Below, piece after piece: positions 1-64,000 of a stretch of 64,000 bases of DNA. The stretch spans positions 1-64,000 of the forward strand of contig PSLI01000004.1 of NCBI GenBank assembly GCA_040289515.1. Reading direction: 5' to 3'. Source of the stretch: Candidatus Sysuimicrobiota bacterium (lineage in GTDB: Bacteria > Sysuimicrobiota > Sysuimicrobiia > Sysuimicrobiales > Sysuimicrobiaceae). The notes beneath the pieces were generated by a model. The model had not been told where the DNA came from. It was given only the letters and a program-made list of their open reading frames with translations, and ran no database searches. How positions within the stretch are numbered: the first letter of the stretch is position 1; each line of letters opens with the position of its first letter. The translations under genes were made by a program, and so were the position numbers.

Positions 1-298
1 GCGGCGGGCGGTGGCGGACCGTGCCCATGCGCCACGTTGGATGGGTGAGAAGTTCTCCAAGGTGGACGGCACGGGGACGGTCATCTTCCAAGAGTCGGAG
101 AACATCTGGGTCCCCATGGAGCACCACGAGTACTCCGACACCGCGGTAATCGGCAACCCCTTCCGGGCCAACCCCGAGAAGGGGATGGAGATCTTCCGGC
201 GCATGGCCCGCCATCTGGCGGACTTCGTGGAGGAGGTCCGCAAGTTCCCGGTGGAGATTGCCCACACAGACTTCCCGGAGCGGGCGTGGCAACCGTGA
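1..298 (+). CDS. Creatininase-family amidohydrolase, C-terminal part (5' truncated by window)
   Basis: C-terminal 'AVIGNPFRANPEKGMEIF..MARHLADFVEE' resembles the creatininase G.iGdP..At.EkG tail; ends overlapping next gene. Confidence 0.65.
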   Translation, partial: RRAVADRAHAPRWMGEKFSKVDGTGTVIFQESENIWVPMEHHEYSDTAVIGNPFRANPEKGMEIFRRMARHLADFVEEVRKFPVEIAHTDFPERAWQP

Positions 299-891
299 CG
301 GACGCCTCCCTGGAGCGCCTCCGGCAGCGGGTGGCCGCCACCTGCCGCCGGGCCTACCGCCTCGGCCTGACCGTGGGCACAAGCGGCAACGTGAGCTGTC
401 GGGTCCCGGGGACCGACCGGGTGCTCATCAAGGCCACGGGGCTGTCCCTCGCCCGCGTGACGGCTCGCGAGGTGCTGCTGGTGGACCTGGAGGGCCACGT
501 GCTGGAAGACTCGCCGTTCAGTCCTTCCAAGGAGCGCCACTTTCACCTGGAGGTGTACCGGCGTCGGCCGGACGTGGGCGCGGTGGTGCACCTGCACCCG
601 CCCTACGCCCTGGTGTTCGCAGCTGCCCGGCAGCTGCCGCCCCTCCGCACGGGGGCGGCGCAAAGCATTCTGGGAGGGCGGATGGCCCTGGTGCGGCCCG
701 CTCCTTCGGGAAGCCGGGAGCTGGCGGAGGCTGTGGGGCAGGCCCTGGCCGCTTCCGGGATGCGGGCCGCCATTTTGGCAGAACACGGCACCGTCAGCGT
801 AGGTGCGGACCTGGACGAGGCCCTGTACGTGACCGAGTACCTAGAAGATGCGTGCCGCACTGCCCTGTGGCTGCGGCTGTGGGAGGGGTAG
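286..891 (+). CDS. Class II aldolase/adducin family protein
   Basis: SGNVS, PSKE..FH, VVHLHPPY, HG metal-binding motifs. Confidence 0.9.
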   Translation: MATVTDASLERLRQRVAATCRRAYRLGLTVGTSGNVSCRVPGTDRVLIKATGLSLARVTAREVLLVDLEGHVLEDSPFSPSKERHFHLEVYRRRPDVGAVVHLHPPYALVFAAARQLPPLRTGAAQSILGGRMALVRPAPSGSRELAEAVGQALAASGMRAAILAEHGTVSVGADLDEALYVTEYLEDACRTALWLRLWEG

Positions 892-897
892 ACGCCG

Positions 898-2142
898 GTG
901 GCGCACGTGCGGGCGGACGGGCCGTGGGTGGCCATCCTGGCCACCGTAGACACCAAAGGGCCCGAGGCGGACTTCCTGCGCGCCTGGCTGCGTGACCACG
1001 GCTGGGCGGCCAAGGTAGTGGACGTCGGGCTGCGCCCGCCGCCCCCGGACTGGCCCGCGGCGGACGTGACGCGGGAGGAGGTAGCCCAGGCAGCGGGCCT
1101 GGATCCCTCGGACCTAACCCGTATGCGCCGCGACCACGCGTTGGCGGCCACGGGAGAGGGGGCAGGCCGCATCCTCCTGCGGTGGTGGGAACGGGGGCAC
1201 CTTGCGGGCGCCGTGGGGATCGGCGGAAACCAGGGCACCGCGGCCGCCTGCATCGCGCTGCGGAGGCTGCCCTTGTCGGTGCCCAAGGTGGTGGTGTCCA
1301 CCGTGGCCTCGGGCAACCTGCGCCCGTACGTGCAGGCCAGCGATATCGCGGTCATGTTCTCCCTGGCCGACTTTTTGGGTGGCCCCAACCGCATCACGCG
1401 CAGCGTCCTGGCGCGGGCCGCTGGGATGGTGCTGGGTGCGTTGCAGGCCGCAGCGCCCCCAGCGGACGGCCGGCCCGCGGTGGCCCTCACGGCCCTGGGG
1501 AACACCCACGGGGCCGCAAGCGCCCTGGTGGACTGGCTCCACGAGGAGCAGTACGAGCCGGTGTGCTTCCACGCCTCCGGTGCGGGCGGGACCGCTATGG
1601 AGCAGCTGGCCGAACAGGGGAGTTTCTGCGCGGTGCTGGACATCACCACCCACGAGCTGCTGGGCGAGGTGTTCCCGGAGGACATCTACGCTCCCGTACG
1701 GCCCGGACGCGTGCGAGCGGTGGGCCGCCTGGGACTGCCGCAGGTGGTGGCACCCGGGGGGCTGGACTACTTCATCTTCGGAGCCCCCGACACGGTTCCC
1801 GAGCCCTACCGGGATCGCCCCGTCCACTACCACAACCCGTACAACACCAACGTGCAGGCCCGACCGGAGGAGGTGCGGAAGGTGGCCGTGGAGCTGGTGG
1901 ACCGACTCAACGGGGCCGCGGGCCCTGTGGCCCTGGTGGTACCCCTGCGGGGTTGGTCCTACATCGGGGAACCGGGCGGCCCCCTGTGGGACCCCCGGAT
2001 CCCCGAGGTCCTGCGGGAGGTGGCGCGCCAGCGGCTGCGGCCGTCTGTGCGTTACGTGGAAGTGGAGACATCCATCAACCACCCGGAGTTCGTCCGCGCC
2101 GTGAAGACGGTGTTCGCGGAGCTGTACAAGGACAGGAGGTGA
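898..2142 (+). CDS. Tm-1-like ATP-binding domain protein (UPF0261)
   Basis: ATVDTKGPE, GIGGNQGT, PKVVVSTVASG, FHASGAGG, LDITTHE, HNP motifs. Confidence 0.85.
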   Translation: MAHVRADGPWVAILATVDTKGPEADFLRAWLRDHGWAAKVVDVGLRPPPPDWPAADVTREEVAQAAGLDPSDLTRMRRDHALAATGEGAGRILLRWWERGHLAGAVGIGGNQGTAAACIALRRLPLSVPKVVVSTVASGNLRPYVQASDIAVMFSLADFLGGPNRITRSVLARAAGMVLGALQAAAPPADGRPAVALTALGNTHGAASALVDWLHEEQYEPVCFHASGAGGTAMEQLAEQGSFCAVLDITTHELLGEVFPEDIYAPVRPGRVRAVGRLGLPQVVAPGGLDYFIFGAPDTVPEPYRDRPVHYHNPYNTNVQARPEEVRKVAVELVDRLNGAAGPVALVVPLRGWSYIGEPGGPLWDPRIPEVLREVARQRLRPSVRYVEVETSINHPEFVRAVKTVFAELYKDRR

Positions 2143-2148
2143 GGGAGG

Positions 2149-3240
2149 ATGGCCCAGGCGGTGGCGATCCCCAAGACCATGCGGGCGTGGGCCCTGTTCG
2201 GCCCGGGCGACCTGCGGCCGGTGACGAAGCCCGTCCCCAGGCCGGGGCCCGCGGAGGTCCTCATCAAGATCGGGGCGGTGGCCATCTGCGGCACGGACTT
2301 GGAGATCCTGCACCACGGGCTGCCCGCCCTGGTGGAAGGGCAGCTGCCCTTCCATGGGGAGCACGTCCTTGGCCACGAGTACGTGGGCACCGTGGTGGAG
2401 CTGGGGCCGTCCGTGGATGAGTTCCAGGTGGGCGACCGGGTCGTGGTGGAGGTCCACGCGGGCTGCGGTCGGTGCGAGCGCTGCCGCCACGGCATGTACA
2501 CCTCGTGCCTGAACTACTCCCGCCGTTCCAAGGGACACCGGGCCAACGGCTTCACCACCGACGGAGGGTTCGCGGAGTACGCGGTCAACCACATCAACAC
2601 CGTGTACCGACTGCCCGACCACATCCCCTTCGACGAGGCCACGCTCATCGTCACCGCGGGCACCGCCCTGTACGGGCTGGATGTGCTGGGTGGGCTGGTG
2701 GCGGGGGAGACCCTGCTGGTCATCGGCCCGGGGCCCATCGGCCTCATGGCCGTGGCGTGCGGCAAGGCCCTGGGGGCCCAGGTGATCCTAGCGGGAACCC
2801 GCGAGAGCCGCCTCCGCTTGGGCCGGGAACTGGGGGCGGACTGGGTGGTGGACGTGCGCACCGAGAACCTCGTGGAGCGGGTGCGATCCCTCACGGAGGG
2901 GATGGGGGCGGACCTGGTGATGGAATGCTCGGGAGCCCCCGACGCGGTCAACCAGGCCCTGTACGCCACCAAGCGCGGCGGCAAGGTGTGCCTGGCAGCT
3001 TTCAGCCGGGAGCCGGTCCCCTTCGACGCGGCGCACATGGTCCGTAACAACATCTACCTGTACGGCATCCGGGGCGAGGGCCGGGGTGCGGTGAAGCGGG
3101 GGCTGGCCCTCATGGCCCAGGGGAAGATCTCCGGTAAGCCCTTCATCACCCACCGCTTCTCCCTGGACCAGCTACCCCAGGCCCTGGAGACGGCGGCAAG
3201 GCGCCTGGGCGACGCCATCAAGGTCGTGGTGTTCCCGTAG
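2149..3240 (+). CDS. Zn-dependent alcohol/polyol dehydrogenase (MDR family)
   Basis: ICGTD, GHEYVG, CGRCERC..C structural Zn, GPGPIG; RBS GGAGG. Confidence 0.92.
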   Translation: MAQAVAIPKTMRAWALFGPGDLRPVTKPVPRPGPAEVLIKIGAVAICGTDLEILHHGLPALVEGQLPFHGEHVLGHEYVGTVVELGPSVDEFQVGDRVVVEVHAGCGRCERCRHGMYTSCLNYSRRSKGHRANGFTTDGGFAEYAVNHINTVYRLPDHIPFDEATLIVTAGTALYGLDVLGGLVAGETLLVIGPGPIGLMAVACGKALGAQVILAGTRESRLRLGRELGADWVVDVRTENLVERVRSLTEGMGADLVMECSGAPDAVNQALYATKRGGKVCLAAFSREPVPFDAAHMVRNNIYLYGIRGEGRGAVKRGLALMAQGKISGKPFITHRFSLDQLPQALETAARRLGDAIKVVVFP

Positions 3241-3243
3241 GCC

Positions 3244-4299
3244 ATGCCGGACGTGGTGACCATTTTGGACGTGGCGCGTGCCGCGGGGGTTTCCCCCGCC
3301 ACGGTGTCCCGCGTCCTCAACGGGGCGGGTCATCCCGTGCGGGAGGCCACCCGGCACCGAGTGCTGGAGGCGGCACGGCGGCTGGAGTACTACCCGAACC
3401 GCTTGGCCCGGGGCCTGTTGTGGAGGCAGACGCACGTCCTCGGGTTTGTGGTCCCGGACGTGTCCAACCCTTACTACGCGGCCATCCTGCGGGGCGTGGA
3501 GGAGGCGGCGGCCGGGCACGGGCTCGTGGTGATGCTGTGCAACACCGGCCGGGACCCTGGTAGGGTGCAGGCCTGCTTGCGCACGCTTTTGGAGCACCGG
3601 GTGGACGGGATCGTGGTGGCAGGCGGCACCCTTACCGCCGCGGACGTACGGGTTGTTCAAGGCCGCGTGCCTCTGGTGGCCGTGGGCCGTCACCGGGCAC
3701 CCGTACCCTCGGTGCGGGTGGACAACGCGGACGCTTCCCGCAAGGCCTGCCAGCACCTTCTGCAGCTGGGCCACCGGCAGGTGGCGTGTCTGGCAGGACC
3801 CCGCAGCTCCCTCACGGCCCGGGACCGGGTGGAAGGCTACCGCGCAGCGCTGCGGGAAGCGGGGATCTGGCCGCGGGCACGGTGGGTGGTGTGGTCGGAC
3901 TTGACCGCCGAGGGAGGCTATCGCGCCGCGCGGCAGCTTTTGTCCACCTCGCGGGTGACCGCGCTGGTGGCCTGCAACGACCAGATGGCCCTGGGTGCCC
4001 TGCGGGCCTTGTGGGAGGCGGGGTTACGGGTGCCACAGGACGTGTCGGTGGTGGGCTTCGACGACACCCCGACGGCCGCGGTGGCGGTACCGGCCCTCAC
4101 CACGATAGCCATCCCCGCCGAGGAGCTGGGTCGGCGGGCCCTGGAGCTGTTCCTGGCGGCGCGGGCGGGCCGTTCGGACAACGAAGTGGTGCTGCCCACG
4201 CAGCTGCGCGTGCGGGAGTCTACGGCCTCCCCTCCGGGGCTCGCGCAGCGACGGAGATGGTCACAGGGAAGGAGGCGGACAACGTGCAGGCACCCATAA
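3244..4299 (+). CDS. LacI-family transcriptional regulator
   Basis: TILDVARAAGVSPATVSRVLN HTH; NDQMALG, VPQDVSVVGFDD. Confidence 0.95.
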   Translation: MPDVVTILDVARAAGVSPATVSRVLNGAGHPVREATRHRVLEAARRLEYYPNRLARGLLWRQTHVLGFVVPDVSNPYYAAILRGVEEAAAGHGLVVMLCNTGRDPGRVQACLRTLLEHRVDGIVVAGGTLTAADVRVVQGRVPLVAVGRHRAPVPSVRVDNADASRKACQHLLQLGHRQVACLAGPRSSLTARDRVEGYRAALREAGIWPRARWVVWSDLTAEGGYRAARQLLSTSRVTALVACNDQMALGALRALWEAGLRVPQDVSVVGFDDTPTAAVAVPALTTIAIPAEELGRRALELFLAARAGRSDNEVVLPTQLRVRESTASPPGLAQRRRWSQGRRRTTCRHP

Positions 4300-5198
4300 A
4301 GGCGTACATGCGGCCCGGGATTGTGGCCTTTAAGGCGTACCCCCTGGAGGACGGCACCGGCCCCATCGTGGAGAGCCTCGCGAAGCTGTGCGAGGACACC
4401 TTCTTCTCCGCCATCGAGGTGGGTTGGATCAAGGATCCCCAGCTGCGTGACCGGGCCCGTCGGGTGCTGGAGCAGAGTTACGTGGAGGTGTGCTACGCCA
4501 CCCAACCGGCCATGTTCAGCCAGAAGCTGAGCCTCAACGCCTTCGACCCCGAGGCCCGGCGCCGGGCCATCAACCAGGTGAAGAACTGCTTGTGGGAGGC
4601 GGAGCAGTTGGGCGCCCGGTGGGTGCGCCTGACCGCGGGGAAGGACACGGGCCCCGAGCGGCGGGAGGAGGCCAAGAAGCTCCTGGTGGACTCACTGCTG
4701 GAGGTGTGCGCTTTCGCCCGCGAGCACGGGGACCCCGGCCTGACCCTGAAGATCTTCGACCGTTACGTGGACAAACAATCCCTCATCGGGCTGTACGGGG
4801 ACGCCCTGGATGTGGTGCAGGAGGTGCGCACGAGCTTCCCCCACTTCGGGCTGCTGTACGACCTCTCCCATGCGCCCCTGAACCGGGAGGAACTGGAGGA
4901 GGTCCTGCCTGCCCTGCGGCCCTATCTGGTGCACGTACACGTGGGCAACGCCTACCTGGCAGACCGCCGGAGCGTGGCCTGGGGCGACCTGCAGCCCCGC
5001 TTCGGACTGCCCCACAGCGAGGTGGACGTGCCCATGGTGGGCCGCTTCTTTCGGATCCTGCTGGATCTGGGGTTTTTCAACCCGCAGGACCGCCCCGTGT
5101 GCAGCGTGGAGGTCCGGCCCCTGTTGGCGGGTGAACGGCCGGAGCTGGTGGTCGCCAACGCGAAGCGCGTCATGGAGGAAGCCTGGTTGCTGGCCTAA
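4284..5198 (+). CDS. Sugar phosphate isomerase/epimerase, TIM-barrel (xylose isomerase-like/AP endonuclease 2)
   Basis: GTG after AAGGAGG; DLSH..L and HVHVGN motifs. Confidence 0.75.
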   Translation: MQAPIKAYMRPGIVAFKAYPLEDGTGPIVESLAKLCEDTFFSAIEVGWIKDPQLRDRARRVLEQSYVEVCYATQPAMFSQKLSLNAFDPEARRRAINQVKNCLWEAEQLGARWVRLTAGKDTGPERREEAKKLLVDSLLEVCAFAREHGDPGLTLKIFDRYVDKQSLIGLYGDALDVVQEVRTSFPHFGLLYDLSHAPLNREELEEVLPALRPYLVHVHVGNAYLADRRSVAWGDLQPRFGLPHSEVDVPMVGRFFRILLDLGFFNPQDRPVCSVEVRPLLAGERPELVVANAKRVMEEAWLLA

Positions 5199-5216
5199 GA
5201 AAGGAGGGAGGAAGAC

Positions 5217-6185
5217 ATGCGCGCATGGCGAGCGGTGTGCCTTGCAGCGATGGTGTTGGGATGGGTCGTTTCCGGAGCCCTGGCTCAGGTGCGGCTCACC
5301 ATCGCGGGCGGGGTGGTGGGGGGCGGGCCGTACCTGCAGGCGGTAGGGCTGAGCCAGGTTATCGGATCCGCCCTGAAGGACGTTTCCGTCACCGTACAGG
5401 GGACTCCCGGGCTGCGGGCCAACGCCGCGCGCCTGGCCGCGGGCCTGGTGGACCTGGCGGTGGTGGTGACCGTGGACGGCTTCGACGTGCTGGGCCGGCG
5501 GGAGGAGTTCAAGGACGCCGTGAAGTTCCCCCTGCAGTTGTATCCCACAGTGCCGCCCCAATACGTGCACTTCATCGTGAAGGAGTCCTCGGGGATCCGC
5601 CGGTTCCGCGACCTGGACGGCAAGCGCATCAACGTGCTCACCCGGGGCTCTCTGGCGGAGAAGGTGGGCACGCAGCTGCTGGTGGCGCTGCGGATCCGTC
5701 CTGCGCGGGTGTTCCACTTCCCCCACGCGGACGCCGCCAACGCCCTGCAGGCGGGGGAGGTGGACGCCGTGGTGGCCGGGGGGATCGCTCCCGCTTACGG
5801 GGAGGTGTCCCTCCGGGAGCCCCTGCGGGTGCTGTCCCTCACGGATGAGGAGGTGGCGCTGGTGAACGAGCGCATGCCCCAGCTCCCCGTGGCGGAGGCG
5901 GACTTCTCCCGTGCCTATCGGGGCGCGGGGAAGGCCCGGGTGCTGGCGCCGTGGGCGGTGATGGCGGCGCGGCACGACCTGGATCCGGATCTGGCCTACC
6001 GCATTACGAAGGCGGTGTTCGAGAACTACCGCACCATTGTGCAGGTGTACCGCGAGGCGGAGGGCCTGCAGCCTCTGCACGTGGTGGAGACCCGTTACCC
6101 CCTGCACCCCGGGGCCCTGCGCTACTACCGGGAGGTACGGGTGCGGCTGCCCAACACCCTGCTGCCGCCGCCGCTGCCGCGGTAG
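5217..6185 (+). CDS. TAXI-family TRAP transporter solute-binding protein
   Basis: Signal peptide; DLDGKRIN, PLHPGALRYYRE terminal TAXI motif. Confidence 0.9.
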   Translation: MRAWRAVCLAAMVLGWVVSGALAQVRLTIAGGVVGGGPYLQAVGLSQVIGSALKDVSVTVQGTPGLRANAARLAAGLVDLAVVVTVDGFDVLGRREEFKDAVKFPLQLYPTVPPQYVHFIVKESSGIRRFRDLDGKRINVLTRGSLAEKVGTQLLVALRIRPARVFHFPHADAANALQAGEVDAVVAGGIAPAYGEVSLREPLRVLSLTDEEVALVNERMPQLPVAEADFSRAYRGAGKARVLAPWAVMAARHDLDPDLAYRITKAVFENYRTIVQVYREAEGLQPLHVVETRYPLHPGALRYYREVRVRLPNTLLPPPLPR

Positions 6186-6194
6186 GAGGTCGCG

Positions 6195-8081
6195 TTGGAG
6201 GGGCTGCTGAAGTCCGCGTACCGGGGCCTGGCGGCCCTGTTCAGCCTGGTGTTCCTGTGGGGCGCTTGGCGGGGCGCGGTGGACCTGTTCGTGCAGCGCG
6301 CGGGCTTTCTGCTGTTCGTGCTCCTTTTGGTGTTCACCCAGCGGGCCGGGGAGCAAGGCCGCCTTGGGATCTGGGACGCGCTTCTGGCTCTGGCGTCGCT
6401 GGTGGGGACGGGATATGTTCTGCTGTTCCACGAGGCCGTGGCTTACCAGGCCGGGATCGCGGTGGGCTTCCAGCTGGTCCTGGCCGCGGTCACGGTGCTG
6501 CTGGTGTTGGAGGCCACCCGGAGGCTCACGGGCTGGGCGCTTCCCCTGCTGGCGGTGGCCATGGTGGCCTACGCCCTGACGGGCCGGTACATACCGGGCG
6601 GCTGGGGCCACGCGGGGTTCAGCCTGAGGGACGTGCTGGGCTACCTGTACCTGACCGCGGACGGCCTGTGGAGCCTGCCGGTGGGGGTGGCGGCCACGTA
6701 CATCTTGGTGTTCGTGGTGCTGGGGGAGCTGCTGATGCGGGCGGGGGTGGGGGACCTGCTGAGCGCGTTCGCCATGCGGGTGGCCGGCCGCGTGCGGGGA
6801 GGCCCCGCGCAGGTGTCGGTGGTAGGTAGCCTTGCCTTCGGCATGGTCTCTGGCTCCGCGCCGGCCAACGCCGCGGTGATCGGGTCGGTAACCATTCCCC
6901 TGATGAAGCGCTACGGGTTCTCCGCAGCCCTGGCGGCCGCGGTGGAGCTTGCCGCCTCCGCGGGAGGGCAACTGATGCCGCCCGTGATGGGAGCGGCCGC
7001 CTTCATCATGGCGGAGCTCATCCGCGTACCGTACGTGGAGATCGCGAAGGCGGCTTTGATTCCCGCCCTGCTGTACTACCTGGGCGTGGGGGCCTCCATT
7101 TACCTGGCGGCGGGTGCCCTCGGCCTGCGGGGTCTCACCCGGCAGGAAGTGGACCGGGACTTCCCCCGGATGCAGGAGGTGTTGCGGGACCGCGGGCACC
7201 TGTTGTTGCCCTTGGCGGTGCTGGTCTACCTGGTGCTGGGCGGGTGGCACGCGCCCCGCGCCGCCGTGGTGGTGGCCGCCCTCACGGTGCTGGTGGCGGC
7301 CCTGCGCCCGCACACTCGCATGGCGATTGCGGCCTTGGGAGGTGACGTGTCGCAGGGGGGTCTGCGCAGCCTGGAGGCAGCCATGGGTACCGCGTGCTCC
7401 GCCCTCATTTACTCCATGATCGTGTTCACGGGGTTGGGGGTGAAGTTCTCGTCCCTGGCGGTGCAGGCCGCCGGCGGCAACGTGGTGATCCTCCTCCTGC
7501 TGGCCATCGTGGCTACTCTGGTCCTGGGGCTGGCACTGCCCACCACCGCCTCCTACCTTATCGCCGCGGCCACGGTGGCTCCCGCGCTGGAATCCGTGGG
7601 AATCCCCACCCTGGCCGCCCACCTGTTCATCTTTTACTACTCCGTGCTGGCCACCATCACGCCTCCGGAGGGGATGGCCCTGTTCACCACCTCCGCCATC
7701 GCGGGCTCCAACTGGATGGAGACGGGGCTGAAGGGCATGCGGCTGACCCTCTCGGGTTACCTGATCCCCTTCGGGTTCGTCTTCCTGCCGGCCCTGCTGC
7801 TGCGGTCGGGTGCCGGGGATGTGGCGCTACACGTGGGCACCGCGGCGCTGGGTGTGTGCTTCCTGTCTGCGGCGGTGATGGGCTACCTGGCAGGCCCCCT
7901 GGGTTGGCTGGAGCGCGCGTCGCTGGTGGTGGGCGCTACGGGGTTGTTCCACCCGTCCCCGGTGCTGTCCGCGGCGGGCCTTGCCCTGTGCGGGGGCGTG
8001 TACCTCCGCAGGCGTACGCGCAGGCGAGCGGAGGCCTGGACGCCACCCCCCGCCGTCGGGAACCCGCCTACCGTTGGCTAG
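6195..8081 (+). CDS. TRAP transporter fused permease (4TM/12TM)
   Basis: GGPAQ, GMVSGS, ASAGGQLMPPVMGAAAFIMAE, LPTT, ITPP motifs; many TM helices. Confidence 0.93.
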   Translation: MEGLLKSAYRGLAALFSLVFLWGAWRGAVDLFVQRAGFLLFVLLLVFTQRAGEQGRLGIWDALLALASLVGTGYVLLFHEAVAYQAGIAVGFQLVLAAVTVLLVLEATRRLTGWALPLLAVAMVAYALTGRYIPGGWGHAGFSLRDVLGYLYLTADGLWSLPVGVAATYILVFVVLGELLMRAGVGDLLSAFAMRVAGRVRGGPAQVSVVGSLAFGMVSGSAPANAAVIGSVTIPLMKRYGFSAALAAAVELAASAGGQLMPPVMGAAAFIMAELIRVPYVEIAKAALIPALLYYLGVGASIYLAAGALGLRGLTRQEVDRDFPRMQEVLRDRGHLLLPLAVLVYLVLGGWHAPRAAVVVAALTVLVAALRPHTRMAIAALGGDVSQGGLRSLEAAMGTACSALIYSMIVFTGLGVKFSSLAVQAAGGNVVILLLLAIVATLVLGLALPTTASYLIAAATVAPALESVGIPTLAAHLFIFYYSVLATITPPEGMALFTTSAIAGSNWMETGLKGMRLTLSGYLIPFGFVFLPALLLRSGAGDVALHVGTAALGVCFLSAAVMGYLAGPLGWLERASLVVGATGLFHPSPVLSAAGLALCGGVYLRRRTRRRAEAWTPPPAVGNPPTVG

Positions 8082-8201
8082 CCGATGTTTGCGGGCCTGA
8101 AGCTTTTCTGGCTGCTCCTCAGCTCAGGGAGCCTCACGCGATGGCGGGGCCGGAGCAAGCCCCCGCCCGGGAACCTGGTAGCGGCCCCAGGGTGCGCGCT
8201 G

Positions 8202-9398
8202 CTAGGAGCTTGCGGGTGTCTGGGCACCCGCGGCGGTGAGGACCAACGCAACCCCCGTGGCGTACACCCACGCGGGGCGGGTGCTTCCGGTGAGATCCAC
8301 GAGGGCGCCCATGGGCAGGGGGCCCAAGGAGGACATCAGGTAGCCCAACGTGAGCAGGGCTCCGGCGACCCGCCCTACCCGGTCCTGCGGTGCCACCTCC
8401 GCGGGGACCGCTAAAGCAGCGCCGAACGCCACCGTGGTCCCGAACCCCACGAGAAAAGCCCACGCCCAGGCCCCCTGGGTAGGTGCCACCAGCACGCCCG
8501 CGCTGGCGAGCGTGCACATCACTCCGGCGGCCACGAACACCGCCCGACGCCCAACCAAATCCACCAGCGCGGGTGCCCCGAACCCTGCAGCCAGAGCCCC
8601 CGCGGCCAGCAAAGAGGTCGGGCCGCTGGCGTGCGCCACCGACCACCCGTGGCGGACCAGCTCTGTGGGCAGCCAGGCCGCGAACCCATAGAACAACGCA
8701 CTCTGGGCCCCGAAGGCGAGAACGGTGGTGCCGAACCCAGGGATCCGAAGGGAGTCCCGCATAGCTTGGACGATCCGCGGCGGGTGCGGTGCAAGCGGAC
8801 CTGACTTTTGCAAGCCTGCGCCCCGCGCGTACACGGCCCACATCAGGGTGCAGGCGAACCCGTACAACCCCCAGGCCCAGAACACCCCGCGCCAGGTGAA
8901 CGGACCGCTCAGCTGCAGCAGGAGCGGGACGAGGGCGGTGCCCGCGAAAACCCCCAGCACCAGCCCGTTGAAGTACACGGCGGTGGCCAGCGCGGGGCGC
9001 TGAGGCAGGGCTGCTTTGGCCACCGCAGGGAGCGCAGGCTGCATGGACGCGATACCCGCGCCCAGCAGGAACGTGGCTCCTAAGAAGGCTGCTGGCTCTG
9101 ACGCAAACCCGCGTGCCGCTCCCCCCACGCTCACGGCCGCCAGCGCCGCCACGAGGGCCCAGGCGGGCCCGTTGCGGTCCACCAGCCAACCTCCGGGCAG
9201 GGCCAGAAGGCCCATCAGCACCAGTGGAAGGCTGACCGCGAGCCCCGCCGCGGCAGCAGGCAGACCCAAATCCCGGATCACCAATGGCAGGGTGGGCCCC
9301 AGGCTGAGCTGGGGGGCACGACCGTTCAGGGCGGCCAGCCAGGCCAAGGCCAGCAACAGCAGCGGCCCTCGGTTGGATCGGCCCTCGGCAGTACCCAC
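8202..9398 (-). CDS. MFS transporter (CynX/NimT-like)
   Basis: About 12 hydrophobic segments, GGWLVDRNG motif A-like, AWLPT, GPLPMGALVDLTGS. Confidence 0.85.
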   Translation of the reverse strand: MGTAEGRSNRGPLLLLALAWLAALNGRAPQLSLGPTLPLVIRDLGLPAAAAGLAVSLPLVLMGLLALPGGWLVDRNGPAWALVAALAAVSVGGAARGFASEPAAFLGATFLLGAGIASMQPALPAVAKAALPQRPALATAVYFNGLVLGVFAGTALVPLLLQLSGPFTWRGVFWAWGLYGFACTLMWAVYARGAGLQKSGPLAPHPPRIVQAMRDSLRIPGFGTTVLAFGAQSALFYGFAAWLPTELVRHGWSVAHASGPTSLLAAGALAAGFGAPALVDLVGRRAVFVAAGVMCTLASAGVLVAPTQGAWAWAFLVGFGTTVAFGAALAVPAEVAPQDRVGRVAGALLTLGYLMSSLGPLPMGALVDLTGSTRPAWVYATGVALVLTAAGAQTPASS

Positions 9399-9464
9399 GG
9401 CGGTTTTGGATTTGGCTTACCGTGGGGAGTTTCCTCCCCAGCACGGCGGTTTCCGACGAGGCTC

Positions 9465-9493
9465 TTGACCGCGCCGGCTATATACTATACCAT
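9465..9493 (+). promoter_or_regulatory. sigma70-type promoter of the GntR gene (probably leaderless)
   Basis: TTGACC (9465-9470), 17 bp, TACCAT (9488-9493); GTG at 9500 is 6 nt downstream. Confidence 0.6.
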
Positions 9494-9499
9494 ATCGCC

Positions 9500-10210
9500 G
9501 TGGCACCCAGAGGGGATCTAAGAGCGCTTGCAGAGGCCGCGGCTCCGGGACCCCGGAGCACCCCGGTGATGGTGGCAGAAGTCCTCCGGGAGGCTATCCT
9601 GCGGGGCATCCTCCTCGCGGGCCAGCAGCTGCGCCAGGACGAAATCGCCCGCCAACTGGGCGTAAGCCACATCCCCGTGCGCGAGGCCCTGCGGCAGTTG
9701 GAGGCCGAGGGGCTAGTACGCCTGCGCCCGTACCGCGGGTTCGAGGTCTCGGAGCTCAGCCCCGAAGAGGTGGAGGAGTTGTACGAAATTCGCATCCCCC
9801 TGGAGTGTCAGGCCCTGCGCCTAGCCATGCCCCATCTGACCCCGGACGACCTCCGGCGGGCTGCAGAGGTCCTGCAGGCTATCGACGCAGAGTCCAACCC
9901 CTCCGCCTGGAGCCAGCTGAACATGGAGTTCCATGCCATCCTGTACACGCCCTCTCGCCGGCAGCGCCTGCTGAACCTCATCCGCACCCTGCGGACCAAC
10001 GTGGACCGGTACCTGCGCCTGTACATCTCCGTGATGCACCGCAAGGAGTACTCGCAGCGGGAGCACCGGAAGATCCTGGAGGCTGTGCGCGCGCGAGACG
10101 TGGAGGCTGCTGTGGCCGCCCTGGAGGAGCACCTGGGGATTGCTTGCCGGATGTTGGTGGACTACCTGCGGCGGGAACGCCGGCCAGGGGAGCGCGGTTC
10201 GGGTGGCTAG
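9500..10210 (+). CDS. GntR-family regulator (wHTH + FCD)
   Basis: LRQDEIARQLGVSHIPVREAL..LEAEGLV; N.EFH and EH..I FCD motifs; start uncertain. Confidence 0.92.
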   Translation: MAPRGDLRALAEAAAPGPRSTPVMVAEVLREAILRGILLAGQQLRQDEIARQLGVSHIPVREALRQLEAEGLVRLRPYRGFEVSELSPEEVEELYEIRIPLECQALRLAMPHLTPDDLRRAAEVLQAIDAESNPSAWSQLNMEFHAILYTPSRRQRLLNLIRTLRTNVDRYLRLYISVMHRKEYSQREHRKILEAVRARDVEAAVAALEEHLGIACRMLVDYLRRERRPGERGSGG

Positions 10211-11183
10211 CCGATTCAAGGTGGTGGTGACGGACTCCGTCTTCCCGCACCTGGAGACGGAACGTCGCCTCCTGGGAGCCGTCGGGGCGGAGCTGGTGGC
10301 CCTGCAGGCGCGGCAGGACGAGGAGCTGGTGGAGGTCGTTCGCGACGCGGACGCCCTTCTGGTGTGCTTCGCACCCGTGACCCGTCGGGTGGTGGAGGCC
10401 GCGGCGCGGTGCCGCATCATCGCCCGCTACGGGATCGGGGTGGACAACGTAGATGTGGCGACCGCCACCGCCCGGGGGATCGTGGTGACCAACGTCCCCG
10501 ACTACTGCGTGGAGGAGGTCAGTGACCACACCCTGGCGCTCCTCCTGGCGTGCGCCCGGCGGGTGGTGTGGCTGGATCGGGCAGTGCGAGCGGGCCGGTG
10601 GGACGCCCAGGACGCGGTTCCCATCCACCGCCTGTCGGGTCAGGTGCTGGGCCTGGTGGGGTTCGGGAAAATCCCGCGGGCGGTAGCCCGAAAGGCCCGG
10701 GCCCTGGGGCTGCGGGTGCTGGCTTTCGACCCGTACGTGGAGGAGGCAGCCGTGCGGGAGTTCGGGGCGGAGGCGGTAACCTTCCGTCCCCTGCTGGAGC
10801 GGTCCGATTACGTGTCGGTGCACGCGCCGCTTACACCGCAGACGCAGGGGTTGCTGGACGAGGCGGCCTTTCGCTGGATGAAGCCCACGGCCTACCTGAT
10901 CAACACCGCGCGCGGCCGTATCGTGGACGAGCGGGCGCTGGTGGACGTCCTGCGGGCGGGACGTATCGCGGGGGCGGCCCTGGACGTGTACGAGCGGGAG
11001 CCGGAGGTTACCCCCGCTCTGAAGGAGCTCCCCAACGTGGTTTTGACCCCGCACATCGGGAGCGCGGCACGGGACACCCGGGAGCAGATCGCGCACATCG
11101 TGGTGGACAACATTCTGGAGTTCCTGGCCGGCCGCCGCCCCCACTACGTGGCCAACCCCGAGGTGTTGGAAGGCGAAGGGTGA
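10203..11183 (+). CDS. D-2-hydroxyacid dehydrogenase (CtBP-like N-terminal part)
   Basis: RYGIGVDNVD, NVPDYCVEEVSDH, GLVGFGKI, INTARG, LDVYERE, TPHIGS. Confidence 0.92.
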   Translation: MASRFKVVVTDSVFPHLETERRLLGAVGAELVALQARQDEELVEVVRDADALLVCFAPVTRRVVEAAARCRIIARYGIGVDNVDVATATARGIVVTNVPDYCVEEVSDHTLALLLACARRVVWLDRAVRAGRWDAQDAVPIHRLSGQVLGLVGFGKIPRAVARKARALGLRVLAFDPYVEEAAVREFGAEAVTFRPLLERSDYVSVHAPLTPQTQGLLDEAAFRWMKPTAYLINTARGRIVDERALVDVLRAGRIAGAALDVYEREPEVTPALKELPNVVLTPHIGSAARDTREQIAHIVVDNILEFLAGRRPHYVANPEVLEGEG

Positions 11184-11194
11184 GGGGGGTCCAG

Positions 11195-11810
11195 ATGGCG
11201 ACGGAGCTGACCGCGCGTCACGGCCTGTTCTGGGGAGGGGCGTTTTGCGAGCCACGTTCGGGGAAGTTCTACGAGCTTCGGTACCCCGCGGACCAGCGCC
11301 TGGTGGCGGGGGGGGCGGAGGCGGGTCCGGAGGACGTGGCGGACGCGGTGACGGCCGCCGAAGAGGCCCTTGGGGGACTGGGGTCGTCTCGGGCCCGAGC
11401 AGCGGGGCAAGCTCCTCTACCGCCTCGCGGACCTGCTGGAGCGCGAGGCGGACCGCCCGGCGGAGCTGGAGACCCTTTGCAACGGCCGGCCCATCCGGGA
11501 AATGCGGGCGCAGCCGCCCATCATCCCCTCCTGGTACCGGTACTTCGCGGGGATGGTGGACAAACTGGAGGGTCAGATGGTCTCCGGGGGAGATGCCTGG
11601 CTCAACGACGTAATCTGGGTGTCGTTGGGCGTGGTGGCGCAGATCACACCGTGGAACCACCCGCTCCTCATCGGCACCAAGAAAATCGCGCCGGCGCTGG
11701 CGGCGGGAGAACGGGTGGGAGACCATGCGGGAGTACATGGATACCAAGAGCGTGTGGGTGCGGTTGGACCCCACCCCATTCGACTGGTTCTCGGACGAAC
11801 CCGCGGAGCG
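11195..11810 (+). pseudogene. Aldehyde dehydrogenase pseudogene (frameshift plus large internal deletion)
   Basis: N-terminus in one frame, shift near the G-run at about 11372; ITPWNHP..KKIAPALAAG then jumps directly to C-terminal RENGWETMREYMDTKSVWV in another frame; catalytic Glu/Cys region absent. Confidence 0.88.
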
Positions 11811-11848
11811 CATGCGGATTCCCCTTTGGTCTGACATATGGCAAGGCG

Positions 11849-11877
11849 ATTGTAGACGGGCTGCCGGCGCGTGTCAA
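11849..11877 (-). promoter_or_regulatory. Near-consensus sigma70 promoter, divergent from the FadR gene, with no intact cognate gene
   Basis: Minus strand TTGACA (11872-11877), 17 bp, TACAAT (11849-11854). Confidence 0.75.
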
Positions 11878-11934
11878 GCTGGCAAGTGTATCTTGAAGCA
11901 CCCCATACTTGTGGTAGGCTAGGAACGTGACCGT

Positions 11935-12645
11935 ATGATCAGGCCAAACGTCCTGGGGCGACCTACCGCCGTAGAGGCGGTGCTGCAGAAGCTGGAGCGC
12001 CTGGTGGCAGAGGGGCGGCTTCCCGGTAGGCGACTGCCCCCGGAGCGCGAGCTGGCAGCACAGTTGCAGACCAGCCGTGCCACCCTGCGGGAAGCTCTGC
12101 GTGTGTTGCGCTCCCTAGGGGTGGTGGAGGCCGCTCCCCGACGGGGCACGCGTCTGGTGAACCCCCTGCCCCTGCCCTTGAAACTGGCCCTGCCGGACCT
12201 GGCACGGTTCGCCAACCCCGCGGAGATCCTGGAGGCGCGGCTTGTAGTGGAACCCGTGGTGACGGCGCTGGCAGCGGTGCGATCGAGCCCCGCGGACTGG
12301 CAGCGGCTGGAGGCGTGTGTTGCGGAGGGGCGCCGCGCGCGCACGCTGGCCGGGTTCGAACGACAGGACCGGGAGTTCCACGTGCGTCTGGCGGAGTGTG
12401 CGGGTAACCCGCCCTTGGCCTTCTTCTCCACCCTGCTGCAGGGGATCCGGGACGAGGCCACGTGGGGCGAGCTCAAGCGGAAGGATCTGGCCCAACCGGG
12501 GCACCGGGAGGCCTACGTGGAGGATCACGCGGCGATTCTGGCCGCCCTGCGGGCCCGCAACGCGGAGGAAGCCCGGGACCGCATGCGGCTGCACCTGCTG
12601 CGGGTCCAAGAGAACCTGTTCGGGGCCGCCGCCCGGTCCATCTGA
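11935..12645 (+). CDS. FadR/GntR-family regulator
   Basis: RLPPERELAAQLQTSRATLREAL; EAR..VE, DREFH..LA..GN, DH..I. Confidence 0.92.
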   Translation: MIRPNVLGRPTAVEAVLQKLERLVAEGRLPGRRLPPERELAAQLQTSRATLREALRVLRSLGVVEAAPRRGTRLVNPLPLPLKLALPDLARFANPAEILEARLVVEPVVTALAAVRSSPADWQRLEACVAEGRRARTLAGFERQDREFHVRLAECAGNPPLAFFSTLLQGIRDEATWGELKRKDLAQPGHREAYVEDHAAILAALRARNAEEARDRMRLHLLRVQENLFGAAARSI

Positions 12646-12667
12646 CCCATCTGGATCGGAGGCGCGT

Positions 12668-13402
12668 ATGAAGCGAGCACGCGTTTGGTTCCACGGACAG
12701 GCTCACGAAGCACGCATCGAGGGAGACGTGGCAGTGCTGGCCTCTGGCCAGCGGGTGGCCCGGGGGGAGGTCCGGCTGCTGCCTCCTACCCTACCCACCA
12801 AGATCATCTGCGTGGGGTTCAACTACCGCGACCACGCGCAGGAACTGCAGGTGGAGATTCCCAAGGAGCCCCTGTTCTTCCTCAAACCTCCCAGCGCCCT
12901 GGTAGCACCCGGGGAACCCATCGTGTACCCGGCGCACACCTGGCGGCTGGACTACGAGGGGGAGCTGGCGGTGGTCATCGGGCAACGCTGCCGCCACGTG
13001 GGCCCGGAGGAGGCACGGGAAGTGATCCTGGGCTACTCGGTCCTGAACGACATCACAGCCCGGGACGTGCAGAAGGGGGAAAGGCAGTGGGTGCGCGCTA
13101 AGGCCTTCGATGGCTCTGCGCCGTACGGGCCATGGGTAGAGACCGAACTGGACCCCACCGACGTGCGCCTGGTCACCCGCGTGAACGGCGAGGTACGCCA
13201 AGACTCCTCCACCCGCAACATGATCTTCGACGTGTTCGAGCTGGTGGCGGAGGCTTCCCGGTACATGACCCTGGAGCCTGGGGACGTGATCGCCACGGGG
13301 ACACCGCCGGGAGTGGGACCGGTGCAACCCGGGGACGTGGTGGAGATCACCGTCGAGGGGGTGGGGACGCTGGTGAACCCGGTGGTGGCGGGGCCCCGGT
13401 GA
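12668..13402 (+). CDS. Fumarylacetoacetate hydrolase family protein
   Basis: KIICVGFNYRDH, FFLKP, DYEGEL, NDITARD, TLEPGDVIATGTP. Confidence 0.93.
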   Translation: MKRARVWFHGQAHEARIEGDVAVLASGQRVARGEVRLLPPTLPTKIICVGFNYRDHAQELQVEIPKEPLFFLKPPSALVAPGEPIVYPAHTWRLDYEGELAVVIGQRCRHVGPEEAREVILGYSVLNDITARDVQKGERQWVRAKAFDGSAPYGPWVETELDPTDVRLVTRVNGEVRQDSSTRNMIFDVFELVAEASRYMTLEPGDVIATGTPPGVGPVQPGDVVEITVEGVGTLVNPVVAGPR

Positions 13403-13481
13403 GCCTTCCGGCCCGGAGGTCGGCGGTTACGGCCTCAGGAGGGTATGAGGAGACCAGGACGCAACAGGCTTCGGAGATACG

Positions 13482-13557
<76 letters not shown>

Positions 13558-13638
13558 ACGCGCCCAGGATTGTACCACACCCAGGCCCCCGCGGGCGCCG
13601 GCGGCGTATCATGGAAGCCGGAAGACCAGGAGGCGGCG

Positions 13639-14115
13639 ATGCTGGAACCGGGTGCGCCGGCACCGGAGTTTGAGCTGGTGGATCAAGCGGGCCAACGGGT
13701 GCGGCTCCGAGACTTCCGGGGCCGCCGCGTGGTCCTGTACTTCTATCCCAAGGACGGCACCCCCGGCTGCACCCGGGAGGCTTGCTCGTTTCGGGACGTA
13801 CACGGCCAGCTGCAGCGGGCGGGGGTGGTGGTGCTGGGCGTGAGCCCCGACAGCCCGGAGTCCCACACCAGGTTCCGAGAACGTCACAACCTGCCCTTCC
13901 CCCTGCTATCGGACCCCCAGGGGCAGGCGGCGCGGGTGTATGGGGCGTGGGGCCAGAAGACCATGTACGGCCGGAAGCGCTGGGGGGTGGTGCGGACCAC
14001 CTTCCTCATCGGCCCGGACGGGCGGATCGAACGCGTGTGGCGCCGGGTCAGGCCCGACGGCCACGGCGCGGAAGTCCTGGCCGCGCTCCAGGCCGAATCG
14101 CGGGAGGGGGCATGA
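13639..14115 (+). CDS. bcp: Thioredoxin-dependent peroxiredoxin Bcp
   Basis: LYFYPKDGTPGCTREAC, GVSPD, LLSD, RTTFLI. Confidence 0.95.
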   Translation: MLEPGAPAPEFELVDQAGQRVRLRDFRGRRVVLYFYPKDGTPGCTREACSFRDVHGQLQRAGVVVLGVSPDSPESHTRFRERHNLPFPLLSDPQGQAARVYGAWGQKTMYGRKRWGVVRTTFLIGPDGRIERVWRRVRPDGHGAEVLAALQAESREGA

Positions 14116-16427
14116 GGCACCAACCCGTGCGGCGGAGGTCGAGCGGCCGCCGGCGTTGGACCCGGTGGCTGGCCGCGGGGCTGGTAGCGCTGGCTGCAGC
14201 GGCCACCGTCGCAACCGTGAGCCTGGCCGTCCTGGTCAGCACGCTGCGAGCCAGCCTGCCGGACTTGGCTACCCTGTACCAGCCCCCGAACCAGGCCACG
14301 CGCATCTACGCGGCGGACGGGGAACTCATTGCCAGCCTGTACCGGGAGAACCGGGCGTCCGTGCGCCTGGAGGCCATCCCGGAGGTTCTGCAGCAGGCGG
14401 TGGTGGCCATCGAGGACGAACGGTTCTACCAGCACCGGGGCGTGGATCCGCGGGGCATCCTACGGGCTACCTGGCGGAACCTGACCCGGCAAGCGGTGGT
14501 CGAGGGTGGCAGCACCATCACCCAGCAGCTGGCCCGCAACCTGTTCCTCAGCCCGCGGCGGAGCCTGGACCGCAAGCTGCAGGAGATGCTCCTGGCGGTG
14601 GAGATTGAGCGCCGGCTCACCAAGCAGGAGATCCTCGAGCGTTACCTCAACCAGGTGTACTTCGGCAACGGTGCGTACGGCGTGGAGATGGCCGCCCGCC
14701 TGTTCTTCGGCAAGAGCGTGCGCGCCCTGACTCTTCCGGAGGCAGCCCTGCTGGCGGGCGTCATCCAGGCCCCCTCACGGTATTCGCCCTTCGACCACTT
14801 CCCGCTGGCCAAGCGGCGGCAGGAGGTGGTGCTGGATCGCATGGTGGAGCTGGGCTTCCTAAGCCGGGAGGAGGCGGAGGAGGCCAAGAAGGCACCCCTG
14901 CGCCTGAACCCGGGCCCGCGAAATCTGGGCCTGGTGGGGGTTCGGGCCCCATACTTCGTCTCGTACATCCTTCCCTACCTGGTGGAGCGGCACGGGGAGG
15001 ACGCCGTGTACAACGGCGGCCTGCAGGTGTACACCACCCTGGATCCTCGTCTGCAGGCGCTCGCGCAGCAGGTGATCACCCAAGGCGTGGAGGAGGCGCG
15101 TCGTGCCGGACTGCGGGTGACCCAGGGGGCTCTCGTGGCCCTGGAGCCCGGCTCGGGCAGGATCCTGGCGATGGTGGGCGGGGTGAACTTCCAGCGATCC
15201 CAGTTCAACCGGGCCTGGCAGTCTCGGCGTCAGCCCGGCTCCGCCTTCAAGCCCTTCGTGTACACCGCGGCCCTGGAAGCCGGCGTCTCACCCGACCGGG
15301 TTCTCCTGGACGCCCCGGTGGGGTACCGGATCGCGGGGTGGGGTTACTGGTGGCCGAAGAATTACGATGGCACGTACTGGGGCCCTGTCTCCCTGCGGGT
15401 GGCGCTGGAGCAGTCCCGGAACATCCCCGCCGTGCGCATGCTGGCGGAGCTGGGGCCTCAGGCGGTGATCGATACCGCGCGGCGCATGGGGATCCGCAGC
15501 CCCCTGCAGCCCAACCTGTCCTTGGCGCTGGGAACCTCGGAGGTGACGCCTCTGGAGATGGCCGCGGCGTTTGCCACCCTGGCTGCGGGGGGCGTGTACG
15601 CGGAGCCCGTGGCCATTACCAAGGTGCTGGACGCCAAGGGGCGCGTGCTGGAGGAGGTCCGGCCCCAGCGGCGCCTGGCCCTGCGCCCGGAGGTGGCCTA
15701 CCTGATGACGGACCTTCTGCGGGGCGTGATCCTGCGGGGCACTGGTCGGGCCGCGGATCCAGGTCGGCCCGCGGCGGGTAAGACGGGGACCACGGACGAT
15801 TATCGGAATGCGTGGTTTGTGGGCTACACCCCGGAGCTGGCGGTGGCGGTGTGGGTGGGCAACGACGACAACAGCCCCACCAACCGCGTGGTCGGAGGGT
15901 CGGTACCCGCACGGCTGTGGGCTCGGTTCGTCAGGCGAGCCCTGGCGGGCAGGCCCCCCGCGAACTTCCCGGTGCCCCCGGGAATCGTGCACGTACCGGT
16001 GTGCATGCAGGAACGTGCGGACGGCACGTGCGAGCGGCAGGCGTGGCGGGCGATCCTGCGGGAGCAGCAGGCTTCCCCACCTCCCAGTCCGGAAGCGGTC
16101 CAGGTCCCGCCCCCGGAGGATGCCTCCGTGCGGGCTCCGTCAGTAGTGCTGCTCCAACCGCAGCAGGGAGCTCCGGTAACATCCCCCTTTTTGGTGGAGG
16201 GCCGGGCCTGGCCCGGCGCCCGGGTGCGTTTGCGGGTCGTCATGGAGGGAGGCCCCGCACCGGTCACGGTGGTGGACACGCAGCTTTCCGCGGGGCCGGA
16301 CGGCTTCTTCGCGTACACCGTGGAGTCAGCGCTGCGGTTTTCCGGGGCCCGGTACCGCATCGCGGCGGAGGCCACGGGACCCCAGGGTACCGTGGCAAGC
16401 GCCGCGGTGACGGCGCAGGAACGCTAG
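14112..16427 (+). CDS. Class A penicillin-binding protein (PBP1A family) with Pro-rich linker and C-terminal beta domain
   Basis: N-terminal TM; EDERFYQHRG, GGSTITQQL, YLNQVYFG; SAFK, SRN, KTG. Confidence 0.95.
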   Translation: MRHQPVRRRSSGRRRWTRWLAAGLVALAAAATVATVSLAVLVSTLRASLPDLATLYQPPNQATRIYAADGELIASLYRENRASVRLEAIPEVLQQAVVAIEDERFYQHRGVDPRGILRATWRNLTRQAVVEGGSTITQQLARNLFLSPRRSLDRKLQEMLLAVEIERRLTKQEILERYLNQVYFGNGAYGVEMAARLFFGKSVRALTLPEAALLAGVIQAPSRYSPFDHFPLAKRRQEVVLDRMVELGFLSREEAEEAKKAPLRLNPGPRNLGLVGVRAPYFVSYILPYLVERHGEDAVYNGGLQVYTTLDPRLQALAQQVITQGVEEARRAGLRVTQGALVALEPGSGRILAMVGGVNFQRSQFNRAWQSRRQPGSAFKPFVYTAALEAGVSPDRVLLDAPVGYRIAGWGYWWPKNYDGTYWGPVSLRVALEQSRNIPAVRMLAELGPQAVIDTARRMGIRSPLQPNLSLALGTSEVTPLEMAAAFATLAAGGVYAEPVAITKVLDAKGRVLEEVRPQRRLALRPEVAYLMTDLLRGVILRGTGRAADPGRPAAGKTGTTDDYRNAWFVGYTPELAVAVWVGNDDNSPTNRVVGGSVPARLWARFVRRALAGRPPANFPVPPGIVHVPVCMQERADGTCERQAWRAILREQQASPPPSPEAVQVPPPEDASVRAPSVVLLQPQQGAPVTSPFLVEGRAWPGARVRLRVVMEGGPAPVTVVDTQLSAGPDGFFAYTVESALRFSGARYRIAAEATGPQGTVASAAVTAQER

Positions 16428-16454
16428 CGGGGACGCAAGGCGAGGTGAGGACCC

Positions 16455-17201
16455 ATGGCAGGCCACTCCAAGTGGCACAACATCCGCATCAAGAAGGAGA
16501 AGATGGACAAGGTGCGGGGACGGCTGTTCAGCAAGCTGACCCGGGAGATCATCGTGGCCGCGCGGGAGGGAGGGGGCAACCCCGACACCAACGTACGGCT
16601 CCGCAGCGCCATCGACCGGGCCCGGGACGCCGGGATGCCCAACGAGAACATCCAGCGGGCTATCGCCCGGGGCACGGGGGCCGTGAGCGGCGAGCACTAC
16701 GAGGAGGTGACCTACGAGGGCTACGGGCCCGGCGGAGTCGCTATTCTGGTCCGGGCAGCCACCGACAACCGCAACCGTACCGCCGCGGAGGTGCGGGCCG
16801 TGTTCCACCGCTACGAAGGGAGCTTGGCGGAAGCGGGTGCGGTAGCGTGGATGTTCGACCTGAAGGGCGTCATCCAGGTGGAGCGGCCGAAGGTCTCCGA
16901 GGACCAGCTGATGCTGCAGGCCCTGGAGGCGGGGGCGGAGGACGTACGAGGGGAGGGGGATACCTACGACGTGCTCACTGCACCGGAGGACCTGGGGCGC
17001 GTGCGGGACGCCCTCGTGAAGGCGGGCATCCCCGTCACCCGGGCGGAGCTCCAGCAGGTGCCCAAGACCACCGTGCCCGTCTCGGGGCCGGAGGCAGAAC
17101 GGGTGCTGCGCCTGCTGGACGCCCTTGAGGACCTGGATGACGTGCAGCAAGTGTACGCCAACTTCGACATCCCAGAGGAGATCCTTCAGCGGGTGGGCTA
17201 G
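16455..17201 (+). CDS. yebC: YebC/PmpR family protein
   Basis: MAGHSKWHNI, YEGYGPGG, TDNRNRT, DDVQQVYAN. Confidence 0.97.
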   Translation: MAGHSKWHNIRIKKEKMDKVRGRLFSKLTREIIVAAREGGGNPDTNVRLRSAIDRARDAGMPNENIQRAIARGTGAVSGEHYEEVTYEGYGPGGVAILVRAATDNRNRTAAEVRAVFHRYEGSLAEAGAVAWMFDLKGVIQVERPKVSEDQLMLQALEAGAEDVRGEGDTYDVLTAPEDLGRVRDALVKAGIPVTRAELQQVPKTTVPVSGPEAERVLRLLDALEDLDDVQQVYANFDIPEEILQRVG

Positions 17202-17272
17202 GCAGTTTCCGGAAGCCACCTTCGGGCGGAAAGCAGGCGTCCCAGCCCCCGCCGCAGAATTCCCGTTCGAGG

Positions 17273-17770
17273 ATGTTGGTCGTGGGACTGGATCCCGGCT
17301 GGCGGTGCACCGGCTACGCGGTGGTGCAGGGGAGCGCCGCAGGCCTGTGGGTGCGGGAGTTGGGGGTGCTGCGGACAGAGGCGACGGACCTTTCGGCGCG
17401 GCTGCGGGAAGTGTACCGGGAGGCCGTGGGGCTGCTGCGGGAGGCCAGGCCGCAGGTGGTGGCGCTCGAGGATTTGTTCAGCCATGCGCACCACCCCCGC
17501 ACCGCGGTGCTCATGGGACACGTGCGGGGGGTTTTGTGCCTGGCGGCCGCGGAGTTTGGGGCGCAGGTACGCACATTGGCCCCCGCGGAGGTGAAGGGCG
17601 CGGTGTGCGGCAACGGGCGCGCCACCAAGGCGCAGGTGCAGGCAGCCGTCCGGGCGTCTCTAGGAGTGCAGGAGGCGTTGGACCCGCACGCGGCGGACGC
17701 CCTGGCCCTGGCGGTTACGATCCTCGCGCGGTCGGGGTTCCCCGTAAGGACCCCGGGGGTGGCGCGGTGA
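17273..17770 (+). CDS. ruvC: Holliday junction resolvase RuvC
   Basis: GLDPG..TGY, ALE, VK.AV.GNGRATK.QV, AADALALA. Confidence 0.95.
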   Translation: MLVVGLDPGWRCTGYAVVQGSAAGLWVRELGVLRTEATDLSARLREVYREAVGLLREARPQVVALEDLFSHAHHPRTAVLMGHVRGVLCLAAAEFGAQVRTLAPAEVKGAVCGNGRATKAQVQAAVRASLGVQEALDPHAADALALAVTILARSGFPVRTPGVAR

Positions 17771-18399
17771 TCGCCTTCCTGAAGGGGAGGGTGGTTCAGC
17801 GAGGGGAGGGGACCCTCGTGGTGGAGTGCGGGGGGGTGGGCTACGAGGTGGCCTTACCCGCCTACCTGGCGGACCAGTGGAACCCCCGGGAAGGCGACAC
17901 GGTGGAGCTGCACGTTTCCTACCAGGTAAGTGCCAACCATCCCAAACCCCTGCTCGTGGGGTTCCTGCGCCGGGCGGAGCAGGAGTTCTTCGAGCGGTTC
18001 ATCACCGTGGACGGCATGGGGCCCACCCGGGCTGTGCGGGCCATGTCCCGGCCGGTGCACGAGATCGCGGACGCCATCGAGCGGCGGGACGTAAGCTTCC
18101 TCAAGCGGCTGCCGGGGCTGGGCGAGCGCACGGCCCAGAAAGTGGTGGCTTCCCTACACGGGAAGGTGGCCAAGTACGCCCTCCTGCGGGAGGACCTGCC
18201 CCCGGGCCCTGCGGGCGCTGCGGACTTCCGGGAGGAGGTCCTGGAGGTGCTGACCCGGCAGCTGGGGCACCGGCCCGCGGAGGCGCGGCGCATGGTGGAG
18301 GAGGCGCTGCGCCGCAACCCGGCCATCTCCAGCACGGAGGAGCTGTTCCAGGAGGTCTACCGGGCCCAGCGCCAGCACGTACCTGAGGAGGCTACGTGA
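17767..18399 (+). CDS. ruvA: Holliday junction branch migration protein RuvA
   Basis: [29 protein letters not shown]; position between ruvC and ruvB. Confidence 0.92.
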
Positions 18400-19424
18400 G
18401 CCGCGAACGGTTCTCCACCAGCCAGCTTCCCCCAGAGGAGCTCAACTTCCTGCGCCAGCTCCGTCCCCGCAGCCTGGACGAGTGCGTGGGGCAGACGAAG
18501 GTGCGGGAGGGGCTTCGGATCGCCATCCAGGCCGCGCGGGCCCGCGGGGAGCCGTTGGACCACATCCTGCTGCACGGACCCCCCGGCCTGGGGAAGACCA
18601 CCCTGGCCAACGTGGTGGCTGGGGAGATGGGTGCCAAGCTGGTTCAGACCTCGGGCCCGGCCCTGGAGCGGGGTGGGGACCTGATGGGGATCCTCACCAA
18701 CCTGGAGTACGGGGATGTGCTGTTCGTGGACGAGATCCATCGCCTGCCGCGGGTCGTGGAAGAGTTCCTGTACCCGGCCATGGAGGACTTCTGCGTGCAC
18801 TTCGTCCTGGACAGGGGCGTACACGCTCGGACCCTGCGGTACACCCTGAAGCCCTTTACCCTCATCGGGGCCACCACCCGCGCGGGCCTGCTCACCTCGC
18901 CCCTGCGGGAACGGTTCGGCATCTTTTACCACCTCGACTTTTACTCCCAGGAGGAGCTCAGCCAGCTGGTGTGCCGGTCTGCCCGCATCTTGGGCGTGCC
19001 CATCACCGACGGCGGCGCGCGGGAGATCGCCCGTAGGTCCCGGGGTACCCCCCGTGTGGCCAACCGCCTGCTCCGCCGCGTGCGGGACTACGCCCAGGTG
19101 CGGTGCGAGGGCCGCGTGACGGAGGAGGTGGCGCGGGAGGCGCTGGAGTTCGAAGGGGTGGACGAGGTAGGCCTAGATGCCTTCGACCGGGAACTGCTGC
19201 GGGTGGTGGCGGAGGTGTACGGGGGCGGGCCGGTGGGGGTGGAGGCGCTGGCCGCCACCCTCAACGAGGAGCCCGACACGCTGGTGGAGGTGGTGGAGCC
19301 CTACCTGCTCAAGATCGGCTTTCTGACCCGGACGCCTGCGGGCCGACGGATCACCCCCGCAGCCTACGCGCATCTGGGCCTGCCCCTTCCCGGGGACGTC
19401 CGGAGCCAGGGTACGTTATTCTAG
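18396..19424 (+). CDS. ruvB: Holliday junction helicase RuvB
   Basis: [33 protein letters not shown]. Confidence 0.98.
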
Positions 19425-19442
19425 GACCCGCTTGCGGGTTTT
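19425..19442 (+). terminator. Possible intrinsic terminator after ruvB
   Basis: GACCCG-CTTG-CGGGTT hairpin with short T tail. Confidence 0.4.
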
Positions 19443-19471
19443 ACCGGACAGCAACGCCGCGGAGGGAGGCC

Positions 19472-19690
19472 ATGGCCGATCTGGGTCGTTTGCTGATGGT
19501 TTTCGGCGTGATCCTGGTGCTCGTGGGTCTGTTCTTCGTGCTGGTGCCCCGCGCAAGCCTTCCGCGCCTTCCGGGGGACATCCTCATCCAGCGGGACGGC
19601 TTCACCTTTTACTTCCCCGTGGTAACCAGCATCGTCATCAGCGTGGTCCTGACCTTGCTCCTCAACGCCTTGTGGTGGGCCAAGCGGTGA
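19472..19690 (+). CDS. DUF2905 small membrane protein
   Basis: RLPGDI, FYFPVVTSIVISVVLT; usual position after ruvB. Confidence 0.9.
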   Translation: MADLGRLLMVFGVILVLVGLFFVLVPRASLPRLPGDILIQRDGFTFYFPVVTSIVISVVLTLLLNALWWAKR

Positions 19691-20817
19691 GGCGGTGGGT
19701 CGCGATCCTGTCCGGGACGGCCCTGCTGGTCGCCTGCGGAGCACCCGCCTGCGCCCAGCGGGTGCAACTCATCCGGGTGGGCTTGCTGATGGGCCGGCCG
19801 GAGGTGGTGCTGAGCGCGGACGCGCCCTTGCGGGTGCTGGACGTGCAGCTGGACCGACAGGACCAGCTACCGGTGGGCGCGTGGGCCTTCCGGGCGGTGG
19901 CAGGCGGCATTGAAGTACCCGGGGTGGCCCGCTACGGGCCCATGGTCCGGGTTTCCGCGGAACTGGATCGCCCCGTGCGGGTGGAGGACAAGCTGCGGGC
20001 GTACCGAGGCGTGGTGGAGCTGCGCCGCGGGGAGGCGGGGCTCACGGTGGTCAACGAGGTGGAGCTGGAGGCGTACCTGTACGGGGTCCTGAAGATGGAG
20101 ATCAACCCCGCGTGGCCCGCGGAGGCGGTCAAGGCACAGGCGGTGGCGGCCCGCACCCTGGCGGTGGCCAGCCTGGGGCGGTTCGCCCGGGAGGGCTACG
20201 ACATCCGGGACACCACCGACTTCCAGGTGTACGGGGGCGTGACCTTCGAGGACCCGCGTGCCACCGCGGCGGTGGACGCGACCCGGGGACTGGTGATGAC
20301 CTACCGGGGCCAGCCCATCCTGGCCGTGTACCACGCGGACTCCGGAGGCCGGACGGAGTCCAGCGAGAACGTTTGGGGGCAGGCGTACCCGTACCTCCGC
20401 GGGGTGGAGGACCCCTACAGCGCGGGATCCCCGTACGAGCGCTGGAGCTACTCGGTGTCCGCAAACCAGCTGGAGGAATCCCTCCGGCGCGGCGGGGTGG
20501 CAGTGCGCGGCTTGCGAGCGGTCGAGGTGGCGGAGGTCAGTGAGTCCGGAAGGGCCCTGCGCGTGCGTTTGGTGGGCACGGAGGGTCTGGAGATCTCCGG
20601 CCACCGGCTGCGCATGCTCGTGGGGCCCGACGTGCTCCGCAGCACGCTGTTCTGGGTCCGTACCGAAGGCGGTATGGTAACCTTCGAGGGCCGGGGATGG
20701 GGTCACGGGGTGGGCCTGTCACAGTGGGGCGCGCGGGGGATGGCCCTGAGGGGCTTCGACTTTGTCCGCATCCTTCAGCACTACTACACGGGCGTACAGG
20801 TGGTGCCGGCCCCCTGA
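19687..20817 (+). CDS. SpoIID/LytB-domain peptidoglycan hydrolase
   Basis: VVNEVELEAYLYGVL..E, KAQAVAART, QVYGG, GWGHGVGLSQWGA. Confidence 0.93.
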   Translation: MRRWVAILSGTALLVACGAPACAQRVQLIRVGLLMGRPEVVLSADAPLRVLDVQLDRQDQLPVGAWAFRAVAGGIEVPGVARYGPMVRVSAELDRPVRVEDKLRAYRGVVELRRGEAGLTVVNEVELEAYLYGVLKMEINPAWPAEAVKAQAVAARTLAVASLGRFAREGYDIRDTTDFQVYGGVTFEDPRATAAVDATRGLVMTYRGQPILAVYHADSGGRTESSENVWGQAYPYLRGVEDPYSAGSPYERWSYSVSANQLEESLRRGGVAVRGLRAVEVAEVSESGRALRVRLVGTEGLEISGHRLRMLVGPDVLRSTLFWVRTEGGMVTFEGRGWGHGVGLSQWGARGMALRGFDFVRILQHYYTGVQVVPAP

Positions 20818-20820
20818 GGA

Positions 20821-21336
20821 TCACGACTCCACGCGGACCCAGCCTCGCGTGAGAGGGTCCCACTCCTCCAGGGGGCGGCCCATGTAGTCGCGGCCCTCTA
20901 CCTTGTAGCCCGCAGCCTGCAACCGGCGCTGGGCCTCCCTCCAGTATCGATAGTCCACCTGCCAGTGGCCGCGCCGCAAAGGGTTGGGATAGGCACCCAA
21001 CCCTCCCAGAAGCTTGCGCAGGTTTGCTTCCTCGGAAGGGTCAGCCTGGATCTCCACGCCCTGGTTAACGGTCCCCACCGCCACCAGGTGAGGGTTAGCC
21101 AGCGGGCTGAGGGGGCTGGCACCTGGGTTGTGGCTGGCCACCGGGACTGGCACGCTGGGTGCCTGCGGCGCCGCCTGCGTCTGCCGTGCCCCTGCCGCCA
21201 AGGCGGCGGCCTCCCCCGCTATACCCTCTGCCTTTTTGGCGGCCCAACGGGCCTTGGCCTCCTCGATGAGGCGCTTGCGCTCCGCCTCCTTCTGCGGGTC
21301 CACCACCGGTCGGCGCGGCCGCTCCTGTTCGGCCAC
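20821..21336 (-). CDS. Hypothetical protein (charged helical N-terminus, Ala/Pro linker, small globular C-terminus)
   Basis: GTG after AGGAGG; TATAAT at 21367-21372 (-); protein-like composition; fills the gap between two plus-strand genes. Confidence 0.7.
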   Translation of the reverse strand: MAEQERPRRPVVDPQKEAERKRLIEEAKARWAAKKAEGIAGEAAALAAGARQTQAAPQAPSVPVPVASHNPGASPLSPLANPHLVAVGTVNQGVEIQADPSEEANLRKLLGGLGAYPNPLRRGHWQVDYRYWREAQRRLQAAGYKVEGRDYMGRPLEEWDPLTRGWVRVES

Positions 21337-21412
21337 TGCAACCCTCCTGGGTACGTTCCCAACCGGATTATACGGGAAAGGCGGGGCCTTCGCGGGCATC
21401 TCCGCCCGCGCA

Positions 21413-21421
21413 TGTTATACT
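21413..21421 (+). promoter_or_regulatory. Extended -10 promoter for yajC-gdhA-HD operon
   Basis: TGtTATACT. Confidence 0.55.
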
Positions 21422-21503
21422 GCAGCCGGCCACGCCTCCGGGAGAGGGGTGGCGGGGTGAAGGAATCCGGTCGGGGGCCGATGACAGGGACGAAGGAGGC
21501 GCC

Positions 21504-21848
21504 ATGATCTTCCTGCAGGCCCAGGGTGCGCAGGGACAGACCGGCCTCCTGCCCACCCTGGTGGTGTGGGCGCTGTTGCTGGTGATGTTCTACGTCCTCC
21601 TGATCCGCCCGCAGCAACAACAGCAGAAGCGGCGGAGGGAGATGTTGAGCAAACTGCGCAAGGGCGACCGGGTGGTCACCGTGGGCGGGCTGCACGCCAC
21701 CATCACGGATGTGCAGGACGACGTGCTGACTCTGGAGCTAGCGCCCAACGTCCGGGTGCGGGCGGACCGCACCGCGGTGGCGTCCGTGCGGAGCCGGCGC
21801 CCGGAGGCGGAAGGTAAGGAGCGGGAGGCCAAGGCCAAATCAGGGTAG
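21504..21848 (+). CDS. yajC: Preprotein translocase subunit YajC
   Basis: TM + FYVLLIRPQQ, LRKGDRVVTVGGLH. Confidence 0.95.
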   Translation: MIFLQAQGAQGQTGLLPTLVVWALLLVMFYVLLIRPQQQQQKRRREMLSKLRKGDRVVTVGGLHATITDVQDDVLTLELAPNVRVRADRTAVASVRSRRPEAEGKEREAKAKSG

Positions 21849-21875
21849 AGGACCTGGCGGATTCGGGGGTGCGGG

Positions 21876-23141
21876 ATGTCGGTGGTACTAGAGGCCGAGC
21901 AGGAGAACCCCTTCGAGGCGGTCTGCCGGTGGATCGACCGGGCCTCCGCCCTCCTCGGCTACGATGAGTCCACCAGCAAGCCGTTAAAACACCCGCGGCG
22001 GTGCGTCGTGGTCTCCCTACCCGTGGAGATGGACGACGGGCGGGTGGAGGTCTTCACGGGCTACCGGGTGCAGTACGACACCGCGCGGGGGCCGTGCAAG
22101 GGGGGGGTGCGGTACCACCCCAACGTGAATCTGGATGAGATGAAGGCCCTGGCCGCGTACATGTCCATCAAGTGTGCGGTGGTGGATATCCCCTTCGGGG
22201 GTGGCAAGGGCGGGGTGGCCTGCGACCCTGCGCGCCTGTCGCACCGGGAGCTGGAGCGCATCACGCGCCGGTACACTGCGGAGATCTTTGACATCATCGG
22301 GCCCGATAAGGACATCCCCGCGCCCGACGTGGGCACCAACGCCCAGGTCATGGCGTGGATCATGGACACCATCTCCATGAAGCGGGGCTACCTGGAGCCT
22401 GGTACGGTCACGGGCAAGCCCATTCCCCTGGGCGGCTCCCGGGGTCGGGAAGAGGCCACAGGCCGCGGCATCCTGGTGGTGGCCCGGGAGGCGTTCGCGC
22501 ACCTGGACCTGTCCCTGGAGGGGGCGCGGGTGGTGGTGCAGGGCTTCGGCAACGTGGGCTACCACACCGCGCGCCTGCTGCACGAGGCCGGGGCCCGGGT
22601 GGTGGCGGTGAGCGACGTGCACGGGGGCATCTACCATCCGGACGGCCTCGTGCCCCGGCTGGTGCGGGAACACCTGGATCGGACGGGCAGCGTGGTCGGC
22701 TATCCCGGCAGCCGGACCCTGACCAACGCGGAGCTGTTGGAGCTAGAGTGCGACCTGCTCGTGCCCGCGGCCATCGAGAACCAGATCACCCGCCACAACG
22801 CCCACGCCGTCCGCGCGCGGGTGCTGGTGGAGGGAGCCAACGGGCCCACCACCCCGCAGGCGGACGAGATCCTGCGGCGGCGGGGCGTGTTCGTGGTGCC
22901 CGACGTCCTGGCCAACGCGGGTGGGGTGGTGGTGAGCTACTTCGAGTGGGTGCAGGACCGCTACGGGTACTTCTGGCGGGAAGACCAGGTGCGCAGCCGG
23001 CTAGAAGACAAGATGCGGCAGGCCTTCCGGGACGTGCTGGCGCTGGCAACCCAGCTGGGTGTGGACCTCCGCACGGGTGCTTTCTGCCTGGGAGTTCAGC
23101 GGATCGTGGAGGCCCGCCGGCTGAGGGGTCTGTATGCCTGA
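21876..23141 (+). CDS. gdhA: Glutamate dehydrogenase (Glu/Leu/Phe/Val family)
   Basis: KGGVRYHP, GGGKGG, DIPAPD, QGFGNVG, EGANGP, NAGGVVVSYFEW. Confidence 0.95.
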   Translation: MSVVLEAEQENPFEAVCRWIDRASALLGYDESTSKPLKHPRRCVVVSLPVEMDDGRVEVFTGYRVQYDTARGPCKGGVRYHPNVNLDEMKALAAYMSIKCAVVDIPFGGGKGGVACDPARLSHRELERITRRYTAEIFDIIGPDKDIPAPDVGTNAQVMAWIMDTISMKRGYLEPGTVTGKPIPLGGSRGREEATGRGILVVAREAFAHLDLSLEGARVVVQGFGNVGYHTARLLHEAGARVVAVSDVHGGIYHPDGLVPRLVREHLDRTGSVVGYPGSRTLTNAELLELECDLLVPAAIENQITRHNAHAVRARVLVEGANGPTTPQADEILRRRGVFVVPDVLANAGGVVVSYFEWVQDRYGYFWREDQVRSRLEDKMRQAFRDVLALATQLGVDLRTGAFCLGVQRIVEARRLRGLYA

Positions 23142-23826
23142 ACCCAGCCCCACCCTAGCGCCCGGCCGGGTCACGGTGGAGGTGGTCAAGCAGGACCCCG
23201 AGGTGGCCGCCTACGTGGAGCGGGCCAACGAGTCCCTGGGCGTGCTGGGCTACACCGAGCACGGGGTCCGCCACGCGTCCCTGACCAGCCGCATCGCCTA
23301 CAACATCCTGCGGCGGCTGGGCTACCCCGAGCGGGAGTGCGAGCTGGCCGCCATCGCCGCGTACCTGCACGACATCGGCAACCTCGTGAGCCGCCTCAAC
23401 CACGAGCACACGGGTGCCCTTCTGGCGGGCGCCATTCTGCAGCGGCTGGGCATGGACGCCGCAGAGCGGGCGGTGGTCATGAGCGCCATCGGCAACCACG
23501 AGGAGTCCCACGGGCAGCCCGTCAGTGCGGTGGGGGCCGCGGTGATCCTGGCGGACAAGTCGGACGTGCACCGCAGCCGGGTCCGCAATCCCGATCCCGC
23601 CACCTTTGACATTCACGACCGGGTGAACTACGCGGTGGAGCACTCTTTTTTGCGGGTGGACGAGCGGACCAAGGAGATCACCCTGGAGCTCACCATCAAC
23701 ACGGACAAGGCCCCCGTCATGGAGTACTTCGAGATCTTTCTGTCCCGGATGGTCATGTGTCGGCGGGCCGCGGAGCACCTGGGCTGCGCCTTCAAGCTGC
23801 AGATCAACGGGGTGCGGTTCCTGTAG
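23134..23826 (+). CDS. HD-domain phosphohydrolase
   Basis: TEHG.RH, LHDIGN, IGNHEE, LADKSD. Confidence 0.9.
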   Translation: MPEPSPTLAPGRVTVEVVKQDPEVAAYVERANESLGVLGYTEHGVRHASLTSRIAYNILRRLGYPERECELAAIAAYLHDIGNLVSRLNHEHTGALLAGAILQRLGMDAAERAVVMSAIGNHEESHGQPVSAVGAAVILADKSDVHRSRVRNPDPATFDIHDRVNYAVEHSFLRVDERTKEITLELTINTDKAPVMEYFEIFLSRMVMCRRAAEHLGCAFKLQINGVRFL

Positions 23827-23855
23827 CTGCTGAGGTCTGCGCGGCCGCGGCAGGT

Positions 23856-23884
23856 TTGACGGTCCCCCCGCAGAGGGCTATCCT
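23856..23884 (+). promoter_or_regulatory. sigma70-type promoter of the hem operon
   Basis: TTGACG (23856-23861), 17 bp, TATCCT (23879-23884). Confidence 0.65.
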
Positions 23885-23899
23885 CGACGCGGAGCCGCC

Positions 23900-25198
23900 A
23901 TGATCATCCTCTGCGTGGGCACCAGCCACCGGACGGCACCCGTGGAGGTGCGGGAGCGCGTGGCGTTCCCGGAGAGCCGCCTGGGGGTGGCTTCCGCGCT
24001 CCTCCGGGGCCGCGATGGGCTGCACGAGGCGGTCGTTCTGTCCACCTGTAACCGCACGGAGGCGTACGTGGTGGCTGAGGAGGCTTGCGCGGGAACCCGG
24101 GCGGTCCTGGATTTCTGGGGTGACTACCACGGGCTTCTCCCACAGGAAATGGAGCCATACGTGTACGCCTTGGTGGGTCCGGACGCGGTCCGCCACGTGT
24201 TCCGGGTGGCTGCGGGGCTGGACTCCATGATGGTGGGTGAGGTGCAGATTCTGGGGCAGGTGCGGGAGGCGTTCCGCGCCGCCCGCACCGCGCGGGCCAC
24301 CGGCCCCCTGCTGGACGCCCTGTTCCGGCATGCCATCGCCGCGGGCCGCCGGGTCCGCCAGCAGACGGGAATTGAGCGTGGTTCCCTCTCGGTGCCGCAG
24401 GCTGCGGTGCAGCTCGCTCAGCAGCTGCTGGGGGGGTTGGAGGGTCGGCAGGTGCTGGTCCTGGGCGCCGGGGAGATGGCGGAGCTCACCGTGCGCCACC
24501 TGGTGGAGGCGGGCTGCGGGGGCGTGGTGGTGTGCAACCGCACCCTGGAGCACGCGCGGCCGGTGGCAGAGCGGCTGGGAGGGGTGGCGGTCCGGTTCGA
24601 TGAGCTGAGCTGCTACCTGAGCCGGGTGGACATCGTGGTCACGTCCACCGCGGCGCCGCACCCGGTGGTGGAACCCGAGCTGGTGGTGCAGGCGCTCGCG
24701 GGCCGCCGCGAGCCCCTGGTGTTCGTGGACATCGCGGTCCCCCGGGATGTCCACCCCGCGGTGGGCCAGCTGCCCGGGGTGCGGCTGTTCAACGTGGACG
24801 ACCTGCAGGCCGTAAGCGAGGCCACCCGCCAGGCCCGGCAGGCGGAGGTGATGCAGGCAGAGCGCATCGTGGCGGAGGAAACGGAACGGTTTTTCGGCTG
24901 GCTACGATCCTTGAAGGTGGTCCCCCTCATCACCGCCCTGAGGGCCCGCGCGGAGGCGGTGGCGGAGGAGGAGTGGCGGAGGGCGTTGCCGCGGCTGCAG
25001 GGGCTGACGCACGAGGAGCGGGAGGCGGTGCGGGCCCTAGTGCACGCGGTGGTGAACCGGCTGCTGCACGGGCCCATCGTGCGCCTCAAGGAGATCGCCC
25101 GGCGGGAGGAGCCGGTTTACGTGGAAGCCGCCCGGACCCTGCTGGGGTTCGAGGAGGAGGGGGTCCGGGCTGCCGCGGAATCTGAAGCAGGCCGTTGA
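23900..25198 (+). CDS. hemA: Glutamyl-tRNA reductase
   Basis: LSTCNRTE, GLDSMMVGEVQILGQV, GAGEM, DIAVPRD. Confidence 0.97.
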   Translation: MIILCVGTSHRTAPVEVRERVAFPESRLGVASALLRGRDGLHEAVVLSTCNRTEAYVVAEEACAGTRAVLDFWGDYHGLLPQEMEPYVYALVGPDAVRHVFRVAAGLDSMMVGEVQILGQVREAFRAARTARATGPLLDALFRHAIAAGRRVRQQTGIERGSLSVPQAAVQLAQQLLGGLEGRQVLVLGAGEMAELTVRHLVEAGCGGVVVCNRTLEHARPVAERLGGVAVRFDELSCYLSRVDIVVTSTAAPHPVVEPELVVQALAGRREPLVFVDIAVPRDVHPAVGQLPGVRLFNVDDLQAVSEATRQARQAEVMQAERIVAEETERFFGWLRSLKVVPLITALRARAEAVAEEEWRRALPRLQGLTHEEREAVRALVHAVVNRLLHGPIVRLKEIARREEPVYVEAARTLLGFEEEGVRAAAESEAGR

Positions 25199-26118
25199 CC
25201 CTGCGCGTTGGCACCCGAGCGAGCTCCCTCAGCCGCCTCCAGACGGACTGGGTCCTCAAGCAGCTACGATCCCTGGACCCGCGCGTGCGGTTCTCCGTGC
25301 TGCCCGTGCGCACCGCAGGAGACCGATCCGCTCGGCCCATCCCCGAGCTGGGCGGTGCCGGATGGTTCACGAAGGAGCTGGAACGCGCCCTGCTGGACGG
25401 CGTGGTGGACCTGGTGGTGCACAGCCTGAAAGACTTGCCCACGGAGCCTACACCCGGGCTGGTGGTAGCCGCCGTGCCGCCCCGGGAGGACCCCAGGGAT
25501 GCCCTGGTGGGTGCGTGGCCCAGCCTGGACGACCTGCCGGCGCAATCCCGTGTGGGGACCTCAAGCCCCCGGCGGAAGGCGCAGCTGCTGGCGTACCGCC
25601 ACGACGTACAGGTCGTTCCCCTGCGCGGCAACGTGGACACCCGGTTGCGGAAGGTGGCTTTTGGGGAACCGAGCGCCGCGGTGCTGGCCGCCGCGGGCCT
25701 AGTGCGGGGCGGCTGGCAGGATCACATCCGTCAGCTCCTGGACCCGGACGTGATCCTGCCGGCACCCGGACAGGGGGCGCTGGCCGTCCAGGTGCGGGAG
25801 GCAGACCGGGCGCTGGTTGACCTCGTGGCCGGGCTGGACCACCCGCCCACGCACGCCGCCGTGCGGGCGGAGCGGGCATTCCTGAGGGCGTTGGGTGGCG
25901 GGTGCAGCTTGCCCGCGGCTGCCCTGGCGGAATTTCAGGAGGGGCGGCTGCGGCTGCGGGTTCGGGTGCTGTCGGAGGACGGCAGCCGTCAGGTGTCGGT
26001 GCAGCGCGAGGGCTCTTTGGACGAGCCGGAACGGTTGGGACAGCAAGCCGCAGCAGAGGTTCGTCCGTTTTTGGCCCTGGTGGGAGGCACGCGGTGGGTG
26101 CGCAGCGAGCCCCGCTAG
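25195..26118 (+). CDS. hemC: Hydroxymethylbilane synthase
   Basis: GTR.S.L, FTKELE, VHSLKD, GTSS.RR, RGNVDTRL, GGGC. Confidence 0.96.
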   Translation: MTLRVGTRASSLSRLQTDWVLKQLRSLDPRVRFSVLPVRTAGDRSARPIPELGGAGWFTKELERALLDGVVDLVVHSLKDLPTEPTPGLVVAAVPPREDPRDALVGAWPSLDDLPAQSRVGTSSPRRKAQLLAYRHDVQVVPLRGNVDTRLRKVAFGEPSAAVLAAAGLVRGGWQDHIRQLLDPDVILPAPGQGALAVQVREADRALVDLVAGLDHPPTHAAVRAERAFLRALGGGCSLPAAALAEFQEGRLRLRVRVLSEDGSRQVSVQREGSLDEPERLGQQAAAEVRPFLALVGGTRWVRSEPR

Positions 26119-26879
26119 AGGGCCGCACGGTGCTGGTCACCCGACCCCAGGATCAGGCGCAGGGGCTACGGACAGCCCTGCAGGCTCTGGGGGCCACGGT
26201 GCACGCGGTGCCCGTGATCCGGATTCGCGCCCTGGAGGACCCAGGTGCGCTGCGCCGCGCCGCGAGCCAGCTGGGGACCTATCACTGGCTGGTGTTCACC
26301 AGCCGGAACGGTGTCTTTGCCCTCGCGGAGCAGCTGCCTTCCCCGGAGCCGCTGCCCGAGGGCGTGCGGGTGGCGTGCATCGGTCCGGCTACCGCGGAAG
26401 CCGTCCGGCAGCTGGGCTGGCCCGTGCACCTGCAGCCCAGCCAGTACGTGGCAGAGTCCCTGGTGGAGGCCTTCCAGGAGGTGGGGATGGGTGGCCGCCG
26501 GGTTCTCCTGGTTCGCGCACAGGAGGCGCGGGGCGCCCTACCCGAGGGCCTGCGCCGCCTGGGAGCCCAGGTGGAGGTGGTCTGCGCGTACCGCACGGAG
26601 CCTGCGTACAATGAAGCGGGGCGCCTACAGGAGGTGCTGCGGCAGGGTGTGGACGTGACTACTTTCTGCAGCCCTTCCGCGGTGCGGGCCGCGGTGCAGC
26701 TGTGCGGGGGGGCAACGCTGCTCCTTGAGGCTGTGCCCGCGGTGTGCATCGGTCCGGTGACCGCCTCCGCCGCGCTTCGGGCGGGACTCCGGGTTGCGGC
26801 GGTAGCGCACCCGCACACCCAGGAGGGGCTCGTGGAGGCGGTGGTACGTTTCGTGCGGGGACAAGGGGGGCAACCGTGA
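26094..26879 (+). CDS. hemD: Uroporphyrinogen-III synthase
   Basis: VLVTRP, FTSRNGV, CIGPATA, YRT, CIGPVTA. Confidence 0.93.
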   Translation: MGAQRAPLEGRTVLVTRPQDQAQGLRTALQALGATVHAVPVIRIRALEDPGALRRAASQLGTYHWLVFTSRNGVFALAEQLPSPEPLPEGVRVACIGPATAEAVRQLGWPVHLQPSQYVAESLVEAFQEVGMGGRRVLLVRAQEARGALPEGLRRLGAQVEVVCAYRTEPAYNEAGRLQEVLRQGVDVTTFCSPSAVRAAVQLCGGATLLLEAVPAVCIGPVTASAALRAGLRVAAVAHPHTQEGLVEAVVRFVRGQGGQP

Positions 26880-27856
26880 GCTTTCCCGCATACCGGAGCC
26901 GACGGTTGCGGCGCACGGAGGCACTCCGGCGCCTGTCCCGGGAGGTGGAGCTATCTAGCTCCCACCTCATCGCGCCCCTGTTCGTCAAGGAGGGCATCCC
27001 GAACCCCGTGCCCATCCCCTCCCTGCCGGGTCAGGTGCAGCACACCCTGTCCAGTCTCGTGCAGGAGGTGGGCGAGCTGGTGGAGCTGGGGGTAGGTGCG
27101 GTGATCCTGTTCGGGATCCCTGCCCACAAGGACCCGGTGGGAAGCGGTGCCTGGGACGACCAGGGGATCGTGCAGCGGGCCCTGCGGGCGCTGCGGTCGG
27201 AGTTCCAAGACCGCGTGGTGCTGATGGCGGACCTGTGCCTGTGCGAGTACACCAACCACGGACACTGTGGGGTCCTGGCGGACGGCCCGGAGACGGTGGA
27301 CAACGACCGCACCCTGGAGCTGTACGCCCGCATCGCGACCAGCCAGGCCCGCGCGGGCGCGGACGTCATCGCGCCCAGCGGGGTGATGGACGGCCAGGTG
27401 GCCGCCATCCGCCGGGCCCTCGATGAGACGGGGTTCTCTCAGGTGGCCATCGTAAGCTACGCCGCCAAGTTTGCTTCGGCCTTCTACGGGCCGTTCCGGG
27501 AGGCCGCGGAGTCCGCGCCACGCTTTGGACACCGCCGAGCTTACCAGCTTGAGCCGGTCAACCTGCGGGCGGCGCTGCGCCGGGTGGCGGAGGAGGTGCA
27601 GGAGGGCGCGGACGCCGTGATGGTCAAGCCCGCCCTCCCGTACCTGGACGTGCTGCGGGAGGTGCGTCGACGCTTTTTCGTGCCCGTGGCCGCCTACTGC
27701 GTGAGCGGGGAGTACGCCATGGTGCACGCCGCGGCGCAGCGGGGCTGGCTGGATCTGGAATCTGCCATGATGGAGGTCCTGCTGTCCGTGCGGCGGGCGG
27801 GCGCGGATTGGATCCTCACGTACTTCGCCAAGGACGCGGCGCGGCACCTGCGGTGA
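26876..27856 (+). CDS. hemB: Porphobilinogen synthase
   Basis: RRLR, DLCLCEYTNHGHCG, KFASAFYGPFREA, MVKPA, SGEY. Confidence 0.97.
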   Translation: MSFPAYRSRRLRRTEALRRLSREVELSSSHLIAPLFVKEGIPNPVPIPSLPGQVQHTLSSLVQEVGELVELGVGAVILFGIPAHKDPVGSGAWDDQGIVQRALRALRSEFQDRVVLMADLCLCEYTNHGHCGVLADGPETVDNDRTLELYARIATSQARAGADVIAPSGVMDGQVAAIRRALDETGFSQVAIVSYAAKFASAFYGPFREAAESAPRFGHRRAYQLEPVNLRAALRRVAEEVQEGADAVMVKPALPYLDVLREVRRRFFVPVAAYCVSGEYAMVHAAAQRGWLDLESAMMEVLLSVRRAGADWILTYFAKDAARHLR

Positions 27857-29136
27857 GGCTGTCCTCCGAAGCCTTGTTCCAGCGGGCGCGGCAGGTGATG
27901 CCGGGGGGTGTCAGCAGCCCCGTGCGCGCCTTCCGCGCGGTAGGGGGCACGCCGCCGTTTTCGGTGCGAGGGATGGGCGCGTATGTGGTGGACGTGGAGG
28001 GCCGCCGCTACGTGGACTGCGTGGGCTCGTGGGGTGCGCTGATCTTGGGCCACGCCCACCCCGCGGTGGTGCAGGCCGCGCAGGCGGCGGTGGCGGACGG
28101 CAGTAGCTTCGGGGCACCCACCCCGTGGGAGGTAGAGTTCTGTGAGCGCCTGTGCCGGGCCATCCCGGGCATGGAGCGGGTGCGGCTCGTGAACTCGGGT
28201 ACCGAGGCGGTGATGAGCGCCGTGCGGGTGGCTCGCGCGGCCACGGGCCGTGAGGGGATCGTGAAGTTCGACGGGGGCTACCACGGGCACACAGACGCCC
28301 TCCTGGTGCAGGCGGGCTCCGGGGCGGCCACGTTCGGCGTGCCCGACAGCGCGGGCGTACCCGCCTCCGCGGTGCGGGCCTCCTTCTCCCTGCCGTGCAA
28401 CGACCTGGAGGCGGCCCAGGCCCTGTTCCGGCATCGGGGCCACGAGATCGCGGCGGTCCTGGTGGAGCCCGTGGCGGGCAACATGGGGACGGTGGCCCCT
28501 CGGCCCGAGTTTCTGCAGGGGCTGCGCGCGCTCATCCAAGAGTACGGTGCGCTGCTGGTGCTGGAGGAGGTCATCACAGGCTTCCGCCTGCGCTCCGGGG
28601 CGGCGCAGGACCTGTTTGGCGTGCGGGCCGACCTTGCGTGCTTGGGCAAGGTCATCGGCGGTGGGTTTCCCCTGGCCGCGTACGGGGGCAGGGCGGACCT
28701 CATGGGCTTGGTGGCCCCGGAGGGCCCCGTGTACCAGGCCGGAACCCTGTCGGGCAACCCTGTGGCCGTGCGGGCGGGCCTGGCCACCCTCCAGCAGCTG
28801 GAAGACGGAGGGGTGTACGGGCGGTTGGAGCAGCATGGTCGGATGCTGGAGGAGGGGCTGCAGGAGGCCGCCCGCAGGGCGGCTGTAGCCGTGCAGGTGA
28901 ACCGCGTGGGCTCCATGCTGACGGTGTTTTTCTGCGCGCACCCGGTGGTGGACTTCGCCACGGCCCGGAAGTCCGACGGGGCCCGGTTCGCCCGCTTCTT
29001 CCACGCCATGCTGGAACGGGGGGTGTACCTGCCCCCCTCACCCTTCGAGTCGTGGTTCTTGTCCGCGGTCCACGGGACCCGGGAGGTGGCCCACATCCTG
29101 GCGGCCTCGCAGGAGGCGTTCCGGGAGGCGGCATGA
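27853..29136 (+). CDS. hemL: Glutamate-1-semialdehyde 2,1-aminomutase
   Basis: PGGVSSPVRAF, NSGTEA, YHGH.D, GKVIGGG, QAGTLSGNP. Confidence 0.96.
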   Translation: MRLSSEALFQRARQVMPGGVSSPVRAFRAVGGTPPFSVRGMGAYVVDVEGRRYVDCVGSWGALILGHAHPAVVQAAQAAVADGSSFGAPTPWEVEFCERLCRAIPGMERVRLVNSGTEAVMSAVRVARAATGREGIVKFDGGYHGHTDALLVQAGSGAATFGVPDSAGVPASAVRASFSLPCNDLEAAQALFRHRGHEIAAVLVEPVAGNMGTVAPRPEFLQGLRALIQEYGALLVLEEVITGFRLRSGAAQDLFGVRADLACLGKVIGGGFPLAAYGGRADLMGLVAPEGPVYQAGTLSGNPVAVRAGLATLQQLEDGGVYGRLEQHGRMLEEGLQEAARRAAVAVQVNRVGSMLTVFFCAHPVVDFATARKSDGARFARFFHAMLERGVYLPPSPFESWFLSAVHGTREVAHILAASQEAFREAA

Positions 29137-29873
29137 GCGGACAGGTGCTGGTGGTGATGCCCCTGTACAACGAGGAGGCCACCGTGGAGGAGGTCCTCCA
29201 GGCGGTGTTGCGCTATGCGCCGCCGGGCGCGGACGTACTGGTGGTGGACGACGGGTCCACGGACCGGTCCCCGGAAATCCTGGCGCGCTTCCCCCAGGTG
29301 AAGGTGATCCGCCACCCGGAGAACCGCGGCTACGGCGCGTCCTTAATCGATGGGTTCCGCTATGCCCTGGAGAGGGGCTACGAGGTGGTGGTTACCGTGG
29401 ACTGCGACGCCCAGCACGAACCCTACCTCATCCCGGACCTGCTGAGCGCTTTGGAGAACGCGGAGATCGCCTCCGGGAGTCGCTACCTGCCCGGGTCCTC
29501 CCGCGGCCAGGAGCCTCCGCCGGACCGGGTGCGCATCAACCGGGAGGTGACGCAGCGGGTGAACGCCCTCACGGGCTACCAGCTCACCGACGCCTTCTGC
29601 GGCTTCAAGGCGTACCGGGCGGAGGCCCTGCGCCGGCTGCAGCTGGACGAACCCTCGTACGGGATGCCGCTGCAAGTGTGGGTGCAGGCGGCCCGGTGGG
29701 GGCTGCGCGTGCGGGAGATCCCCATCGGTCGCATTTACAAGAACCCGCACCGACGCTTCTGGGGAGGGCTGGACGATCCCGAGGTGCGGCTGCGCTACTA
29801 CCTGCAGGTGCTGGAGCGGGAGGCCTCCCGCTGGCTGCGCCAGCCCACCTGCTCGGGGGAGGGAGGTCCGTGA
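29133..29873 (+). CDS. Family 2 glycosyltransferase (DPM-synthase-like)
   Basis: VMPLYNEE, VDDGSTD, NRGYG, DCDAQH, GSRY, D..CGFKAY. Confidence 0.92.
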   Translation: MSGQVLVVMPLYNEEATVEEVLQAVLRYAPPGADVLVVDDGSTDRSPEILARFPQVKVIRHPENRGYGASLIDGFRYALERGYEVVVTVDCDAQHEPYLIPDLLSALENAEIASGSRYLPGSSRGQEPPPDRVRINREVTQRVNALTGYQLTDAFCGFKAYRAEALRRLQLDEPSYGMPLQVWVQAARWGLRVREIPIGRIYKNPHRRFWGGLDDPEVRLRYYLQVLEREASRWLRQPTCSGEGGP

Positions 29874-30550
29874 GGACGATCCTGGTCCTTGCCCCGCACC
29901 CGGACGACGCGGAGATCGCCATGGGCGGCACCATGGCGGTCCTGGTGGCGCAGGGCTGGCGGGTGGTGATGTGCGACCTGACGGACGGTGAACCCACCCC
30001 CGTGGGGACACCCGAGCGCAGACGCCAGGAGGCGGAGCAGGCGGCCCGCATCCTCGGGGTGGAGCGTCAGATCCTGGACCTGCCAAACCGTTTCCTGCTG
30101 GACGGGGTGGAGGCCCGCAAGAAGGTGGCCGCGGTGATCCGCGCGGTGCGGCCGGAGTGGCTGTTTGTGCCGTACTGGGAGGACGCACACCCTGACCACG
30201 TGCAGGCCGCAGCCCTGTGCGAGGCGGCACGGTTTTACGCCAAGCTCACCCACACGGACGTCCCGGGAGAGCCGTGGTACCCGCACCGCGTGGTGCACTT
30301 CTTCTCCACCCACTACCGAATGGTTCGCCGTCCCTCCTTCGTGTTCGACATCAGCGACACCCTGGAGCGCAAAATGGAAAGCCTTCGCGCGTACGAGAGC
30401 CAGTTCGGACCCGAGCGGGGCAAGCAGGCAGTTCTGGAGGCGGTGCTCCACGCGGCTCGCTACTTCGGTTCCCTCGTGGGCGTCCTGTACGGGGAGCCCT
30501 TCCTGCTGCGGGAGGAGCTCGGGGTGCGAAATCTGGAGGCACTGGTGTGA
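29870..30550 (+). CDS. bshB1: PIG-L/BshB1-like N-acetylglucosaminyl deacetylase
   Basis: APHPDDAE..MGGT, DLTDGE, HPDH, YESQF, GEPF. Confidence 0.85.
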   Translation: MRTILVLAPHPDDAEIAMGGTMAVLVAQGWRVVMCDLTDGEPTPVGTPERRRQEAEQAARILGVERQILDLPNRFLLDGVEARKKVAAVIRAVRPEWLFVPYWEDAHPDHVQAAALCEAARFYAKLTHTDVPGEPWYPHRVVHFFSTHYRMVRRPSFVFDISDTLERKMESLRAYESQFGPERGKQAVLEAVLHAARYFGSLVGVLYGEPFLLREELGVRNLEALV

Positions 30551-32079
30551 CCCGGTCCGAAGAACTCTCCCTGCCCACCCGCCACGGGGAGGTGCTGTGC
30601 GTCCCGGAGTTTGGCCGCTGGCTGGAGGTGGCGGAGCAAAACGCCCGCAGGCTGGAGTCCCAGCGGGTGCTGCGGGAGCTGCGGGAGCAGGCCCGGCGCG
30701 AGCTGGTGCAGCGCGCGGGAGCACTGCTGGAGCGCTGGGGCCTGCACCGCCCCGAAGTGGGCGCCGGCCCGTGGGTCGGTACGGGCCACCAGCCCGCCCT
30801 GTACCACCCTGGGATCTGGATCCGCACGTGGGCGGTGGCGGCCTGCCAGCAGCGCGGTGCCGTGGGGGTGCACGTGGGGGTGGACTCGGACGAGTGCGAG
30901 CGTTTCGGAGCGCGGGTTCCCCGCCGGGACGACGGCAGGCTGCGGGTAGTGGAGCGCGTCCTGGCAGAGGGGGGCCGGGACGTGCCCTTCGAGTGCCTGC
31001 CGGCTCCCGCAGAAGAGGCCTGGCGCGCCTTCTGCGCACGCCTTCAGGAGGACGTGGCCACCCTGGGGCTTCCGGAGGTTGAAGGGCGCCTGGCGCGCGC
31101 GGAGCGGGCCGGGCTGGCGAGCTTGGCCCGTGCCCGGCACCTGGGCGAATTCGGGGCCGGCCTGCGCCGGCATCTGGAGCTGGACTGCGCGCCGGTCCGG
31201 TACCTGGAGGTGACCGCCTCGGAGCTTTCTAGAACCCGGGCGTTCGCCCGCTTCGCTAGCTGGATCGCGCAGGACGCAGAGCGCTTCTGGGCATGCCACA
31301 ACCAGGCCCTGGAGGACTACCGGCGCCAGCAGGACCTGCGGTCGCCCGCGCAGCCGTTCCCCAACCTGCGGCGGGAAGGTGGACGGGTGGAACTACCCTT
31401 CTGGCTGGTGCGGGATGGAGTGCGGCAGCCCGTGTTCGTGCAGCCAAACCGTCCTCCCGTGGCCTTCTGCCGGGGTGCGGCGGTGGGAGAGCTGTCAGAG
31501 GAGGGGCTGGAGGGCCTGCGGCCCCGGGCGGTGACCCTCACCCTGTTCCTGCGCCTGGCGGTGTGCGACCTGTTCGTGCACGGGCTGGGAGGTGCCCGGT
31601 ACGACCGGGTTACCGACCGGCTGGTGCGGGAGTTCTTTGACGTGGAACCGCCGCCGTTCGCGGTGCTGACCGCCACCTACCACCTGCCCCTGGCACGGCA
31701 TCCGGATCCCCGGGCCGCGTACCAGACCGCCCAGCGCCTGTGGCAGGACCTCCACCACAACCCGGACCGTCACCTTCCACGGGACGGCGAAGTGGCCAAC
31801 CTGGTGGAGGAGAAGTGGCGGTGCATCCAGGCCTTGGAAGCACCGGGCCTACCCCGCCGGACCCGCCGGGAGCTCACGCAGCGCATCCGGGCCCTCAACG
31901 AGGCGCTCCGGGCCCGCCTGCAGGACCGAATCCGTCAGGTGGAGGCGGAGCTGGAGAGCCTGCGGCGCGACGTGGAAGAACACCAGGTGGCCGCGGACCG
32001 CACCTACCCCTTTTTCTTGTTCGACCCGGAGCTCCTGCGCACGTACTTCCGGGCGAGGGAGGAAGCGCGTTGCCGGTAG
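30547..32079 (+). CDS. Hypothetical protein, distantly BshC-like ligase
   Basis: TGHQP (cf. BshC TGQQ), D.D, HGLGGARYD, C-terminal coiled coil; follows bshB1-like gene. Confidence 0.6.
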   Translation: MTRSEELSLPTRHGEVLCVPEFGRWLEVAEQNARRLESQRVLRELREQARRELVQRAGALLERWGLHRPEVGAGPWVGTGHQPALYHPGIWIRTWAVAACQQRGAVGVHVGVDSDECERFGARVPRRDDGRLRVVERVLAEGGRDVPFECLPAPAEEAWRAFCARLQEDVATLGLPEVEGRLARAERAGLASLARARHLGEFGAGLRRHLELDCAPVRYLEVTASELSRTRAFARFASWIAQDAERFWACHNQALEDYRRQQDLRSPAQPFPNLRREGGRVELPFWLVRDGVRQPVFVQPNRPPVAFCRGAAVGELSEEGLEGLRPRAVTLTLFLRLAVCDLFVHGLGGARYDRVTDRLVREFFDVEPPPFAVLTATYHLPLARHPDPRAAYQTAQRLWQDLHHNPDRHLPRDGEVANLVEEKWRCIQALEAPGLPRRTRRELTQRIRALNEALRARLQDRIRQVEAELESLRRDVEEHQVAADRTYPFFLFDPELLRTYFRAREEARCR

Positions 32080-32783
32080 CACGTCATGCGGAGAGGGTGC
32101 GGGCCTCCCCGGTTTGGGGAACTCGGGCAGCTTCCGGTCCCCCGAGCCCCGTGGTCACGGAGGGGCTGGGCCGGCGTTTTGGGCCCGTGGTGGCGCTGCA
32201 CGACGTCACCCTGCGGGTACAGCAGGGTCAGTGCCTGCTGCTGGTGGGGCCCAACGGCTCCGGGAAGACCACCCTGTTGCGGGTTCTGGCCACCGCGCTG
32301 CGCCCCACGGAGGGACGCGCGTGGGTGTGGGGCTATGAGGTGACCGCGGAAGGGTGGCGGGTGCGAGAGGTGTGCGCGTACCTGGGCACCGCCCCGGGGG
32401 TGTACGGGGCGCTTTCGGGCTTCGAGAACTTACGCCTGGCCGCGGACCTGTGCGGAAAGCCCGTTGGGCGTGTCCCTGAGCTGCTGGCGCGGGTCGGGCT
32501 GATGCCGGCGGCGCACCGGCTGGTGGCCAGCTACAGCCTCGGGATGCGCCGGCGGCTGGCCCTGGCCCGGGCCTTCCTGCAGGAGCCCCTGGTGGCGCTG
32601 TTGGACGAGCCTTTTGTGGGCCTGGATGAGGAGGGTCGGGAGCTGGTGCGGCAGCTGGTGGAGGAGGTCAAAAGCCGCGCTGGGGCCGTGGTTCTGGCCA
32701 CTCACGACGGGGACCGGGCGCGGGGCCTGTACGACCGGGTCGTGTGCCTGGAGGCGGGCAGTTTGCGGGCAGCGGGCGGATGA
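32070..32783 (+). CDS. ccmA: Heme exporter ATP-binding protein CcmA
   Basis: GPNGSGKTT, YSLGMRRR, LLDEP; start uncertain (TTG 32070 or GTG 32151). Confidence 0.88.
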   Translation: MPVARHAERVRASPVWGTRAASGPPSPVVTEGLGRRFGPVVALHDVTLRVQQGQCLLLVGPNGSGKTTLLRVLATALRPTEGRAWVWGYEVTAEGWRVREVCAYLGTAPGVYGALSGFENLRLAADLCGKPVGRVPELLARVGLMPAAHRLVASYSLGMRRRLALARAFLQEPLVALLDEPFVGLDEEGRELVRQLVEEVKSRAGAVVLATHDGDRARGLYDRVVCLEAGSLRAAGG

Positions 32784-33433
32784 GAGCAGCTCGCCGCGTC
32801 CTGGCCCTGGTGCGCAAGGATCTGGTGCTGGAGTGGCGGGGCAGGGACGTGCTGGTGCCCGCGGGTGCCTTCGGGCTCGCGGTGTTGCTGGTGCTGGGCC
32901 TGGTTTCCGGCGGCGGGCCGCAGGACGCGCCCACCTTACTGTGGGTTTCTGTGCTGCTGGCCTCCGTGCTGGCGGCGGGCCGCAGCGCGGAGCGGGAAGG
33001 AGAGGAGGGAACGCTGGAAGTGCTGCTGCTGTACCCGGGCAGCCGCGAGGACCTGTTCTGGGGGCGACACCTGGCCCTGTGCGTGCTGCTGGGAGCGCTG
33101 GCTTTGGGCCTGTGGGCCGCACAGCTGTTCCTGTTCAACGCTCCGGCCCGCGGGTGGCCCGCCGTGCTGCTGGCGGGGACGCTGGCGACAGTGGGGCTGA
33201 GTGCGTCGGGCACCCTGCTGGCGGCCCTGCTGGGCCACGTGCGGGCGGGTCGGCTGCTGTTGCCCTTGCTGTTCTTGCCCACCTCGGTTCCCGTGCTGCT
33301 GGCCGGTGTGCGTCTCACGGAGGCGGCCGCCGCGGGCACCACACTCGGCCCGTGGTGGGGCGTGCTGGTGGTGTTCGACCTGTTGTTCCTGCTGGTGGGT
33401 CCCGTGCTGTTTGAGGTGGCGGTGGAGGGCTAG
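32780..33433 (+). CDS. ccmB: Heme exporter permease CcmB
   Basis: KDL..EWR, E.EEGTLE.L, LLLPLL.LP..VPVL; 6 TM. Confidence 0.9.
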   Translation: MRAARRVLALVRKDLVLEWRGRDVLVPAGAFGLAVLLVLGLVSGGGPQDAPTLLWVSVLLASVLAAGRSAEREGEEGTLEVLLLYPGSREDLFWGRHLALCVLLGALALGLWAAQLFLFNAPARGWPAVLLAGTLATVGLSASGTLLAALLGHVRAGRLLLPLLFLPTSVPVLLAGVRLTEAAAAGTTLGPWWGVLVVFDLLFLLVGPVLFEVAVEG

Positions 33434-34072
33434 GTGCGGGCCTTCGCCATGGGCGCAACGGCGGCGCTGTTGGCCCTGGGGCTGTGGCTGGCCCTGAGAG
33501 CGTCTCCCCCAGACGCTTACCAGGGGGAATACGTGCGGATCATGTACGTGCACGTGCCTGCCGCCGTGTCCAGCTACGCCGCCGCAGCGGTGGCCTGCGT
33601 GAGCGGCGCCCTGTACCTGTGGCGGCGCCGGTCGGAGTACGACGCGTGGGCCCGTGCGGGGGCGGAGCTGGCCAGCTTGTTCGCGGGCCTCACCCTGCTG
33701 ACCGGGATGCTGTGGGGCAAGCCCGTGTGGGGTGTGTGGTGGGCGTGGGATGCCCGGCTGGTCTCCACCGCGGTGCTGTTCCTGCTGTACGTGGGTTGCC
33801 TGCTGGTGCGGGACCTGTCGGAGGATCCGGTGCGCGGCCGCCGCCTGGCGGCGGCTTTGGGCGTGGTGGCCTTCCTAGACGTGCCGCTGGTGCACTACTC
33901 CGTGGTGTGGTTCCGAACGCTGCACCAGGGCCCCTCCATTAGACCTGGAGCCGTGCAGATGGCACCGGAGTTTTTGGCCCCCCTGGCGGTGAACGTGCTG
34001 GCCTACCTGGTGCTGTCGGGCTTCCTCCTGGTAGAACGGGCCCGCCTGGCGCGCCTGGAGGCGGAGCGGTGA
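33434..34072 (+). CDS. ccmC: Heme exporter CcmC
   Basis: YVHVP, WGKPVWGVWWAWDARL (WWD motif), TLHQG. Confidence 0.95.
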   Translation: MRAFAMGATAALLALGLWLALRASPPDAYQGEYVRIMYVHVPAAVSSYAAAAVACVSGALYLWRRRSEYDAWARAGAELASLFAGLTLLTGMLWGKPVWGVWWAWDARLVSTAVLFLLYVGCLLVRDLSEDPVRGRRLAAALGVVAFLDVPLVHYSVVWFRTLHQGPSIRPGAVQMAPEFLAPLAVNVLAYLVLSGFLLVERARLARLEAER

Positions 34073-34197
34073 GGGCTTGGGGGTGGGTGCTGGCCGCGTA
34101 CGGATGCGCGGCCGTGCTGCTCGGAGCTTACGCGTGGCGGTTGTGGCGGCGTCTGGAGCGAGCCTCGGGTGGCCGTGCGAGGGAGGGCGACGCGTGA
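34069..34197 (+). CDS. ccmD: CcmD-like small membrane protein (42 aa, not in ORF track)
   Basis: MRAWGWVLAAYGCAAVLLGAYAWRLWRRLERASGGRAREGDA; GTGA overlaps with both ccmC and ccmE. Confidence 0.75.
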   Translation: MRAWGWVLAAYGCAAVLLGAYAWRLWRRLERASGGRAREGDA

Positions 34198-34595
34198 GGC
34201 GGATGCGCGTGCTGTTGGCGGTGCTCCTGACCGCCGGGTCCCTGGGCTACGTGGTGGCCGGAGGGCTGCGGGAGGCGGTGGTGTACTACCTCACGCCCAC
34301 GGAGGTGCGTTCCATGCGCCCGGAGCCCCACAGGCCCGTACGGGTGGGCGGGCAGGTACTGCCCGGCTCCCTGCGAAGGGAAGGGCCGGAGGTGCGCTTC
34401 ATCCTCTGGGACGGCCAGACCCAGCTGCCCGTACGCTTCCGGGGTACCGTGGAAGGGCTGCTAGCGGAGGCACAGGGCGCCGTGGTGGAGGGCCGGGTGG
34501 TGGAGGGGATCCTCCACGCCCGCACCGTGGTGGTCAAGCACTCGGAGGAGTACACCCCGTCCCGAACTCCGCACGACCGCCCCCGCGGACCGTAA
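34194..34595 (+). CDS. ccmE: Heme chaperone CcmE
   Basis: N-terminal TM, YYLTP, RVGGQV, KHSEEY (HxxxY). Confidence 0.92.
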   Translation: MRRMRVLLAVLLTAGSLGYVVAGGLREAVVYYLTPTEVRSMRPEPHRPVRVGGQVLPGSLRREGPEVRFILWDGQTQLPVRFRGTVEGLLAEAQGAVVEGRVVEGILHARTVVVKHSEEYTPSRTPHDRPRGP

Positions 34596-34648
34596 GGCCG
34601 CTTGACGGTGAGCGAAAGGCGCGCGGAAAATCGTGACAGGACCTTGAC

Positions 34649-34673
34649 GGCGGGGGCCACCGAGCCCCCGTTT
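34649..34673 (+). terminator. Hairpin/possible terminator between ccmE and the respiratory operon
   Basis: CGGGGGC-caccga-GCCCCCG followed by TTT. Confidence 0.45.
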
Positions 34674-34752
34674 GCGTTCTGGGCCGAGACGAAGAGGAAT
34701 CCGGGCACCGGAAGTCAAAGACACACGCCAGCTCCTCGGTCAGGGAGGCAGG

Positions 34753-35655
34753 TTGCTGCGACGCGAAGCCAGCTGTTCGTGCAACTGCAGGGTCCCAGGG
34801 AGCTTGCGACTCTCTCTGTCGGTGGCGATGGCGGCGTGGGTGCTGGCGGGCTGCCAGCCGTACGTCCGGGTGAGCAGCCCCGTCCGGGAGGTCTACGAGC
34901 CCCTGGAGGGGTTCGCGGTGCGCATGAACTTCATGCCCCGCAAACCCGACGCGGACGGGGGCCGGAAGATCTACGAGGCGCGGTGCGCGGTCTGCCACGG
35001 ACCGCAGGGGCGCGGGGACGGGCCCATGGCCCAGCAGCTCACGGCCCCGGAGAAGAACCCGTACACCGACTTTTTGAGCCTGTTCCGCATCCATCGCAAG
35101 GCGGAACCGTTGCCGAGCCGGCCCGCCCGGTTTGACAACCTGGATCAGATGCGGCTAAACGCCCCCTTCGCTATGTTCGAGACCATCGCCCGCGGGCGTC
35201 CCCACACCGCCATGCCCGGGTTCCAGCACCCCGCCTACGGTGCCACGGACGGCGGCGAGCCGCGCCTACGGGATCAGGAGATCTGGGACGTGCTGTTCTG
35301 GGAGTGGAGCCGCACCACCAGCCGGGAGCGCCTGGTGCAGGGCCGGCGGATCTACAACCAGCTGTGCGCCCGCTGCCACGGCGTAGGAGGGGACGGGAAT
35401 GGGCCGGAGGCGGGCCGCATCCGGCAGCAAGTGTGGACGTGGGCGCGGGGCGTGGGGCCGGGTGTTTTCACGGACCGGGACTGGATGGCGTACCGCAAGC
35501 CCACGGAGCTGTACCAGCGGATTTCAGAAGGGGTGCGGCGGCGAGGGCTGGAGCTGATGCCGGCCTACGCCGACAAGCTGTCGGCGGACCAGATCTGGAC
35601 CGTGGTAGAGTACCTGTGGACGTTCGTGTACACACCCCCGAAGGACCTGCGGTAG
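34753..35655 (+). CDS. Diheme c-type cytochrome, probable lipoprotein
   Basis: LAGC lipobox; CAVCH..AMPGF and CARCH..LMPAY; start uncertain. Confidence 0.88.
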   Translation: MLRREASCSCNCRVPGSLRLSLSVAMAAWVLAGCQPYVRVSSPVREVYEPLEGFAVRMNFMPRKPDADGGRKIYEARCAVCHGPQGRGDGPMAQQLTAPEKNPYTDFLSLFRIHRKAEPLPSRPARFDNLDQMRLNAPFAMFETIARGRPHTAMPGFQHPAYGATDGGEPRLRDQEIWDVLFWEWSRTTSRERLVQGRRIYNQLCARCHGVGGDGNGPEAGRIRQQVWTWARGVGPGVFTDRDWMAYRKPTELYQRISEGVRRRGLELMPAYADKLSADQIWTVVEYLWTFVYTPPKDLR

Positions 35656-35666
35656 GAGGTGGCCGG

Positions 35667-36311
35667 GTGGATCGTCGCACGTTCTTAAAGGCCCTGAGCG
35701 CGCTGCCCGTGGTGGGGGCTGTGGGAGCCTTCCTGGCGCCCTTGCTGCGCTACCTGAAGCCGAACCTGGAACGGGGACTGGGCCTGCCGCAGGGGAAGCT
35801 ACCGCCCGACCTGGCGGAGGGGGACCTCCCCACGGGCGAGCCGCTGCCCATCGCTACCTTGGAGGAGCTGCGGGAACCGTGGTCCAGCAAGTTCTTCGTG
35901 TTCACGCAGAAGTACCCACAGTACACCCCGGAGCTGGCCAAGGCGGCCACGGTGCCGGGGGTGGCCATCAAGCTGCCGTGGAAGCTGCCCTTTCCGGGCT
36001 ACAAGGGAGGGAAGGAGCCCACGGACATCGTGATCTTCTCCCGCATCTGTCCGCACCTGGGCTGCATCTTCAACTACGTGCCCAACTGGCGGGAGGTGAC
36101 GGCGGGCTACGGGGGCTACGTACCGCCGGAGGACCGGCGGCACGGGCTGCTCGCGTGCCCGTGCCACCTGTCCATCTACGATCCCGCGGACCGGGAACTT
36201 CCTGGCCGGGTGCTGTCGGGCCCCGCGCCCCGGCCGCCCCGCTACTTCACCTACGAGATCCGGGGCGGGGTGATCGTGGTCACCGGGGCGGAACCCGGCG
36301 GGATCGCCTGA
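35667..36311 (+). CDS. Rieske [2Fe-2S] subunit of a Rieske/cyt b complex
   Basis: Tat motif DRRTFLK; CPHLGC and CPCHLSIY; GPAPRP. Confidence 0.95.
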   Translation: MDRRTFLKALSALPVVGAVGAFLAPLLRYLKPNLERGLGLPQGKLPPDLAEGDLPTGEPLPIATLEELREPWSSKFFVFTQKYPQYTPELAKAATVPGVAIKLPWKLPFPGYKGGKEPTDIVIFSRICPHLGCIFNYVPNWREVTAGYGGYVPPEDRRHGLLACPCHLSIYDPADRELPGRVLSGPAPRPPRYFTYEIRGGVIVVTGAEPGGIA

Positions 36312-36324
36312 GGGAGCCGGAGCC

Positions 36325-37473
36325 GTGTGGGACCGGTTGCGAGAGTGGTTCCGGGAGCGCAAGGAAAAGCTGGACCTGTTCGACGAGACCCACGTCGACC
36401 GCCAGGACAACCCCCTGTACATCCTCGGCCAGATCGTCTACTTCGCGTGGATCGCCGTGGTGGTAAGCGGCATCCTCCTCATGATCTGGTACGAGCCTAC
36501 CACCCACGGCGCGTACAACTCCATTCTGCGCATCCAGCGGGAGGTGCCCCTGGGTTGGCTGACCCGCGGCGTGCACAAGTACGGCGCGGACATGCTGATC
36601 CTGGCCATCACCCTGCGCATCTACCGGATGTATTTCCTGGGAGAGTACAAACGGCCCAACGAACTGTCGTGGATGATCCTGTTCGGCTCCCTGGTGCTGG
36701 CCATGATCTCCGGGCTCACGGGCTACCTGCTCATCTGGAACCAGCGGGCCTTCTGGGCGGCCAAGGTGGTGCTCACGGTGGCCGTGTACCTGGACCAGCT
36801 CCCCCTGATCGGCCAAACGCGGTTCGGCAGCGCCATCGCCTTCGCCTTCCTGGGCGGGCCGGCGGAGGGGCAGGGAACCCTCACCCGGTTCTACGCCATC
36901 CACTTCGGGATCTCCGCGCTGCTGCTGGTGGCCTCGGAGGTGTACTTCTACTTCACCCGCCGGCGCCGGTTCGTCCTGTCCCCCACGGCCCTGGTGATCC
37001 TGCTGGCTATGCTGGTGGTAACGAGCTACGTGTTCCCCGCAGAGATGGGCCGCCGGGCCGACCCCAACCGCACGCCCCTGCCCATCCTGTCCGACTGGTA
37101 CTTCCTGGCCCTGTACCAGTACGTGAAGTATACCCCGCCCCTGTGGGCGGGCCTGGGCCCCGGGCTTTTGATCGCTTACGGCATGCTGGTCCCCTTTTTG
37201 GACCGCAGCAAGGGCCGCAGGCCCTCCGAGCGCCCCTTCTTCACGGTGGTGGGGGTCATGGCCCTGACGTACTTCCTCGTGTTCACGGCCCTCATCCTGT
37301 TCAACATCGCGGTGATCGGCCGGGATCCCCACGTGGTCCTACTGGTGACCGCGGCGACTTTGACCCTGGGCCTGGTGCTGGAGTTCCGCTACCGGCGACG
37401 GAAGAAGCTGGCGGAGCTCGCCGCACCGACTCCCGCGCCGCGCGCGGCGCCAGCTCGGGCCGCGGCGGGGTGA
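36325..37473 (+). CDS. Cytochrome b (unsplit, about 8 TM), only the two heme-bL His ligands retained
   Basis: RGVH, TGYLL.W.Q, TLTRFYAIH, Qo-like ILSDWYFL; bH positions are Arg and Tyr. Confidence 0.92.
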   Translation: MWDRLREWFRERKEKLDLFDETHVDRQDNPLYILGQIVYFAWIAVVVSGILLMIWYEPTTHGAYNSILRIQREVPLGWLTRGVHKYGADMLILAITLRIYRMYFLGEYKRPNELSWMILFGSLVLAMISGLTGYLLIWNQRAFWAAKVVLTVAVYLDQLPLIGQTRFGSAIAFAFLGGPAEGQGTLTRFYAIHFGISALLLVASEVYFYFTRRRRFVLSPTALVILLAMLVVTSYVFPAEMGRRADPNRTPLPILSDWYFLALYQYVKYTPPLWAGLGPGLLIAYGMLVPFLDRSKGRRPSERPFFTVVGVMALTYFLVFTALILFNIAVIGRDPHVVLLVTAATLTLGLVLEFRYRRRKKLAELAAPTPAPRAAPARAAAG

Positions 37474-37480
37474 GGGGGCG

Positions 37481-37744
37481 TTGGAAGTCGTGCGGTTCGC
37501 GGCAAGCTTCGGTGTGGCCGTGTTGAGCCTGCACGGAGCCTGGCAGGCATTCGGGCTGGCTTGGGCGGACCCACGGGCGGAGCGCTGGCTCGTCCTGGGC
37601 GTGTACCTGGCCGCCCTGCTGGCCTCAGGAGCATGGGCGGGCTACCTCGTCTACGCCGCGGACCGCAGGGCGGGACGGGTGCGGCGACGGGTGGGGCTGT
37701 ACGAGCGGTGGCTGGCAACGCCTCGGGGAGGGAGGGGGCCGTGA
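37481..37744 (+). CDS. Small 2-TM membrane protein
   Basis: In-operon ORF after GAGGGGG, two hydrophobic segments. Confidence 0.65.
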   Translation: MEVVRFAASFGVAVLSLHGAWQAFGLAWADPRAERWLVLGVYLAALLASGAWAGYLVYAADRRAGRVRRRVGLYERWLATPRGGRGP

Positions 37745-37941
37745 GGAAGGACCGCAGCACATGGCACTTCGCCCTGGCCGGTTTCCTGGCGGTGCTGGCC
37801 CTAGCCGGAGTGGCCCTTATGGTGTACGGGGAGTGGTTTGACCAGCGGCTGGTGGCCTCCGGGGCCCTGGGCGTGATCCTGGTTTTGTACGCGGCCATCG
37901 TAGTGCTGTTCCGGAAGGCGGGTCTCACCGCGGAGGAGTAG
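37741..37941 (+). CDS. Small 2-TM membrane protein (66 aa)
   Basis: GTGA overlap, GGAGG RBS, two hydrophobic segments. Confidence 0.7.
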   Translation: MRKDRSTWHFALAGFLAVLALAGVALMVYGEWFDQRLVASGALGVILVLYAAIVVLFRKAGLTAEE

Positions 37942-37942
37942 G

Positions 37943-39118
37943 GTGTACCGACGGCTGCTTTTGAGCCTGCAGAGCGCCACCCTGAGGCTGGACACCGTCC
38001 TAAACCGCGTCCTGCCCCAGGACTTCAACCCCCTGTACTACACGGGCGGGCTTGCGAACCTGTTCCTCACCATCCTGGTGGTGTCGGGGATCCTCATTTT
38101 CCTGTACTACGAGCCCAGCCTGGAGGGCGCGTACGCCTCCGTGGAGTTCCTGACCCGGGACGTGCCCTACGGGGTGGTGTTCCGGGGGATCCACCGGTAC
38201 GCCGCGGACGCCTACATGGTGGCGATCCTGCTGCACCTGTTCCGCAACTGGTTCACGGACCGCTACCGGGAGGCGCGGGACAGCCAGTGGCTGTCGGGCA
38301 TGTTCCTGCTGGTGGTCTCGGGCTTTGCGGGCTTCACGGGCTACCTGCTGGTGTGGGACGAGCGAGCCCAGCTGCTTACAAGCCTCACGGCGCAGGCCCT
38401 ACGGTCGGTGCCCCTGGTGGGAGGCTGGCTGGCCCGGGTGTTCCTGGGCGGGCCGGGTGTGAGCGACACGACCCTGTCCCGGTTCCTGTACCTGCATGTG
38501 GGGCCCGCCATGACCGTGTACGTGCTCCTGTGGTGGCACTACGTACGCCTGCGCCACCCCAAGATCTGGCCTCCCGCGGTGTGGGTGCTGTTCAGCCTGG
38601 GCCTGCTGTTCATCCTCGCCTCCGCGCTGCCCGCGGCCAGCGGCCGTCCCGCGCAGCCGGGCGCGACCCCGGGGGGGTTCGCGGTGGATTGGTTCTTCCT
38701 CTGGCCGTACGTGCTCGCCCGGTGGCTGGCGCCAGCCTGGGCCATGGTCCTGGTGGGAGCCCTTGTGGCGTACGGCATGGTCATCCCCTACACCCTACGG
38801 GAGACGCCCGAGCAGCGCGGCCTGCGGGCCCTGGGCCAGGCGGTGGTGGTGGAGGAGAACTGCACCGGCTGCGAGCTGTGCTACTACGACTGCCCGTACA
38901 ACGCCATCTACATGGTACCCAGTCCCTACCCCGGCAAGAGCCGGGCCGCGGCCAACCGCAAGCTGCTGGCGGTGGTGGTGGACTCCCGGTGTGTGGAGTG
39001 CGGGATCTGCATCGGCGCCTGCCCGTTCGAGGCGCTGGAGCTGCCCAGGATGCTGGAAAAGGACGTGCAGCAGAGAATCCGGCGGGGCGCCCAGGTGGAG
39101 GCGCCCGTCCCTTCGTGA
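37943..39118 (+). CDS. Second cytochrome b fused to a C-terminal 2x[4Fe-4S] ferredoxin domain
   Basis: Four His (38192, 38234, 38495, 38537); VDWFFL; CTGCELCYYDCP and CVECGICIGACP. Confidence 0.92.
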   Translation: MYRRLLLSLQSATLRLDTVLNRVLPQDFNPLYYTGGLANLFLTILVVSGILIFLYYEPSLEGAYASVEFLTRDVPYGVVFRGIHRYAADAYMVAILLHLFRNWFTDRYREARDSQWLSGMFLLVVSGFAGFTGYLLVWDERAQLLTSLTAQALRSVPLVGGWLARVFLGGPGVSDTTLSRFLYLHVGPAMTVYVLLWWHYVRLRHPKIWPPAVWVLFSLGLLFILASALPAASGRPAQPGATPGGFAVDWFFLWPYVLARWLAPAWAMVLVGALVAYGMVIPYTLRETPEQRGLRALGQAVVVEENCTGCELCYYDCPYNAIYMVPSPYPGKSRAAANRKLLAVVVDSRCVECGICIGACPFEALELPRMLEKDVQQRIRRGAQVEAPVPS

Positions 39119-39127
39119 GGCGCAGCC

Positions 39128-39562
39128 ATGGGGACAGCACCGGAGCGCACCCCGCAAGCCAATCCCCAAGGACCGGCGCGGGTGGTGGGGTTTTTGTGTG
39201 ACTGGGCGGTGCGCAGCGAGGGACTGCTGAACGCGGACGACACCCTGGTGGGCATGCCCCACGTGACCGTGATCCGGGTGCCCTGTTCCGGTTTCGTAAA
39301 GCCCGCGTGGCTGGAGCTGGCCCTGCGCAGTGGTGCTGCGGGCACCTTCGTGTGCGGGTGCCCCATGGGCGACTGCCTGAACCGGGAGGGTAACTGGATC
39401 ATGGAGGGCCGCATCGACCAGCTGCGCAAGCGGCTGAGCCGCCAGAAGGTGGATCCCGACCGGGTGGCCTTTTTCGCCTTCGGGCTGCACGAGCGGGAGG
39501 CCTTCCTTCAAGCCGTGGCGGAGTTCGTGAACAGGCTCGCCGGATCCGGAGGGAACCGGTGA
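39128..39562 (+). CDS. MvhD/FlpD-like [2Fe-2S] protein
   Basis: GFLCDW, IRVPCSG, GCPMGDC..REGN, V.P.RV pattern of MvhD. Confidence 0.85.
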   Translation: MGTAPERTPQANPQGPARVVGFLCDWAVRSEGLLNADDTLVGMPHVTVIRVPCSGFVKPAWLELALRSGAAGTFVCGCPMGDCLNREGNWIMEGRIDQLRKRLSRQKVDPDRVAFFAFGLHEREAFLQAVAEFVNRLAGSGGNR

Positions 39563-39675
39563 TGCGGTTCGGCCCGAAGCGGTGGAAGACGTACCTGTGG
39601 TACGTTGTCTTCTACCTCCTGTTCTTCGCCCTGCTCCTGTTCGTAGCCGCCTTCGGGTTGGTGGCGGAGGCGTAG
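39562..39675 (+). CDS. 37-aa single-TM protein (not in ORF track)
   Basis: MRFGPKRWKTYLWYVVFYLLFFALLLFVAAFGLVAEA; GGAGGG RBS, start overlaps previous stop. Confidence 0.7.
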   Translation: MRFGPKRWKTYLWYVVFYLLFFALLLFVAAFGLVAEA

Positions 39676-39689
39676 GGCGGGAGGGTCGC

Positions 39690-41084
39690 ATGCTGGTGTG
39701 GATGTTCACGGACGAGCGGTGGAGTTCTGCCCGCAGGTTCCTGTACGCGGGCACCCTGTGGGCGCTGGTGGCCCTGGCGTACGAGGCCCTGGCGGCCGCC
39801 CAGCGGGCGTGGCCGGCCCTGCTGTCGGAGTTTCCATGGGCTTCCCACGGGCGGGTGGTGGCCTTAAGCCACGACCTGTGGGTTTTCGGCTTTTTGTCCC
39901 AGCTGCTGGTGGCCTCGGCCCTGCGGGTGATGGGGCAGACGGACCGGGAGGGGATCTGGAGCGAGCCCGTAGCGCACCTGGCTGTTTGGCTGTGGAACCT
40001 AGCCCAGGCCCTGAGCTGGTGGTGGCTGTCGGTGGGCTGGACCCGGGGAAGGCCGCTGGCGGAGGCCCCGTGGCCGGTGGACGGGCTGCGTGTGCTGGCC
40101 GCTTTGGCGCTGTGGTGGGTGGTGCGCAACAGCCTGGTTCGGTCGTCCCGGCGGGAAGCTGGCTTGGCCCTGGTGGCGGTGGCCTTCGCGGGTCTGCCGC
40201 TGGTGCTGGTGCTGGGCAAGGGGCTGTTCTCGCCCTTCGACAACCCTTACCACGGCCTCCTGGACGCCCTGAGCCAGGCCTTCCTGCGGGCGGGCTTGGT
40301 GTGGCTGTGGCTAGTACCTCTGGCGGGCGGTGTGTCTTTGTACGTGCTGTCCGCCCTTACGGGCCGGCCGGGTCTGTCGGAGGGCATGGGCCTTTCGGCG
40401 GTGGTGGGGCTGGTGAGCTTTGGCGCCCTGGCGGGGCCTGCGGAGTTTGTATGGGGCCCGGTCCCCTTCTGGGTGCAGACCGTGGGCACCGTGGCGCGGG
40501 GCCTGCTGCTGCTGCCCGCGGCGACCCTCCTGGCCGGCGTGGTTCGGTCCCTGGACGGCCATTGGCGCAGCCTGGGGAACCACCCGGGCGTGGTGCTCAC
40601 CCTGGCGGGATGGCTCGCGGTGTTCTGCGGGGCGGCGGCGGACGCCCTCGCCTCCCTGGTGGGGCCCAGCCGGCTGGTGCACCTGTCCCTGTGGGGTGAG
40701 GGTGTTCGGGTGCTCCTGCTGACCGGCGCGGGTGCGGTGGCCGCCGGATGCGTGTACCTGTTGACCCCTCATGTGCTGGGCCGATCCCTGGTCAGCAGGG
40801 CTGCCGCGTGGCGCCACCTCTGGCTGGTGGTGGTGGGATGGTCGCTTTCCGCCCCCTTCCTTCTGCTGGGCGGGTTGGTGCAGGGTGCGGTGTGGGTCAC
40901 GGGCACAGTCCCCTTCGCGCACGCGGTGCAGGCCGTGCGGCCCTTGCTGGGGGGGGGCTTTGTGGGCCTGCTGGTGGCGTGGGCCGCGCAGGGAGTGTTC
41001 GCGTGGAATGTGTTCCTGACCGCGGACTCCGGGGAGCCCGTGCCCGCCGCAGAGCAGGAGCTGGCCGCGGTGGCGGGGTCCTGA
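39690..41084 (+). CDS. CcoN-like (cbb3 subunit I fold) membrane protein lacking heme/Cu histidines
   Basis: GR..L..VFGF, GRPLAE.PWPVD, G..DAL.Q, AGP, VP.W.Q, H...W landmarks of CcoN; ligand His positions replaced. Confidence 0.8.
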   Translation: MLVWMFTDERWSSARRFLYAGTLWALVALAYEALAAAQRAWPALLSEFPWASHGRVVALSHDLWVFGFLSQLLVASALRVMGQTDREGIWSEPVAHLAVWLWNLAQALSWWWLSVGWTRGRPLAEAPWPVDGLRVLAALALWWVVRNSLVRSSRREAGLALVAVAFAGLPLVLVLGKGLFSPFDNPYHGLLDALSQAFLRAGLVWLWLVPLAGGVSLYVLSALTGRPGLSEGMGLSAVVGLVSFGALAGPAEFVWGPVPFWVQTVGTVARGLLLLPAATLLAGVVRSLDGHWRSLGNHPGVVLTLAGWLAVFCGAAADALASLVGPSRLVHLSLWGEGVRVLLLTGAGAVAAGCVYLLTPHVLGRSLVSRAAAWRHLWLVVVGWSLSAPFLLLGGLVQGAVWVTGTVPFAHAVQAVRPLLGGGFVGLLVAWAAQGVFAWNVFLTADSGEPVPAAEQELAAVAGS

Positions 41085-41099
41085 GGTGCAGGAGGTGTC

Positions 41100-41561
41100 G
41101 TGGTGAGGGATCCCGTAGCGCACCTGGTGCGACTGGCGGTGGCGGCCGTGCTGTGCGGGTTCGTGGCCACCGTGCTCCTGCCAGCGTTGGACCCCGCGGT
41201 GCGCACGGCGCGGGCAGCGCCCCTGTCGGCGCAGGCGGCGCGGGGACGGTGGGTGTACGCCCGGGAGGGGTGTGCGGCCTGTCACACCCAGCAGGTGCGT
41301 ACGGTGGAGGCGGGGTTCGGCATGGTGCGCCGGAGGGGCGACGTGGGAGAGGCTTCCTCGCCAAGCCAGTACGCGGGGCAGGACCCGGCCCTGTTGGGGC
41401 GGCTGCGGATGGGGCCGGACCTGACGCACGTGGCCTCCCGTGCCTCCGCGGAAGAGCTGCGTTCGCTAGTTCGGTCCGGCACGGGAGGGATGCCCGCGTA
41501 CCGGCACCTGCCCGATCCGGAACTGGCGGACCTCGTGGCGTACCTGCTGACCCTGCGATAG
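41100..41561 (+). CDS. CcoO-like monoheme cytochrome c
   Basis: TM anchor; GR.VY.REGCAACHTQQVR, R.GPDL, MPAY. Confidence 0.88.
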   Translation: MVRDPVAHLVRLAVAAVLCGFVATVLLPALDPAVRTARAAPLSAQAARGRWVYAREGCAACHTQQVRTVEAGFGMVRRRGDVGEASSPSQYAGQDPALLGRLRMGPDLTHVASRASAEELRSLVRSGTGGMPAYRHLPDPELADLVAYLLTLR

Positions 41562-41569
41562 GAGGAAGG

Positions 41570-42109
41570 ATGGAGGCCCAAACGCCGCGACCGTCCCGCT
41601 GGCTGGCGCTGCTGTACGTGCTGCTGCCTCTGTGGGCAGTGACGTACCTGTTCGTGGCGGGAGGACTGGTGGCTCCGGAGGTCCGGCCGGTGGCCCGGAA
41701 CGTGGAGGGCGTCTCGGCGGGTGTCGGCGCGGCACCGGACGGGTCCGAGCAGGTGCTGGGGATCCTCGAGGTGGTGCCTGAGGACGCGCGGGACGACCAG
41801 CCGCCCCGTCCGGTTACCGCGGCCATGCTGGCGCAGGCGAAGGCACGGTACGACACCCTGTGCGCCGTCTGCCACGGCCCGGAAGGCCGGGGCGACGGCC
41901 CCGCGGGCGCGGCTCTTAACCCCAAGCCGGTCAACTTCCATTTCCGCGCTTTCCAGGAGCGCATGCCCGTGGGTGCCACGCACTGGGTGATCAAGAACGG
42001 CCTGGGTAACACCGCCCGCCGCAGCGGGATGCCCGCCTTTGGCCAGCTGCCTGACGACCAGATCTGGGCCCTGGTGGAGTACATACGGCGGCTGGGCCGC
42101 CGGCCATGA
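41570..42109 (+). CDS. Membrane-anchored monoheme cytochrome c (CcoP-like anchor)
   Basis: RWLALLY..LWAVTYL anchor; CAVCH, GMPAF. Confidence 0.88.
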   Translation: MEAQTPRPSRWLALLYVLLPLWAVTYLFVAGGLVAPEVRPVARNVEGVSAGVGAAPDGSEQVLGILEVVPEDARDDQPPRPVTAAMLAQAKARYDTLCAVCHGPEGRGDGPAGAALNPKPVNFHFRAFQERMPVGATHWVIKNGLGNTARRSGMPAFGQLPDDQIWALVEYIRRLGRRP

Positions 42110-43089
42110 GCGCTCCCGCCAACCCCGACGTGGCCCTGGCGTCCGCGTATGCACCGGTTCGGGAGGACTTGGAGCGCCTGCAGGCCCTCCTGCAGGAGGA
42201 GCTCGCGTCCCACGACCCCTTCCTGCGCGAGCTGGTGTCCCACGTGCTGCAGACGAGGGGCAAGATGGTGCGGCCGGCTCTGGCGTTCCTCTGCGCGCGG
42301 CTCGCGGGCGGAGGAGGCGCCCACCGGGACCTGGTGGCCGCGGCGGTGGAGCTCATCCACGTGGCCAGCCTGATCCACGACGACGTCATCGACGAGGCGG
42401 ACCGGCGCCGGGGCCAGGCCACCCCCAACGCCCGCTGGGGCAACCACGTGGCGGTGCTTCTGGGCGACTACCTGTTCAGCAAGGCTTTCCACCTCCTCAG
42501 CCGGGTGGGCCGGGACGACGTGGCCAGCCGGGTGGCGTTCGCCACCGTGCGCATGAGTCAGGCGGAGCTGCTGCAGGTGAAGTATGGCAGTACCCCCCAC
42601 ACGGACGAGTCGGTGTACTTCGCCATCGTGGAGGGGAAGACCGCCCAGCTGGTCTCCTCCGCGTGTGCGGGAGGGGTCCTGGTGGGCGGGGGTGACGGCG
42701 GCCTGGCGGATCGGCTTGGCACCTTTGGGCTGCACTGGGGAGTAGCCTTCCAGATCACCGACGACACCCTGGACCTCACCAGCGACCCGGAGGTCCTGGG
42801 CAAGCCCATCGGTAGCGACGTGCGGGGGGGCAAGGTCACCCTACCCCTCATCCACGCCCTGCGCCACGCGGACTCCCAAGACCGCCAGCGGCTGGAGGCT
42901 TGGATCCGCTTGGGGGAGCTGGAACCCTTGCGGCAGGCCCTGGAGCGGTCCGGATCCCTCGCCTACGCCCTGGAGGTGGCCCGGCAGCATGCCCGCAGGG
43001 CCCTGCGGATCCTGGACACCCTGCCCAGCAGCCCCGAACGCGACAGCCTCGCAGCCCTTACGGAGTTCGTGGTCTCCCGCCACCATTAG
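42106..43089 (+). CDS. Polyprenyl diphosphate synthase (HepT/IspB-like)
   Basis: GKMVRP, HDDVID..RRG, GKTA, FQITDDTLD. Confidence 0.93.
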   Translation: MSAPANPDVALASAYAPVREDLERLQALLQEELASHDPFLRELVSHVLQTRGKMVRPALAFLCARLAGGGGAHRDLVAAAVELIHVASLIHDDVIDEADRRRGQATPNARWGNHVAVLLGDYLFSKAFHLLSRVGRDDVASRVAFATVRMSQAELLQVKYGSTPHTDESVYFAIVEGKTAQLVSSACAGGVLVGGGDGGLADRLGTFGLHWGVAFQITDDTLDLTSDPEVLGKPIGSDVRGGKVTLPLIHALRHADSQDRQRLEAWIRLGELEPLRQALERSGSLAYALEVARQHARRALRILDTLPSSPERDSLAALTEFVVSRHH

Positions 43090-43133
43090 CGGCAGCTGGT
43101 GGAACGCCGGCGCCTCCGCTACACTGCCTGTCG

Positions 43134-44333
43134 GTGGACGGGCGCAGGTGGGTGCGGGTGCTCGCCGGGCCGCTGCGGAAGCTGCGGGAGGCCATGGTGT
43201 CCTTCGCCGTGGCCACTACCTCCCGGCACCTGGAGGCCAACCGAGACGCGGTGGTGCGCCGGTGGCGGGCGTGGCTCCATGGGCGGGCGGCGCGGTACGC
43301 GGAGCACCCCGACCTTGCGGAGCGCTGGGGTGCGCAGACAGTGGATCTCTTGGTGCGGGTGATGCGGGCCCAAGGCGAGGCGGAGGGTTCGGAAGCGCGG
43401 GACCGGGTGTTCGAGTACGCGCACCGCGTGGCCACTGAACAGCTGGCCCTGGGCTTCCGGCTGGAGGAGATCCTGCAGGCTTTGAGCCTGCTGCGCAGCA
43501 GCGTGTCCTGGCAGGTGCAGGTCATGTTGAGCCGGCGGCTGTGGGTGGCCTTCCCGCCCGACGTCATGCGGGCCACCCAGCGGGTCCACGAGGCCATCGA
43601 CCTGCAGATGCTGGCCATTGGGCAGGCGTACCTGGAGACCCGGGATCGGGTGATCCGCCAGAAGCAGCGGGACCTGGAGGAGAGCAACGCCAAGCTGCGG
43701 ACCCTGCTCCGGGAGATGCACCACCGGATCAAGAACAACCTGCAAACCCTGGCGGATCTTTTGTACCTGGAGACCCTGGGCGCGGAGGAACCCGCCCGCA
43801 GGAGCCTGCTGGACAGCATCGGCCGGGTGAAGAGCATCGCCGCAGTCCACCAGATGCTGTCCGCAGACCACATCGAGGCGGTGGAGGTGCGGCGGCTGGC
43901 GGAACGCATCGGGGAGATTCTGGGGCGGGACCTGACCCGCGGGGGCCGTGCGGTGCGCGTGGAGGTACGGGGTCCGGAGGTGTGGCTGCCCAGCAAGCAG
44001 GCCACCGCCCTGGCCCTGGTACTTACCGAGCTGCTGCACAACGCCACCGAGCACGCCTTCCCCCACGGCCGGGGCCGGGTGGCGGTGGAGCTGGGACGGG
44101 AGGCGGGTGAGGTGTGGGTGCGGGTGCGCGACGACGGTGTGGGGCTCCCTGCGGACTTCTCCGTGGAGCGGGACGGCCACCTGGGGCTGCGCATCGTGCA
44201 GGACCTGGTGAGCCGGGAGCTGCGGGGAACGTTCGCCCTGCGGTGCGAGGCTGGCACGGTGGCGGAGGTGCGGTTCCGGCCGCCGCAGGCGGGCGAGGGT
44301 GCGGAACGGGTGGTGGGGGAGGTGCGGGTGTGA
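43134..44333 (+). CDS. Soluble sensor histidine kinase (HisKA_2, PdtaS/EutW-like) with helical RsbRD_N-like input domain
   Basis: EMHHRIKNNLQ, ELLHNATEHAF, DDGVG, LGL.IV; no TM; start uncertain. Confidence 0.9.
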   Translation: MDGRRWVRVLAGPLRKLREAMVSFAVATTSRHLEANRDAVVRRWRAWLHGRAARYAEHPDLAERWGAQTVDLLVRVMRAQGEAEGSEARDRVFEYAHRVATEQLALGFRLEEILQALSLLRSSVSWQVQVMLSRRLWVAFPPDVMRATQRVHEAIDLQMLAIGQAYLETRDRVIRQKQRDLEESNAKLRTLLREMHHRIKNNLQTLADLLYLETLGAEEPARRSLLDSIGRVKSIAAVHQMLSADHIEAVEVRRLAERIGEILGRDLTRGGRAVRVEVRGPEVWLPSKQATALALVLTELLHNATEHAFPHGRGRVAVELGREAGEVWVRVRDDGVGLPADFSVERDGHLGLRIVQDLVSRELRGTFALRCEAGTVAEVRFRPPQAGEGAERVVGEVRV

Positions 44334-44911
44334 AGGACCGGCTGCGCATCCTCATCGCGGACGACGAGGCCATCCGCGTCATGACCTTGCGCACGCAGCT
44401 GCGGGCCCTGGGGTTTGAGGTGGTGGCGGAGGCCACCAACGGCCAGGAGGCGGTGGACCTGGCCGACCGCCACCAGCCGGATTTGGCCATCCTGGACATC
44501 AAGATGCCGGGGCTGGACGGGATCGCGGCCGCGCGGGAGATCACCGCCCGCCGCCCCGTCCCCGTGATCTTGCTCACCGCCTACAGCGAACCGGAGCTGG
44601 TGGAGCGGGCCACGGAGGCGGGGGTGTTCGCGTACCTGGTGAAGCCCGTGAGCGAGGAGGATCTGCTGCCCACCATCCTGCTGGCGCGGGCGCGGTTTGA
44701 GGAGTTCCGGCTGCTGCGCAGGGAGGTGGAGGACCTGCGGGAGGCCCTGGAGGCCCGGAAGATCATCGAGCGGGCCAAGGGGATCCTCATGAAGCGGCTG
44801 GGGATCAGCGAGGTGGAGGCCTTCCGCCGCATGCAGGTGCAGAGCCAGAAGGAGAACAAGAAGCTGGTGGAGATCGCGCGGGCCATCGTGACCGCCCACG
44901 GGGTGCTGTAG
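44330..44911 (+). CDS. ANTAR-domain response regulator (PdtaR/EutV-like)
   Basis: ADDE, LDIKMP, LTAY, YLVKP; RKIIERAKGILM..ISE.EAF. Confidence 0.95.
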   Translation: MKDRLRILIADDEAIRVMTLRTQLRALGFEVVAEATNGQEAVDLADRHQPDLAILDIKMPGLDGIAAAREITARRPVPVILLTAYSEPELVERATEAGVFAYLVKPVSEEDLLPTILLARARFEEFRLLRREVEDLREALEARKIIERAKGILMKRLGISEVEAFRRMQVQSQKENKKLVEIARAIVTAHGVL

Positions 44912-45324
44912 TGGAACCCTCCGGCAGCCAGGACAGGTGGGAGGCCCTGTTGGAGGACCTGGCCCGGGTGGTGCGGGCCCACGGGGAGCTCCTGCGGCTG
45001 GAAGGGCAGGCGGCCGTGCAGGACGTGGTCCGGGGTGGCCTGGGCCTGCTGGCCGGGCTGTCCGCGGCCGCGGGTGCCCTTCTGTTTTTGCCCGCGCTCC
45101 TGGCGCTGTTCCTGGCGAGGTGGCTGCAGCCGTGGGCGGCGGGGCTGGTGAGCTGGTGCGCGGTGGCGGCGGTGGCGCTAGGACTGAGCGCGTGGGGCTG
45201 GCGCAGGCTCCGCCGGCCTAAGCTGGCCCGGGTACGGGAGGTGCTTCAGGAGGATGCCCGGTGGATCCGCGAGTTGACCGCGTCTGTGCGGAGCTCCGGG
45301 CGGCCCGGCTCCGGGTCGCCCTGA
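44911..45324 (+). CDS. Holin-X/'phage holin family' 2-TM membrane protein
   Basis: L..E..L...E N-terminus, two TMs, P......L.ED..W C-terminus. Confidence 0.7.
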   Translation: MEPSGSQDRWEALLEDLARVVRAHGELLRLEGQAAVQDVVRGGLGLLAGLSAAAGALLFLPALLALFLARWLQPWAAGLVSWCAVAAVALGLSAWGWRRLRRPKLARVREVLQEDARWIRELTASVRSSGRPGSGSP

Positions 45325-45530
45325 GCCTATCGCAGCTGGTGGAGCAGGTGCGGGCCGGCCGCGGGCCAGCGCTACCCGACGGCGCCCTCGTGCTGGCGGG
45401 CGCGGTGGTGCTGGCCGCGGTGTTGCTGGCGAGCCTGTGGGAACGGCGGTACAATGCCACCGGAGGTGGCGGATGCCCTTCGGGATCGGGACGACCGAGC
45501 TTGTCATCATCCTCCTCATCGCCCTGTTGA
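45261..45530 (+). CDS. Possible small membrane protein (DUF3618-like partner of holin-X)
   Basis: Amphipathic helix + one TM; overlaps both neighbours. Confidence 0.35.
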   Translation: MDPRVDRVCAELRAARLRVALSLSQLVEQVRAGRGPALPDGALVLAGAVVLAAVLLASLWERRYNATGGGGCPSGSGRPSLSSSSSSPC

Positions 45531-45640
45531 TCTTCGGCCCCGCGCGCCTGGCTGGCATCGGGAGCTCCCTGGGGAAGGCTATCCGGGACTTTCGGAAGTC
45601 GGTCCGGGAAGAGGACTCCGACGAGGCGGCCAAGAAGTAG
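45473..45640 (+). CDS. tatA: Twin-arginine translocase TatA/E
   Basis: GTTELVIILLIALLIFGP.RL..G.SLGKAIRDFRK; GGAGG RBS. Confidence 0.95.
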   Translation: MPFGIGTTELVIILLIALLIFGPARLAGIGSSLGKAIRDFRKSVREEDSDEAAKK

Positions 45641-45691
45641 CGCGGGGCGCTGGAGGGGGAACTGGCGGGCGGCCGGTGGGGTGGTGGGCGG

Positions 45692-45952
45692 GTGACGCGA
45701 CGCAGCCGGCGGCCGTGGGGGGCGGTGCTGCTGGTGGTGCTGGCCGGGGGGATCCTTGGGCACGTGGTGGCCGAAGCCGCCTCCTCCGTGCCGGCGCTGG
45801 CGTTTCTGGCACGCTCCGTGGAGCCCGGCCTGGACCCGGCCCTGCACCTCGACCTGGGCCTTGTGACCTTCACCCTGGGCTTCACCGTACGCCTGAACCT
45901 CGCGGTGGTGCTCGGGGTGGTGTTCACCCTGTGGCTGTGGCGCTGGTTGTGA
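45692..45952 (+). CDS. DUF4321 membrane protein
   Basis: LDLGLVTFTLGFTVRLNL..VLG; usual position before radC. Confidence 0.8.
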   Translation: MTRRSRRPWGAVLLVVLAGGILGHVVAEAASSVPALAFLARSVEPGLDPALHLDLGLVTFTLGFTVRLNLAVVLGVVFTLWLWRWL

Positions 45953-45999
45953 GGGCTTGTGGTCGCAAAGCGGCTTTCGGGCACGTTTAATCGTACGGA

Positions 46000-46692
46000 A
46001 TGGGAATCTCCGGGCCCACCATCCGCGAACTGCCCTTGGAGGCGAGGCCGCGGGAGCGGCTGCTGGCCTCCGGCCCTGAGGCCCTCGCGGATCGGGAGCT
46101 GCTCGCCGTCCTGCTGCGGGCGGGCACCCGGTCCCGCTCCGCGCTGCACGTGGCGGACGACCTGCTGCGCCGGTTTGGAGGCCTGCGGGGCCTCAGCCGC
46201 GCGCGGGCCGAGGAGCTGGGCACCCTGCGCGGCGTGGGGCAGGCTAAGGCAGCTACCCTGGTGGCCGCTTTCGAGCTGGCCCGGAGGATACAGGGCCCGG
46301 ACCCCGCCAGCCGGCCCGCGGTGCGCAGCGCCGCAGACGCCGCAGCTTTGCTGGGCCCCCGCCTGGCCCACCGCGAGCAGGAGCACTTCTGCGTGCTGCT
46401 CCTGAATACCCGCCACGAGGTCATCGGCCTGGTGGAGGTGTCCCGCGGCGGCCTCAACGCCGCCTCCGTGGAACCCCGGGAGGTGTTTCGGGAGGCCATC
46501 CGTCGCGGCGCCTGTGCGGTGATCGTGGCTCACAACCACCCCTCTGGCAACCCAGAACCCAGTCCCGACGACGTGCGCCTGACCACCGGTCTTCGGCAGG
46601 CGGGGAGTCTGGTGGGGGTAGCGGTGCTGGACCACCTGGTGGTGGGGGATGGACGATTTGTCAGCCTGCGGGAGCGGGGGTTAGGATTCTAG
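46000..46692 (+). CDS. radC: RadC/JAB-domain protein
   Basis: RPRERL, ELLA.LL..G, HNHPSG.PEPS.DD, LDH. Confidence 0.95.
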
Positions 46693-46735
46693 GGGCTGCG
46701 GTAGTGCCGCGGCCAGCACCTCCTCGGAGGCCGGA

Positions 46736-47770
46736 ATGATCCGGAACGGGTTCCTCAGCCGCTTCTCTCGGGACATGGGCGTCGACCTGGGCACCGCCAA
46801 CACCGTGGTGTACGTGCGGCACGAGGGCATCGTGTTGCGGGAGCCTTCGGTGGTGGCCAAGCGGGCGGACGGTGCCATCCTGGCGGTGGGCGACGAGGCC
46901 AAGCGCATGATCGGCCGCACGCCGTCGGACATCCTGGCGGTGCGCCCCCTCAAGCACGGCGTCATCGCGGACTTCGACACCACCGCGGCCATGCTCAACT
47001 ACTTCATCCGCAAGGGCATGCGGGGCCGGTCCCTGCTCCGGCCGCGGGTCATCGTGGGGATCCCCTCCGGGGTCACGGAGGTGGAAAAGCGGGCGGTCAT
47101 CGACGCTACCCTGCAGGCGGGCGCGCGGGAAGCGTACCTCATCGAGGAGCCCATGGCGGCCGCCATCGGCGCGGGCCTACCTGTCTCCGAGCCGGTGGGC
47201 AGCATGGTGGTGGACATCGGGGGCGGAACCACGGAGGTGGCGGTGATCGCCCTCGGCGGGATCGTCGCCAGCAAGTCCATCCGCATCGGCGGGGACGAGA
47301 TGGACGAGGCCATCATCCAGTACGCGCGCAAGGCCTACAGCCTCCTCATCGGGGAACGCACCGCGGAGGAGATCAAGATCGCCATCGGGTCCGCGTACCC
47401 CCTGCGGGAGGAGCAGGCCGCGGAGGTGCGGGGGAGGGACCTGGTCTCCGGGCTGCCCCGCACGGTGCGCATGACCAGCGCGGAGATCCGGGAGGCGCTG
47501 CGGGAGCCGGTGGCGGCCATCGTGGACGCGGTGAAGCAAACCTTGGAGCGTACGCCCCCCGAGCTGGCCGCGGACATCGTGGAGCGCGGGATCGTACTGG
47601 CCGGGGGCGGCTCGCTGCTGCGTGGGCTGGACCGGCTCCTGGCGGAGGAGACGGGGATGCCCGTCACGCTTACGGACGACCCCCTCTCCGCGGTGGTACT
47701 GGGGACGGGGCGGGCTCTGGAGGAGATCGACACCCTCAGGAAGGCCCTGGTGGGCAACAAGCGCGCCTAG
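46736..47770 (+). CDS. mreB: Rod shape-determining protein MreB
   Basis: [32 protein letters not shown]. Confidence 0.98.
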
Positions 47771-47777
47771 CAGCGGG

Positions 47778-48608
47778 ATGATTCTCACGGGATCGAGAAG
47801 GCGGGCGGGGACTCTGGTAGTCCTGCTGCTGGGGGCGGGCGTTCTGCTGACGCTGCAGCTGCGTACCCCGGACCGCCGGGCTCTGGGGCCGGTGGGCCGT
47901 GCGGTGCTGTCGGTGATCCTGCCCGCACAGGTTTCCCTGACCCGGGCCACGGACGCCGTGGCCCGCTCCTGGCGCGCGCTCAACGAGATCGGGCAGCTGC
48001 GGGCGGAGAACGCCCGGCTGCGGGCGGAGGCAGAGCGGCTGCGTCGGGAGGTGGCGCAGCTGCAGGAGGTTTCGGCGGAGGCAGAGCGGCTGCGGCGGCT
48101 GGTGGGATTCCGTCCGCCGCCCTCCTACGCCACGGTGGCCGCGCGGGTGGTCACGCGCGACCCGAGCCGCTGGTACACCACCCTCACCGTGGACCGCGGC
48201 AGCCGTGACGGGCTTTCCCGCGACGATCCCGTGGTGACCGCGGACGGCCTGGTGGGCCGGGTGTTCGAGGTGTACCCCACTGCTGCGCGGGTACTGCTGG
48301 TGACCGACCCGCGCAGCGCCGTGGGGGTGCTTGTCCAGAGCACCCGGGAGGCCGGGGTGGTGGAGGGTACCGCAACGGAGTGGCTGCGGCTGCGCTACCT
48401 GTCCCGGTCCGCCCCCCTTCGGGAGGGGGACCTGCTGGTGACCTCTGGCCTGGGCGGGGTGTTCCCCAGGGGGATCCGGGTCGGGGTCGTGCGCACGGTG
48501 GTCCGCACCGCGGGCGCGCTGTTCCAGGAAGCGGAGGTGGAGCCCGCCACGGACCTGTCGCGCCTCGAAGAGGTGTTGGTGATGGTGCGGGGCGCGGGCT
48601 CCAGGTAG
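47778..48608 (+). CDS. mreC: Rod shape-determining protein MreC
   Basis: TM, coiled coil, DRGSRDG, GLVGRV, TSGLGGVFP.GI. Confidence 0.95.
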   Translation: MILTGSRRRAGTLVVLLLGAGVLLTLQLRTPDRRALGPVGRAVLSVILPAQVSLTRATDAVARSWRALNEIGQLRAENARLRAEAERLRREVAQLQEVSAEAERLRRLVGFRPPPSYATVAARVVTRDPSRWYTTLTVDRGSRDGLSRDDPVVTADGLVGRVFEVYPTAARVLLVTDPRSAVGVLVQSTREAGVVEGTATEWLRLRYLSRSAPLREGDLLVTSGLGGVFPRGIRVGVVRTVVRTAGALFQEAEVEPATDLSRLEEVLVMVRGAGSR

Positions 48609-48610
48609 CC

Positions 48611-49159
48611 GTGGGGACGGGTCGTTTGTGGAACCTGTTGGCCCGCCTGCTGGCGTGCGCGGGATTGTTGCTGCTGGCGGTGGTGGTGGAGGGTGCCTGG
48701 GGGTGGAGGATGAATTTCGCTGGCGGCGCTCTCGAACCGGTGGTCGTGGTGGTGCTGGCAGTGGGGGTTCGCACGGTGCCCGAGCTGGCAGCGCTTGTAG
48801 GCTTGGCCGCCGGTTTGTTGCAGGACTTGGCCGGGGGCCACGCGTTGGGGCTTGCGGGGATCTCGAAGCTGCTGTTGGGCTTCTGGGCCAGCACCGCTGC
48901 GCGGACGGTAGCGCTGGACAGTCCGTGGGCTTCCTCGGCCCTTGCGGCGGCGGGCACGGCGGGATCACGTGCGGTGGAGGCGGCCCTGCGTTGGCTGGCG
49001 GGTGAGCCCGCACCAGCCCTACTGCCCTGGGCAGGCGGAGTGGCGGTGAGCTCGTGCTATAATGCGTTGGTTGCGCCCCTGGTGTTCGCCGGCTTCCAAA
49101 CGGTGAAACGGTGGCCGCGGCGCATGCGGCGGGCGGCACCCTCCCGGCTAGCCTCGTAG
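48611..49159 (+). CDS. mreD: Rod shape-determining protein MreD
   Basis: Hydrophobic, AGLLQD...G..LG, YN; position after mreC; start uncertain. Confidence 0.85.
   Translation: MGTGRLWNLLARLLACAGLLLLAVVVEGAWGWRMNFAGGALEPVVVVVLAVGVRTVPELAALVGLAAGLLQDLAGGHALGLAGISKLLLGFWASTAARTVALDSPWASSALAAAGTAGSRAVEAALRWLAGEPAPALLPWAGGVAVSSCYNALVAPLVFAGFQTVKRWPRRMRRAAPSRLAS
49055..49063 (+). promoter_or_regulatory. Perfect extended -10 inside mreD
   Basis: TGcTATAAT about 140 nt before mrdA. Confidence 0.45.
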
Positions 49160-49202
49160 CCTCCGGGGACCGCCCGGGTGACTTTTGGGGCGCCGGGCTC
49201 GC

Positions 49203-50984
49203 ATGGAACCATCGAAGTCGGTTGACCTCACCACGCGGCTGGCATCCCTGGGCGTGGGCCTCACCGTGGCGCTGGCAGCCCTTGGGCTGCGCCTGTGGCA
49301 GCTGCAGATCCTCCAGGCTGACTACTACGCGCAGCTGGCGGACGTCAACCGCCTGCGGGTGCACCGCCTGCCTTCCCCGCGGGGGCTGATCCTGGACCGC
49401 CGCGGCACCCCGTTGGTGACCAACCGGCCAGCCTTCTCCGTTTGGGTGGTGCCCGCGGAGGTTGTGGACCCGGGCCGGGTGCTACCCCAGCTGGCGCGCG
49501 TGGTGGGCGTCCCGGAAGACGACCTTTGGGCCCGGTGGGAGCGCAGCCGGCGTCGTCCCTTCGAGCCCATGCGGGTCCGCCGCGACGTGGGGATCCGGGT
49601 GGTCACGGCGCTAGAGGAGCGGCGGCAGAGTCTGCCTGGCGTGCAGGTGGAAGCGGAGCCGGTGCGGGTGTACCCCTTTGGACCTGCAGCCGCCCACGTC
49701 CTGGGTTATCTGGGGGAGGTGAGCCCCGAGGAGTTGGAGGCGTTGCGGCCCCGGGGCTACCGGGCGGGCGACCTCATCGGGAAGGCGGGTGTTGAACGCG
49801 CGTACGACGAGGTGCTCCGGGGGAGCGATGGCGAGCACGCGGTGGAGGTGGACGCCGCGGGCCGGCCGCTGCGCGTGCTGAGGGAGCAGCCCGGTCAGCC
49901 CGGGCACACCCTGGTGCTGGCCTTGGACCGGGAGCTGCAGGAGGAGGCCGCCCGACAGCTGCAGGGCCGTTCGGGTGCCGTGGTGGCCATGGATCCCTGG
50001 ACCGGGGAGGTCCTGGCCATGGCCAGCAGCCCCTCCTTCGATCCCAACCTGTTCTCCGTGGGTATCTCGGAGCAGGACTGGCAGCGGTTGTCCGCGGACC
50101 GCCGCAACCCCCTGCTGAACCGGGCCACGGCCAGCGCTTACGAGCCCGGGTCGGTGTTCAAGGTGGTCACGGGCCTCGCGGCCCTCCAGGAAGGGCGCGC
50201 GGCCTCAAGCTCCCGGTTCTTGTGTAAGGGATCCTTGCAGCTGGGCCGGTGGGTGTTCCGGGATCTGGTGGCGCACGGGGTTGTGGACTTCACCACGGGG
50301 GTGGCTCAGTCATGCAACGTCATGTTCTGGACGCTGGGCTTGGCCCTGGGTCCGGACCTGCTGGCGGAGTACGCGCAACGCCTGGGCTTCGGCAGCCCCA
50401 CGGGGGTAGACCTGCCCCTGGAGGTGCCGGGCATGATCCCGGACCCTGCCTATAAGCAGCGGACCTGGCAAGAGCCGTGGTACCCCGGGGACACGCTCAA
50501 TATGGCGATTGGGCAGGGCTTCGTGCTGGTCACCCCTCTCCAGGTGGCCAGGGCTATGAGTGCGGTGGCAAACGGCGGGATTCTGCTGCGGCCGCGCCTG
50601 GTCCGGGCGGTGGTGTCCCCGGAAGGGCACGTGGTGCGGACCTTTTCGCCGGAAGCGCAGGCGCGCCTGCCGGTGTCCGACCAGGCTCTGGCAGCCCTCC
50701 GGAGGGGGCTTGTGGCGGTGGTGGACCGCGGCACGGGACAGGCTGCCAGGGTGGAAGGACTGCAGGTGGCCGGCAAGACCGGCAGCGCGGAGACCGCCAG
50801 GGGACGTCCGCACGCGTGGTTTGCTGGTTACGCGCCCGCCAGTCAGCCGCGCATCGTGGTGGTGGTTCTGGTGGAGCATGGATACCGGGGAGGCGTCAGC
50901 GCCGCACCCATCGCGCGAGCCATCCTGGAACGCTGGTGGACCGGGCTGCGATCGGCCCGGGGGGGAAATCTGTGGGCCCGGTGA
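49203..50984 (+). CDS. mrdA: Penicillin-binding protein 2
   Basis: RGLILDR, PGSVFK, SCN, KTG. Confidence 0.95.
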   Translation: MEPSKSVDLTTRLASLGVGLTVALAALGLRLWQLQILQADYYAQLADVNRLRVHRLPSPRGLILDRRGTPLVTNRPAFSVWVVPAEVVDPGRVLPQLARVVGVPEDDLWARWERSRRRPFEPMRVRRDVGIRVVTALEERRQSLPGVQVEAEPVRVYPFGPAAAHVLGYLGEVSPEELEALRPRGYRAGDLIGKAGVERAYDEVLRGSDGEHAVEVDAAGRPLRVLREQPGQPGHTLVLALDRELQEEAARQLQGRSGAVVAMDPWTGEVLAMASSPSFDPNLFSVGISEQDWQRLSADRRNPLLNRATASAYEPGSVFKVVTGLAALQEGRAASSSRFLCKGSLQLGRWVFRDLVAHGVVDFTTGVAQSCNVMFWTLGLALGPDLLAEYAQRLGFGSPTGVDLPLEVPGMIPDPAYKQRTWQEPWYPGDTLNMAIGQGFVLVTPLQVARAMSAVANGGILLRPRLVRAVVSPEGHVVRTFSPEAQARLPVSDQALAALRRGLVAVVDRGTGQAARVEGLQVAGKTGSAETARGRPHAWFAGYAPASQPRIVVVVLVEHGYRGGVSAAPIARAILERWWTGLRSARGGNLWAR

Positions 50985-52099
50985 GAGCCTCGGTCAGGGA
51001 ACCCTCCCGCCCGGGCGCCCTCCGCCACGTGGACTGGGTGCTGGTCGCCTGCACCCTGACCCTGGTAGCCATCGGTACCGTGGCGGTGGCCAGCGCCAGC
51101 AGCACCCCTGAGCAACCCCTTGGGCTGCTGCGGCCGCGGCTGGTTCACACGGCGGTGGGGCTGGCAGTTCTGGCGGGGTTTGCAGCGCTCCCCTACCGGA
51201 CTCTGGGGGAGGTGTGGAAGTTCGCCTACGGCTCGAGTCTCGTGCTGTTGGTGGCGACGGACGTGGTGGGCCGGACAGCCCTGGGCGCCCAGCGGTGGCT
51301 GCACGTGGGCCCGGTGAGCCTGCAGCCCTCGGAGGTAGCGAAGCTGGGGCTCATCGTGGCACTGGCGTGGTCCCTGAGCCGGCGCAAAGAGCCGCCGACG
51401 CGGGCGGTGGACCTGGTTCCGTGCCTGGCCCTTGCGGGCCCCATGGTGGCCCTGGTGTTCCTGCAGCCCGACCTGGGTAGCGCCATGAGCTTCGTGGCCG
51501 TGGCCGCGGGCATGTTGTGGGCGGCGGGCGTGCCCGCACGGCTGATGGGCGCCGTTGCCCTGGGGGGGTTGCTGGCCGCGCCTTTGGCTTGGCCCCTGCT
51601 GAAGCCCTACCAGCGAACCCGCCTGCTGGCCTTCCTCGACCCCGGCGTGGATCCCCTCGGCGCAGGCTACAACCTCATCCAGTCCAAGATCGCCATCGGC
51701 TCGGGCGGCCTGTGGGGAAAGGGTCTGTTCGCGGGCACCCAGAACACCCTGCAGTTCCTGCCCATGCAGCACACAGACTTCGTGTTCTCCGTGATCGGGG
51801 AGGAGCTGGGGTTCGTGGGCACAATAGGGGTGTTGGTGCTGTTCTGGGTGTGGTTGCTGCGGGTGCTGCGGGTGGCGGCCTCCACCCGGGACGCCTTCGG
51901 CAGCTACCTGTGTGTGGGTGTGGCGAACCTTGTGGCGTTCCACGTGCTGGTGAACGTGGGGATGACGGTGGGCTTGGCCCCTGCCACGGGAATCCCCCTC
52001 CCCTTCGTGTCCTATGGGGGCACCGCCCTGGTGACCCAACTGGCCGCGGTGGGGATGGTCCTCAGTGTGGCCCTCCGCAGGCCCAAGATCCGCTTCTAA
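50972..52099 (+). CDS. rodA: SEDS peptidoglycan polymerase RodA
   Basis: GAQRW, QPSE..K, QPDLG, AIGSGG, HTDF, SYGG. Confidence 0.95.
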   Translation: MGPVRASVREPSRPGALRHVDWVLVACTLTLVAIGTVAVASASSTPEQPLGLLRPRLVHTAVGLAVLAGFAALPYRTLGEVWKFAYGSSLVLLVATDVVGRTALGAQRWLHVGPVSLQPSEVAKLGLIVALAWSLSRRKEPPTRAVDLVPCLALAGPMVALVFLQPDLGSAMSFVAVAAGMLWAAGVPARLMGAVALGGLLAAPLAWPLLKPYQRTRLLAFLDPGVDPLGAGYNLIQSKIAIGSGGLWGKGLFAGTQNTLQFLPMQHTDFVFSVIGEELGFVGTIGVLVLFWVWLLRVLRVAASTRDAFGSYLCVGVANLVAFHVLVNVGMTVGLAPATGIPLPFVSYGGTALVTQLAAVGMVLSVALRRPKIRF

Positions 52100-52112
52100 G
52101 CTCGGAGGAGGT

Positions 52113-53771
52113 ATGCGACGGCTCATCGTGGCGAACGTGGAACCTTTCGAGACCCGGGTGGCGGTGTTCGAGGACGGGCAAGTAGTGAACCTGTTCGTGG
52201 AGCGGGGCGAGCCCCTGGCGGGCAACGTATACAAGGCCCGGGTGGCCAACGTACTGCAGGGGATGGATGCCGCCTTCGTGGACATCGGCCTGGAGCGCAA
52301 CGCCTTTTTGCAGGTGGGCGACGTGCGCAGCCAGCGCATCGGGGGTGAGGAGCTGGAGGATGCGATCGGGCGGGGCGCCATCCAGCAACGGCTGCGGGTG
52401 GGCCAGGAGATCCTTGTGCAGGTCACCAAGGAGCCCATGGGCAGCAAGGGGGCCCGGGTGACGACCTACATCGCCATCCCGGCCCACTACCTGGTCCTCA
52501 TGCCCACCGTCCCGTACGTGGGGGTGTCCCGCAAGATCGAGAGTGAGGGCGAGCGGCGCCGACTCCGGGAGTTGGCCCAGCGGCTGCGGCCGCAGGGGAT
52601 GGGGCTGATCGTGCGCACGGCCGCACAGGGCGCCACGGAGAAGGACCTGCAGGACGACCTGCGCTACCTGCTCAGCGTGTGGAACCGGGTGCTGGAGCGG
52701 GCGCGCACGAGCCGGGCACCTGCCCTCCTGTACCAGGACCTGCGCCTGCTCCGCCGCGTGGCCCGCGACCTGTTTACGGGGGAGGTGGAACGGTTCGTGG
52801 TGGACTCCCCGCGGGAGTACGAGCGGCTGGTGGACCTGGTGGGATCCTACGCGCCCCACCTGCGGGACCGCCTGGAGCTGTACCGGGGCAGCGAGCCCAT
52901 CTTCGAGCACTACGGGGTGGAACGGGAGATCGAGACGGCCCTGCGGCGCAAGGTGTGGCTGCCCTCGGGGGGAACCCTGGTGGTGGACCGTACGGAAGCC
53001 CTCACGGTGATCGACGTGAACACGGGCCGCTACGTGGGAAAACAGGACCTGGCCACCACCATCCTGCACACCAACCTGGAGGCCGTGCGGGAAGTGGTGC
53101 GGCAGATCCGGCTGCGGGACATCGGCGGCATCATCCTGGTGGACTTCATCGACATGGACAACGAGAAGCACCGCCAGCAAGTCTTCCGGGCTCTGCAGGA
53201 GGCGGTGCGGCAGGATCGCTCCAAGACCCACGTGATGGACCTGACACAGCTGGGACTGGTGGAGATCACCCGCAAGCGGGTGCACCAGGATCTGGAGGCG
53301 GTGCTGCGGATGCCGTGCCCCTACTGCGACGGGCGGGGCCGCGTGCTGTCCCCGCAGACGGTGGCCAACCGCATCCGGCGGCAGCTGCGGGCCCTGTGCG
53401 CGGCCTGCCGGGATCCGGTCCTGGTGCTCCGGGTGCACCCCCTGGTGCACGCGGAGCTGCTACGGGACGGGGTGTGGCTGCGGAAGGTGGAAGAGCAGAC
53501 GGGAAAGGCCATCCGGGTGATCCCCAAGGAGGCGCTGCACGTGGAGCAGTTTGAGACCTCAGGCGCCGCCTGTCCGGAGGAGGCGGAGGTGGTGCCCGCG
53601 TCCTCCCAACGGGCGTATCCGTGGGGTCCGGAGGAGGTGCTGGACGTGGCCGCGGAGCGGGACGAAGAGTTGGAGCGGGCGGAACCCCGCCGGCAGCCCG
53701 TGGGCTGGTGGGACCGCCTGCGCCGGTGGCTGGCGGAGCGACGGACGGCGCAGACGGGCCCGCGGCTATAA
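52113..53771 (+). CDS. rng: Ribonuclease G (Rne/Rng family)
   Basis: GNVYKARV, AAFVDIG, QVTKEP..KGAR, IDVNTG, DFIDM, CPYC.G.G. Confidence 0.95.
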   Translation: MRRLIVANVEPFETRVAVFEDGQVVNLFVERGEPLAGNVYKARVANVLQGMDAAFVDIGLERNAFLQVGDVRSQRIGGEELEDAIGRGAIQQRLRVGQEILVQVTKEPMGSKGARVTTYIAIPAHYLVLMPTVPYVGVSRKIESEGERRRLRELAQRLRPQGMGLIVRTAAQGATEKDLQDDLRYLLSVWNRVLERARTSRAPALLYQDLRLLRRVARDLFTGEVERFVVDSPREYERLVDLVGSYAPHLRDRLELYRGSEPIFEHYGVEREIETALRRKVWLPSGGTLVVDRTEALTVIDVNTGRYVGKQDLATTILHTNLEAVREVVRQIRLRDIGGIILVDFIDMDNEKHRQQVFRALQEAVRQDRSKTHVMDLTQLGLVEITRKRVHQDLEAVLRMPCPYCDGRGRVLSPQTVANRIRRQLRALCAACRDPVLVLRVHPLVHAELLRDGVWLRKVEEQTGKAIRVIPKEALHVEQFETSGAACPEEAEVVPASSQRAYPWGPEEVLDVAAERDEELERAEPRRQPVGWWDRLRRWLAERRTAQTGPRL

Positions 53772-53772
53772 T
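53767..53772 (+). promoter_or_regulatory. -10 element for alaS overlapping the rng stop codon
   Basis: TATAAT 38 nt before alaS start. Confidence 0.45.
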
Positions 53773-53810
53773 CGTGTCGGCCACGCAGCAACAGGTGGGA
53801 GGTCGGTGCG

Positions 53811-56485
<2,675 letters not shown>

Positions 56486-56489
<4 letters not shown>

Positions 56490-56911
56490 GGGGTCGGGTG
56501 CTGGCGGTGGATTACGGGAGCCGCCGCATCGGTCTGGCCCTCAGCGACCCCACGGGGGTAGCCACCCAGATGCTGCCCGACGTGCGGCGGCACGGGGACG
56601 ACCCGCGGGCCGCCCAGGAGGTGGCGGAGGTGGCGCACCGCTACGAGGTGCGGACCATCGTGGTGGGTTTGCCGCTGCGCCTGGACGGGACCGAGGGTCC
56701 TCAGGCCCAGGCGGCGCGTCGGTTTGCACGCCTTCTGGAGCGCACCGCCGCGCTGCCCGTGCGCCTGTGGGACGAGCGACTCACCTCGGTGCAGGCGGAG
56801 CGGATCCTCCTGGAAGGAGGACTCCGCCGCAAACGGCGCCGCCAGCTGCGGGATCGTCTGGCGGCCGCCCTGGTGCTGCGCAGCTTCCTCCAAGCACAAC
56901 CGGACTCCTGA
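56486..56911 (+). CDS. ruvX: RuvX/YqgF pre-16S rRNA nuclease
   Basis: LAVDYG.RRIGLA.SD, VVGLP, WDERLTS, D..AA. Confidence 0.95.
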
Positions 56912-57046
56912 GACCCACCCCGCGCGGAGCAGACGAACGGACCCTCCGGGAGGTATCATAGCCATGAGCAACGGTCCGGGGTGCCGCGCGCCGCGGCCGC
57001 GACGGGTGGGCCTCCCGCTGTTGCCACACTCTGCGGAGGTGCGGAC

Positions 57047-57331
57047 GTGGGCCGGGCGGACGGCACGCAGCTGGATGTAATCACCGTGAGCGACGAGCAG
57101 GGGCACCAGCACGAGTTCACGGTGCTGGAGTACGTGGAGGTGGAGGATCGGCGCTACGTGGTGGTGGTCCCCACAGACGCCCCGGAGGACGAGGCCGCGG
57201 TGGTCCTGCGGGTGGAGGGCGATACCCTGGTGAGCGTGGACGACGACGAGGAGTTCGAACAAGTGGTGGCCGCCCTGGAGGGTAGCGCCGACGACCTCGA
57301 GGGGGAGGAAGTAGAGGAGGACTCGCAGTAG
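57047..57331 (+). CDS. DUF1292 acidic protein
   Basis: DEQG..HEF, RYVVV.P, DDDEEFEQV; position between ruvX and mltG. Confidence 0.85.
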   Translation: MGRADGTQLDVITVSDEQGHQHEFTVLEYVEVEDRRYVVVVPTDAPEDEAAVVLRVEGDTLVSVDDDEEFEQVVAALEGSADDLEGEEVEEDSQ

Positions 57332-57360
57332 GGCTGCGGGGTTGGCATCTGGCACACCGG

Positions 57361-58320
57361 TTGGTGGCCGTTCTGGCCGCGGGAACTGCGGCTTTTGCTG
57401 TGCACGGGTGGAGTGCGCCTGTCTCCAGACAGCCGGTGGTGTTGGTGATCCCGCCCGGGGCGGACGCGTCCTCTGTGGCCGAACGGTTGCACCGGCACGG
57501 GCTGGTCCGCAGCCCCGCCGCCTTCCGGCTGCTGGCCCGCTGGCAGGGTCTCGATGGACGCATCCAGGCGGGTGAGTACCGCTTTTCCGGCGGGGAGAGT
57601 ATGGGTGCGATCCTCCGGCGGCTGGCTGCCGGCGACGTGATTCGGCACCGCCTTGTCCTTCCCGAGGGGCTGTCCGCGCGCGAGCTGGCCCGGCGCCTGC
57701 AAGAACAGAGAGTGGTGGAGGCAGAAGCCTTCCTTGCGGAGGTCCGGCGTGCCCACCGGTACTGGATTCCGCAGATGGAGGGCAACACCACCGGCAGCGT
57801 GGAAGGGTACCTGTTTCCCGACACGTACGAGTTTCCCCGGGGCTACTCCGCGGACCGGGTGGTGGCGGCCATGGTGGCTCGCTTCCATGAGGCCACCGCA
57901 CCCCTGTGGTCGCTGGCCCGGCCGTTCGGGCTTTCACCTCACCAGGTGGTGACCTTGGCCTCCCTGGTGGAGCGGGAGGCCCGGCACGACGGGGAGCGGG
58001 CTCGGATCGCGGGCGTCCTGTACAACCGACTGCGCCTGGGTATGCCGCTGCAGGTGGACGCCACGGTCCTGTACGCCCTCGGCCAGCACAAGGAACGCGT
58101 GCTGTACAGGGACCTGGAGGTGGACTCCCCGTACAACACGTACCGCAGGGTGGGTCTGCCCCCCGGGCCCATCGCCAACCCTGGTCTGGCAAGCCTACTG
58201 GCGGCGTTGCAGCCTGAGGCACACGACTACCTGTACTACGTGGCCCGTCCGGATGGCACCCACGTGTTCAGCCGCAGCCTGGCGGAGCACGAGCGTGCCC
58301 GCAAGGCCCTGCAGAAGTAG
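57361..58320 (+). CDS. mltG: Endolytic transglycosylase MltG
   Basis: EGYLFPDTY, LASLVERE, LQVDAT, SPYNTY, GLPPGPIANPG; true start may be slightly upstream. Confidence 0.95.
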   Translation: MVAVLAAGTAAFAVHGWSAPVSRQPVVLVIPPGADASSVAERLHRHGLVRSPAAFRLLARWQGLDGRIQAGEYRFSGGESMGAILRRLAAGDVIRHRLVLPEGLSARELARRLQEQRVVEAEAFLAEVRRAHRYWIPQMEGNTTGSVEGYLFPDTYEFPRGYSADRVVAAMVARFHEATAPLWSLARPFGLSPHQVVTLASLVEREARHDGERARIAGVLYNRLRLGMPLQVDATVLYALGQHKERVLYRDLEVDSPYNTYRRVGLPPGPIANPGLASLLAALQPEAHDYLYYVARPDGTHVFSRSLAEHERARKALQK

Positions 58321-58322
58321 GG

Positions 58323-58850
58323 ATGCGGCCGGGCGAGGGTTGGATCCCTCACTTGGCGGTGCTCCGTGTAAGCCACGTCCCCCTGGAGCTGCTGCTTCGG
58401 CGGGGGATTCGGGGCGTGGTGTTCGACCTGGACAACACCCTGGTCCCGTACGGCTCCTGCCACGTCCCGGAGGACGTGCACGAGTGGCTGGAGCGCTTCC
58501 GGGCCTGCGGCCTGCGGGGAGCCGTGGTGTCCAACGCCCTGCCCTGGAGGGTGCGGGGGCTTGCGCAACGCCTGGGCTGGCCTGCGGTGGCGGGCTGGCC
58601 CAAGCCCAGTCCGGCGCGGCTGCGCAGGGCCATGACCGTACTGGGCACCACGCCCGGGACCACCGCCCTCGTAGGCGACCAGCTGTTTACGGACATCTGG
58701 CCCGGGAACCGGTTGGGGCTGTTCACCATCCTGGTGGAGCCCCTGGACCGGCGGGAGTTCCCTACCACCCGCATCAGCCGCTGGCTGGAGGGCCTCGCCG
58801 GGCGCGACAGGATGGCCGAGCAGGGCAGGACTCCGGCGGGGACGGGTTGA
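58323..58850 (+). CDS. yqeG: YqeG-family HAD IIIA phosphatase
   Basis: FDLDNTL, VSN, KP, VGDQLFTD. Confidence 0.92.
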   Translation: MRPGEGWIPHLAVLRVSHVPLELLLRRGIRGVVFDLDNTLVPYGSCHVPEDVHEWLERFRACGLRGAVVSNALPWRVRGLAQRLGWPAVAGWPKPSPARLRRAMTVLGTTPGTTALVGDQLFTDIWPGNRLGLFTILVEPLDRREFPTTRISRWLEGLAGRDRMAEQGRTPAGTG

Positions 58851-58869
58851 AGCACAGCCAGAGCCGGCC

Positions 58870-59241
58870 ATGGCGCTGCGGGACTTCCTGAAGGAGATCC
58901 TGGCCAGCGTGGAAGGGGCGCTGGGGGTGGCGGTCGTACGCCTGGACGGCGAGGTGGTGGACGCCCACACCCTGGACGGGGGTCTGCGGATCGAGAAGGT
59001 CGCTCCGGACCTGGGGATTCTGGCCAAGGTGTCCGCGTACGCCGCCCGCAAGCTGAGCGCCGGCCCGGTGGACTACTCCGTGGTGTCGGCGGAAAAGTAC
59101 GTGCTGCTTTTGTCCGCGGTGGAGGTGGACTACGCTCTCGTGATCGCCCTCCGGCAGGGTGGAAATCTTGGGAAGGCGCGCCTGCTGATGAAGAAGAACC
59201 TGGAACGGGTGGCCGCCCAGCTGCGCAGCCTCGGCTCGTGA
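58870..59241 (+). CDS. Roadblock/LC7 (MglB-like) protein
   Basis: L.......EGA..V.VV..DG, NLG.ARL pattern. Confidence 0.8.
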   Translation: MALRDFLKEILASVEGALGVAVVRLDGEVVDAHTLDGGLRIEKVAPDLGILAKVSAYAARKLSAGPVDYSVVSAEKYVLLLSAVEVDYALVIALRQGGNLGKARLLMKKNLERVAAQLRSLGS

Positions 59242-60134
59242 CCGCTCGACTCTACGGGATCCCGGCGGCCGCGTGGGCTGTGCTGTGCTTTGTGGTGGGT
59301 GCCGCCTGGGCTTCAGGTCTGGCCGAAGGAGAGGCGCTGTTCATCCGCGGACGGTATCGGGAGGCCGCCGCGGCATTCCGCCAGGCGCTTTTGGCAAGGC
59401 CCCGCGACCCGTGGTTGTGGCTGTGGTACGGCGCCTCTTTGGTGCAGGCAGGGGACCTCCGGGGGGCTCTCCACGCCCTCCGGCCGGCCACGGGCTCCAG
59501 CGTGGAGGCGCACGCGTGGCTGTGGGCAGGTGCCGCGTACGAGGGCCTGGGGATGGACAGCCAGGCCCGAAACGCCTACCGGCGGGCATTGGCTCGCAGC
59601 CAGGACGCGGCCTCCGCGTACTGGGCCCGCCGGAAGCTGCGCGCTCTGACGGCAGAATCTGCCCCGGAGCTGCCGGCCACGGACCCCGGCACGTACGAGC
59701 GCCTGGCGGTGCGCTACAACCCGCGGCTTTCCGCCTGGGAGGCCCGCCGCATCGGGCGGGCACTGGTGGAGCTTGGGCGGCACTTCAACGTGGACCCGAG
59801 ACTCACCGCTGCCCTGGTGGTGGTGGAGTCCGGGTTCGAGCCGCGTGCTGTCTCGCCTGCGGGCGCCCTGGGGCTGGGCCAGCTCATGCCCGAGGTGGCA
59901 CGGGCCGTGGCGGTACGGGATCCCTTCTCCATCGAGGAGAACCTGTACGGTACCGTGCGGGTGCTGCGGGGACACCTGGACCGGTACGGTTACCACCGTG
60001 TGGATTTGGCCCTGGCCGCGTACAACGCGGGCTCCGGTGCCGTGCGCCGCCACGGCGGGGTTCCGCCCTTTGTTGAGACCCGCTGGTACGTGTTCCGCGT
60101 AAGCCGCCTGTATTTGCGCTTCCTGGGCCAGTAG
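59238..60134 (+). CDS. TPR + SLT lytic transglycosylase
   Basis: Signal peptide, TPR-like repeats, VESGF, GALGLGQLMP, AAYNAG. Confidence 0.9.
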   Translation: MTARLYGIPAAAWAVLCFVVGAAWASGLAEGEALFIRGRYREAAAAFRQALLARPRDPWLWLWYGASLVQAGDLRGALHALRPATGSSVEAHAWLWAGAAYEGLGMDSQARNAYRRALARSQDAASAYWARRKLRALTAESAPELPATDPGTYERLAVRYNPRLSAWEARRIGRALVELGRHFNVDPRLTAALVVVESGFEPRAVSPAGALGLGQLMPEVARAVAVRDPFSIEENLYGTVRVLRGHLDRYGYHRVDLALAAYNAGSGAVRRHGGVPPFVETRWYVFRVSRLYLRFLGQ

Positions 60135-60138
60135 GTGG

Positions 60139-60154
60139 TGGCCCCGAACTTGCT
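60139..60154 (+). promoter_or_regulatory. sigma54-like -24/-12 promoter
   Basis: TGGCCC-CGAAC-TTGCT (GG-N10-GC). Confidence 0.6.
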
Positions 60155-60192
60155 CCCTAGCTGCCCGTGACGCCGCGAAAAGGGGGTGCAGT

Positions 60193-61317
60193 GTGGTGCG
60201 CGGGAGGTTGTGGTGGACGACACTGGCGTTGGCAGCGGTGCTGCTGACCGCGTGCGGCCAGCGTGCCTCCCCGGTCACGGTGCGGGTAGGGGTGGTGCTG
60301 CCCCTTACCAGCGGGGTGGCCTCGGCGGCCGGCAGCGCTCTGCGGGGCGCGCAGATGGCCGCGGACGACGTGAACGGGGAGCGCGCGGTGCGGCTCGTGC
60401 TGGTGACGCACGACGACGGCGGCTCCCCTCAGAAGGCCATCGAGCTGTTCCAGCAGCTGAGCTCCGACGCGAGAGTGGCGGCGGTTGTGGGTGCCTTCAC
60501 GGACGCGGTAGCCGTCCAGCTTTCCGCGGTGGCCGCGGCGCTCCAGACGCCCCTGGTGAGCCCCGGGGCCACGGGCCCGGTTCCGTTCTCCGGCCAGTAC
60601 TTCTTCCGGACCGCGCTGCCGTCCTCCGTGCAGGGCAAGGCGCTGGCCGAGTATGCCCTGGCGAAGGCCCTGCGACGGGCCTCGGTGGTGCAGGACCGCA
60701 ACGAGTATGGGACCGCGGTGGCAGAGGGGTTCGCCCAAGCCCTGCGGGCTGGGGGCGGGGAGGTGCTCAGCCAGCACGTGTTCGCGGACGGGACGCGGGA
60801 CTTCACCGAGGTGGTACGGTCCCTGCGCCGGGAGCAGCCGCAGATGGTGCTGTTTGCGGGTTACCCCGACGAGGGGGCGACTTTCCTCCGGCAGATGGCG
60901 GACTCTGGTCTGAGCGTGCCCCTGCTGGTGCCGGACTCCTTCGCCAATGAGGAGGCCGCTTCCCTTCTGTCGGGCAAAGGGGCGGTGGTGGCGTCCGTGT
61001 TCTTCGCCGAAAGTCCGTTTCCCCGGGTGCGCAGCTTCGTGCGGGAGTTCCGCACCCGCTACGGCCGGCAGCCAGATGCCTTCGCAGCCCAGGCCTACGA
61101 CGCCGTACGGGTGGTGGCCCTGGCGGCCAAGCGCCTGGGTGCTTCCGTGTACCGCGCGCCGGACAGCATCGAACGTCCCACGCTCCGGGACGCCCTGGCA
61201 TCCACGCGGGATTACCCCGGGGTCACAGGCACCATCACTTTCGACCGCCTGGGCAACCCCGCCCGGGACGTGCAGCTCCTGCGGGTGGACGGGGGTAAGC
61301 TGGTGCTCCTCCCGTAG
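60193..61317 (+). CDS. LivJ/LivK-family ABC solute-binding lipoprotein
   Basis: LTAC lipobox; VGVVLPLT, DD.G.P, YFFRT, AYDA, GVTG.ITFD. Confidence 0.9.
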   Translation: MVRGRLWWTTLALAAVLLTACGQRASPVTVRVGVVLPLTSGVASAAGSALRGAQMAADDVNGERAVRLVLVTHDDGGSPQKAIELFQQLSSDARVAAVVGAFTDAVAVQLSAVAAALQTPLVSPGATGPVPFSGQYFFRTALPSSVQGKALAEYALAKALRRASVVQDRNEYGTAVAEGFAQALRAGGGEVLSQHVFADGTRDFTEVVRSLRREQPQMVLFAGYPDEGATFLRQMADSGLSVPLLVPDSFANEEAASLLSGKGAVVASVFFAESPFPRVRSFVREFRTRYGRQPDAFAAQAYDAVRVVALAAKRLGASVYRAPDSIERPTLRDALASTRDYPGVTGTITFDRLGNPARDVQLLRVDGGKLVLLP

Positions 61318-61325
61318 GCCCGGGT

Positions 61326-61341
61326 TGGTCCGGACGTTGCT
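61326..61341 (+). promoter_or_regulatory. sigma54-like -24/-12 promoter
   Basis: TGGTCC-GGACG-TTGCT (GG-N10-GC). Confidence 0.5.
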
Positions 61342-61458
61342 CTGAAGAGTTTTCGAAAGATCTGTGGACGTTGCGGGAAGGATGCGAAGCGGCCGGAGTA
61401 GAACCGGTTAACCCACGCGGGTCGGCTCCACGGCCGACCGAATCCACGGGCGGGAGGG

Positions 61459-62451
61459 ATGGACCTGAGGCGCTGGGCTCATTGGGTTGCAGCGGTGGTG
61501 GGGCTGGCGGTGGTGGCCTCCGGGGCGGCCACCGCGCAGCCCCGGCGGTTCGTGAACGTGGCCACGGGGGGTACCGCGGGGGTGTACTTCCCCCTGGGCA
61601 GCGCCCTCGCCAGGCTGTGGACCGAGCGCATCCCGGGCCTGCAGGCCACCGCGCAGGCCACGGGTGCCTCCGTGGCCAACGTGCGACTGCTGCAGCGGGG
61701 CGAGGTGGAGGTGGCCTTCGCGCAGAACGACATCGTGTTCTATGCCTTCCACGGTGTGGAGATGTTCAGCCGTGACCCGCAGACCCGCCTGCGGAGCATG
61801 GCCATGCTCTACCCGGAGACGGTGCAGATCGTCACCCTGCGCCAGAAAAACATCAAATCCGTGGCGGATCTGGCTGGCAAGCGGGTGGCGGTGGGCGCAC
61901 CCGGGAGCGGCACCGAGGTGAACGCGCGCCAGATCCTGCGCCTGTACGACATCGGGTATGCCCAGACGCGCCAAACTCACGGCCTACCCCGCACTGTGCA
62001 GGCAGACTTCCTCAGCTTTGCGGAGGCCGCGGACCAGCTCAAGGATGGGATCATCGACGCGGCTTTCCTGACCGCGGGGGTGCCCACCGCGGCCGTGCAG
62101 GACATCGCCGCCGCCCGGGACCTGCAGCTGGTGCCCATCCCTGAGGCCGCGGCCGCCCGTCTGCGGGAGCGCTACCCGTACTACGCGCCCGTGGTCATCC
62201 CCGCCAACACCTACCGCGGGCAGCCGGAGCGGGTACCCACGGTGGCCGTCATGGCCATGCTGGTCACGCGGTCCGACCTGCCGGAGGATCTCGTTTACGA
62301 CCTCACCCGGACCCTTTGGGAGAACGTCACGGTGCTCCACCAGGCGCACGCCCGCGGGCGGGACATCCGGCTGCAGAGCGCGCGCACTGGCATGCCCATC
62401 CCCCTGCACGCGGGCGCCTTGCGCTACTACCGGGAGCGGGGGGTGCTCTGA
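61459..62451 (+). CDS. TAXI-family solute-binding protein
   Basis: ATGGTAGVYFP, TGASVAN, QND, LYPE, GAPGSGTE, PLHAGALRYY. Confidence 0.95.
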   Translation: MDLRRWAHWVAAVVGLAVVASGAATAQPRRFVNVATGGTAGVYFPLGSALARLWTERIPGLQATAQATGASVANVRLLQRGEVEVAFAQNDIVFYAFHGVEMFSRDPQTRLRSMAMLYPETVQIVTLRQKNIKSVADLAGKRVAVGAPGSGTEVNARQILRLYDIGYAQTRQTHGLPRTVQADFLSFAEAADQLKDGIIDAAFLTAGVPTAAVQDIAAARDLQLVPIPEAAAARLRERYPYYAPVVIPANTYRGQPERVPTVAVMAMLVTRSDLPEDLVYDLTRTLWENVTVLHQAHARGRDIRLQSARTGMPIPLHAGALRYYRERGVL

Positions 62452-62462
62452 GGCGGGTGGGG

Positions 62463-62708
62463 GTGAAGGGGAAGACGAGCCGTCCACCGCAGGTGGGGAG
62501 CGCTGACGGGAAGGTGCCCGTGTACCCCATCCGAACCGTGGCGCAGCTGACGGCTTTTTCACCGCCCCGTACGCGGGGCGGGCACCGGCTGTTCAGCCAG
62601 GAGGATGTGGAGCGGCTGCTGTGGATCAAGCGGATGGTGCAGGAGCGGGGACTGAGCCTGCAGGGTGTGAAGCGCCTGCTGGAAGCGGGCCCCCGCCGGC
62701 GGCGGTGA
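62463..62708 (+). CDS. MerR-family HTH protein with internal deletion (possible pseudogene)
   Basis: YPIRTVAQLT ... RTRGGHRLFS.EDV.RL.WIK; recognition-helix segment missing. Confidence 0.7.
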   Translation: MKGKTSRPPQVGSADGKVPVYPIRTVAQLTAFSPPRTRGGHRLFSQEDVERLLWIKRMVQERGLSLQGVKRLLEAGPRRRR

Positions 62709-63562
62709 GCGAGGTGGCGCAGCCGGGTGCTGGCACGTGGGAGGCGGAAGCCCTGGTGGCCGAGGCCGGGGAGGCTCCCGCGGTGTACCGGGGTTTATCG
62801 ACCGAGTACACGGACGTGGGCCGCCTGGTAGACTACCTGGGCGACCGGCTGTTCTCAGGGGTCGTGCGGGTGACCCTCCCGGGCCGGGAAGCGCACGTGG
62901 TGCTGTTTCGGGGCAAGCCGCAGGCCGTCCGTTATCTGGTGGAGGGGAGGACCCTGGAAGCAGAGCAGGCCGTCCGGGCTCTGCTGGCGGACAGCCGGTG
63001 GATGGACGGTGAGGTGTGGGTGCACCCCCTGCCGGAGGAGCTGTTCCCTGAGGAGTGGGAGGACCGAGAGCCCCTGGCGTGGGAGTCCGCACAGGTCGCG
63101 CGCTTGACCCAGCGGGAAGAAGACGGCCCGCAACCCGCCCCGGAAAGCGCGGCCGCGGAAGGCCCGCTGCTGGTTTTGTCGGGCCTACAGCCGCAGCCTT
63201 CCGCGAAGGGGGCCCCGCGCGAGCCGAAGCCCGAGCCCGAGGCCACGGTGGACGTGGTGGCATGGGTGCGGTTGCTGGAGGGCCTGGTGGCGCGGTTCAA
63301 GCGGTACCGGGGACCGACCGCCGCCGGCCGGCTGGAGGCCGAAGTGAACGTGGCCCTGCACGGCAGCGGGCTGAGGTTGCACCGGGGGCGCGTGGAGGGC
63401 CAGGCCCTTGACCCCCAGGTCCTGTCGGCGGCCGTCGTGCGGGCCGTGGGGCTCCTCAAGGGAATGGCGGGGCAAGCCTTCGCGGAGCACAGCGTGAGCG
63501 GAGTCGCCCGCGAGGCAGGCATCCGCGACGAGGCCCCTCTCAAACGCCTGCTGGAGCTGTAA
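62705..63562 (+). CDS. Hypothetical protein, N-terminus DUF4388/PATAN-like
   Basis: L..L....FSGVV.V......VVLFRG pattern, Pro/Glu linker, helical C-terminus. Confidence 0.55.
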   Translation: MSEVAQPGAGTWEAEALVAEAGEAPAVYRGLSTEYTDVGRLVDYLGDRLFSGVVRVTLPGREAHVVLFRGKPQAVRYLVEGRTLEAEQAVRALLADSRWMDGEVWVHPLPEELFPEEWEDREPLAWESAQVARLTQREEDGPQPAPESAAAEGPLLVLSGLQPQPSAKGAPREPKPEPEATVDVVAWVRLLEGLVARFKRYRGPTAAGRLEAEVNVALHGSGLRLHRGRVEGQALDPQVLSAAVVRAVGLLKGMAGQAFAEHSVSGVAREAGIRDEAPLKRLLEL

Positions 63563-63573
63563 GGAGGTCGCGG

Positions 63574-64000
63574 GTGCGACAGGTGGCATGGCTGGCGTTG
63601 TCGGTGCTGGTACTGGTCGCGGTGGCCGCGGTGGTGGTGCTGCAGCGGCCCGTCCGGGCGGCGGAAGTGCAGCGGCAGCACACCCTGGTCAGTGCGGGGC
63701 TAGTTTTGTTCCCGCTTCTGGCAGGGGGAGCGGGTTTTGCGGCCGCGCTCAGCTACCGGCCCAAGGACCGGGAGCGGGCAGTGTGGACCAGCTTGGGAGC
63801 CGCCTGCGTTCTATGGGGAACCGGACGGGCGGTGTTCTGGTACGAGCAGGCGGTGGGGCAGGCGCCCAGCTTCCCGTCCGCGGCGGAGCTGCTCACCGCG
63901 GGGTTCTTCGTGTTGGGTCTTTGGGCCGTCTATCAGGAGTACCGCGCTGTGCGGGAGCTGGTGGGGCCCGCCCAGCGGGCGGCCATAGTGGCGGTGGTGT
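63574..64000 (+). CDS. Multi-TM membrane (sensor-like) protein, 3' truncated by window
   Basis: GTG after AAGGAGG; W..LG...LWG.G...W.....P.FPS.A pattern seen in membrane input domains. Confidence 0.7.
   Translation, partial: MRQVAWLALSVLVLVAVAAVVVLQRPVRAAEVQRQHTLVSAGLVLFPLLAGGAGFAAALSYRPKDRERAVWTSLGAACVLWGTGRAVFWYEQAVGQAPSFPSAAELLTAGFFVLGLWAVYQEYRAVRELVGPAQRAAIVAVV

Follow-up and report, generated by a model that had tools for sequence, protein, structure and literature searches.

A candidate asymmetric Rieske/cytochrome b complex with two unlike cytochromes b and a predicted cytoplasmic iron-sulfur arm in Ca. Sysuimicrobiota

Most tests of whether electron transfer between the halves of complex III matters in vivo have used engineered fusions. 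The available part of PMC4152375 reports that an engineered bc1, from which haem bH was removed in one half and the Qo site in the other, supports growth, and that G158W abolishes Qo. Studies have also described cytochromes b fused to 4Fe-4S and MvhD domains, which form the PDWF-FeS clade (Kao and Hunte 2014, PMC4122944, available in part). A complex III-IV operon of Melainabacteria, with two petB, petC and ccoN/ccoO in one cluster, appears in the main text and supplement of PMC6349859 and is also covered by 10.1101/531145, which cites Soo et al. 2017; in the available parts of both sources the proteins are called b6f-like, and a lost haem or Fe-S arm is not mentioned. The earlier note on the DNA studied here had presented its complex as possibly new. 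This holds in part: our literature search found no description of the b1/b2 asymmetry reported below, but the PDWF-FeS clade (PMC4122944) and the petB-petB-petC plus cbb3 arrangement (PMC6349859) are already in print, as far as the available parts of these sources show.

The window, that is, the whole stretch of 64,000 nucleotides analysed, comes from a member of the phylum CSP1-3 (Ca. Sysuimicrobiota). Eleven genuine genes, co-oriented on the + strand, span 34753-42109 (Table 1), and the packed cluster claimed earlier was confirmed. The polyprenyl diphosphate synthase, which probably makes the menaquinone side chain, overlaps the last operon gene by 4 nt (42106-42109), as had been noticed. 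The hemA, hemC, hemB and hemL genes and ccmA, B, C and E are indeed found upstream, but three other genes (29133-32079), one of them BshB1, separate the hem block from the ccm block. The diheme cytochrome c, for which 34804 is a possible alternative start, has a dN/dS of 0.09-0.16 and is the likely acceptor of electrons from the Rieske protein. For the 87-aa protein, an atlas search gave no usable lead (best score 0.87).

Table 1. Features of the operon and its borders, in positions of the window.
Feature	Coordinates	Strand	Basis or remarks
Sigma-70-like promoter candidate for operon	34602..34631	+	Consensus match only; 1 found vs 0.3 expected
Diheme cytochrome c lipoprotein	34753..35655	+	Lipobox LAGC, 2 CxxCH
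Tat-exported Rieske protein, high-potential S-Y signature	35667..36311	+	RRTFLK, CPHLGC/CPCHLSIY
Cytochrome b1	36325..37473	+	bL ligands H84/H193; Qo site WNQRAFWA + SDWY
87-aa membrane protein	37481..37744	+	No Pfam match; conserved position
66-aa two-helix membrane protein	37741..37941	+	No Pfam match; conserved position
Cytochrome b2	37943..39118	+	Four His ligands; two CxxCxxCxxxCP motifs
MvhD/FlpD [2Fe-2S] protein	39128..39562	+	PF02662, E 8e-25
37-aa single-helix subunit	39562..39675	+	C-terminus conserved
Pseudo-CcoN, cbb3 subunit I homologue	39690..41084	+	COX1 family, E 4e-19
CcoO/FixO-like membrane-anchored monohaem cytochrome c	41100..41561	+	Follows pseudo-CcoN
Membrane-anchored monohaem cytochrome c, CcoP position	41570..42109	+	No CcoP family match above cut-off
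Polyprenyl diphosphate synthase	42106..43089	+	Ends operon throughout CSP1-3

Both cytochrome b genes were found in 68 of 80 genomes of the phylum CSP1-3, neither in 9 and only one in 3. The core conserved across the phylum comprises the diheme c, the Rieske protein, b1, the two small membrane proteins, b2::2x[4Fe-4S], MvhD and the 37-aa peptide, and the same b1/b2/MvhD core was found in Obscuribacterales, where it lies next to a cbb3 oxidase that is intact. The conservation of the gene set on which the earlier proposal depended was thus observed for the core but not for the CcoN-O-P genes. The complex is replaceable, because both b genes are absent from 7/7 genomes of genus g7 and one further genome (G020) has an ordinary PEWY cytochrome b.

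Cytochrome b1, with 8 membrane helices, keeps both haem bL ligands, whereas the bH ligands are replaced by R98 and Y207. Position 98 was R/K in 50/50 sequences and position 207 was non-His in 49/50; in one relative (L090) the helix-D His is retained. R101, S197 and E205 are invariant, which indicates that the haem-free pocket is under selection. The Qo gate residue of b1 is Ala in 50/50 sequences (A145 here), with the SDWY motif present, and the gate of b2 is bulky (Leu/Val/Ile in 50/50; L145 here); we take this position in both proteins to be the equivalent of Rhodobacter G158. Conservation of the Qo segments was 0.91/0.93 in b1 versus 0.70/0.60 in b2, and that of two cytoplasmic-side segments was 0.89/0.73 in b2 versus 0.74/0.57 in b1.

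All four haem His ligands were present in b2 (80/80), and a cytoplasmic 2x[4Fe-4S] domain, of which the AF2 model has low confidence, takes the place of its helices G and H. Residues 299-387 of b2 and the MvhD protein, whose four Cys are conserved, match consecutive positions 571-769 of HdrA2. In genome G000 (96.7% complete), no HdrA was found, and only these positions match well. A canonical Qi site, taken as a His five residues after the bH ligand plus a helix-E Lys/Asp, or as haem ci, was not recognised: b2 position 204 is R/T/A/Q/N/S, an acidic residue at 206-230 is absent in 81/81 sequences, and the haem ci Cys is missing, b1 having Ile and b2 having Tyr at the Cys35 position. Because the canonical Qi residues are missing from b2, its inner quinone site is putative and would be non-canonical.

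In this study, we believed that the core is probably a b1:b2 heterodimer with split roles and the host's only menaquinol:cytochrome c oxidoreductase. Gene content, ligand pattern, conservation and genome context were observed directly; the assembly, the electron path, its direction and the scaffold role discussed below are what we infer from them. Menaquinol oxidation would be confined to the Qo site of b1. The first electron would pass from the Rieske cluster to the diheme c and from there reach A-family oxidases of the CuA type, whose genes lie elsewhere, and the second would travel from bL of b1 to bL of b2 and then to bH of b2, crossing to b2 because b1 has no bH. At the cytoplasmic face, the 2x[4Fe-4S] domain of b2 and MvhD would form a wire copied from the C-terminal arm of HdrA, which would connect bH of b2 with cytoplasmic carriers.

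The b1:b2 complex model scored 0.71, compared with 0.00 for the best of 3 controls, and the pass mark was reached by 116/157 solved pairs versus 2/215 mismatched pairs. Contact agreement between runs was at least 96%, and partner pLDDT was at least 82. The modelled interface consists of helices A and D; b1 F194 contacts b2 V186 beside the bL ligands, and b2 Y200 and b1 E205 both fall within it. Since cytochrome b dimers have already been solved, this pass is probably owed partly to likeness. The asymmetric heterodimer and the bL-to-bL'-to-bH' route put forward in the earlier note are well supported, by reciprocal conserved losses, co-inherited genes and the model of the pair.

Alternatively, b1 and the Rieske protein could form their own dimer, and b2-MvhD could be a separate, co-transcribed transmembrane wire similar to the stand-alone PDWF-FeS fusions. 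In our tree, which excluded the sequences of the PDWF-FeS paper (PMC4122944) itself, b2 groups with Aquificaceae fusions, apart from b1. Such stand-alone b2-type proteins (loci L104, L106 and L107) have no Rieske or b1 gene nearby, which shows that b2 is able to act as a module of its own, and no Rieske gene lies beside PDWF-FeS members in the available part of PMC4122944. We consider this arrangement improbable, because genomes very rarely have b1 or b2 without the other, Y200, which lies with b1 E205 at the modelled interface, is invariant only in operon-type b2 (71/71, versus V/L in 10/10 Aquificaceae sequences), and a b1 homodimer lacking bH would leave the bL electron no exit.

The genome context agrees with a central role of the b1:b2 heterodimer. 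In G000, no other cytochrome b and no bd oxidase match were found and two CuA oxidases are encoded, so forward quinol oxidation should pass through the b1:b2 complex. The host quinone is menaquinone, as menB scored over its cut-off and the adjoining men genes were read by eye; a futalosine route was rejected in favour of the men route, because mqnC is lacking in G000 and the MqnA/D family occurs in only 2/41 relatives. The Rieske S-Y signature was found in 58/58 sequences and marks a high-potential protein by the rule given in the available part of PMC4122944, where PDWY-type cytochromes b pair only with lower-potential Rieske proteins. Set against that pairing, an S-Y Rieske protein in a menaquinone host would provide an unusual extra driving force.

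The earlier note had read the Fe-S arm mainly as an exit, with input as its alternative. Of these, input is at least as likely, and export to ferredoxin would be hard at normal proton-motive force. With assumed potentials, a proton-motive force of 150 mV and a high-potential chain of 260-300 mV, the reachable acceptor lies at -240 to -340 mV, which falls short of ferredoxin. By calculation, a cycle of export and return by way of a pumping complex I can balance only at less than ~106-128 mV, yet this is apparently the cell's only quinol-oxidising route. Because these energetics disfavour obligatory export to ferredoxin, we ranked input to a putative inner quinone site slightly higher. Within the heterodimer model, the likeliest direction, at somewhat less than even odds, is that reduced ferredoxin would feed a non-canonical inner quinone site of b2 through the arm, as in Mitchell's original Q cycle; the arm may run outward at low proton-motive force. 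A 2-oxoacid:ferredoxin oxidoreductase and a ferredoxin encoded in G000 are potential donors.

A heterodimer with no inner quinone site, whose second electron leaves by the arm in a quinone-based bifurcation to the cytoplasm, seems to us rather unlikely. Its acceptors could be NAD(P)+ via a flavoprotein, ferredoxin, FixCX, or a complex I without its NADH module. It would account for the missing Qi residues and for the high-potential Rieske protein despite menaquinone, and a similar bifurcation has been proposed for anammox complexes (10.1101/855817, in the part available). Consistent with it, G000 encodes an 11-subunit complex I in addition to a 14-subunit one, and Obscuribacterales have NuoD with no NuoF match in 4/4 genomes tested. 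However, besides the energetics, the operon has no HdrA or flavoprotein partner, and the second NuoD is retained in three g7 genomes tested, all without b2. The second complex I was rejected as the arm's exclusive partner on this retention, and because OFOR can feed it.

If export were true, this would be a complex III that naturally lacks a Qi site and has an arm transplanted from HdrA/MvhD. Most of a phylum would then respire solely by quinone-based bifurcation, and non-photosynthetic relatives of cyanobacteria would share this route. Whichever way the arm runs, the heterodimer would link complex III without intermediary to iron-sulfur chemistry in the cytoplasm; this is relevant to ferredoxin-quinone reduction at b6f and to proposals that quinol oxidation bifurcates to NAD(P)H. 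Nature may use an inter-half route that had previously been obtained only through mutagenesis, and this looks like a natural, obligatory inter-half transfer, conserved in the majority of one phylum's genomes as well as in Obscuribacterales.

Over its whole length, the CcoN-like protein can be aligned with cbb3 CcoN (3MK7, E 5e-21), but it has 0/7 active-site residues (six His and the cross-link Tyr) and scored 78.9 bits against TIGR00780, for which the cut-off is 583. It is under purifying selection (dN/dS 0.18-0.33). The last gene is monohaem with no CcoP family match above cut-off, so the "P" denotes resemblance only. The module was present in 12/80 genomes, and in 45 CSP1-3 loci the downstream slot was filled by pseudo-CcoN alone in 8, by a cupredoxin alone in 16, by both in 1 and by neither in 14, with 6 unresolved. 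The module is probably an electron relay, since other lineages carry a cupredoxin in the same slot; it would be an optional membrane scaffold whose two c haems pass electrons towards the oxidases. Strict exclusion between cupredoxin and pseudo-CcoN was rejected, because L073/G016 carries both; with further cupredoxins encoded in G000, the slot swap is not strict.

The earlier idea of a single supercomplex that includes CcoN-O-P stays conjectural, as the module lies outside the conserved core and other loci have a cupredoxin or nothing in the slot. That the module belongs permanently to a III-IV-like supercomplex and is catalytic in its own right would fit the tight gene packing, the purifying selection and the Obscuribacterales core, which adjoins an intact cbb3 (7/7 residues in 7 placed sequences). 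We regard it as very improbable given the empty active site and the narrow distribution, and pseudo-CcoN was not sister to Obscuribacterales CcoN (FastTree, weak deep nodes). The same tree gave no support to its being a decayed Obscuribacterales CcoN, which was rejected. Databases label pseudo-CcoN a cbb3 oxidase, and this name would wrongly imply microaerobic respiration in these genomes.

Compared with known systems, the operon shares with Rieske/cytochrome b complexes a Tat-anchored Rieske protein that has both cluster boxes, a c-type acceptor, a helix A/D dimer interface (here modelled), and in b1 a Qo motif with a small gate residue. The cytochrome b fold gave Foldseek TM values of ~0.6-0.7 to bc1 cytochrome b, and the best sequence matches were cytochrome b6. 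Canonical complexes are homodimers that run a Q cycle, with bL and bH in each cytochrome b and four b haems per dimer; here b1 departs from this pattern, three b haems are predicted, two different cytochromes b share one Qo site, canonical Qi and haem ci are missing, and a cytoplasmic Fe-S arm is added. In cytochrome b6f, b6 and subunit IV are split and the haem ci Cys is present, whereas here both cytochrome b genes are unsplit and the Cys is missing. The engineered R. capsulatus bc1 similarly has one half without bH, the other Qo-blocked, and a bL-bL bridge, but in the available part of PMC4152375 it has a normal Qi and no Fe-S arm, while the present arrangement is natural and conserved across phyla.

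The PDWF-FeS clade, as described in the available part of PMC4122944, resembles b2 in its four-His cytochrome b::4Fe-4S with MvhD and its xDWF motif; it has no Rieske gene in the cluster and its MvhD is fused, whereas b2 is paired with a Rieske protein and a bH-less b1, and MvhD has its own gene. The HdrA C-terminal ferredoxin domain with MvhD (5ODC; NCBIfam HdrA2) resembles the b2 Fe-S domain with MvhD, but the flavin domain of HdrA in the Hdr/Mvh flavin-based bifurcating complex is absent here and the arm sits on a membrane cytochrome b. The anammox Rieske/cytb complexes share the idea of quinol bifurcation with a low-potential cytoplasmic acceptor; they are proposed NAD(P)H makers in the available part of 10.1101/855817, and this operon has no NAD(P)H-binding subunit. 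In the Melainabacteria/Obscuribacterales loci analysed, an intact CcoN lies upstream of the core, whereas here it is ligand-less and downstream. The cbb3 oxidase CcoNOP (3MK7, 6XKW, 8SMR) shows full-length CcoN homology and is likewise followed by a CcoO-like and another c-type cytochrome, but the protein studied here lacks the ligands of haem b, haem b3 and CuB as well as the cross-link Tyr, and the third gene is monohaem.

The eleven window genes were co-oriented and tightly packed, and the window gene and family analysis bore out the coordinates, orientation and families named in the earlier note, as well as the overlap of the polyprenyl synthase with the last operon gene. The hem and ccm blocks were both upstream as described, but three other genes split hem from ccm, and no ccmF was recognised within the block. 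Named relatives with 90–93% identity placed the host in CSP1-3 (Ca. Sysuimicrobiota). The encoded complex is a real, conserved and unusual variant of the Rieske/cytochrome b family.

Coordinates of the operon and associated features (G000, host genome; G, genomes; C, contigs; L, loci)
Feature	Location	Observation
Operon, + strand	window 34753-42109	
Cytochrome b1	window 36325-37473	
Cytochrome b2 with 2x[4Fe-4S] domain	window 37943-39118	
CcoN homologue	window 39690-41084	
Genes between hem and ccm	window 29133-32079	glycosyltransferase-like gene, bacillithiol deacetylase BshB1, 510-aa gene
11-subunit complex I, both contig parts	G000:C48:23396-26231 and G000:C32:35793-43072	NuoB, D, I, C apart from NuoA, H, J, K, L, M, N
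FixC/FixX-like genes (by eye)	G000:C37:4506-6132	directly 3' of nuoN, complete complex I
Cupredoxin genes	G000:C28:678-2368 and C11:5765-7154	adjoin multicopper proteins resembling copper nitrite reductase (by eye)
CcoN homologue, same operon as L073	L141:2829-5956 (G016:C473)	followed by CcoO, cytochrome c, cupredoxin
Longer b1	L077:5328-7232 (Obscuribacterales) and L090:1534-3189	170-260 aa longer than window b1; extra part without Pfam match
Aquificaceae fusion	L104:5352-11661; also L106, L107	stand-alone, divergent from haem-copper family gene and multihaem-free c-type genes (nirS-like by eye); hemerythrin gene follows

Conservation of the gene set in relatives, a check named earlier, was observed: the CSP1-3 loci retrieved share one gene order, from diheme c through Rieske, b1, two small membrane genes, b2, MvhD and the short peptide to the polyprenyl synthase. 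Among 80 phylum genomes, each at least 80% complete and kin rather than independent samples, b2 was present in 70 and b1 in 69; 68 had the pair, 9 had neither gene and 3 had a single one. Genus g7 accounted for 7/9 of the genomes with neither gene, and its member G020 has an ordinary PEWY cytochrome b. In family f5, two loci (L143, L145) carry an ordinary Rieske/PEWY cytochrome b and a nine-haem cytochrome c adjoining a molybdopterin oxidoreductase-like gene. The Rieske-b1-b2-MvhD core also occurs in Obscuribacterales loci, where ccoN and ccoO lie upstream of it, and it stands by itself in L090 (labelled Armatimonadetes), one further locus. Three Aquificaceae loci, examined along their full length, each have a 650-aa b::Fe-S::MvhD fusion adjoining a haem-copper family gene, with neither Rieske nor b1 nearby. 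In a tree of 33 sequences, the b1 proteins formed one clade and the b2 proteins clustered with the Aquificaceae fusions, with long branches flagged.

The CcoN homologue was full length and retained 0/7 active-site residues, and its dN/dS (0.18–0.33) was similar to that of CcmB and CcmC. It was found in 12/80 phylum genomes and 14/41 chosen relatives; its carriers belong to families f1, f3 and f6. The ligand-less character of the CcoN-O-P module in the candidate supercomplex was upheld, but with the module in 12/80 genomes only, this pseudo-oxidase is an accessory limited to certain lineages. Across 45 CSP1-3 loci, the slot flanked by the short peptide and polyprenyl synthase genes held pseudo-CcoN only, a type-1 copper lipoprotein only, both or neither in 8, 16, 1 and 14, respectively, and 6 were unresolved at contig ends. 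Because this slot tends to hold periplasmic electron carriers, a relay role is favoured, and it need not be essential since G000 encodes further cupredoxins. In L073, the CSP1-3 copy that branches off first, two His remain and the second haem b position is Met, which may represent an intermediate state; intact-site variants with His/Met at the haem b position also exist (P0149, P0151, P0153, P0154). After 8 short sequences were dropped, at most 2/7 residues were kept in 116 and at least 6/7 in 46 of 171 aligned homologues, a set biased by a profile built from pseudo-CcoN and by added close relatives. Ligand-less homologues are common; those among proteins P0146–P0294 form many 50%-identity clusters, which are spread over several distinct clades, and some carry a fused cytochrome c domain.

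In G000 (96.7% complete), b1 and b2 were the sole cytochrome b genes, the operon MvhD was the sole MvhD, and bd oxidase had no match. Two other haem-copper oxidases, of the A-family with CuA subunits, were present, and menB scored above the cut-off, with adjoining men genes identified by eye. Therefore, the forward step from menaquinol to cytochrome c should fall to this complex. G000 also encodes OFOR, a ferredoxin and two complex I sets, of 14 (C37) and 11 subunits; the second NuoD recurs in 38/41 genomes with an identity of 67% or more. In the four Obscuribacterales genomes tested, NuoD was found in 4/4 and NuoF had no match, in agreement with the part of PMC6349859 covered.

The earlier note had left open whether the Fe-S arm (b2 2x[4Fe-4S] domain and MvhD) sends electrons to a cytoplasmic partner or receives them. 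In the AF2 model, the membrane part of b2 stops after helix F, which would put the Fe-S domain in the cytoplasm. This domain and MvhD cover consecutive HdrA2 positions 571–769, and the HdrA flavin domain is absent from G000. Exit of the second electron through the arm to a cytoplasmic acceptor agrees with b2 having neither canonical Qi residues nor the haem ci Cys, and with the Rieske S-Y signature in 58/58 sequences, a prediction rather than a measurement of potential, which the portion of PMC4122944 covered links to >260 mV and does not report with PDWY-type cytochrome b. Energetics disfavour such export if obligatory: with assumed potentials, the reachable acceptor is at −240 to −340 mV at 150 mV proton-motive force, and a loop via pumping complex I would balance only while that force stays under about 106–128 mV. 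Export could work to NAD(P)+ or by non-pumping return, e.g., FixCX. We rank ferredoxin input slightly above export: ferredoxin electrons would reach a putative inner quinone site of b2, downhill throughout, resembling Mitchell's original Q cycle, a scheme that PMC7908018 considers for b6f. The invariant b2 residues N29, P30, Y32, Y33, R202 and P206 at the cytoplasmic face could fit such a site or, equally, Fe-S domain docking.

The two cytochromes b differ reciprocally. In b1, the bL ligands H84 and H193 are retained, the first bH position is R or K in 50/50 paired sequences, and the second is non-His in 49/50 (L090 keeps His). R101, S197 and E205 are invariant, which points to a putative haem-free pocket that was selected rather than decayed; dN/dS was 0.05–0.09. 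All four His are present in b2 of 80/80 relatives. The Qo segments are nearly invariant in b1 and variable in b2, and the gate position, which we take to be Rhodobacter G158 (mapped from the W-x-Q-x-x-F-W-G pattern), is Ala in 50/50 b1 vs. Leu, Val or Ile in 50/50 b2. The complex modelling suggested earlier gave b1:b2 a score of 0.71 vs. 0.00 for the best control, against a mark passed by 116/157 solved and 2/215 mismatched pairs; at least 96% of contacts agreed between runs, and partner pLDDT was at least 82. Because the modelled interface is the familiar helix A/D type, this pass may stem from likeness to solved dimers. A specific detail is that b2 Y200 (invariant in 71/71 operon-type sequences, V/L in 10/10 Aquificaceae sequences) and b1 E205 are both listed in it. 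From the reciprocal pattern and the model, the asymmetric heterodimer proposed in the earlier note is likely.

Parts of the architecture have been noted in print. Fusion of cytochrome b to 4Fe-4S and MvhD domains, with Rieske absent, is already described (PMC4122944), and for Melainabacteria the PMC6349859 supplement (files 13–29 aside) lists petB, petB, petC next to genes of a type C oxidase, restated second-hand as a "two cytochrome bc" operon in 10.1101/531145. The covered parts of PMC11962464, PMC4040986 and 10.1101/328856 added nothing on the asymmetry, and our search, with Soo 2017, Dibrova 2013 and ten Brink 2013 (which may say more) outside its scope, found no description of a natural bH-less/Qo-less pair or of ligand-less CcoN beside a Rieske complex. 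In an engineered bc1, one half had bH removed and the other carried G158W, which blocks Qo; in the part of PMC4152375 covered, this enzyme supported growth via the bL-bL bridge. Here, b1 without bH ligands and b2 with a bulky Qo gate show the same pattern.

Follow-up and report, generated by a model that had tools for sequence, protein, structure and literature searches.

A Rieske gene cluster with two different cytochromes b, one lacking the haem bH ligands and the other carrying a ferredoxin domain and followed by an MvhD-type protein

The sole complex-III-like gene cluster in the genome of this Candidatus Sysuimicrobiota bacterium encodes two different cytochromes b. The first, cytochrome b-1, has neither of the histidines that would bind the inner haem bH; the second, cytochrome b-2, has all four haem histidines, ends in a ferredoxin domain with two [4Fe-4S] motifs and is followed by an MvhD-type protein. 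That b-2 and MvhD constitute the cytoplasmic electron arm of an asymmetric Rieske/b-1/b-2 complex is a proposition that we hold to be evenly balanced. The cluster lies in the window analyzed here, a stretch of 64,000 nucleotides (contig PSLI01000004.1, positions 1 to 64,000), and contains the following genes:

34672..35655, + strand: dihaem cytochrome c, true start uncertain (PF00034, 5.2e-20; PF13442, 2.8e-19)
35667..36311, + strand: divergent Rieske-type [2Fe-2S] protein, assigned by its motifs, with a TAT-like N-terminus
36325..37473, + strand: cytochrome b-1, b6 plus subunit-IV-like (PF00033, 4.5e-29; PF00032, 1.3e-7)
37741..37941, + strand: small two-helix membrane protein of 66 aa, assigned by hydropathy (GTG at 37741; ORF open from 37561)
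37943..39118, + strand: cytochrome b-2 with a 2x[4Fe-4S] ferredoxin domain, 391 aa, assigned by Pfam and ligand residues
39128..39562, + strand: MvhD/FlpD-type protein, putative [2Fe-2S], 144 aa (PF02662, 8.2e-25)
39690..41084, + strand: COX1-like membrane protein (PF00115, 4.3e-19)
41100..41561, + strand: FixO-like monohaem cytochrome c (PF02433, 7e-13; CAACH at nt 41271)
41570..42109, + strand: membrane-anchored monohaem cytochrome c (PF13442, 6.4e-12; CAVCH at nt 41861)

The dihaem cytochrome c, whose position ahead of the Rieske gene is conserved among related loci, carries the motifs CAVCH (nt 34984) and CARCH (nt 35365) and, according to a motif scan, a lipobox-like LAGC at its N-terminus. 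The Rieske-type protein contains the boxes CPHLGC (nt 36048) and CPCH (nt 36156). It scores 16.9 bits against PF00355, under the cut-off of 20.3, and its best matches among solved structures are all Rieske proteins (8hn2_A, 2.9e-5); the orthologue in locus L047 matches PF00355 with 1.8e-9. The small membrane protein matches no Pfam family above cut-off and is weakly conserved at the same position in related loci. All 17 Melainabacteria CcoN proteins share His at 10 alignment columns, of which the COX1-like protein keeps 2, and by this alignment it has lost most of the haem/copper ligands; its gene takes the position after MvhD in the closest relatives only.

Cytochrome b-2 starts at a GTG located 1 base past the stop of the preceding small ORF, with GGAGGAG directly upstream, and matches PF00033 (7e-31; 108 bits, cut-off 27.2) and PF13631 (7.6e-24). 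The first-pass annotation had described it as a six-helix cytochrome b with four haem histidines, a degenerate Qo motif and a ferredoxin domain on the cytoplasmic (n) side, and this description held. The histidines H84, H98, H185 and H199 lie exactly at nt 38192, 38234, 38495 and 38537 and, in an alignment with solved cytochrome b6, match its four haem ligands, the assignment of each of them to bL or bH being our assumption. A hydropathy scan of b-2 recovered the four most hydrophobic of its six helices, and an AlphaFold model of a homologue with 34% identity has six long helices before the Fe-S domain. The N-terminus of solved cytochromes b lies on the n side; six helices starting from there place the Fe-S domain on the n side as well, and the predicted contacts with MvhD (see below) agree with this. 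There is no match to PF00032, and the membrane part stops after helix F rather than continuing through helices E-H. The Qo position is occupied by VDWF, which drifts among orthologues (VDWF, VAWF, VDVF, LDVF, VDWL), so b-2 carries no conserved Qo motif of the PEWY or PDWY type or of their lineage variants.

Families of the Fer4 type match b-2 at residues 300-373 (PF00037, 3.6e-11; PF12838, 1.5e-9). The two CxxCxxCxxxCP motifs reported earlier are found at nt 38861-38896 and 38990-39025 (residues 307-318 and 350-361), with the cluster cysteines 307/310/313/317 and 350/353/356/360. In 47 orthologues each of the four His and eight Cys is either invariant or kept in 90% or more, and the 120 best of 472 homologues are all cytochrome b plus Fer4 proteins of 370-405 aa. 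This conservation rules out a pseudogene or a chance ORF. Several n-side residues are also strongly conserved (N29, P30, Y32, Y33, T105, R107, R112, W116, Y200 and R202). A b6f-type haem cn was rejected, as the position of the b6 Cys that we take to be its ligand is Tyr in b-2 and Leu in b-1.

Cytochrome b-1 (PF00033, 102.1 bits) keeps the bL ligands H84 and H193 and has LSDWYF as its Qo motif. Where two His would bind bH, alignment to solved b6 and the table of orthologues place Arg98 and Tyr207 instead, and helices B and D hold no further His in the sequence. The bL pair is kept in 61 of 61 orthologues. The first bH position is Arg in 60 of them and Lys in 1, and the second is Tyr, Phe, Leu, Met or Trp in 60 and His in 1; both ligands are hence lost in 60/61 and one in the remaining protein, a count that describes b-1 in the company of b-2 and is silent on a bH-less b-1 occurring alone, since all 61 orthologues were gathered via b-2. 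The Qo motif is LSDWYF in 60/61 and YSDWYF in 1/61, with SDWY present in all. The loss of the bH ligands from b-1 was absent from the first-pass annotation. As b-1 lacks these ligands, b-2 would provide the sole n-side haem of the cluster and would not be a mere add-on.

The MvhD-type protein scores 87.6 bits against PF02662 (FlpD; cut-off 22.3) and matches the solved MvhD chain 5odc_D with 1.2e-15. It has no hydrophobic N-terminus, in line with the proposed lack of a signal peptide. Its Cys pattern had been called MvhD-like; the relationship stood, given the match to the solved protein, but the pattern is non-canonical, as the second Cys of the CxxC in solved MvhD is Ala here. In 47 orthologues C24, C78 and C83 are invariant, and C53 is conserved in at least 90%.

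An interface between b-2 and MvhD, which had been anticipated, is supported by gene adjacency, natural single-chain fusions and a predicted fold that passes its controls. The MvhD gene starts 9 nt downstream of the b-2 gene, and in nearly all loci the two genes either adjoin or share 4 or 13 nt. Both proteins form a single chain in six complete Aquificota ORFs (a seventh is that of locus L076) and in 18/21 longer homologues. A three-chain fold of b-1 (residues 1-345), b-2 and MvhD gave ipSAE values of 0.67, 0.67 and 0.58, against 0.00 for the best of 3 controls; this score covers the MvhD partner only, and the list of contacts is without b-1. Among solved complexes 116 of 157 attain this ipSAE mark, as do 2 of 215 mismatched pairs. 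It should be noted that the calibration used material unlike this fold, which has three chains and its own alignments, and that the pass may in part reflect solved Hdr/Mvh complexes already familiar to the model. At least 86% of the contacts agreed between runs, with a partner pLDDT of at least 75. In the fold, MvhD residues around C24, C53 and C78-C83 contact b-2 at 316-319 and 351-361, which by the usual ferredoxin wiring we take to be the cluster of C350, C353, C356 and C317. Further contacts involve the N-terminus, the B-C loop (105-107) and the D-E turn (203-205) of b-2. The predicted docking site of MvhD on b-2 thus consists of the second cluster motif together with the loops that face the cytoplasm. 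A fused Aquificota homologue was folded with a pTM of 0.83; a structure search with this fusion returned only cytochrome b chains over ~290-350 columns, and nothing informative for the Fe-S/MvhD part or the C-terminal beta domain.

The b-2/MvhD pair is present in 82 of the 94 genomes of the window's phylum and also in Melainabacteria, while Aquificota and other lineages encode b-2 and MvhD as one fused polypeptide. The order Rieske, b-1, (small ORFs), b-2, MvhD is retained in CSP1-3-type and Melainabacteria loci wherever the contig reaches far enough. None of the 8 genomes of genus g15 has b-2; among the 4 of them that were checked, 2 had any PF00033 match, in both cases a canonical four-His PEWY cytochrome b. 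A COX1-family gene belongs to the same cluster in the window, in its closest relatives and in Melainabacteria, and the oxidase-like gene is missing from the cluster in most CSP1-3 loci. The Aquificota fusions have no adjacent Rieske or b-1 gene and adjoin NirS, SCO1, COX1/COX2-like, hemerythrin, NnrS-like and Rrf2 genes.

A duplication had been suggested earlier from motifs common to b-1 and b-2 (NPLY..G, VVSGIL..YEP..GAY.S and AYGM..P). These motifs do occur in both translations. The duplication itself did not fare as well, as a tree from a quick search, which included none of the sequences named in PMC4122944, groups b-1 with canonical cytochromes b and places b-2 on the side of the Fe-S-fused proteins (SH-aLRT 99), outside the fused clade itself (99). 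A local duplication of b-1 was rejected on this quick tree, in which long branches meet, and by this analysis b-1 and b-2 appear to be old paralogues.

We also searched the genome, which is 96.7% complete, for partners. The cytochromes b-1 and b-2 are its only cytochromes b, MvhD (39128..39562) is its only FlpD, and it has no NrfD-type (ACIII-like) subunit; two intact COX1 genes lie elsewhere. No NiFe hydrogenase scored above cut-off in the genome (best match, 22.6 bits), in agreement with the first-pass reading of an MvhD without hydrogenase. A single HdrD/GlpC-like protein (Fer4_8 plus 2 CCG, 509 aa) is encoded on another contig, and the other CCG proteins are of the LutAB type or part of a 1018-residue open frame. 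The genome also encodes a complete complex I with NuoF and a second NuoD. No evidence from the search ties any of these candidates (CCG proteins, complex I, second NuoD) to the cluster.

These observations can be arranged into a working model in which b-1 and b-2, as we infer, pair as a heterodimer. Cytochrome b-1 would supply the quinol-oxidizing Qo site and one outer haem bL, without an inner haem; b-2 would supply a bL, the sole bH, two [4Fe-4S] clusters and, via MvhD, a [2Fe-2S] cluster. Menaquinol would be oxidized at the Qo site of b-1, with one electron passing to the Rieske cluster and on through cytochromes c to an oxidase. The other electron would presumably cross from the bL of b-1 to the bL of b-2 and reach bH of b-2, then travel through cluster I and cluster II, probably in that order, to the [2Fe-2S] cluster of MvhD. 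From there it would likely leave to a soluble cytoplasmic acceptor, if the flow does run in this direction. The Fe-S exit would then replace or supplement the Qi half of the Q cycle.

Several lines of evidence argue for such an asymmetric complex. Cytochrome b-1 keeps bL and Qo without bH and b-2 keeps its four His and eight Cys; the Qo motif is fixed in b-1 whereas it drifts in b-2, which suggests a division of labor. The bH-less b-1 and b-2 co-occur, and the two g15 genomes without b-2 have a four-His cytochrome b instead. The absence of any other cytochrome b or of an NrfD-type subunit from the genome points the same way, as do the b-2/MvhD fusions, the predicted fold and that of the fused Aquificota protein. 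Against it stand the fused homologues (Aquificota, Chloroflexota and the PDWF-FeS clade) that occur without b-1 or a neighboring Rieske protein, as they indicate that the b-2 module can function alone. By an estimate from textbook potentials, ferredoxin and NAD+ are improbable acceptors for the electron from menaquinol bifurcation, which has to cross the membrane against its potential. An acceptor of moderate potential would be needed, and none is encoded nearby. If the cell has no other complex III, a cytoplasmic sink of high flux would have to take up half of the respiratory electrons; b-2 may have retained a Qi site. The fuller claim, that this is a natural heterodimeric complex III in which b-1 gave up the inner haem and the Qi site and b-2 passes the low-potential electron to a cytoplasmic Fe-S chain, so that respiration directly charges a soluble carrier rather than completing the Q cycle, is one that we advance tentatively, with the chances against it.

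The module could instead be an independent transmembrane wire, probably a homodimer, between cytoplasmic Fe-S proteins and periplasmic cytochromes c or an oxidase-like module, in the manner of the stand-alone fused homologues encoded beside haem-copper NO or O2 reductases, and share an operon with the Rieske protein and b-1 only by serving the same chain. The Aquificota fusions, standing alone next to NirS and COX1/COX2-like genes, would fit this, as would the cytochrome c domain present in 4/21 longer homologues and the COX1-family gene of the window, its closest relatives and Melainabacteria. The PDWF-FeS clade, described without a Rieske gene in PMC4122944, and the cytochrome b/Fe-S proteins of a Ferrigenium eNOR operon, described in the preprint 10.64898/2026.01.22.701106, are of the same kind. 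However, most CSP1-3 clusters lack the oxidase-like gene. A separate wire would also leave the haem bL of b-1 without an onward partner, and would not account for a bH-less b-1 that is always found with b-2 when two sister genomes lacking b-2 have a four-His cytochrome b. We consider this reading unlikely.

Less probable again is a reversed flow, from a reductant in the cytoplasm, be it ferredoxin or a different Fe-S or flavin protein, through MvhD and the 2x[4Fe-4S] domain to bH of b-2 and then to a quinone at a Qi-like pocket or on the b-1 side. Electrons would then take a path like the ferredoxin:plastoquinone one that has long been suggested for cyclic electron flow at cytochrome b6f. Ferredoxin-type clusters are usually of low potential, and electrons run downhill when passed from Fe-S via haem b to menaquinone. 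The strong conservation of n-side residues in b-2 is consistent with this direction; b-2 is b6-like, and with Tyr at the position of the haem cn Cys, the Fe-S domain could replace haem cn. The module is also present in Melainabacteria, relatives of Cyanobacteria. No donor gene is found nearby, however, nor a hydrogenase in the genome, which has a complete, NuoF-containing complex I, and the loss of bH from b-1 would go unexplained. A membrane-anchored Hdr/Mvh-type system, with MvhD as the bridge to an HdrA- or HdrD-like flavin/CCG enzyme encoded elsewhere, is very improbable: MvhD is the connector subunit in solved Mvh-Hdr and Fdh-Hdr complexes (by their entry titles) and the 509-aa HdrD/GlpC-like protein would be a candidate, but the genome has no NiFe hydrogenase above cut-off, its other CCG proteins are LutAB-type or lie within the 1018-residue frame, no such gene is syntenic in any of 80 loci, and the cytochrome b is of the bc/b6f rather than the NarI/HdrE type.

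The cluster resembles those of canonical bc1, b6f and the Firmicute-type menaquinol:cytochrome c reductase in combining a Rieske protein, a PF00033 cytochrome b and cytochromes c in one operon. Its b-1 has the b6 plus subunit-IV-like form, with a Qo motif that resembles the PDWY found in organisms that use menaquinol (PMC4122944), and b-2 has the four-His, two-haem core. In contrast to these complexes, the window encodes two non-identical cytochromes b, with b-1 lacking both bH ligands and b-2 lacking helices G/H and the haem cn Cys, having a drifting Qo motif and carrying Fe-S domains on the n side. The fused architecture is not new, as it was published in 2014 as the PDWF-FeS clade (Kao & Hunte), for which PMC4122944 gives cytochrome b, 4Fe-4S and MvhD in one polypeptide and a cluster without a Rieske gene. 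Although b-2 falls on the same side of the tree as such fused proteins, in the window MvhD is a separate gene, a Rieske gene lies two genes upstream and a b-1 without bH adjoins. Proteins from eNOR operons, encoded beside genes of the haem-copper superfamily, also link cytochrome b to Fe-S domains in the cytoplasm (and to FlpD, or FAD/NADH); examples are those of Ferrigenium (10.64898/2026.01.22.701106) and the Chloroflexi protein RME88945.1 (Table A3 of PMC8756737). They differ in being Rieske-less and in lying beside intact NO-reductase-type enzymes, unlike the ligand-poor COX1-like protein of the window.

The Rieske/cytochrome b complexes of anammox bacteria offer an analogy only, that of a low-potential branch leaving to a cytoplasmic acceptor. 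These complexes carry a flavin NAD(P) oxidoreductase subunit, and we know of no haem-deficient cytochrome b or MvhD in them. Generation of NAD(P)H has been proposed for them, according to the abstract of PMC12954380. MvhAGD-HdrABC and Fdh-Hdr likewise pair a protein of the MvhD fold with a neighboring ferredoxin-type domain of two clusters; the cluster in the window differs in having no hydrogenase, HdrA or flavin, in that its ferredoxin domain forms the C-terminal end of a membrane-bound cytochrome b, and in the altered Cys pattern of MvhD. We found neither a bH-less b-1 nor a Rieske-linked split (asymmetric) form described in the published literature, supplements aside.

To our knowledge, every Rieske/cytochrome b complex studied is a symmetric dimer in which the low-potential electron goes back to the quinone pool at Qi, and bL-to-bL electron transfer has so far been demonstrated in engineered bc1 alone. 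Nearly all of an uncultured phylum, together with the non-photosynthetic relatives of Cyanobacteria, encodes another arrangement, with a quinol-oxidizing subunit predicted to lack the inner haem and the only inner haem in a second cytochrome b that appears wired to three cytoplasmic Fe-S clusters. If b-1 and b-2 pair, bL-to-bL transfer would be obligatory in a natural enzyme. Such a pair would also be a testable model for Rieske/b complexes that supply the cytoplasm with reducing power, which has been proposed for anammox bacteria, and would contain its own counterpart to the disputed path from ferredoxin to b6f in cyclic electron flow. If the heterodimeric complex III holds true, electron bifurcation would here be quinone-based and have an outlet in the cytoplasm, and the complex would let bL-bL transfer be tested in a natural setting. 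No bench study has so far addressed this design, which could send respiratory electrons into the cell. The cluster is also relevant for genome annotation, as such cytochrome b/ferredoxin genes at present carry no label beyond 'cytochrome b N-terminal domain-containing protein' or 'ferredoxin'.

Cytochrome b-2 is encoded within a single same-strand run of respiratory genes at 34.6-42.1 kb of the window, whose G+C content is ~70%. The genes of this run are:

34672-35655, + strand: dihaem cytochrome c, first gene of the run
35667-36311, + strand: divergent Rieske-type protein with boxes CPHLGC (residues 128-133) and CPCH (164-167)
36325-37473, + strand: cytochrome b-1
37741-37941, + strand: small two-helix protein
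37943-39118, + strand: cytochrome b-2 fused to a ferredoxin domain (Pfam PF00033, 7e-31, and several Fer4 families)
39128-39562, + strand: MvhD/FlpD protein (Pfam PF02662, 8.2e-25)
39690-41084, + strand: COX1-like protein (PF00115, 4.3e-19, a weak match)
41100-41561, + strand: FixO-like cytochrome c
41570-42109, + strand: further cytochrome c

The Rieske-type protein scores under the Pfam threshold (16.9 vs a cut-off of 20.3 bits), and its matches to solved structures are weak (best 2.9e-5) and all Rieske proteins; the 30 residues between its two cluster-binding boxes seem a long spacing. The last three genes form a cbb3-shaped module whose catalytic slot seems to lack metal ligands: the COX1-like protein keeps His at 2/10 of the columns that are His in all 17 Melainabacteria CcoN. 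Its gene follows MvhD in the closest relatives only (loci L001-L009 and L043). Upstream, 23900-34595 holds likely heme biosynthesis genes (identified from translations), followed by a glycosyltransferase, a PIG-L/LmbE-type deacetylase, a 620-aa ORF that matches no family, and probable cytochrome c maturation genes, among which the ABC ATPase at 31740-32783 was the one scanned against Pfam. Genes for heme supply and for the maturation of cytochromes c therefore seem to lie together with the respiratory operon.

Cytochrome b-1 has no site for the inner heme (bH), a point overlooked in the first-pass annotation. Among 61 orthologs (that of the window and those of 60 related loci), the ligand pair of the outer heme (bL) is His/His in 61/61. 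The helix-B bH position is Arg in 60/61 and Lys in 1/61, and the helix-D position is Tyr (30), Phe (24), Leu (4), Met (1), Trp (1), or His (1, in locus L060). Two b-1 sequences in alignment A1 retain the first His alone in each of the two helices, and in an independent alignment to solved cytochrome b6, Arg98 and Tyr207 of b-1 occupy the columns of His100 and His202, the second His of helices B and D, respectively, which ligate bH in b6. Helices B and D of b-1 contain no further His. Despite this loss, b-1 is strongly constrained: the motif of the quinol-oxidizing (Qo) site is LSDWYF in 60/61 orthologs and YSDWYF in the remaining one, and among 47 sequences S256-L261 and E205 never vary, with R98 conserved in at least 90%. 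The sole exception, the 551-aa b-1 of L060 (1534-3186), combines Lys and His at the bH positions with the YSDWYF motif and may represent an intermediate state.

The reverse pattern is found in b-2, where the four His are fixed and the Qo position drifts (VDWF, VAWF, VDVF, LDVF, VDWL). In the window, its four His (nt 38192, 38234, 38495, and 38537) align with the heme ligands of cytochrome b6 of known structure, VDWF stands at the Qo position, and two CxxCxxCxxxCP motifs lie at nt 38861-38896 and 38990-39025. Six helices precede the Fe-S domain in an AlphaFold model of a homolog (pLDDT 83, pTM 0.83), and a hydropathy scan of b-2 shows the four most hydrophobic of them. The first-pass annotation had correctly described the four His, VDWF, the six helices, and the two Cys motifs, as well as the absence of a signal peptide in the MvhD encoded next, which has no hydrophobic N-terminus. 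Its one inexact detail concerned the MvhD-like Cys spacing: four Cys (C24, C53, C78, and C83) are conserved across 47 orthologs, but Ala here replaces the second Cys in the CxxC found in solved MvhD. From these alignments, b-1 (quinol site and bL) and b-2 (bL, the sole bH, and the Fe-S exit) look complementary.

The best-supported reading, to which we give about an even chance, is an asymmetric complex in which quinol would be oxidized at the Qo site of b-1, with one electron passing to the Rieske cluster and on to the cytochromes c. As b-1 lacks bH, the second electron would have to cross to bL of a neighboring b-2, its presumed partner, and would then run through bH and the two [4Fe-4S] clusters to the MvhD cluster, probably in that order and direction. 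Textbook potentials suggest, by a rough calculation, that an electron crossing against the membrane potential would be unlikely to reduce ferredoxin or NAD+; the putative acceptor could therefore be one of moderate potential, or a Qi pocket retained in b-2. Because its partner subunit b-1 is heme-deficient, such a complex would be a natural system for testing electron transfer from one half of complex III to the other, as well as a cytoplasmic exit for electrons from quinol.

The b-2/MvhD pair is a conserved module and not an oddity of one genome. A search of 5.8 billion proteins yielded 472 b-2 homologs among 8000 candidates scored, and the best 120 of the 472 all have the cytochrome b plus Fer4 architecture, with lengths of 370-405 aa. 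Scanning species genomes gave 80 loci with b-2 relatives, found in uncultured CSP1-3/'Sysuimicrobiota'-type bacteria (by record titles; 56-93% identity), Melainabacteria/Obscuribacterales (about 40%), and Aquificaceae (32-35%). An MvhD-like sequence directly follows b-2 in 68/80 loci, often with a 4- or 13-nt overlap or in the same frame. No MvhD match was detected by tblastn in the other 12, three of which (L062, L069, and L071) stop at or just past b-2, while the remaining nine include six Aquificaceae loci (L075-L080) with a long fused frame or its end. Within the phylum of the window, b-2 is present in 82/94 genomes (E <= 1e-40) and in 47/54 high-quality genomes. The parts of the proposed asymmetric complex are co-inherited.

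In Aquificaceae, the two proteins are joined in one reading frame of 647-652 aa; six complete examples were tabulated, and a seventh fusion, L076, entered alignment A5. In L077, Pfam detects cytochrome b, Fer4, and FlpD on the same polypeptide. Among the hits longer than 685 aa, 18/21 unite PF00033, Fer4, and PF02662, four of these also carrying a cytochrome c domain. Fusions of this kind are classical evidence for contact between working partners, here the b-2 and MvhD that the window encodes as separate proteins. Stand-alone fusions are also the model for an alternative in which b-2 and MvhD act as a transmembrane wire on their own; we consider this unlikely.

An interface between b-2 and MvhD, expected from the first-pass annotation, was predicted when b-1 (residues 1-345), b-2, and MvhD were folded together, using for each an alignment of 47 rows drawn from a common set of loci, with MvhD scored (ipSAE 0.67, 0.67, and 0.58 vs 0.00 for the best of 3 controls). 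The ipSAE mark is attained by 116/157 solved complexes vs 2/215 mismatched pairs, a calibration set unlike three chains with their own alignments, and part of the pass may be memory, because solved Hdr-Mvh complexes exist. At least 86% of the contacts were common to the runs, with a partner pLDDT of at least 75. The confident MvhD contact residues (18-25, 47-58, and 79-88) are the loops bearing C24, C53, C78, and C83; those of b-2 are 316-319, 351-361, the C-terminal helix 367-386, the N-terminus (11-32), 105-107, and 203-205. The last three stretches are n-side elements in solved cytochromes b, and since MvhD touches them, the fold fits an Fe-S arm in the cytoplasm. By the wiring of two-cluster ferredoxins, C350, C353, C356, and C317 of b-2 presumably bind one cluster; MvhD would sit beside it, with the other cluster (C307, C310, C313, and C360) toward the heme. 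The interpretation given in the first-pass annotation is partly supported.

The suggested b-1/b-2 duplication was not borne out. A quick maximum-likelihood tree was built from 58 cytochrome b cores (13 b-1, 13 b-2, 24 fused, and 8 canonical). In it, b-1 and the canonical forms are split from b-2 and the fused forms (SH-aLRT 99), and b-1 and the fused forms each make one clade (99 for both). Judged by this split, b-2 is not a recent copy of b-1, with the caveat that long branches meet in the tree. It would instead be related to the Fe-S-fused cytochromes b and have joined a Rieske operon by recruitment.

In the assembly of the window (1.99 Mb, 76 contigs, 96.7% complete), b-1 and b-2 are the only cytochromes b and no NrfD-family subunit was found, which leaves the cluster as the sole candidate found for a quinol:cytochrome c oxidoreductase. 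Two intact COX1 genes on other contigs, a NuoF-containing complex I, one FlpD, an HdrD/GlpC-like protein, and LutAB are also encoded. The same anatomy working in reverse, with a cytoplasmic reductant feeding electrons in, is improbable in our view. The genome search indicated no cytoplasmic partner for b-2/MvhD. An Hdr-type system with a distant partner is very improbable; the genome has no NiFe hydrogenase above the cut-off.

Genomes without b-2 show the pattern expected if b-1 depends functionally on b-2. Genus g15, of the same order, has b-2 in 0/8 genomes. We searched PF00033 in four of these and in one genome of g6, likewise without b-2, a small sample of related genomes: G030 and G037 each encode one cytochrome b with all four His and PEWY, and G033, G034, and G013 gave no PF00033 match. 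Three Aquificota genomes were also searched, and each encodes, in addition to the fusion, a single canonical cytochrome b with four His and PEWY. The G030 gene (L099, 954-2460) adjoins a compact Rieske gene; the G037 locus is L100.

Several sources describe related proteins. Kao & Hunte 2014 (PMC4122944) set out a 'PDWF-FeS clade' of cytochrome b, with a cluster lacking a Rieske protein and, in Alicycliphilus, one cytochrome b with ferredoxin and flavin oxidoreductase domains. The Ferrigenium eNOR operon encodes two cytochrome b/Fe-S proteins, both seen in the proteome, for which its authors propose a quinol:NAD+ oxidoreductase role (preprint 10.64898/2026.01.22.701106), and a Chloroflexi protein that combines cytochrome b6, DMSOR-beta-like, and FlpD domains is an appendix-table entry without comment (PMC8756737). 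The fused cytochrome b-FeS-MvhD architecture is therefore known but uncharacterized. The complex III/IV gene combination of Melainabacteria has been noted (PMC6349859), in a text that lacks the words '4Fe-4S' and 'fused'; likewise, 'cytochrome b', 'complex III', and 'Rieske' are absent from that of the CSP1-3 paper (PMC11604079). The literature gave nothing further on PDWF-FeS, FlpD/MvhD with cytochrome b, or eNOR and, supplementary tables aside, no published description of the split form in a Rieske operon with a heme-deficient b-1. The cluster joins a Rieske/cytochrome b complex to the cytochrome b-FeS-MvhD module, which is known but unstudied.

Several variants accompany the module. Many CSP1-3 MvhD orthologs (L010, L016, L031, L050, and others; 175-209 aa in total) have a low-complexity Pro/Ala-rich C-terminal tail that is missing in the window. 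The fused gene of L077 (3842-14038, Aquificota) adds one short helix and a ~130-aa beta-rich C-terminal domain without family match; its neighborhood, between a divergent COX2-like/COX1/SCO1/NirS set and hemerythrin, NnrS-like, and Rrf2 genes, is nitric-oxide-related. In Melainabacteria (L044-L068; for example L047, 6328-8973), b-1 reaches 590-643 aa through a long C-terminal extension without Pfam match, two small ORFs separate it from b-2 (131 and 117 aa in L047), and the intact genes of cbb3 type precede the Rieske gene.

Follow-up and report, generated by a model that had tools for sequence, protein, structure and literature searches.

Subunit I of the heme-copper oxidases (HCOs) carries six invariant histidines, two for low-spin heme b, one for heme b3 and three for CuB, and in CcoN an active-site tyrosine of helix VII is cross-linked to a CuB histidine. 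A 64,000-nucleotide stretch of a Candidatus Sysuimicrobiota genome (contig PSLI01000004.1, positions 1 to 64,000; here called the window) encodes a full-length CcoN homologue, designated pCcoN, in which all seven residues are replaced. What can such a protein do, and is it an oxidase at all?

Genes of the pCcoN locus

The region 39690–42109 of the window comprised three co-oriented genes, of which pCcoN was only one:

39690..41084, + strand: pCcoN, 464 aa, a 12-helix CcoN homologue without the six heme/CuB His and the cross-link Tyr
41100..41561, + strand: CcoO-like monoheme cytochrome c, 153 aa, with an N-terminal membrane helix, CAACH and GGMP
41570..42109, + strand: membrane-anchored monoheme class I cytochrome c, 179 aa, with CAVCH and SGMPAFG; ActE-like rather than CcoP-like

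The pCcoN frame began with ATG and contained no internal stop. The CcoO-like gene matched Pfam FixO with 49 bits (cut-off 29.6) over profile positions 7–116 of 219, and its product matched the CcoO chains 8smr_F, 9g6b_B and 3mk7_B at E ~1e-7. Its CxxCH was invariant in 10/10 sequences, and the Met of its heme motif was substituted in a single orthologue (L012). The third gene scored 46 bits against Pfam Cytochrome_CBB3, its closest solved relatives being a Kuenenia cytochrome (6h5l_B) and the monoheme subunits 6lod_E, 8k9e_E and 6f0k_E of alternative complex III (ACIII); CxxCH and MP motifs were present in all ten aligned sequences. It had one CxxCH and reached 25.3 bits with the ccoP model TIGR00782 (cut-off 179.95). 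By its sequence, this product is an ActE-like monoheme cytochrome, not a diheme CcoP. An earlier note on this DNA, made from the sequence alone, had described pCcoN as kept with intact CcoO- and CcoP-like cytochromes; the invariant CxxCH of both bears out “intact”, but “CcoP-like” is imprecise for the third gene because it is monoheme and ActE-like.

Loss of the heme and CuB ligands

pCcoN was aligned with CcoN of P. stutzeri (3mk7_A) by HMMER (E 5e-21), and the replacements that the earlier note had read in four CcoN motifs were reproduced. GRLRPLHTN was changed to GRVVALSHD (H60 to Ser, with a His one residue on), QWWYGHN to QAFLRAG (H207 to Ala), AGPHHL to AGPAEF (H257 to Ala, H258 to Glu) and WTIGHVH to WGEG-VRV (H345 on a gap or Val, H347 on Arg or Val), and the Tyr251 column held Gly. 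H60, H345, H347 and Y251, numbered by counting along the 3mk7_A alignment, are residues that we take to have the ligand and cross-link roles. The numbers H207, H257 and H258 follow PMC3578206.

In a 173-sequence set aligned to a profile with hmmalign, on which all column counts depend, His was absent from the six ligand columns in 23/23 orthologues and present in all six in 20 ligand-complete relatives. The six columns of the orthologues held A/S/G; A/Q/S/G/T; A/S/G/V; E/A/Q; mixed residues; and V/L/A/I/T, and differed even between close relatives. Among the ligand-complete relatives 95% had Y in the cross-link column, which was filled by G, A or T in all orthologues. At no position of the 23 orthologues was a His, Met or Cys invariant. 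The one-residue displacement of His holds for pCcoN itself but is not a conserved trait; His61 was rejected as a stand-in ligand for H60 because it occurs in just 4/23 orthologues.

The loss extended beyond the ligands. Fifty-three columns were at least 90% conserved in the 20 ligand-complete relatives, and the pCcoN clade kept 18 of them and lost 35 (the figure of 18/53 is a hand count from the per-column listing). Apart from R55 (in the GR motif), E125 and Y356, the kept columns were mainly Gly, Pro and Trp; those lost included the polar positions T209, Y217, N283, Y311, Q317 and H331. R57 and E122, which were 95–100% conserved in ligand-complete relatives, were also gone from the clade. So consistent an emptiness across 23 orthologues exceeds chance, and the claim that the ligands of heme b, heme b3 and CuB are missing applies to the family as well as to this copy.

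Fold of pCcoN

pCcoN matched Pfam COX1 with 69.5 bits (cut-off 34.8), residues 14–420 lying on profile positions 3–427 of 436, and scored 78.9 bits with the NCBIfam ccoN equivalog TIGR00780, far under its cut-off of 583.15. The AF2 model (pLDDT 95, pTM 0.94) was superimposed by Foldseek on 3MK7 chain A with a TM score of 0.91 and an rmsd of 2.5 Å over 460 columns. The CcoN chains 3mk7_A, 8smr_E, 9g6b_A, 9g83_t and 6xkw_n gave TM scores of 0.89–0.91 and rmsd values of 2.3–2.8 Å at 21–23% identity, compared with TM scores of 0.81–0.82 for NorB chains and 0.71–0.81 for A/B-type subunit I chains. With a COX1 match over nearly the whole length and an intact frame, the model indicates that the complete 12-helix CcoN fold is kept, in agreement with the full-length, unshifted protein of about 12 transmembrane helices described earlier.

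Selection on pCcoN

The frame was without internal stops in 14/14 carrier genomes, spanning 38–77% identity. For pairs with NG86 dS of 0.17–0.27, pCcoN had a dN/dS of 0.09–0.16, against 0.05–0.06 for cytochrome b and 0.21–0.28 for the CcoO-like gene in the same dS range; NG86 estimates are rough in a 70% GC genome, pairs with dS above ~0.7, probably saturated, were left unused, and locus L008 did not enter the values for cytochrome b, the cytochrome b–Fer4 gene, cytochrome c and polyprenyl synthase, the last of which were further limited to pairs without L005 and L007. By this check, for which the earlier note had called, pCcoN is under purifying selection and not decaying. Loss of ligands, purifying selection and intactness in 14/14 genomes together place pCcoN, as far as sequences can tell, within the concept of a pseudoenzyme or non-catalytic relic.

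The complex III gene set upstream

pCcoN followed directly, in the same operon, on a set of complex III-type genes:

34672..35655, + strand: diheme cytochrome c, first gene of the complex III set
35667..36311, + strand: Rieske iron-sulfur protein, with TAT signal RRTFLK and CPHLGC...CPCH; start approximate
36325..37473, + strand: full-length cytochrome b (b6 plus subunit IV type)
37760..37941, + strand: small conserved ORF lying between the two cytochrome b genes, with two membrane helices predicted; start uncertain
37943..39118, + strand: fusion of cytochrome b (N-terminal four-helix domain) and 2x[4Fe-4S] ferredoxin
39128..39562, + strand: MvhD/FlpD-like iron-sulfur protein, directly upstream of pCcoN

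The diheme cytochrome c matched Pfam Cytochrom_C (73 bits) and Cytochrome_CBB3 (69.6 bits) in two stretches, the full-length cytochrome b matched Cytochrome_B (102 bits) and Cytochrom_B_C (32 bits), the fusion matched Cytochrome_B (108 bits) and Fer4 families, and the MvhD/FlpD-like protein matched FlpD (87.6 bits). The Rieske gene had no Pfam Rieske match at E <= 0.01, and its motifs were therefore read by eye in the translation. The small ORF was the sole frame of the 37474–37942 gap that still matched the distant loci L011 and L012.

The order cytochrome b, cytochrome b–Fer4, MvhD, pCcoN, CcoO-like, cytochrome c was the same in 9/9 related genome loci. The Rieske gene was also syntenic in 9/9, the cytochrome b–Fer4 and MvhD/FlpD-like genes in 9/9 plus L014, and the diheme cytochrome c gene was seen in all 8 loci extending that far. 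The more distant G035 likewise had the core from cytochrome b–Fer4 through MvhD, pCcoN and the CcoO-like gene to cytochrome c. pCcoN and the CcoO-like gene were the fastest-evolving of the operon (45–77% identity, versus 75–95% for the full-length cytochrome b over 9 loci), pCcoN being its least conserved large gene. Such fast evolution fits a loosely constrained role, but a weak or dispensable one as well.

Other oxidase genes of the genome

Only two other COX1 genes were present, with 499.5 and 454.7 bits, both on other contigs and probably of A-type. A second FixO gene was not found in the genome, nor were the cbb3 maturation genes FixS (PF03597) and FixH (PF05751), in an assembly that is 96.66% complete. 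The consulted part of the phylum paper mentions only coxABC as terminal oxidase (PMC11604079). One function offered by the earlier note, that of non-catalytic partner to a catalytic paralogue encoded elsewhere, finds no support here: the two high-scoring COX1 genes are the only ones and come with no further FixO.

Conservation pattern and the predicted CcoO-type interface

Positions of pCcoN conserved to at least 95% were concentrated on the periplasmic side: 41% of the periplasmic loops and 28% of the periplasmic helix third, versus 15.5% of the helix middle third, 15.7% of the cytoplasmic third and 19% of the cytoplasmic loops. In the full-His relatives this share was flat across zones (8–14%). 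The 86 residues invariant in 19 sequences were spatially patterned, and they were enriched in the predicted interface with the CcoO-like subunit (24/77 versus 62/387, Fisher odds ratio 2.4, p 0.003).

That interface came from complex prediction, to which our own alignments were fed. The pCcoN–CcoO-like pair gave an ipSAE of 0.89 in three runs, while the best of three controls gave 0.00; the ipSAE mark is reached by 116/157 solved complexes and by 2/215 mismatched pairs. Contacts agreed between runs to at least 92%, and the pLDDT of the partner was at least 79. Solved CcoN–CcoO complexes already exist, and since the pair is textbook-like and was predicted from our own alignments, passing the mark tells of a resemblance to CcoN–CcoO and may stem from cbb3 structures that the predictor had learned. 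The CcoO-like subunit is thus predicted to dock on the periplasmic face of pCcoN. Motifs at the cytoplasmic N- and C-terminal ends were conserved as well (invariant D8, W11, S12, R15, R16, F17 and N440 to G448), and a purely periplasmic scaffold role leaves these unexplained.

Ligand-poor relatives

Ligand-poor CcoN relatives were widespread, and a separate clade lay behind ACIII operons. Its sources were soil and freshwater metagenomes, with Verrucomicrobiae and Methylomirabilota among its named members. At loci with room for the gene in question, FixO was found in 44/44, cytochrome c in 33/33, ActF in 39/40, ActD in 30/30 and ActC in 24/24. Sixty-one near-full-length sequences of this clade had no ligand His (44), one (13) or two (4). 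The clade was nested among other ligand-complete relatives than pCcoN, and a single clade for all ligand-poor proteins was rejected by an AU test (delta lnL 172.7, p-AU 0.00015) on a group that had been defined after the tree was known; the trees were quick ones (FastTree and IQ-TREE LG+G4) that included compositionally odd rows. On these trees, ligand loss appears to have arisen at least twice.

A description of such a ligand-less CcoN family was not found in the literature searched, including the consulted parts of PMC4122944, PMC11604079, PMC11214002, PMC3578206 and PMC5928083; work outside this set, e.g. the paper by Refojo et al. on the gene clusters of ACIII, may bear on it. Public sources name pCcoN and its orthologues “cbb3-type cytochrome c oxidase subunit I”, the very mislabelling of which the earlier note had warned, and hundreds of ligand-poor relatives, the ACIII-linked clade included, bear the same label. 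The gene ccoN is widely taken as a sign of microaerobic, high-affinity O2 respiration, and such calls would therefore be wrong for ligand-poor lineages. Entire ligand-less clades with at least two origins would also widen the known uses of the HCO scaffold.

Role of pCcoN

The residues that would hold the hemes and copper are all lost, while the copy is full-length and conserved; pCcoN is therefore probably a non-catalytic membrane scaffold for the two cytochromes c on the complex III operon, and not an oxidase. A scaffold, one of three functions that the earlier note had offered, is favoured because conservation concentrates on the periplasmic face and an interface of CcoO type is predicted there. 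pCcoN would then be a relic of a C-family HCO subunit I with its 12-helix fold kept; binding no heme b, heme b3 or CuB, it could not reduce O2 or NO. Selection would act on its periplasmic face, where it would grip the membrane helix and heme domain of the CcoO-like cytochrome c as CcoN does CcoO, and the second membrane-anchored monoheme cytochrome c would probably be held there too. The trio may thus form a cbb3-shaped “dead” module, a fixed c-heme station that would serve as electron exit or docking arm of the Rieske/cytochrome b/cytochrome b–FeS/MvhD complex of the same operon. Electrons might then pass to the two other COX1-type oxidases of the genome or to another periplasmic acceptor. 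Gene order alone suggests the association with the complex III subunits, and both the role of the trio in electron flow and its direction are conjectural. A relic oxidase behind both complex III and ACIII operons would offer a way to test how supercomplexes keep the cytochromes of their electron exit in place, and in Sysuimicrobiota pCcoN is also relevant to what the unusual cytochrome b–FeS/MvhD pair does.

A bolder form of this proposal is tentative and, in our judgement, rather unlikely to hold in full. The “dead” cbb3 module would be an obligatory structural arm of an undescribed Rieske/two-cytochrome-b/FeS/MvhD respiratory machine in which the electron pair of quinol is divided: the high-potential branch would lead to the c-heme station that pCcoN holds on the periplasmic side, the low-potential branch to an iron-sulfur outlet in the cytoplasm. 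Complex III– and ACIII–oxidase supercomplexes would have “killed” their oxidase at least twice while keeping it as the c-heme platform. If this is true, a sizeable share of the “ccoN” genes that metagenome surveys count as markers of high-affinity O2 respiration would be non-oxidases.

The third function offered by the earlier note was that of an ion-conducting subunit. It is unlikely that pCcoN still conducts ions or protons, or couples conformational change, by what it inherited from the oxidase proton pathway, as a channel or pump element of a complex III-type assembly. Such a role would account for the retention of the entire 12-helix bundle (TM 0.91) and of the cytoplasmic end motifs; D62, K177 and Y356 are invariant or nearly so and H376 is found in 22/23, all polar or charged and in or near helices, and E125 and R55 are common to ligand-poor and ligand-complete relatives. 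Yet polar positions are among the 35 of 53 conserved columns that were lost, the middle and cytoplasmic helix thirds are the least conserved, the reverse of what a conserved transmembrane pathway would give, and without a redox centre the coupling site is gone.

Quite unlikely, too, is that pCcoN is not a permanent subunit but an assembly, stability or regulatory factor, e.g. a placeholder for which terminal oxidase docks to complex III. Complex III genes adjoin it, the two high-scoring COX1 genes are on other contigs, and it evolves faster than the core subunits; against this, two dedicated cytochromes c always accompany it as its predicted partners, and the recurrence of the trio behind ACIII in an independent clade better suits a stoichiometric module than a transient factor.

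We give very little credence to binding of a heme or metal through non-His ligands, for another redox reaction or as a transmembrane electron wire. The nearest outgroup, P0028, retains two of the histidines (columns H60 and H207) and carries Met in the H347 column, which makes it conceivable that relatives bind part of the cofactors. Nor is the former heme b site of the clade simply hydrophobic, given an invariant D62 and, in 15/23, an Arg at position 340, which might pair across it. The ligand columns of the orthologues, however, hold mostly Ala, Ser, Gly, Val, Leu, Gln and Glu, which offer no consistent ligand for heme iron or copper, no His, Met or Cys elsewhere is invariant to replace them, and R57 and E122 are lost. 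Finally, that pCcoN is a decaying gene yet to acquire stop codons is scarcely credible, and the pseudogene reading was rejected: although no other large gene of the operon is less conserved and all catalytic residues are gone, its frames are intact in 14/14 genomes, its dN/dS is 0.09–0.16 at low divergence, its 86 invariant residues are patterned and its AF2 model is highly confident.

Comparison with known systems

pCcoN shares the 12-helix fold and length class of CcoN (P. stutzeri 3MK7/5DJQ, P. aeruginosa 8SMR, R. capsulatus 6XKW), with R55, E125 and many structural Gly, Pro and Trp kept, a CcoO-type monoheme cytochrome c gene directly downstream and a predicted interface between the two products. 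Unlike CcoN, it is without the six His and the cross-link Tyr, has no diheme CcoP alongside and is encoded inside a Rieske/cytochrome b operon. NorB of cNOR (3O0R, 4XYD) has in common with pCcoN the HCO fold and a monoheme partner of NorC/CcoO type. NorB keeps all six His plus Glu ligands for FeB, whereas these His columns are empty in pCcoN, which is structurally nearer to CcoN than to NorB.

In bc1–cbb3 and ACIII–oxidase supercomplexes (6XKW, 8SMR, 9G83) a complex III-type enzyme is physically and genetically coupled to an HCO module, an association that gene order suggests here too. ACIII–caa3 of R. marinus and ACIII–aa3 of F. johnsoniae are such cases in the part of PMC5928083 consulted. 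The oxidase of the known supercomplexes is catalytically complete, whereas the pCcoN module appears to have no redox centre of its own in subunit I, only its c-heme subunits looking functional. The gene pair directly upstream of pCcoN resembles the “PDWF-FeS” cytochrome b clade of Kao & Hunte 2014 (PMC4122944), in which cytochrome b bears a 4Fe-4S domain, with MvhD-type sequence either as a further domain or in a neighbouring gene; the consulted part of that paper names Magnetospirillum and Turneriella and makes no mention of a CcoN-like gene beside it. The nearest parallel in arrangement is the ACIII-linked clade, where an operon for a quinol:cytochrome c oxidoreductase likewise closes with three genes, for a CcoN-like protein, a FixO-like protein and a monoheme cytochrome c. 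There the partner is ACIII instead of Rieske/cytochrome b, and the clade differs from pCcoN in an extra upstream ORF of ~120 aa and a C-terminal Cys motif.

Gene organization of the pCcoN locus

The window (G+C ~70%) is contig C13 of a 1.99-Mb genome (76 contigs, 96.66% complete) of CSP1-3/Sysuimicrobiota, the group named in an excerpt of PMC11604079. The interval studied comprised three co-oriented genes, encoding pCcoN (a 464-aa CcoN homologue) and two cytochromes c, and this trio formed the end of a long same-strand gene set.

Features of the gene set and its 3′ neighbours
Head of the set, +, ccmB, ccmC and ccmE, upstream of the diheme cytochrome c
34672–35655, +, diheme cytochrome c
about 35667–36311, +, Rieske protein (TAT signal, CPHLGC...CPCH)
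36325–37473, +, full-length cytochrome b
about 37760–37941, +, small two-helix ORF, within the 37474–37942 gap
37943–39118, +, cytochrome b fused to a 2x[4Fe-4S] domain (cytochrome b-Fer4)
39128–39562, +, MvhD/FlpD protein
39690–41084, +, pCcoN, 464 aa
41100–41561, +, CcoO-like cytochrome c, 153 aa, CAACH
41570–42109, +, third gene of the trio, cytochrome c, 179 aa, CAVCH
42106–44911, +, polyprenyl synthase, histidine kinase and ANTAR response regulator, 3′ of the trio

Gene order over the stretch running from the cytochrome b gene through the third cytochrome was identical in 9/9 genome loci; in two of them the contig broke off farther away. Positions 26729–34595 (+), immediately 5′ of the respiratory genes, contained heme biosynthesis genes (ALAD, class-III aminotransferase) with ccmB, ccmC and ccmE on the same strand, suggesting a heme/cytochrome supra-operon. 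The small ORF (37760–37941, +), located between the cytochrome b and cytochrome b-Fer4 genes, was predicted to encode two hydrophobic helices; within the 37474–37942 gap only its frame still matched the distant loci L011 (E 8e-15) and L012 (E 2e-10), and it is probably an unannotated small subunit. The cytochrome b-Fer4/MvhD pair (37943–39562, +) was >75% conserved across the phylum family and could convey membrane electrons to an acceptor in the cytoplasm. The polyprenyl synthase start overlapped the third-cytochrome stop by 4 nt, and this gene, then the histidine kinase, then the ANTAR regulator followed the trio in all eight loci reaching that far; these genes (42106–44911) may tie quinone-tail synthesis and RNA-level regulation to the operon.

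pCcoN retains the CcoN fold but not its ligands

pCcoN matched Pfam COX1 end to end (69.5 bits) and scored 78.9 bits, far under the 583-bit cut-off, against the ccoN equivalog profile. HMMER aligned it (E about 5e-21) to CcoN chains of known structure, 9g6b_A and 3mk7_A. In P. stutzeri (3mk7_A) numbering, with CuB ligands as in an excerpt of PMC3578206, H60 was replaced by S, H207 by A, and H257 and H258 by A and E; H345 corresponded to a gap or V, H347 to R or V, and the Tyr251 column to G. The motif substitutions listed in the earlier note were reproduced by this alignment. An AF2 model (105-sequence alignment; pLDDT 95, pTM 0.94) superposed on CcoN chains with TM 0.89–0.91, higher than on NorB (0.81–0.82) or A/B-type subunit I chains (0.71–0.81), indicating that the modelled fold was complete and specifically CcoN-like.

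Among 5.8 billion proteins searched, 25 matched, 22 of them being 460–471 aa long and 45–100% identical to pCcoN; several orthologues carried the source name “cbb3-type cytochrome c oxidase subunit I”. Alignment A1 (22 sequences, i.e. 19 of those orthologues and three distant matches) contained no invariant His, and among 23 profile-aligned orthologues none had His in any of the six ligand columns. Unconventional cofactor binding by pCcoN, one alternative to a cofactor-less protein, would have to do without any His, Met or Cys common to all 23, as none was found at any position. His61, noted earlier as a His displaced by one position, was present in only 4/23. The alignment, the 23 orthologues and the AF2 fold confirmed the earlier observation of a full-length CcoN homologue lacking the heme/CuB histidines.

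Within the phylum, 14/94 species genomes matched pCcoN (E ≤ 1e-30), i.e. all 12 of the window's family and one each from two other families; the four remaining families (34, 22, 23 and 1 genomes) gave no match at this threshold. Decay of the pCcoN gene is another alternative, and the gene was among the least conserved of the operon (45–77% identity versus 75–95% for cytochrome b). Internal stops were absent from all 14 genomic matches, and dN/dS of the closest pairs (NG86 dS 0.17–0.27) was 0.09–0.16 for pCcoN, compared with 0.05–0.06 for cytochrome b and 0.21–0.28 for the CcoO-like gene, indicating that pCcoN is under purifying selection, about two- to three-fold relaxed relative to cytochrome b.

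Conservation has shifted to the periplasmic face

The reference was a set of 53 columns in which 20 ligand-complete relatives (sequences with His in all six columns) show at least 90% conservation. Of the 53, the pCcoN clade kept 18, among them R55, E125 and Y356 and otherwise mainly Gly, Pro and Trp; those lost included the six His, the Tyr, R57, E122, W160, N283, Y311, Q317 and H331. Topology was assigned from the AF2-model helices and the membrane orientation of CcoN. Positions at least 95% conserved made up 41% of the periplasmic loops and 28% of the periplasmic third of the helices, and 15.5%, 15.7% and 19% of the middle third, the cytoplasmic third and the cytoplasmic loops, respectively; the low values in the middle and cytoplasmic thirds run against a rival reading, a residual ion path through pCcoN. 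In the ligand-complete relatives the share was flat (8–14% across zones), and thus constraint on pCcoN has shifted away from the catalytic core and towards the periplasmic side. Its cytoplasmic N- and C-terminal motifs were also conserved and fall outside this account.

Partner cytochromes and other oxidase genes

The CcoO-like protein matched FixO (49 bits, cut-off 29.6; profile positions 7–116 of 219) and CcoO chains (E about 1e-7). Its CxxCH was invariant in 10/10 sequences and its Met motif present in all except L012; by these matches the gene, the only FixO gene of the genome, encodes a true CcoO/NorC-family member. The third gene product was a membrane-anchored cytochrome with CxxCH and MP motifs in 10/10 sequences, whose best solved relatives were a Kuenenia cytochrome and ActE subunits of alternative complex III (ACIII). 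A diheme CcoP was rejected for this gene, since it is monoheme; of the CcoO- and CcoP-like partners proposed earlier, the former therefore stood and the latter did not.

When pCcoN was modelled in complex with the CcoO-like protein, ipSAE was 0.89 in three runs (best of three controls, 0.00), with contact agreement at least 92% across runs and partner pLDDT at least 79; the ipSAE mark is reached by 116/157 solved complexes and 2/215 mismatched pairs. Because we supplied our own alignments and solved CcoN-CcoO complexes already exist, this predicted interface shows that the pair still resembles CcoN-CcoO and is not proof of binding. Invariant pCcoN residues were enriched in it (24/77 versus 62/387, p 0.003).

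Two further COX1 genes (499.5 and 454.7 bits) were located on other contigs, and neither FixS nor FixH was found in the 96.66% complete genome. No ligand-complete CcoN able to partner pCcoN was seen in the genome, leaving the suggested catalytic paralogue elsewhere without a candidate.

Ligand-poor relatives

The A1 profile matched 2911 of 1.84 billion representative proteins at E ≤ 1e-3 and 429 at E ≤ 1e-30. Ligand columns were counted in 173 sequences (24 from two prior searches and 149 further representatives from the best 150): His occupied 0, 1, 2, 3, 4, 5 and 6 of the six columns in 103, 33, 10, 1, 1, 5 and 20 sequences, respectively, a ranking biased towards ligand-less proteins by a query profile of the same kind.

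In an IQ-TREE quick tree (64 sequences, ligand columns removed), the window's pCcoN clade was sister to P0028 (SH-aLRT 99), a single known sequence and its nearest outgroup, encoded at 2889–4271 of distant locus L014 (G035:C473). P0028 kept two of the His, in the H60 and H207 columns, had Met in that of H347, lacked the H257, H258 and H345 ligands, and lay, as in the window, among cytochrome b-Fer4, MvhD, CcoO-like and cytochrome c genes; it may represent an intermediate stage of decay. A well-supported clade of 635–658-aa CcoN relatives (P0034, P0045, P0047 and P0066) had five of six His, with Met in the H347 column, which suggests an otherwise complete oxidase whose low-spin heme has His/Met ligation.

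The tree placed a second large ligand-poor clade within a different set of ligand-complete proteins. When all 42 ligand-poor rows, a group defined after a tree had been seen, were constrained to a single clade, the log-likelihood fell by 172.7 units (p-AU 0.00015). The second clade (509 clusters around P0040 at E ≤ 1e-10; named members from Verrucomicrobiae and Methylomirabilota) was encoded at the end of ACIII operons, arranged as ActB, ActC, ActD, ActE, ActF, ~120-aa ORF, CcoN-like, FixO and monoheme cytochrome c. In loci with room, FixO was present in 44/44, cytochrome c in 33/33, the small ORF in 67/70, ActF in 39/40, ActD in 30/30 and ActC in 24/24. Among 61 near-full-length sequences, 44 had no His at the six columns, 13 had one and four had two. 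The ~120-aa ORF directly upstream (e.g. L039 5632–5994; among the metagenome loci L015–L094) was conserved and had no Pfam match, and the CcoN-like protein (e.g. L039 5998–7512) carried a near-invariant C-terminal Cys motif, CAExCGC. The separate clades, and the trio's position behind both ACIII and Rieske/cytochrome b operons, indicated that the same “dead” trio was retained, apparently on independent occasions, behind quinol:cytochrome c oxidoreductases of two unrelated kinds.

Discussion

pCcoN is a non-catalytic derivative of subunit I of C-family heme-copper oxidases, and its lineage is tied to a Rieske/two-cytochrome-b/FeS/MvhD operon; the interpretation in the earlier note was supported in its core. 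The model that follows rests on what was shown above: the pCcoN fold, its loss of ligands, selection on the gene, conserved synteny, the gradient of conservation and the predicted interface. pCcoN would be a cofactor-less membrane platform, with no role as an O2 or NO reductase. Where electrons leave the operon's complex III-type enzyme on the periplasmic side, it would fix the heme c of the CcoO-like protein and probably the third cytochrome as well; we infer both its physical contact with the complex III subunits and the route of the electrons. A rival to such a platform would be a pCcoN acting transiently, in assembly or regulation.

Full-text searches, covering the main text of openly accessible papers, found no description of ligand-less CcoN families. 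In excerpts of the published work, Murali et al. 2024 described active-site histidines as completely conserved outside gNOR (PMC11214002), Kao & Hunte noted the combination of cytochrome b with a 4Fe-4S domain and MvhD (PMC4122944), and oxygen-reductase clusters are known to come after ACIII clusters (PMC5928083).
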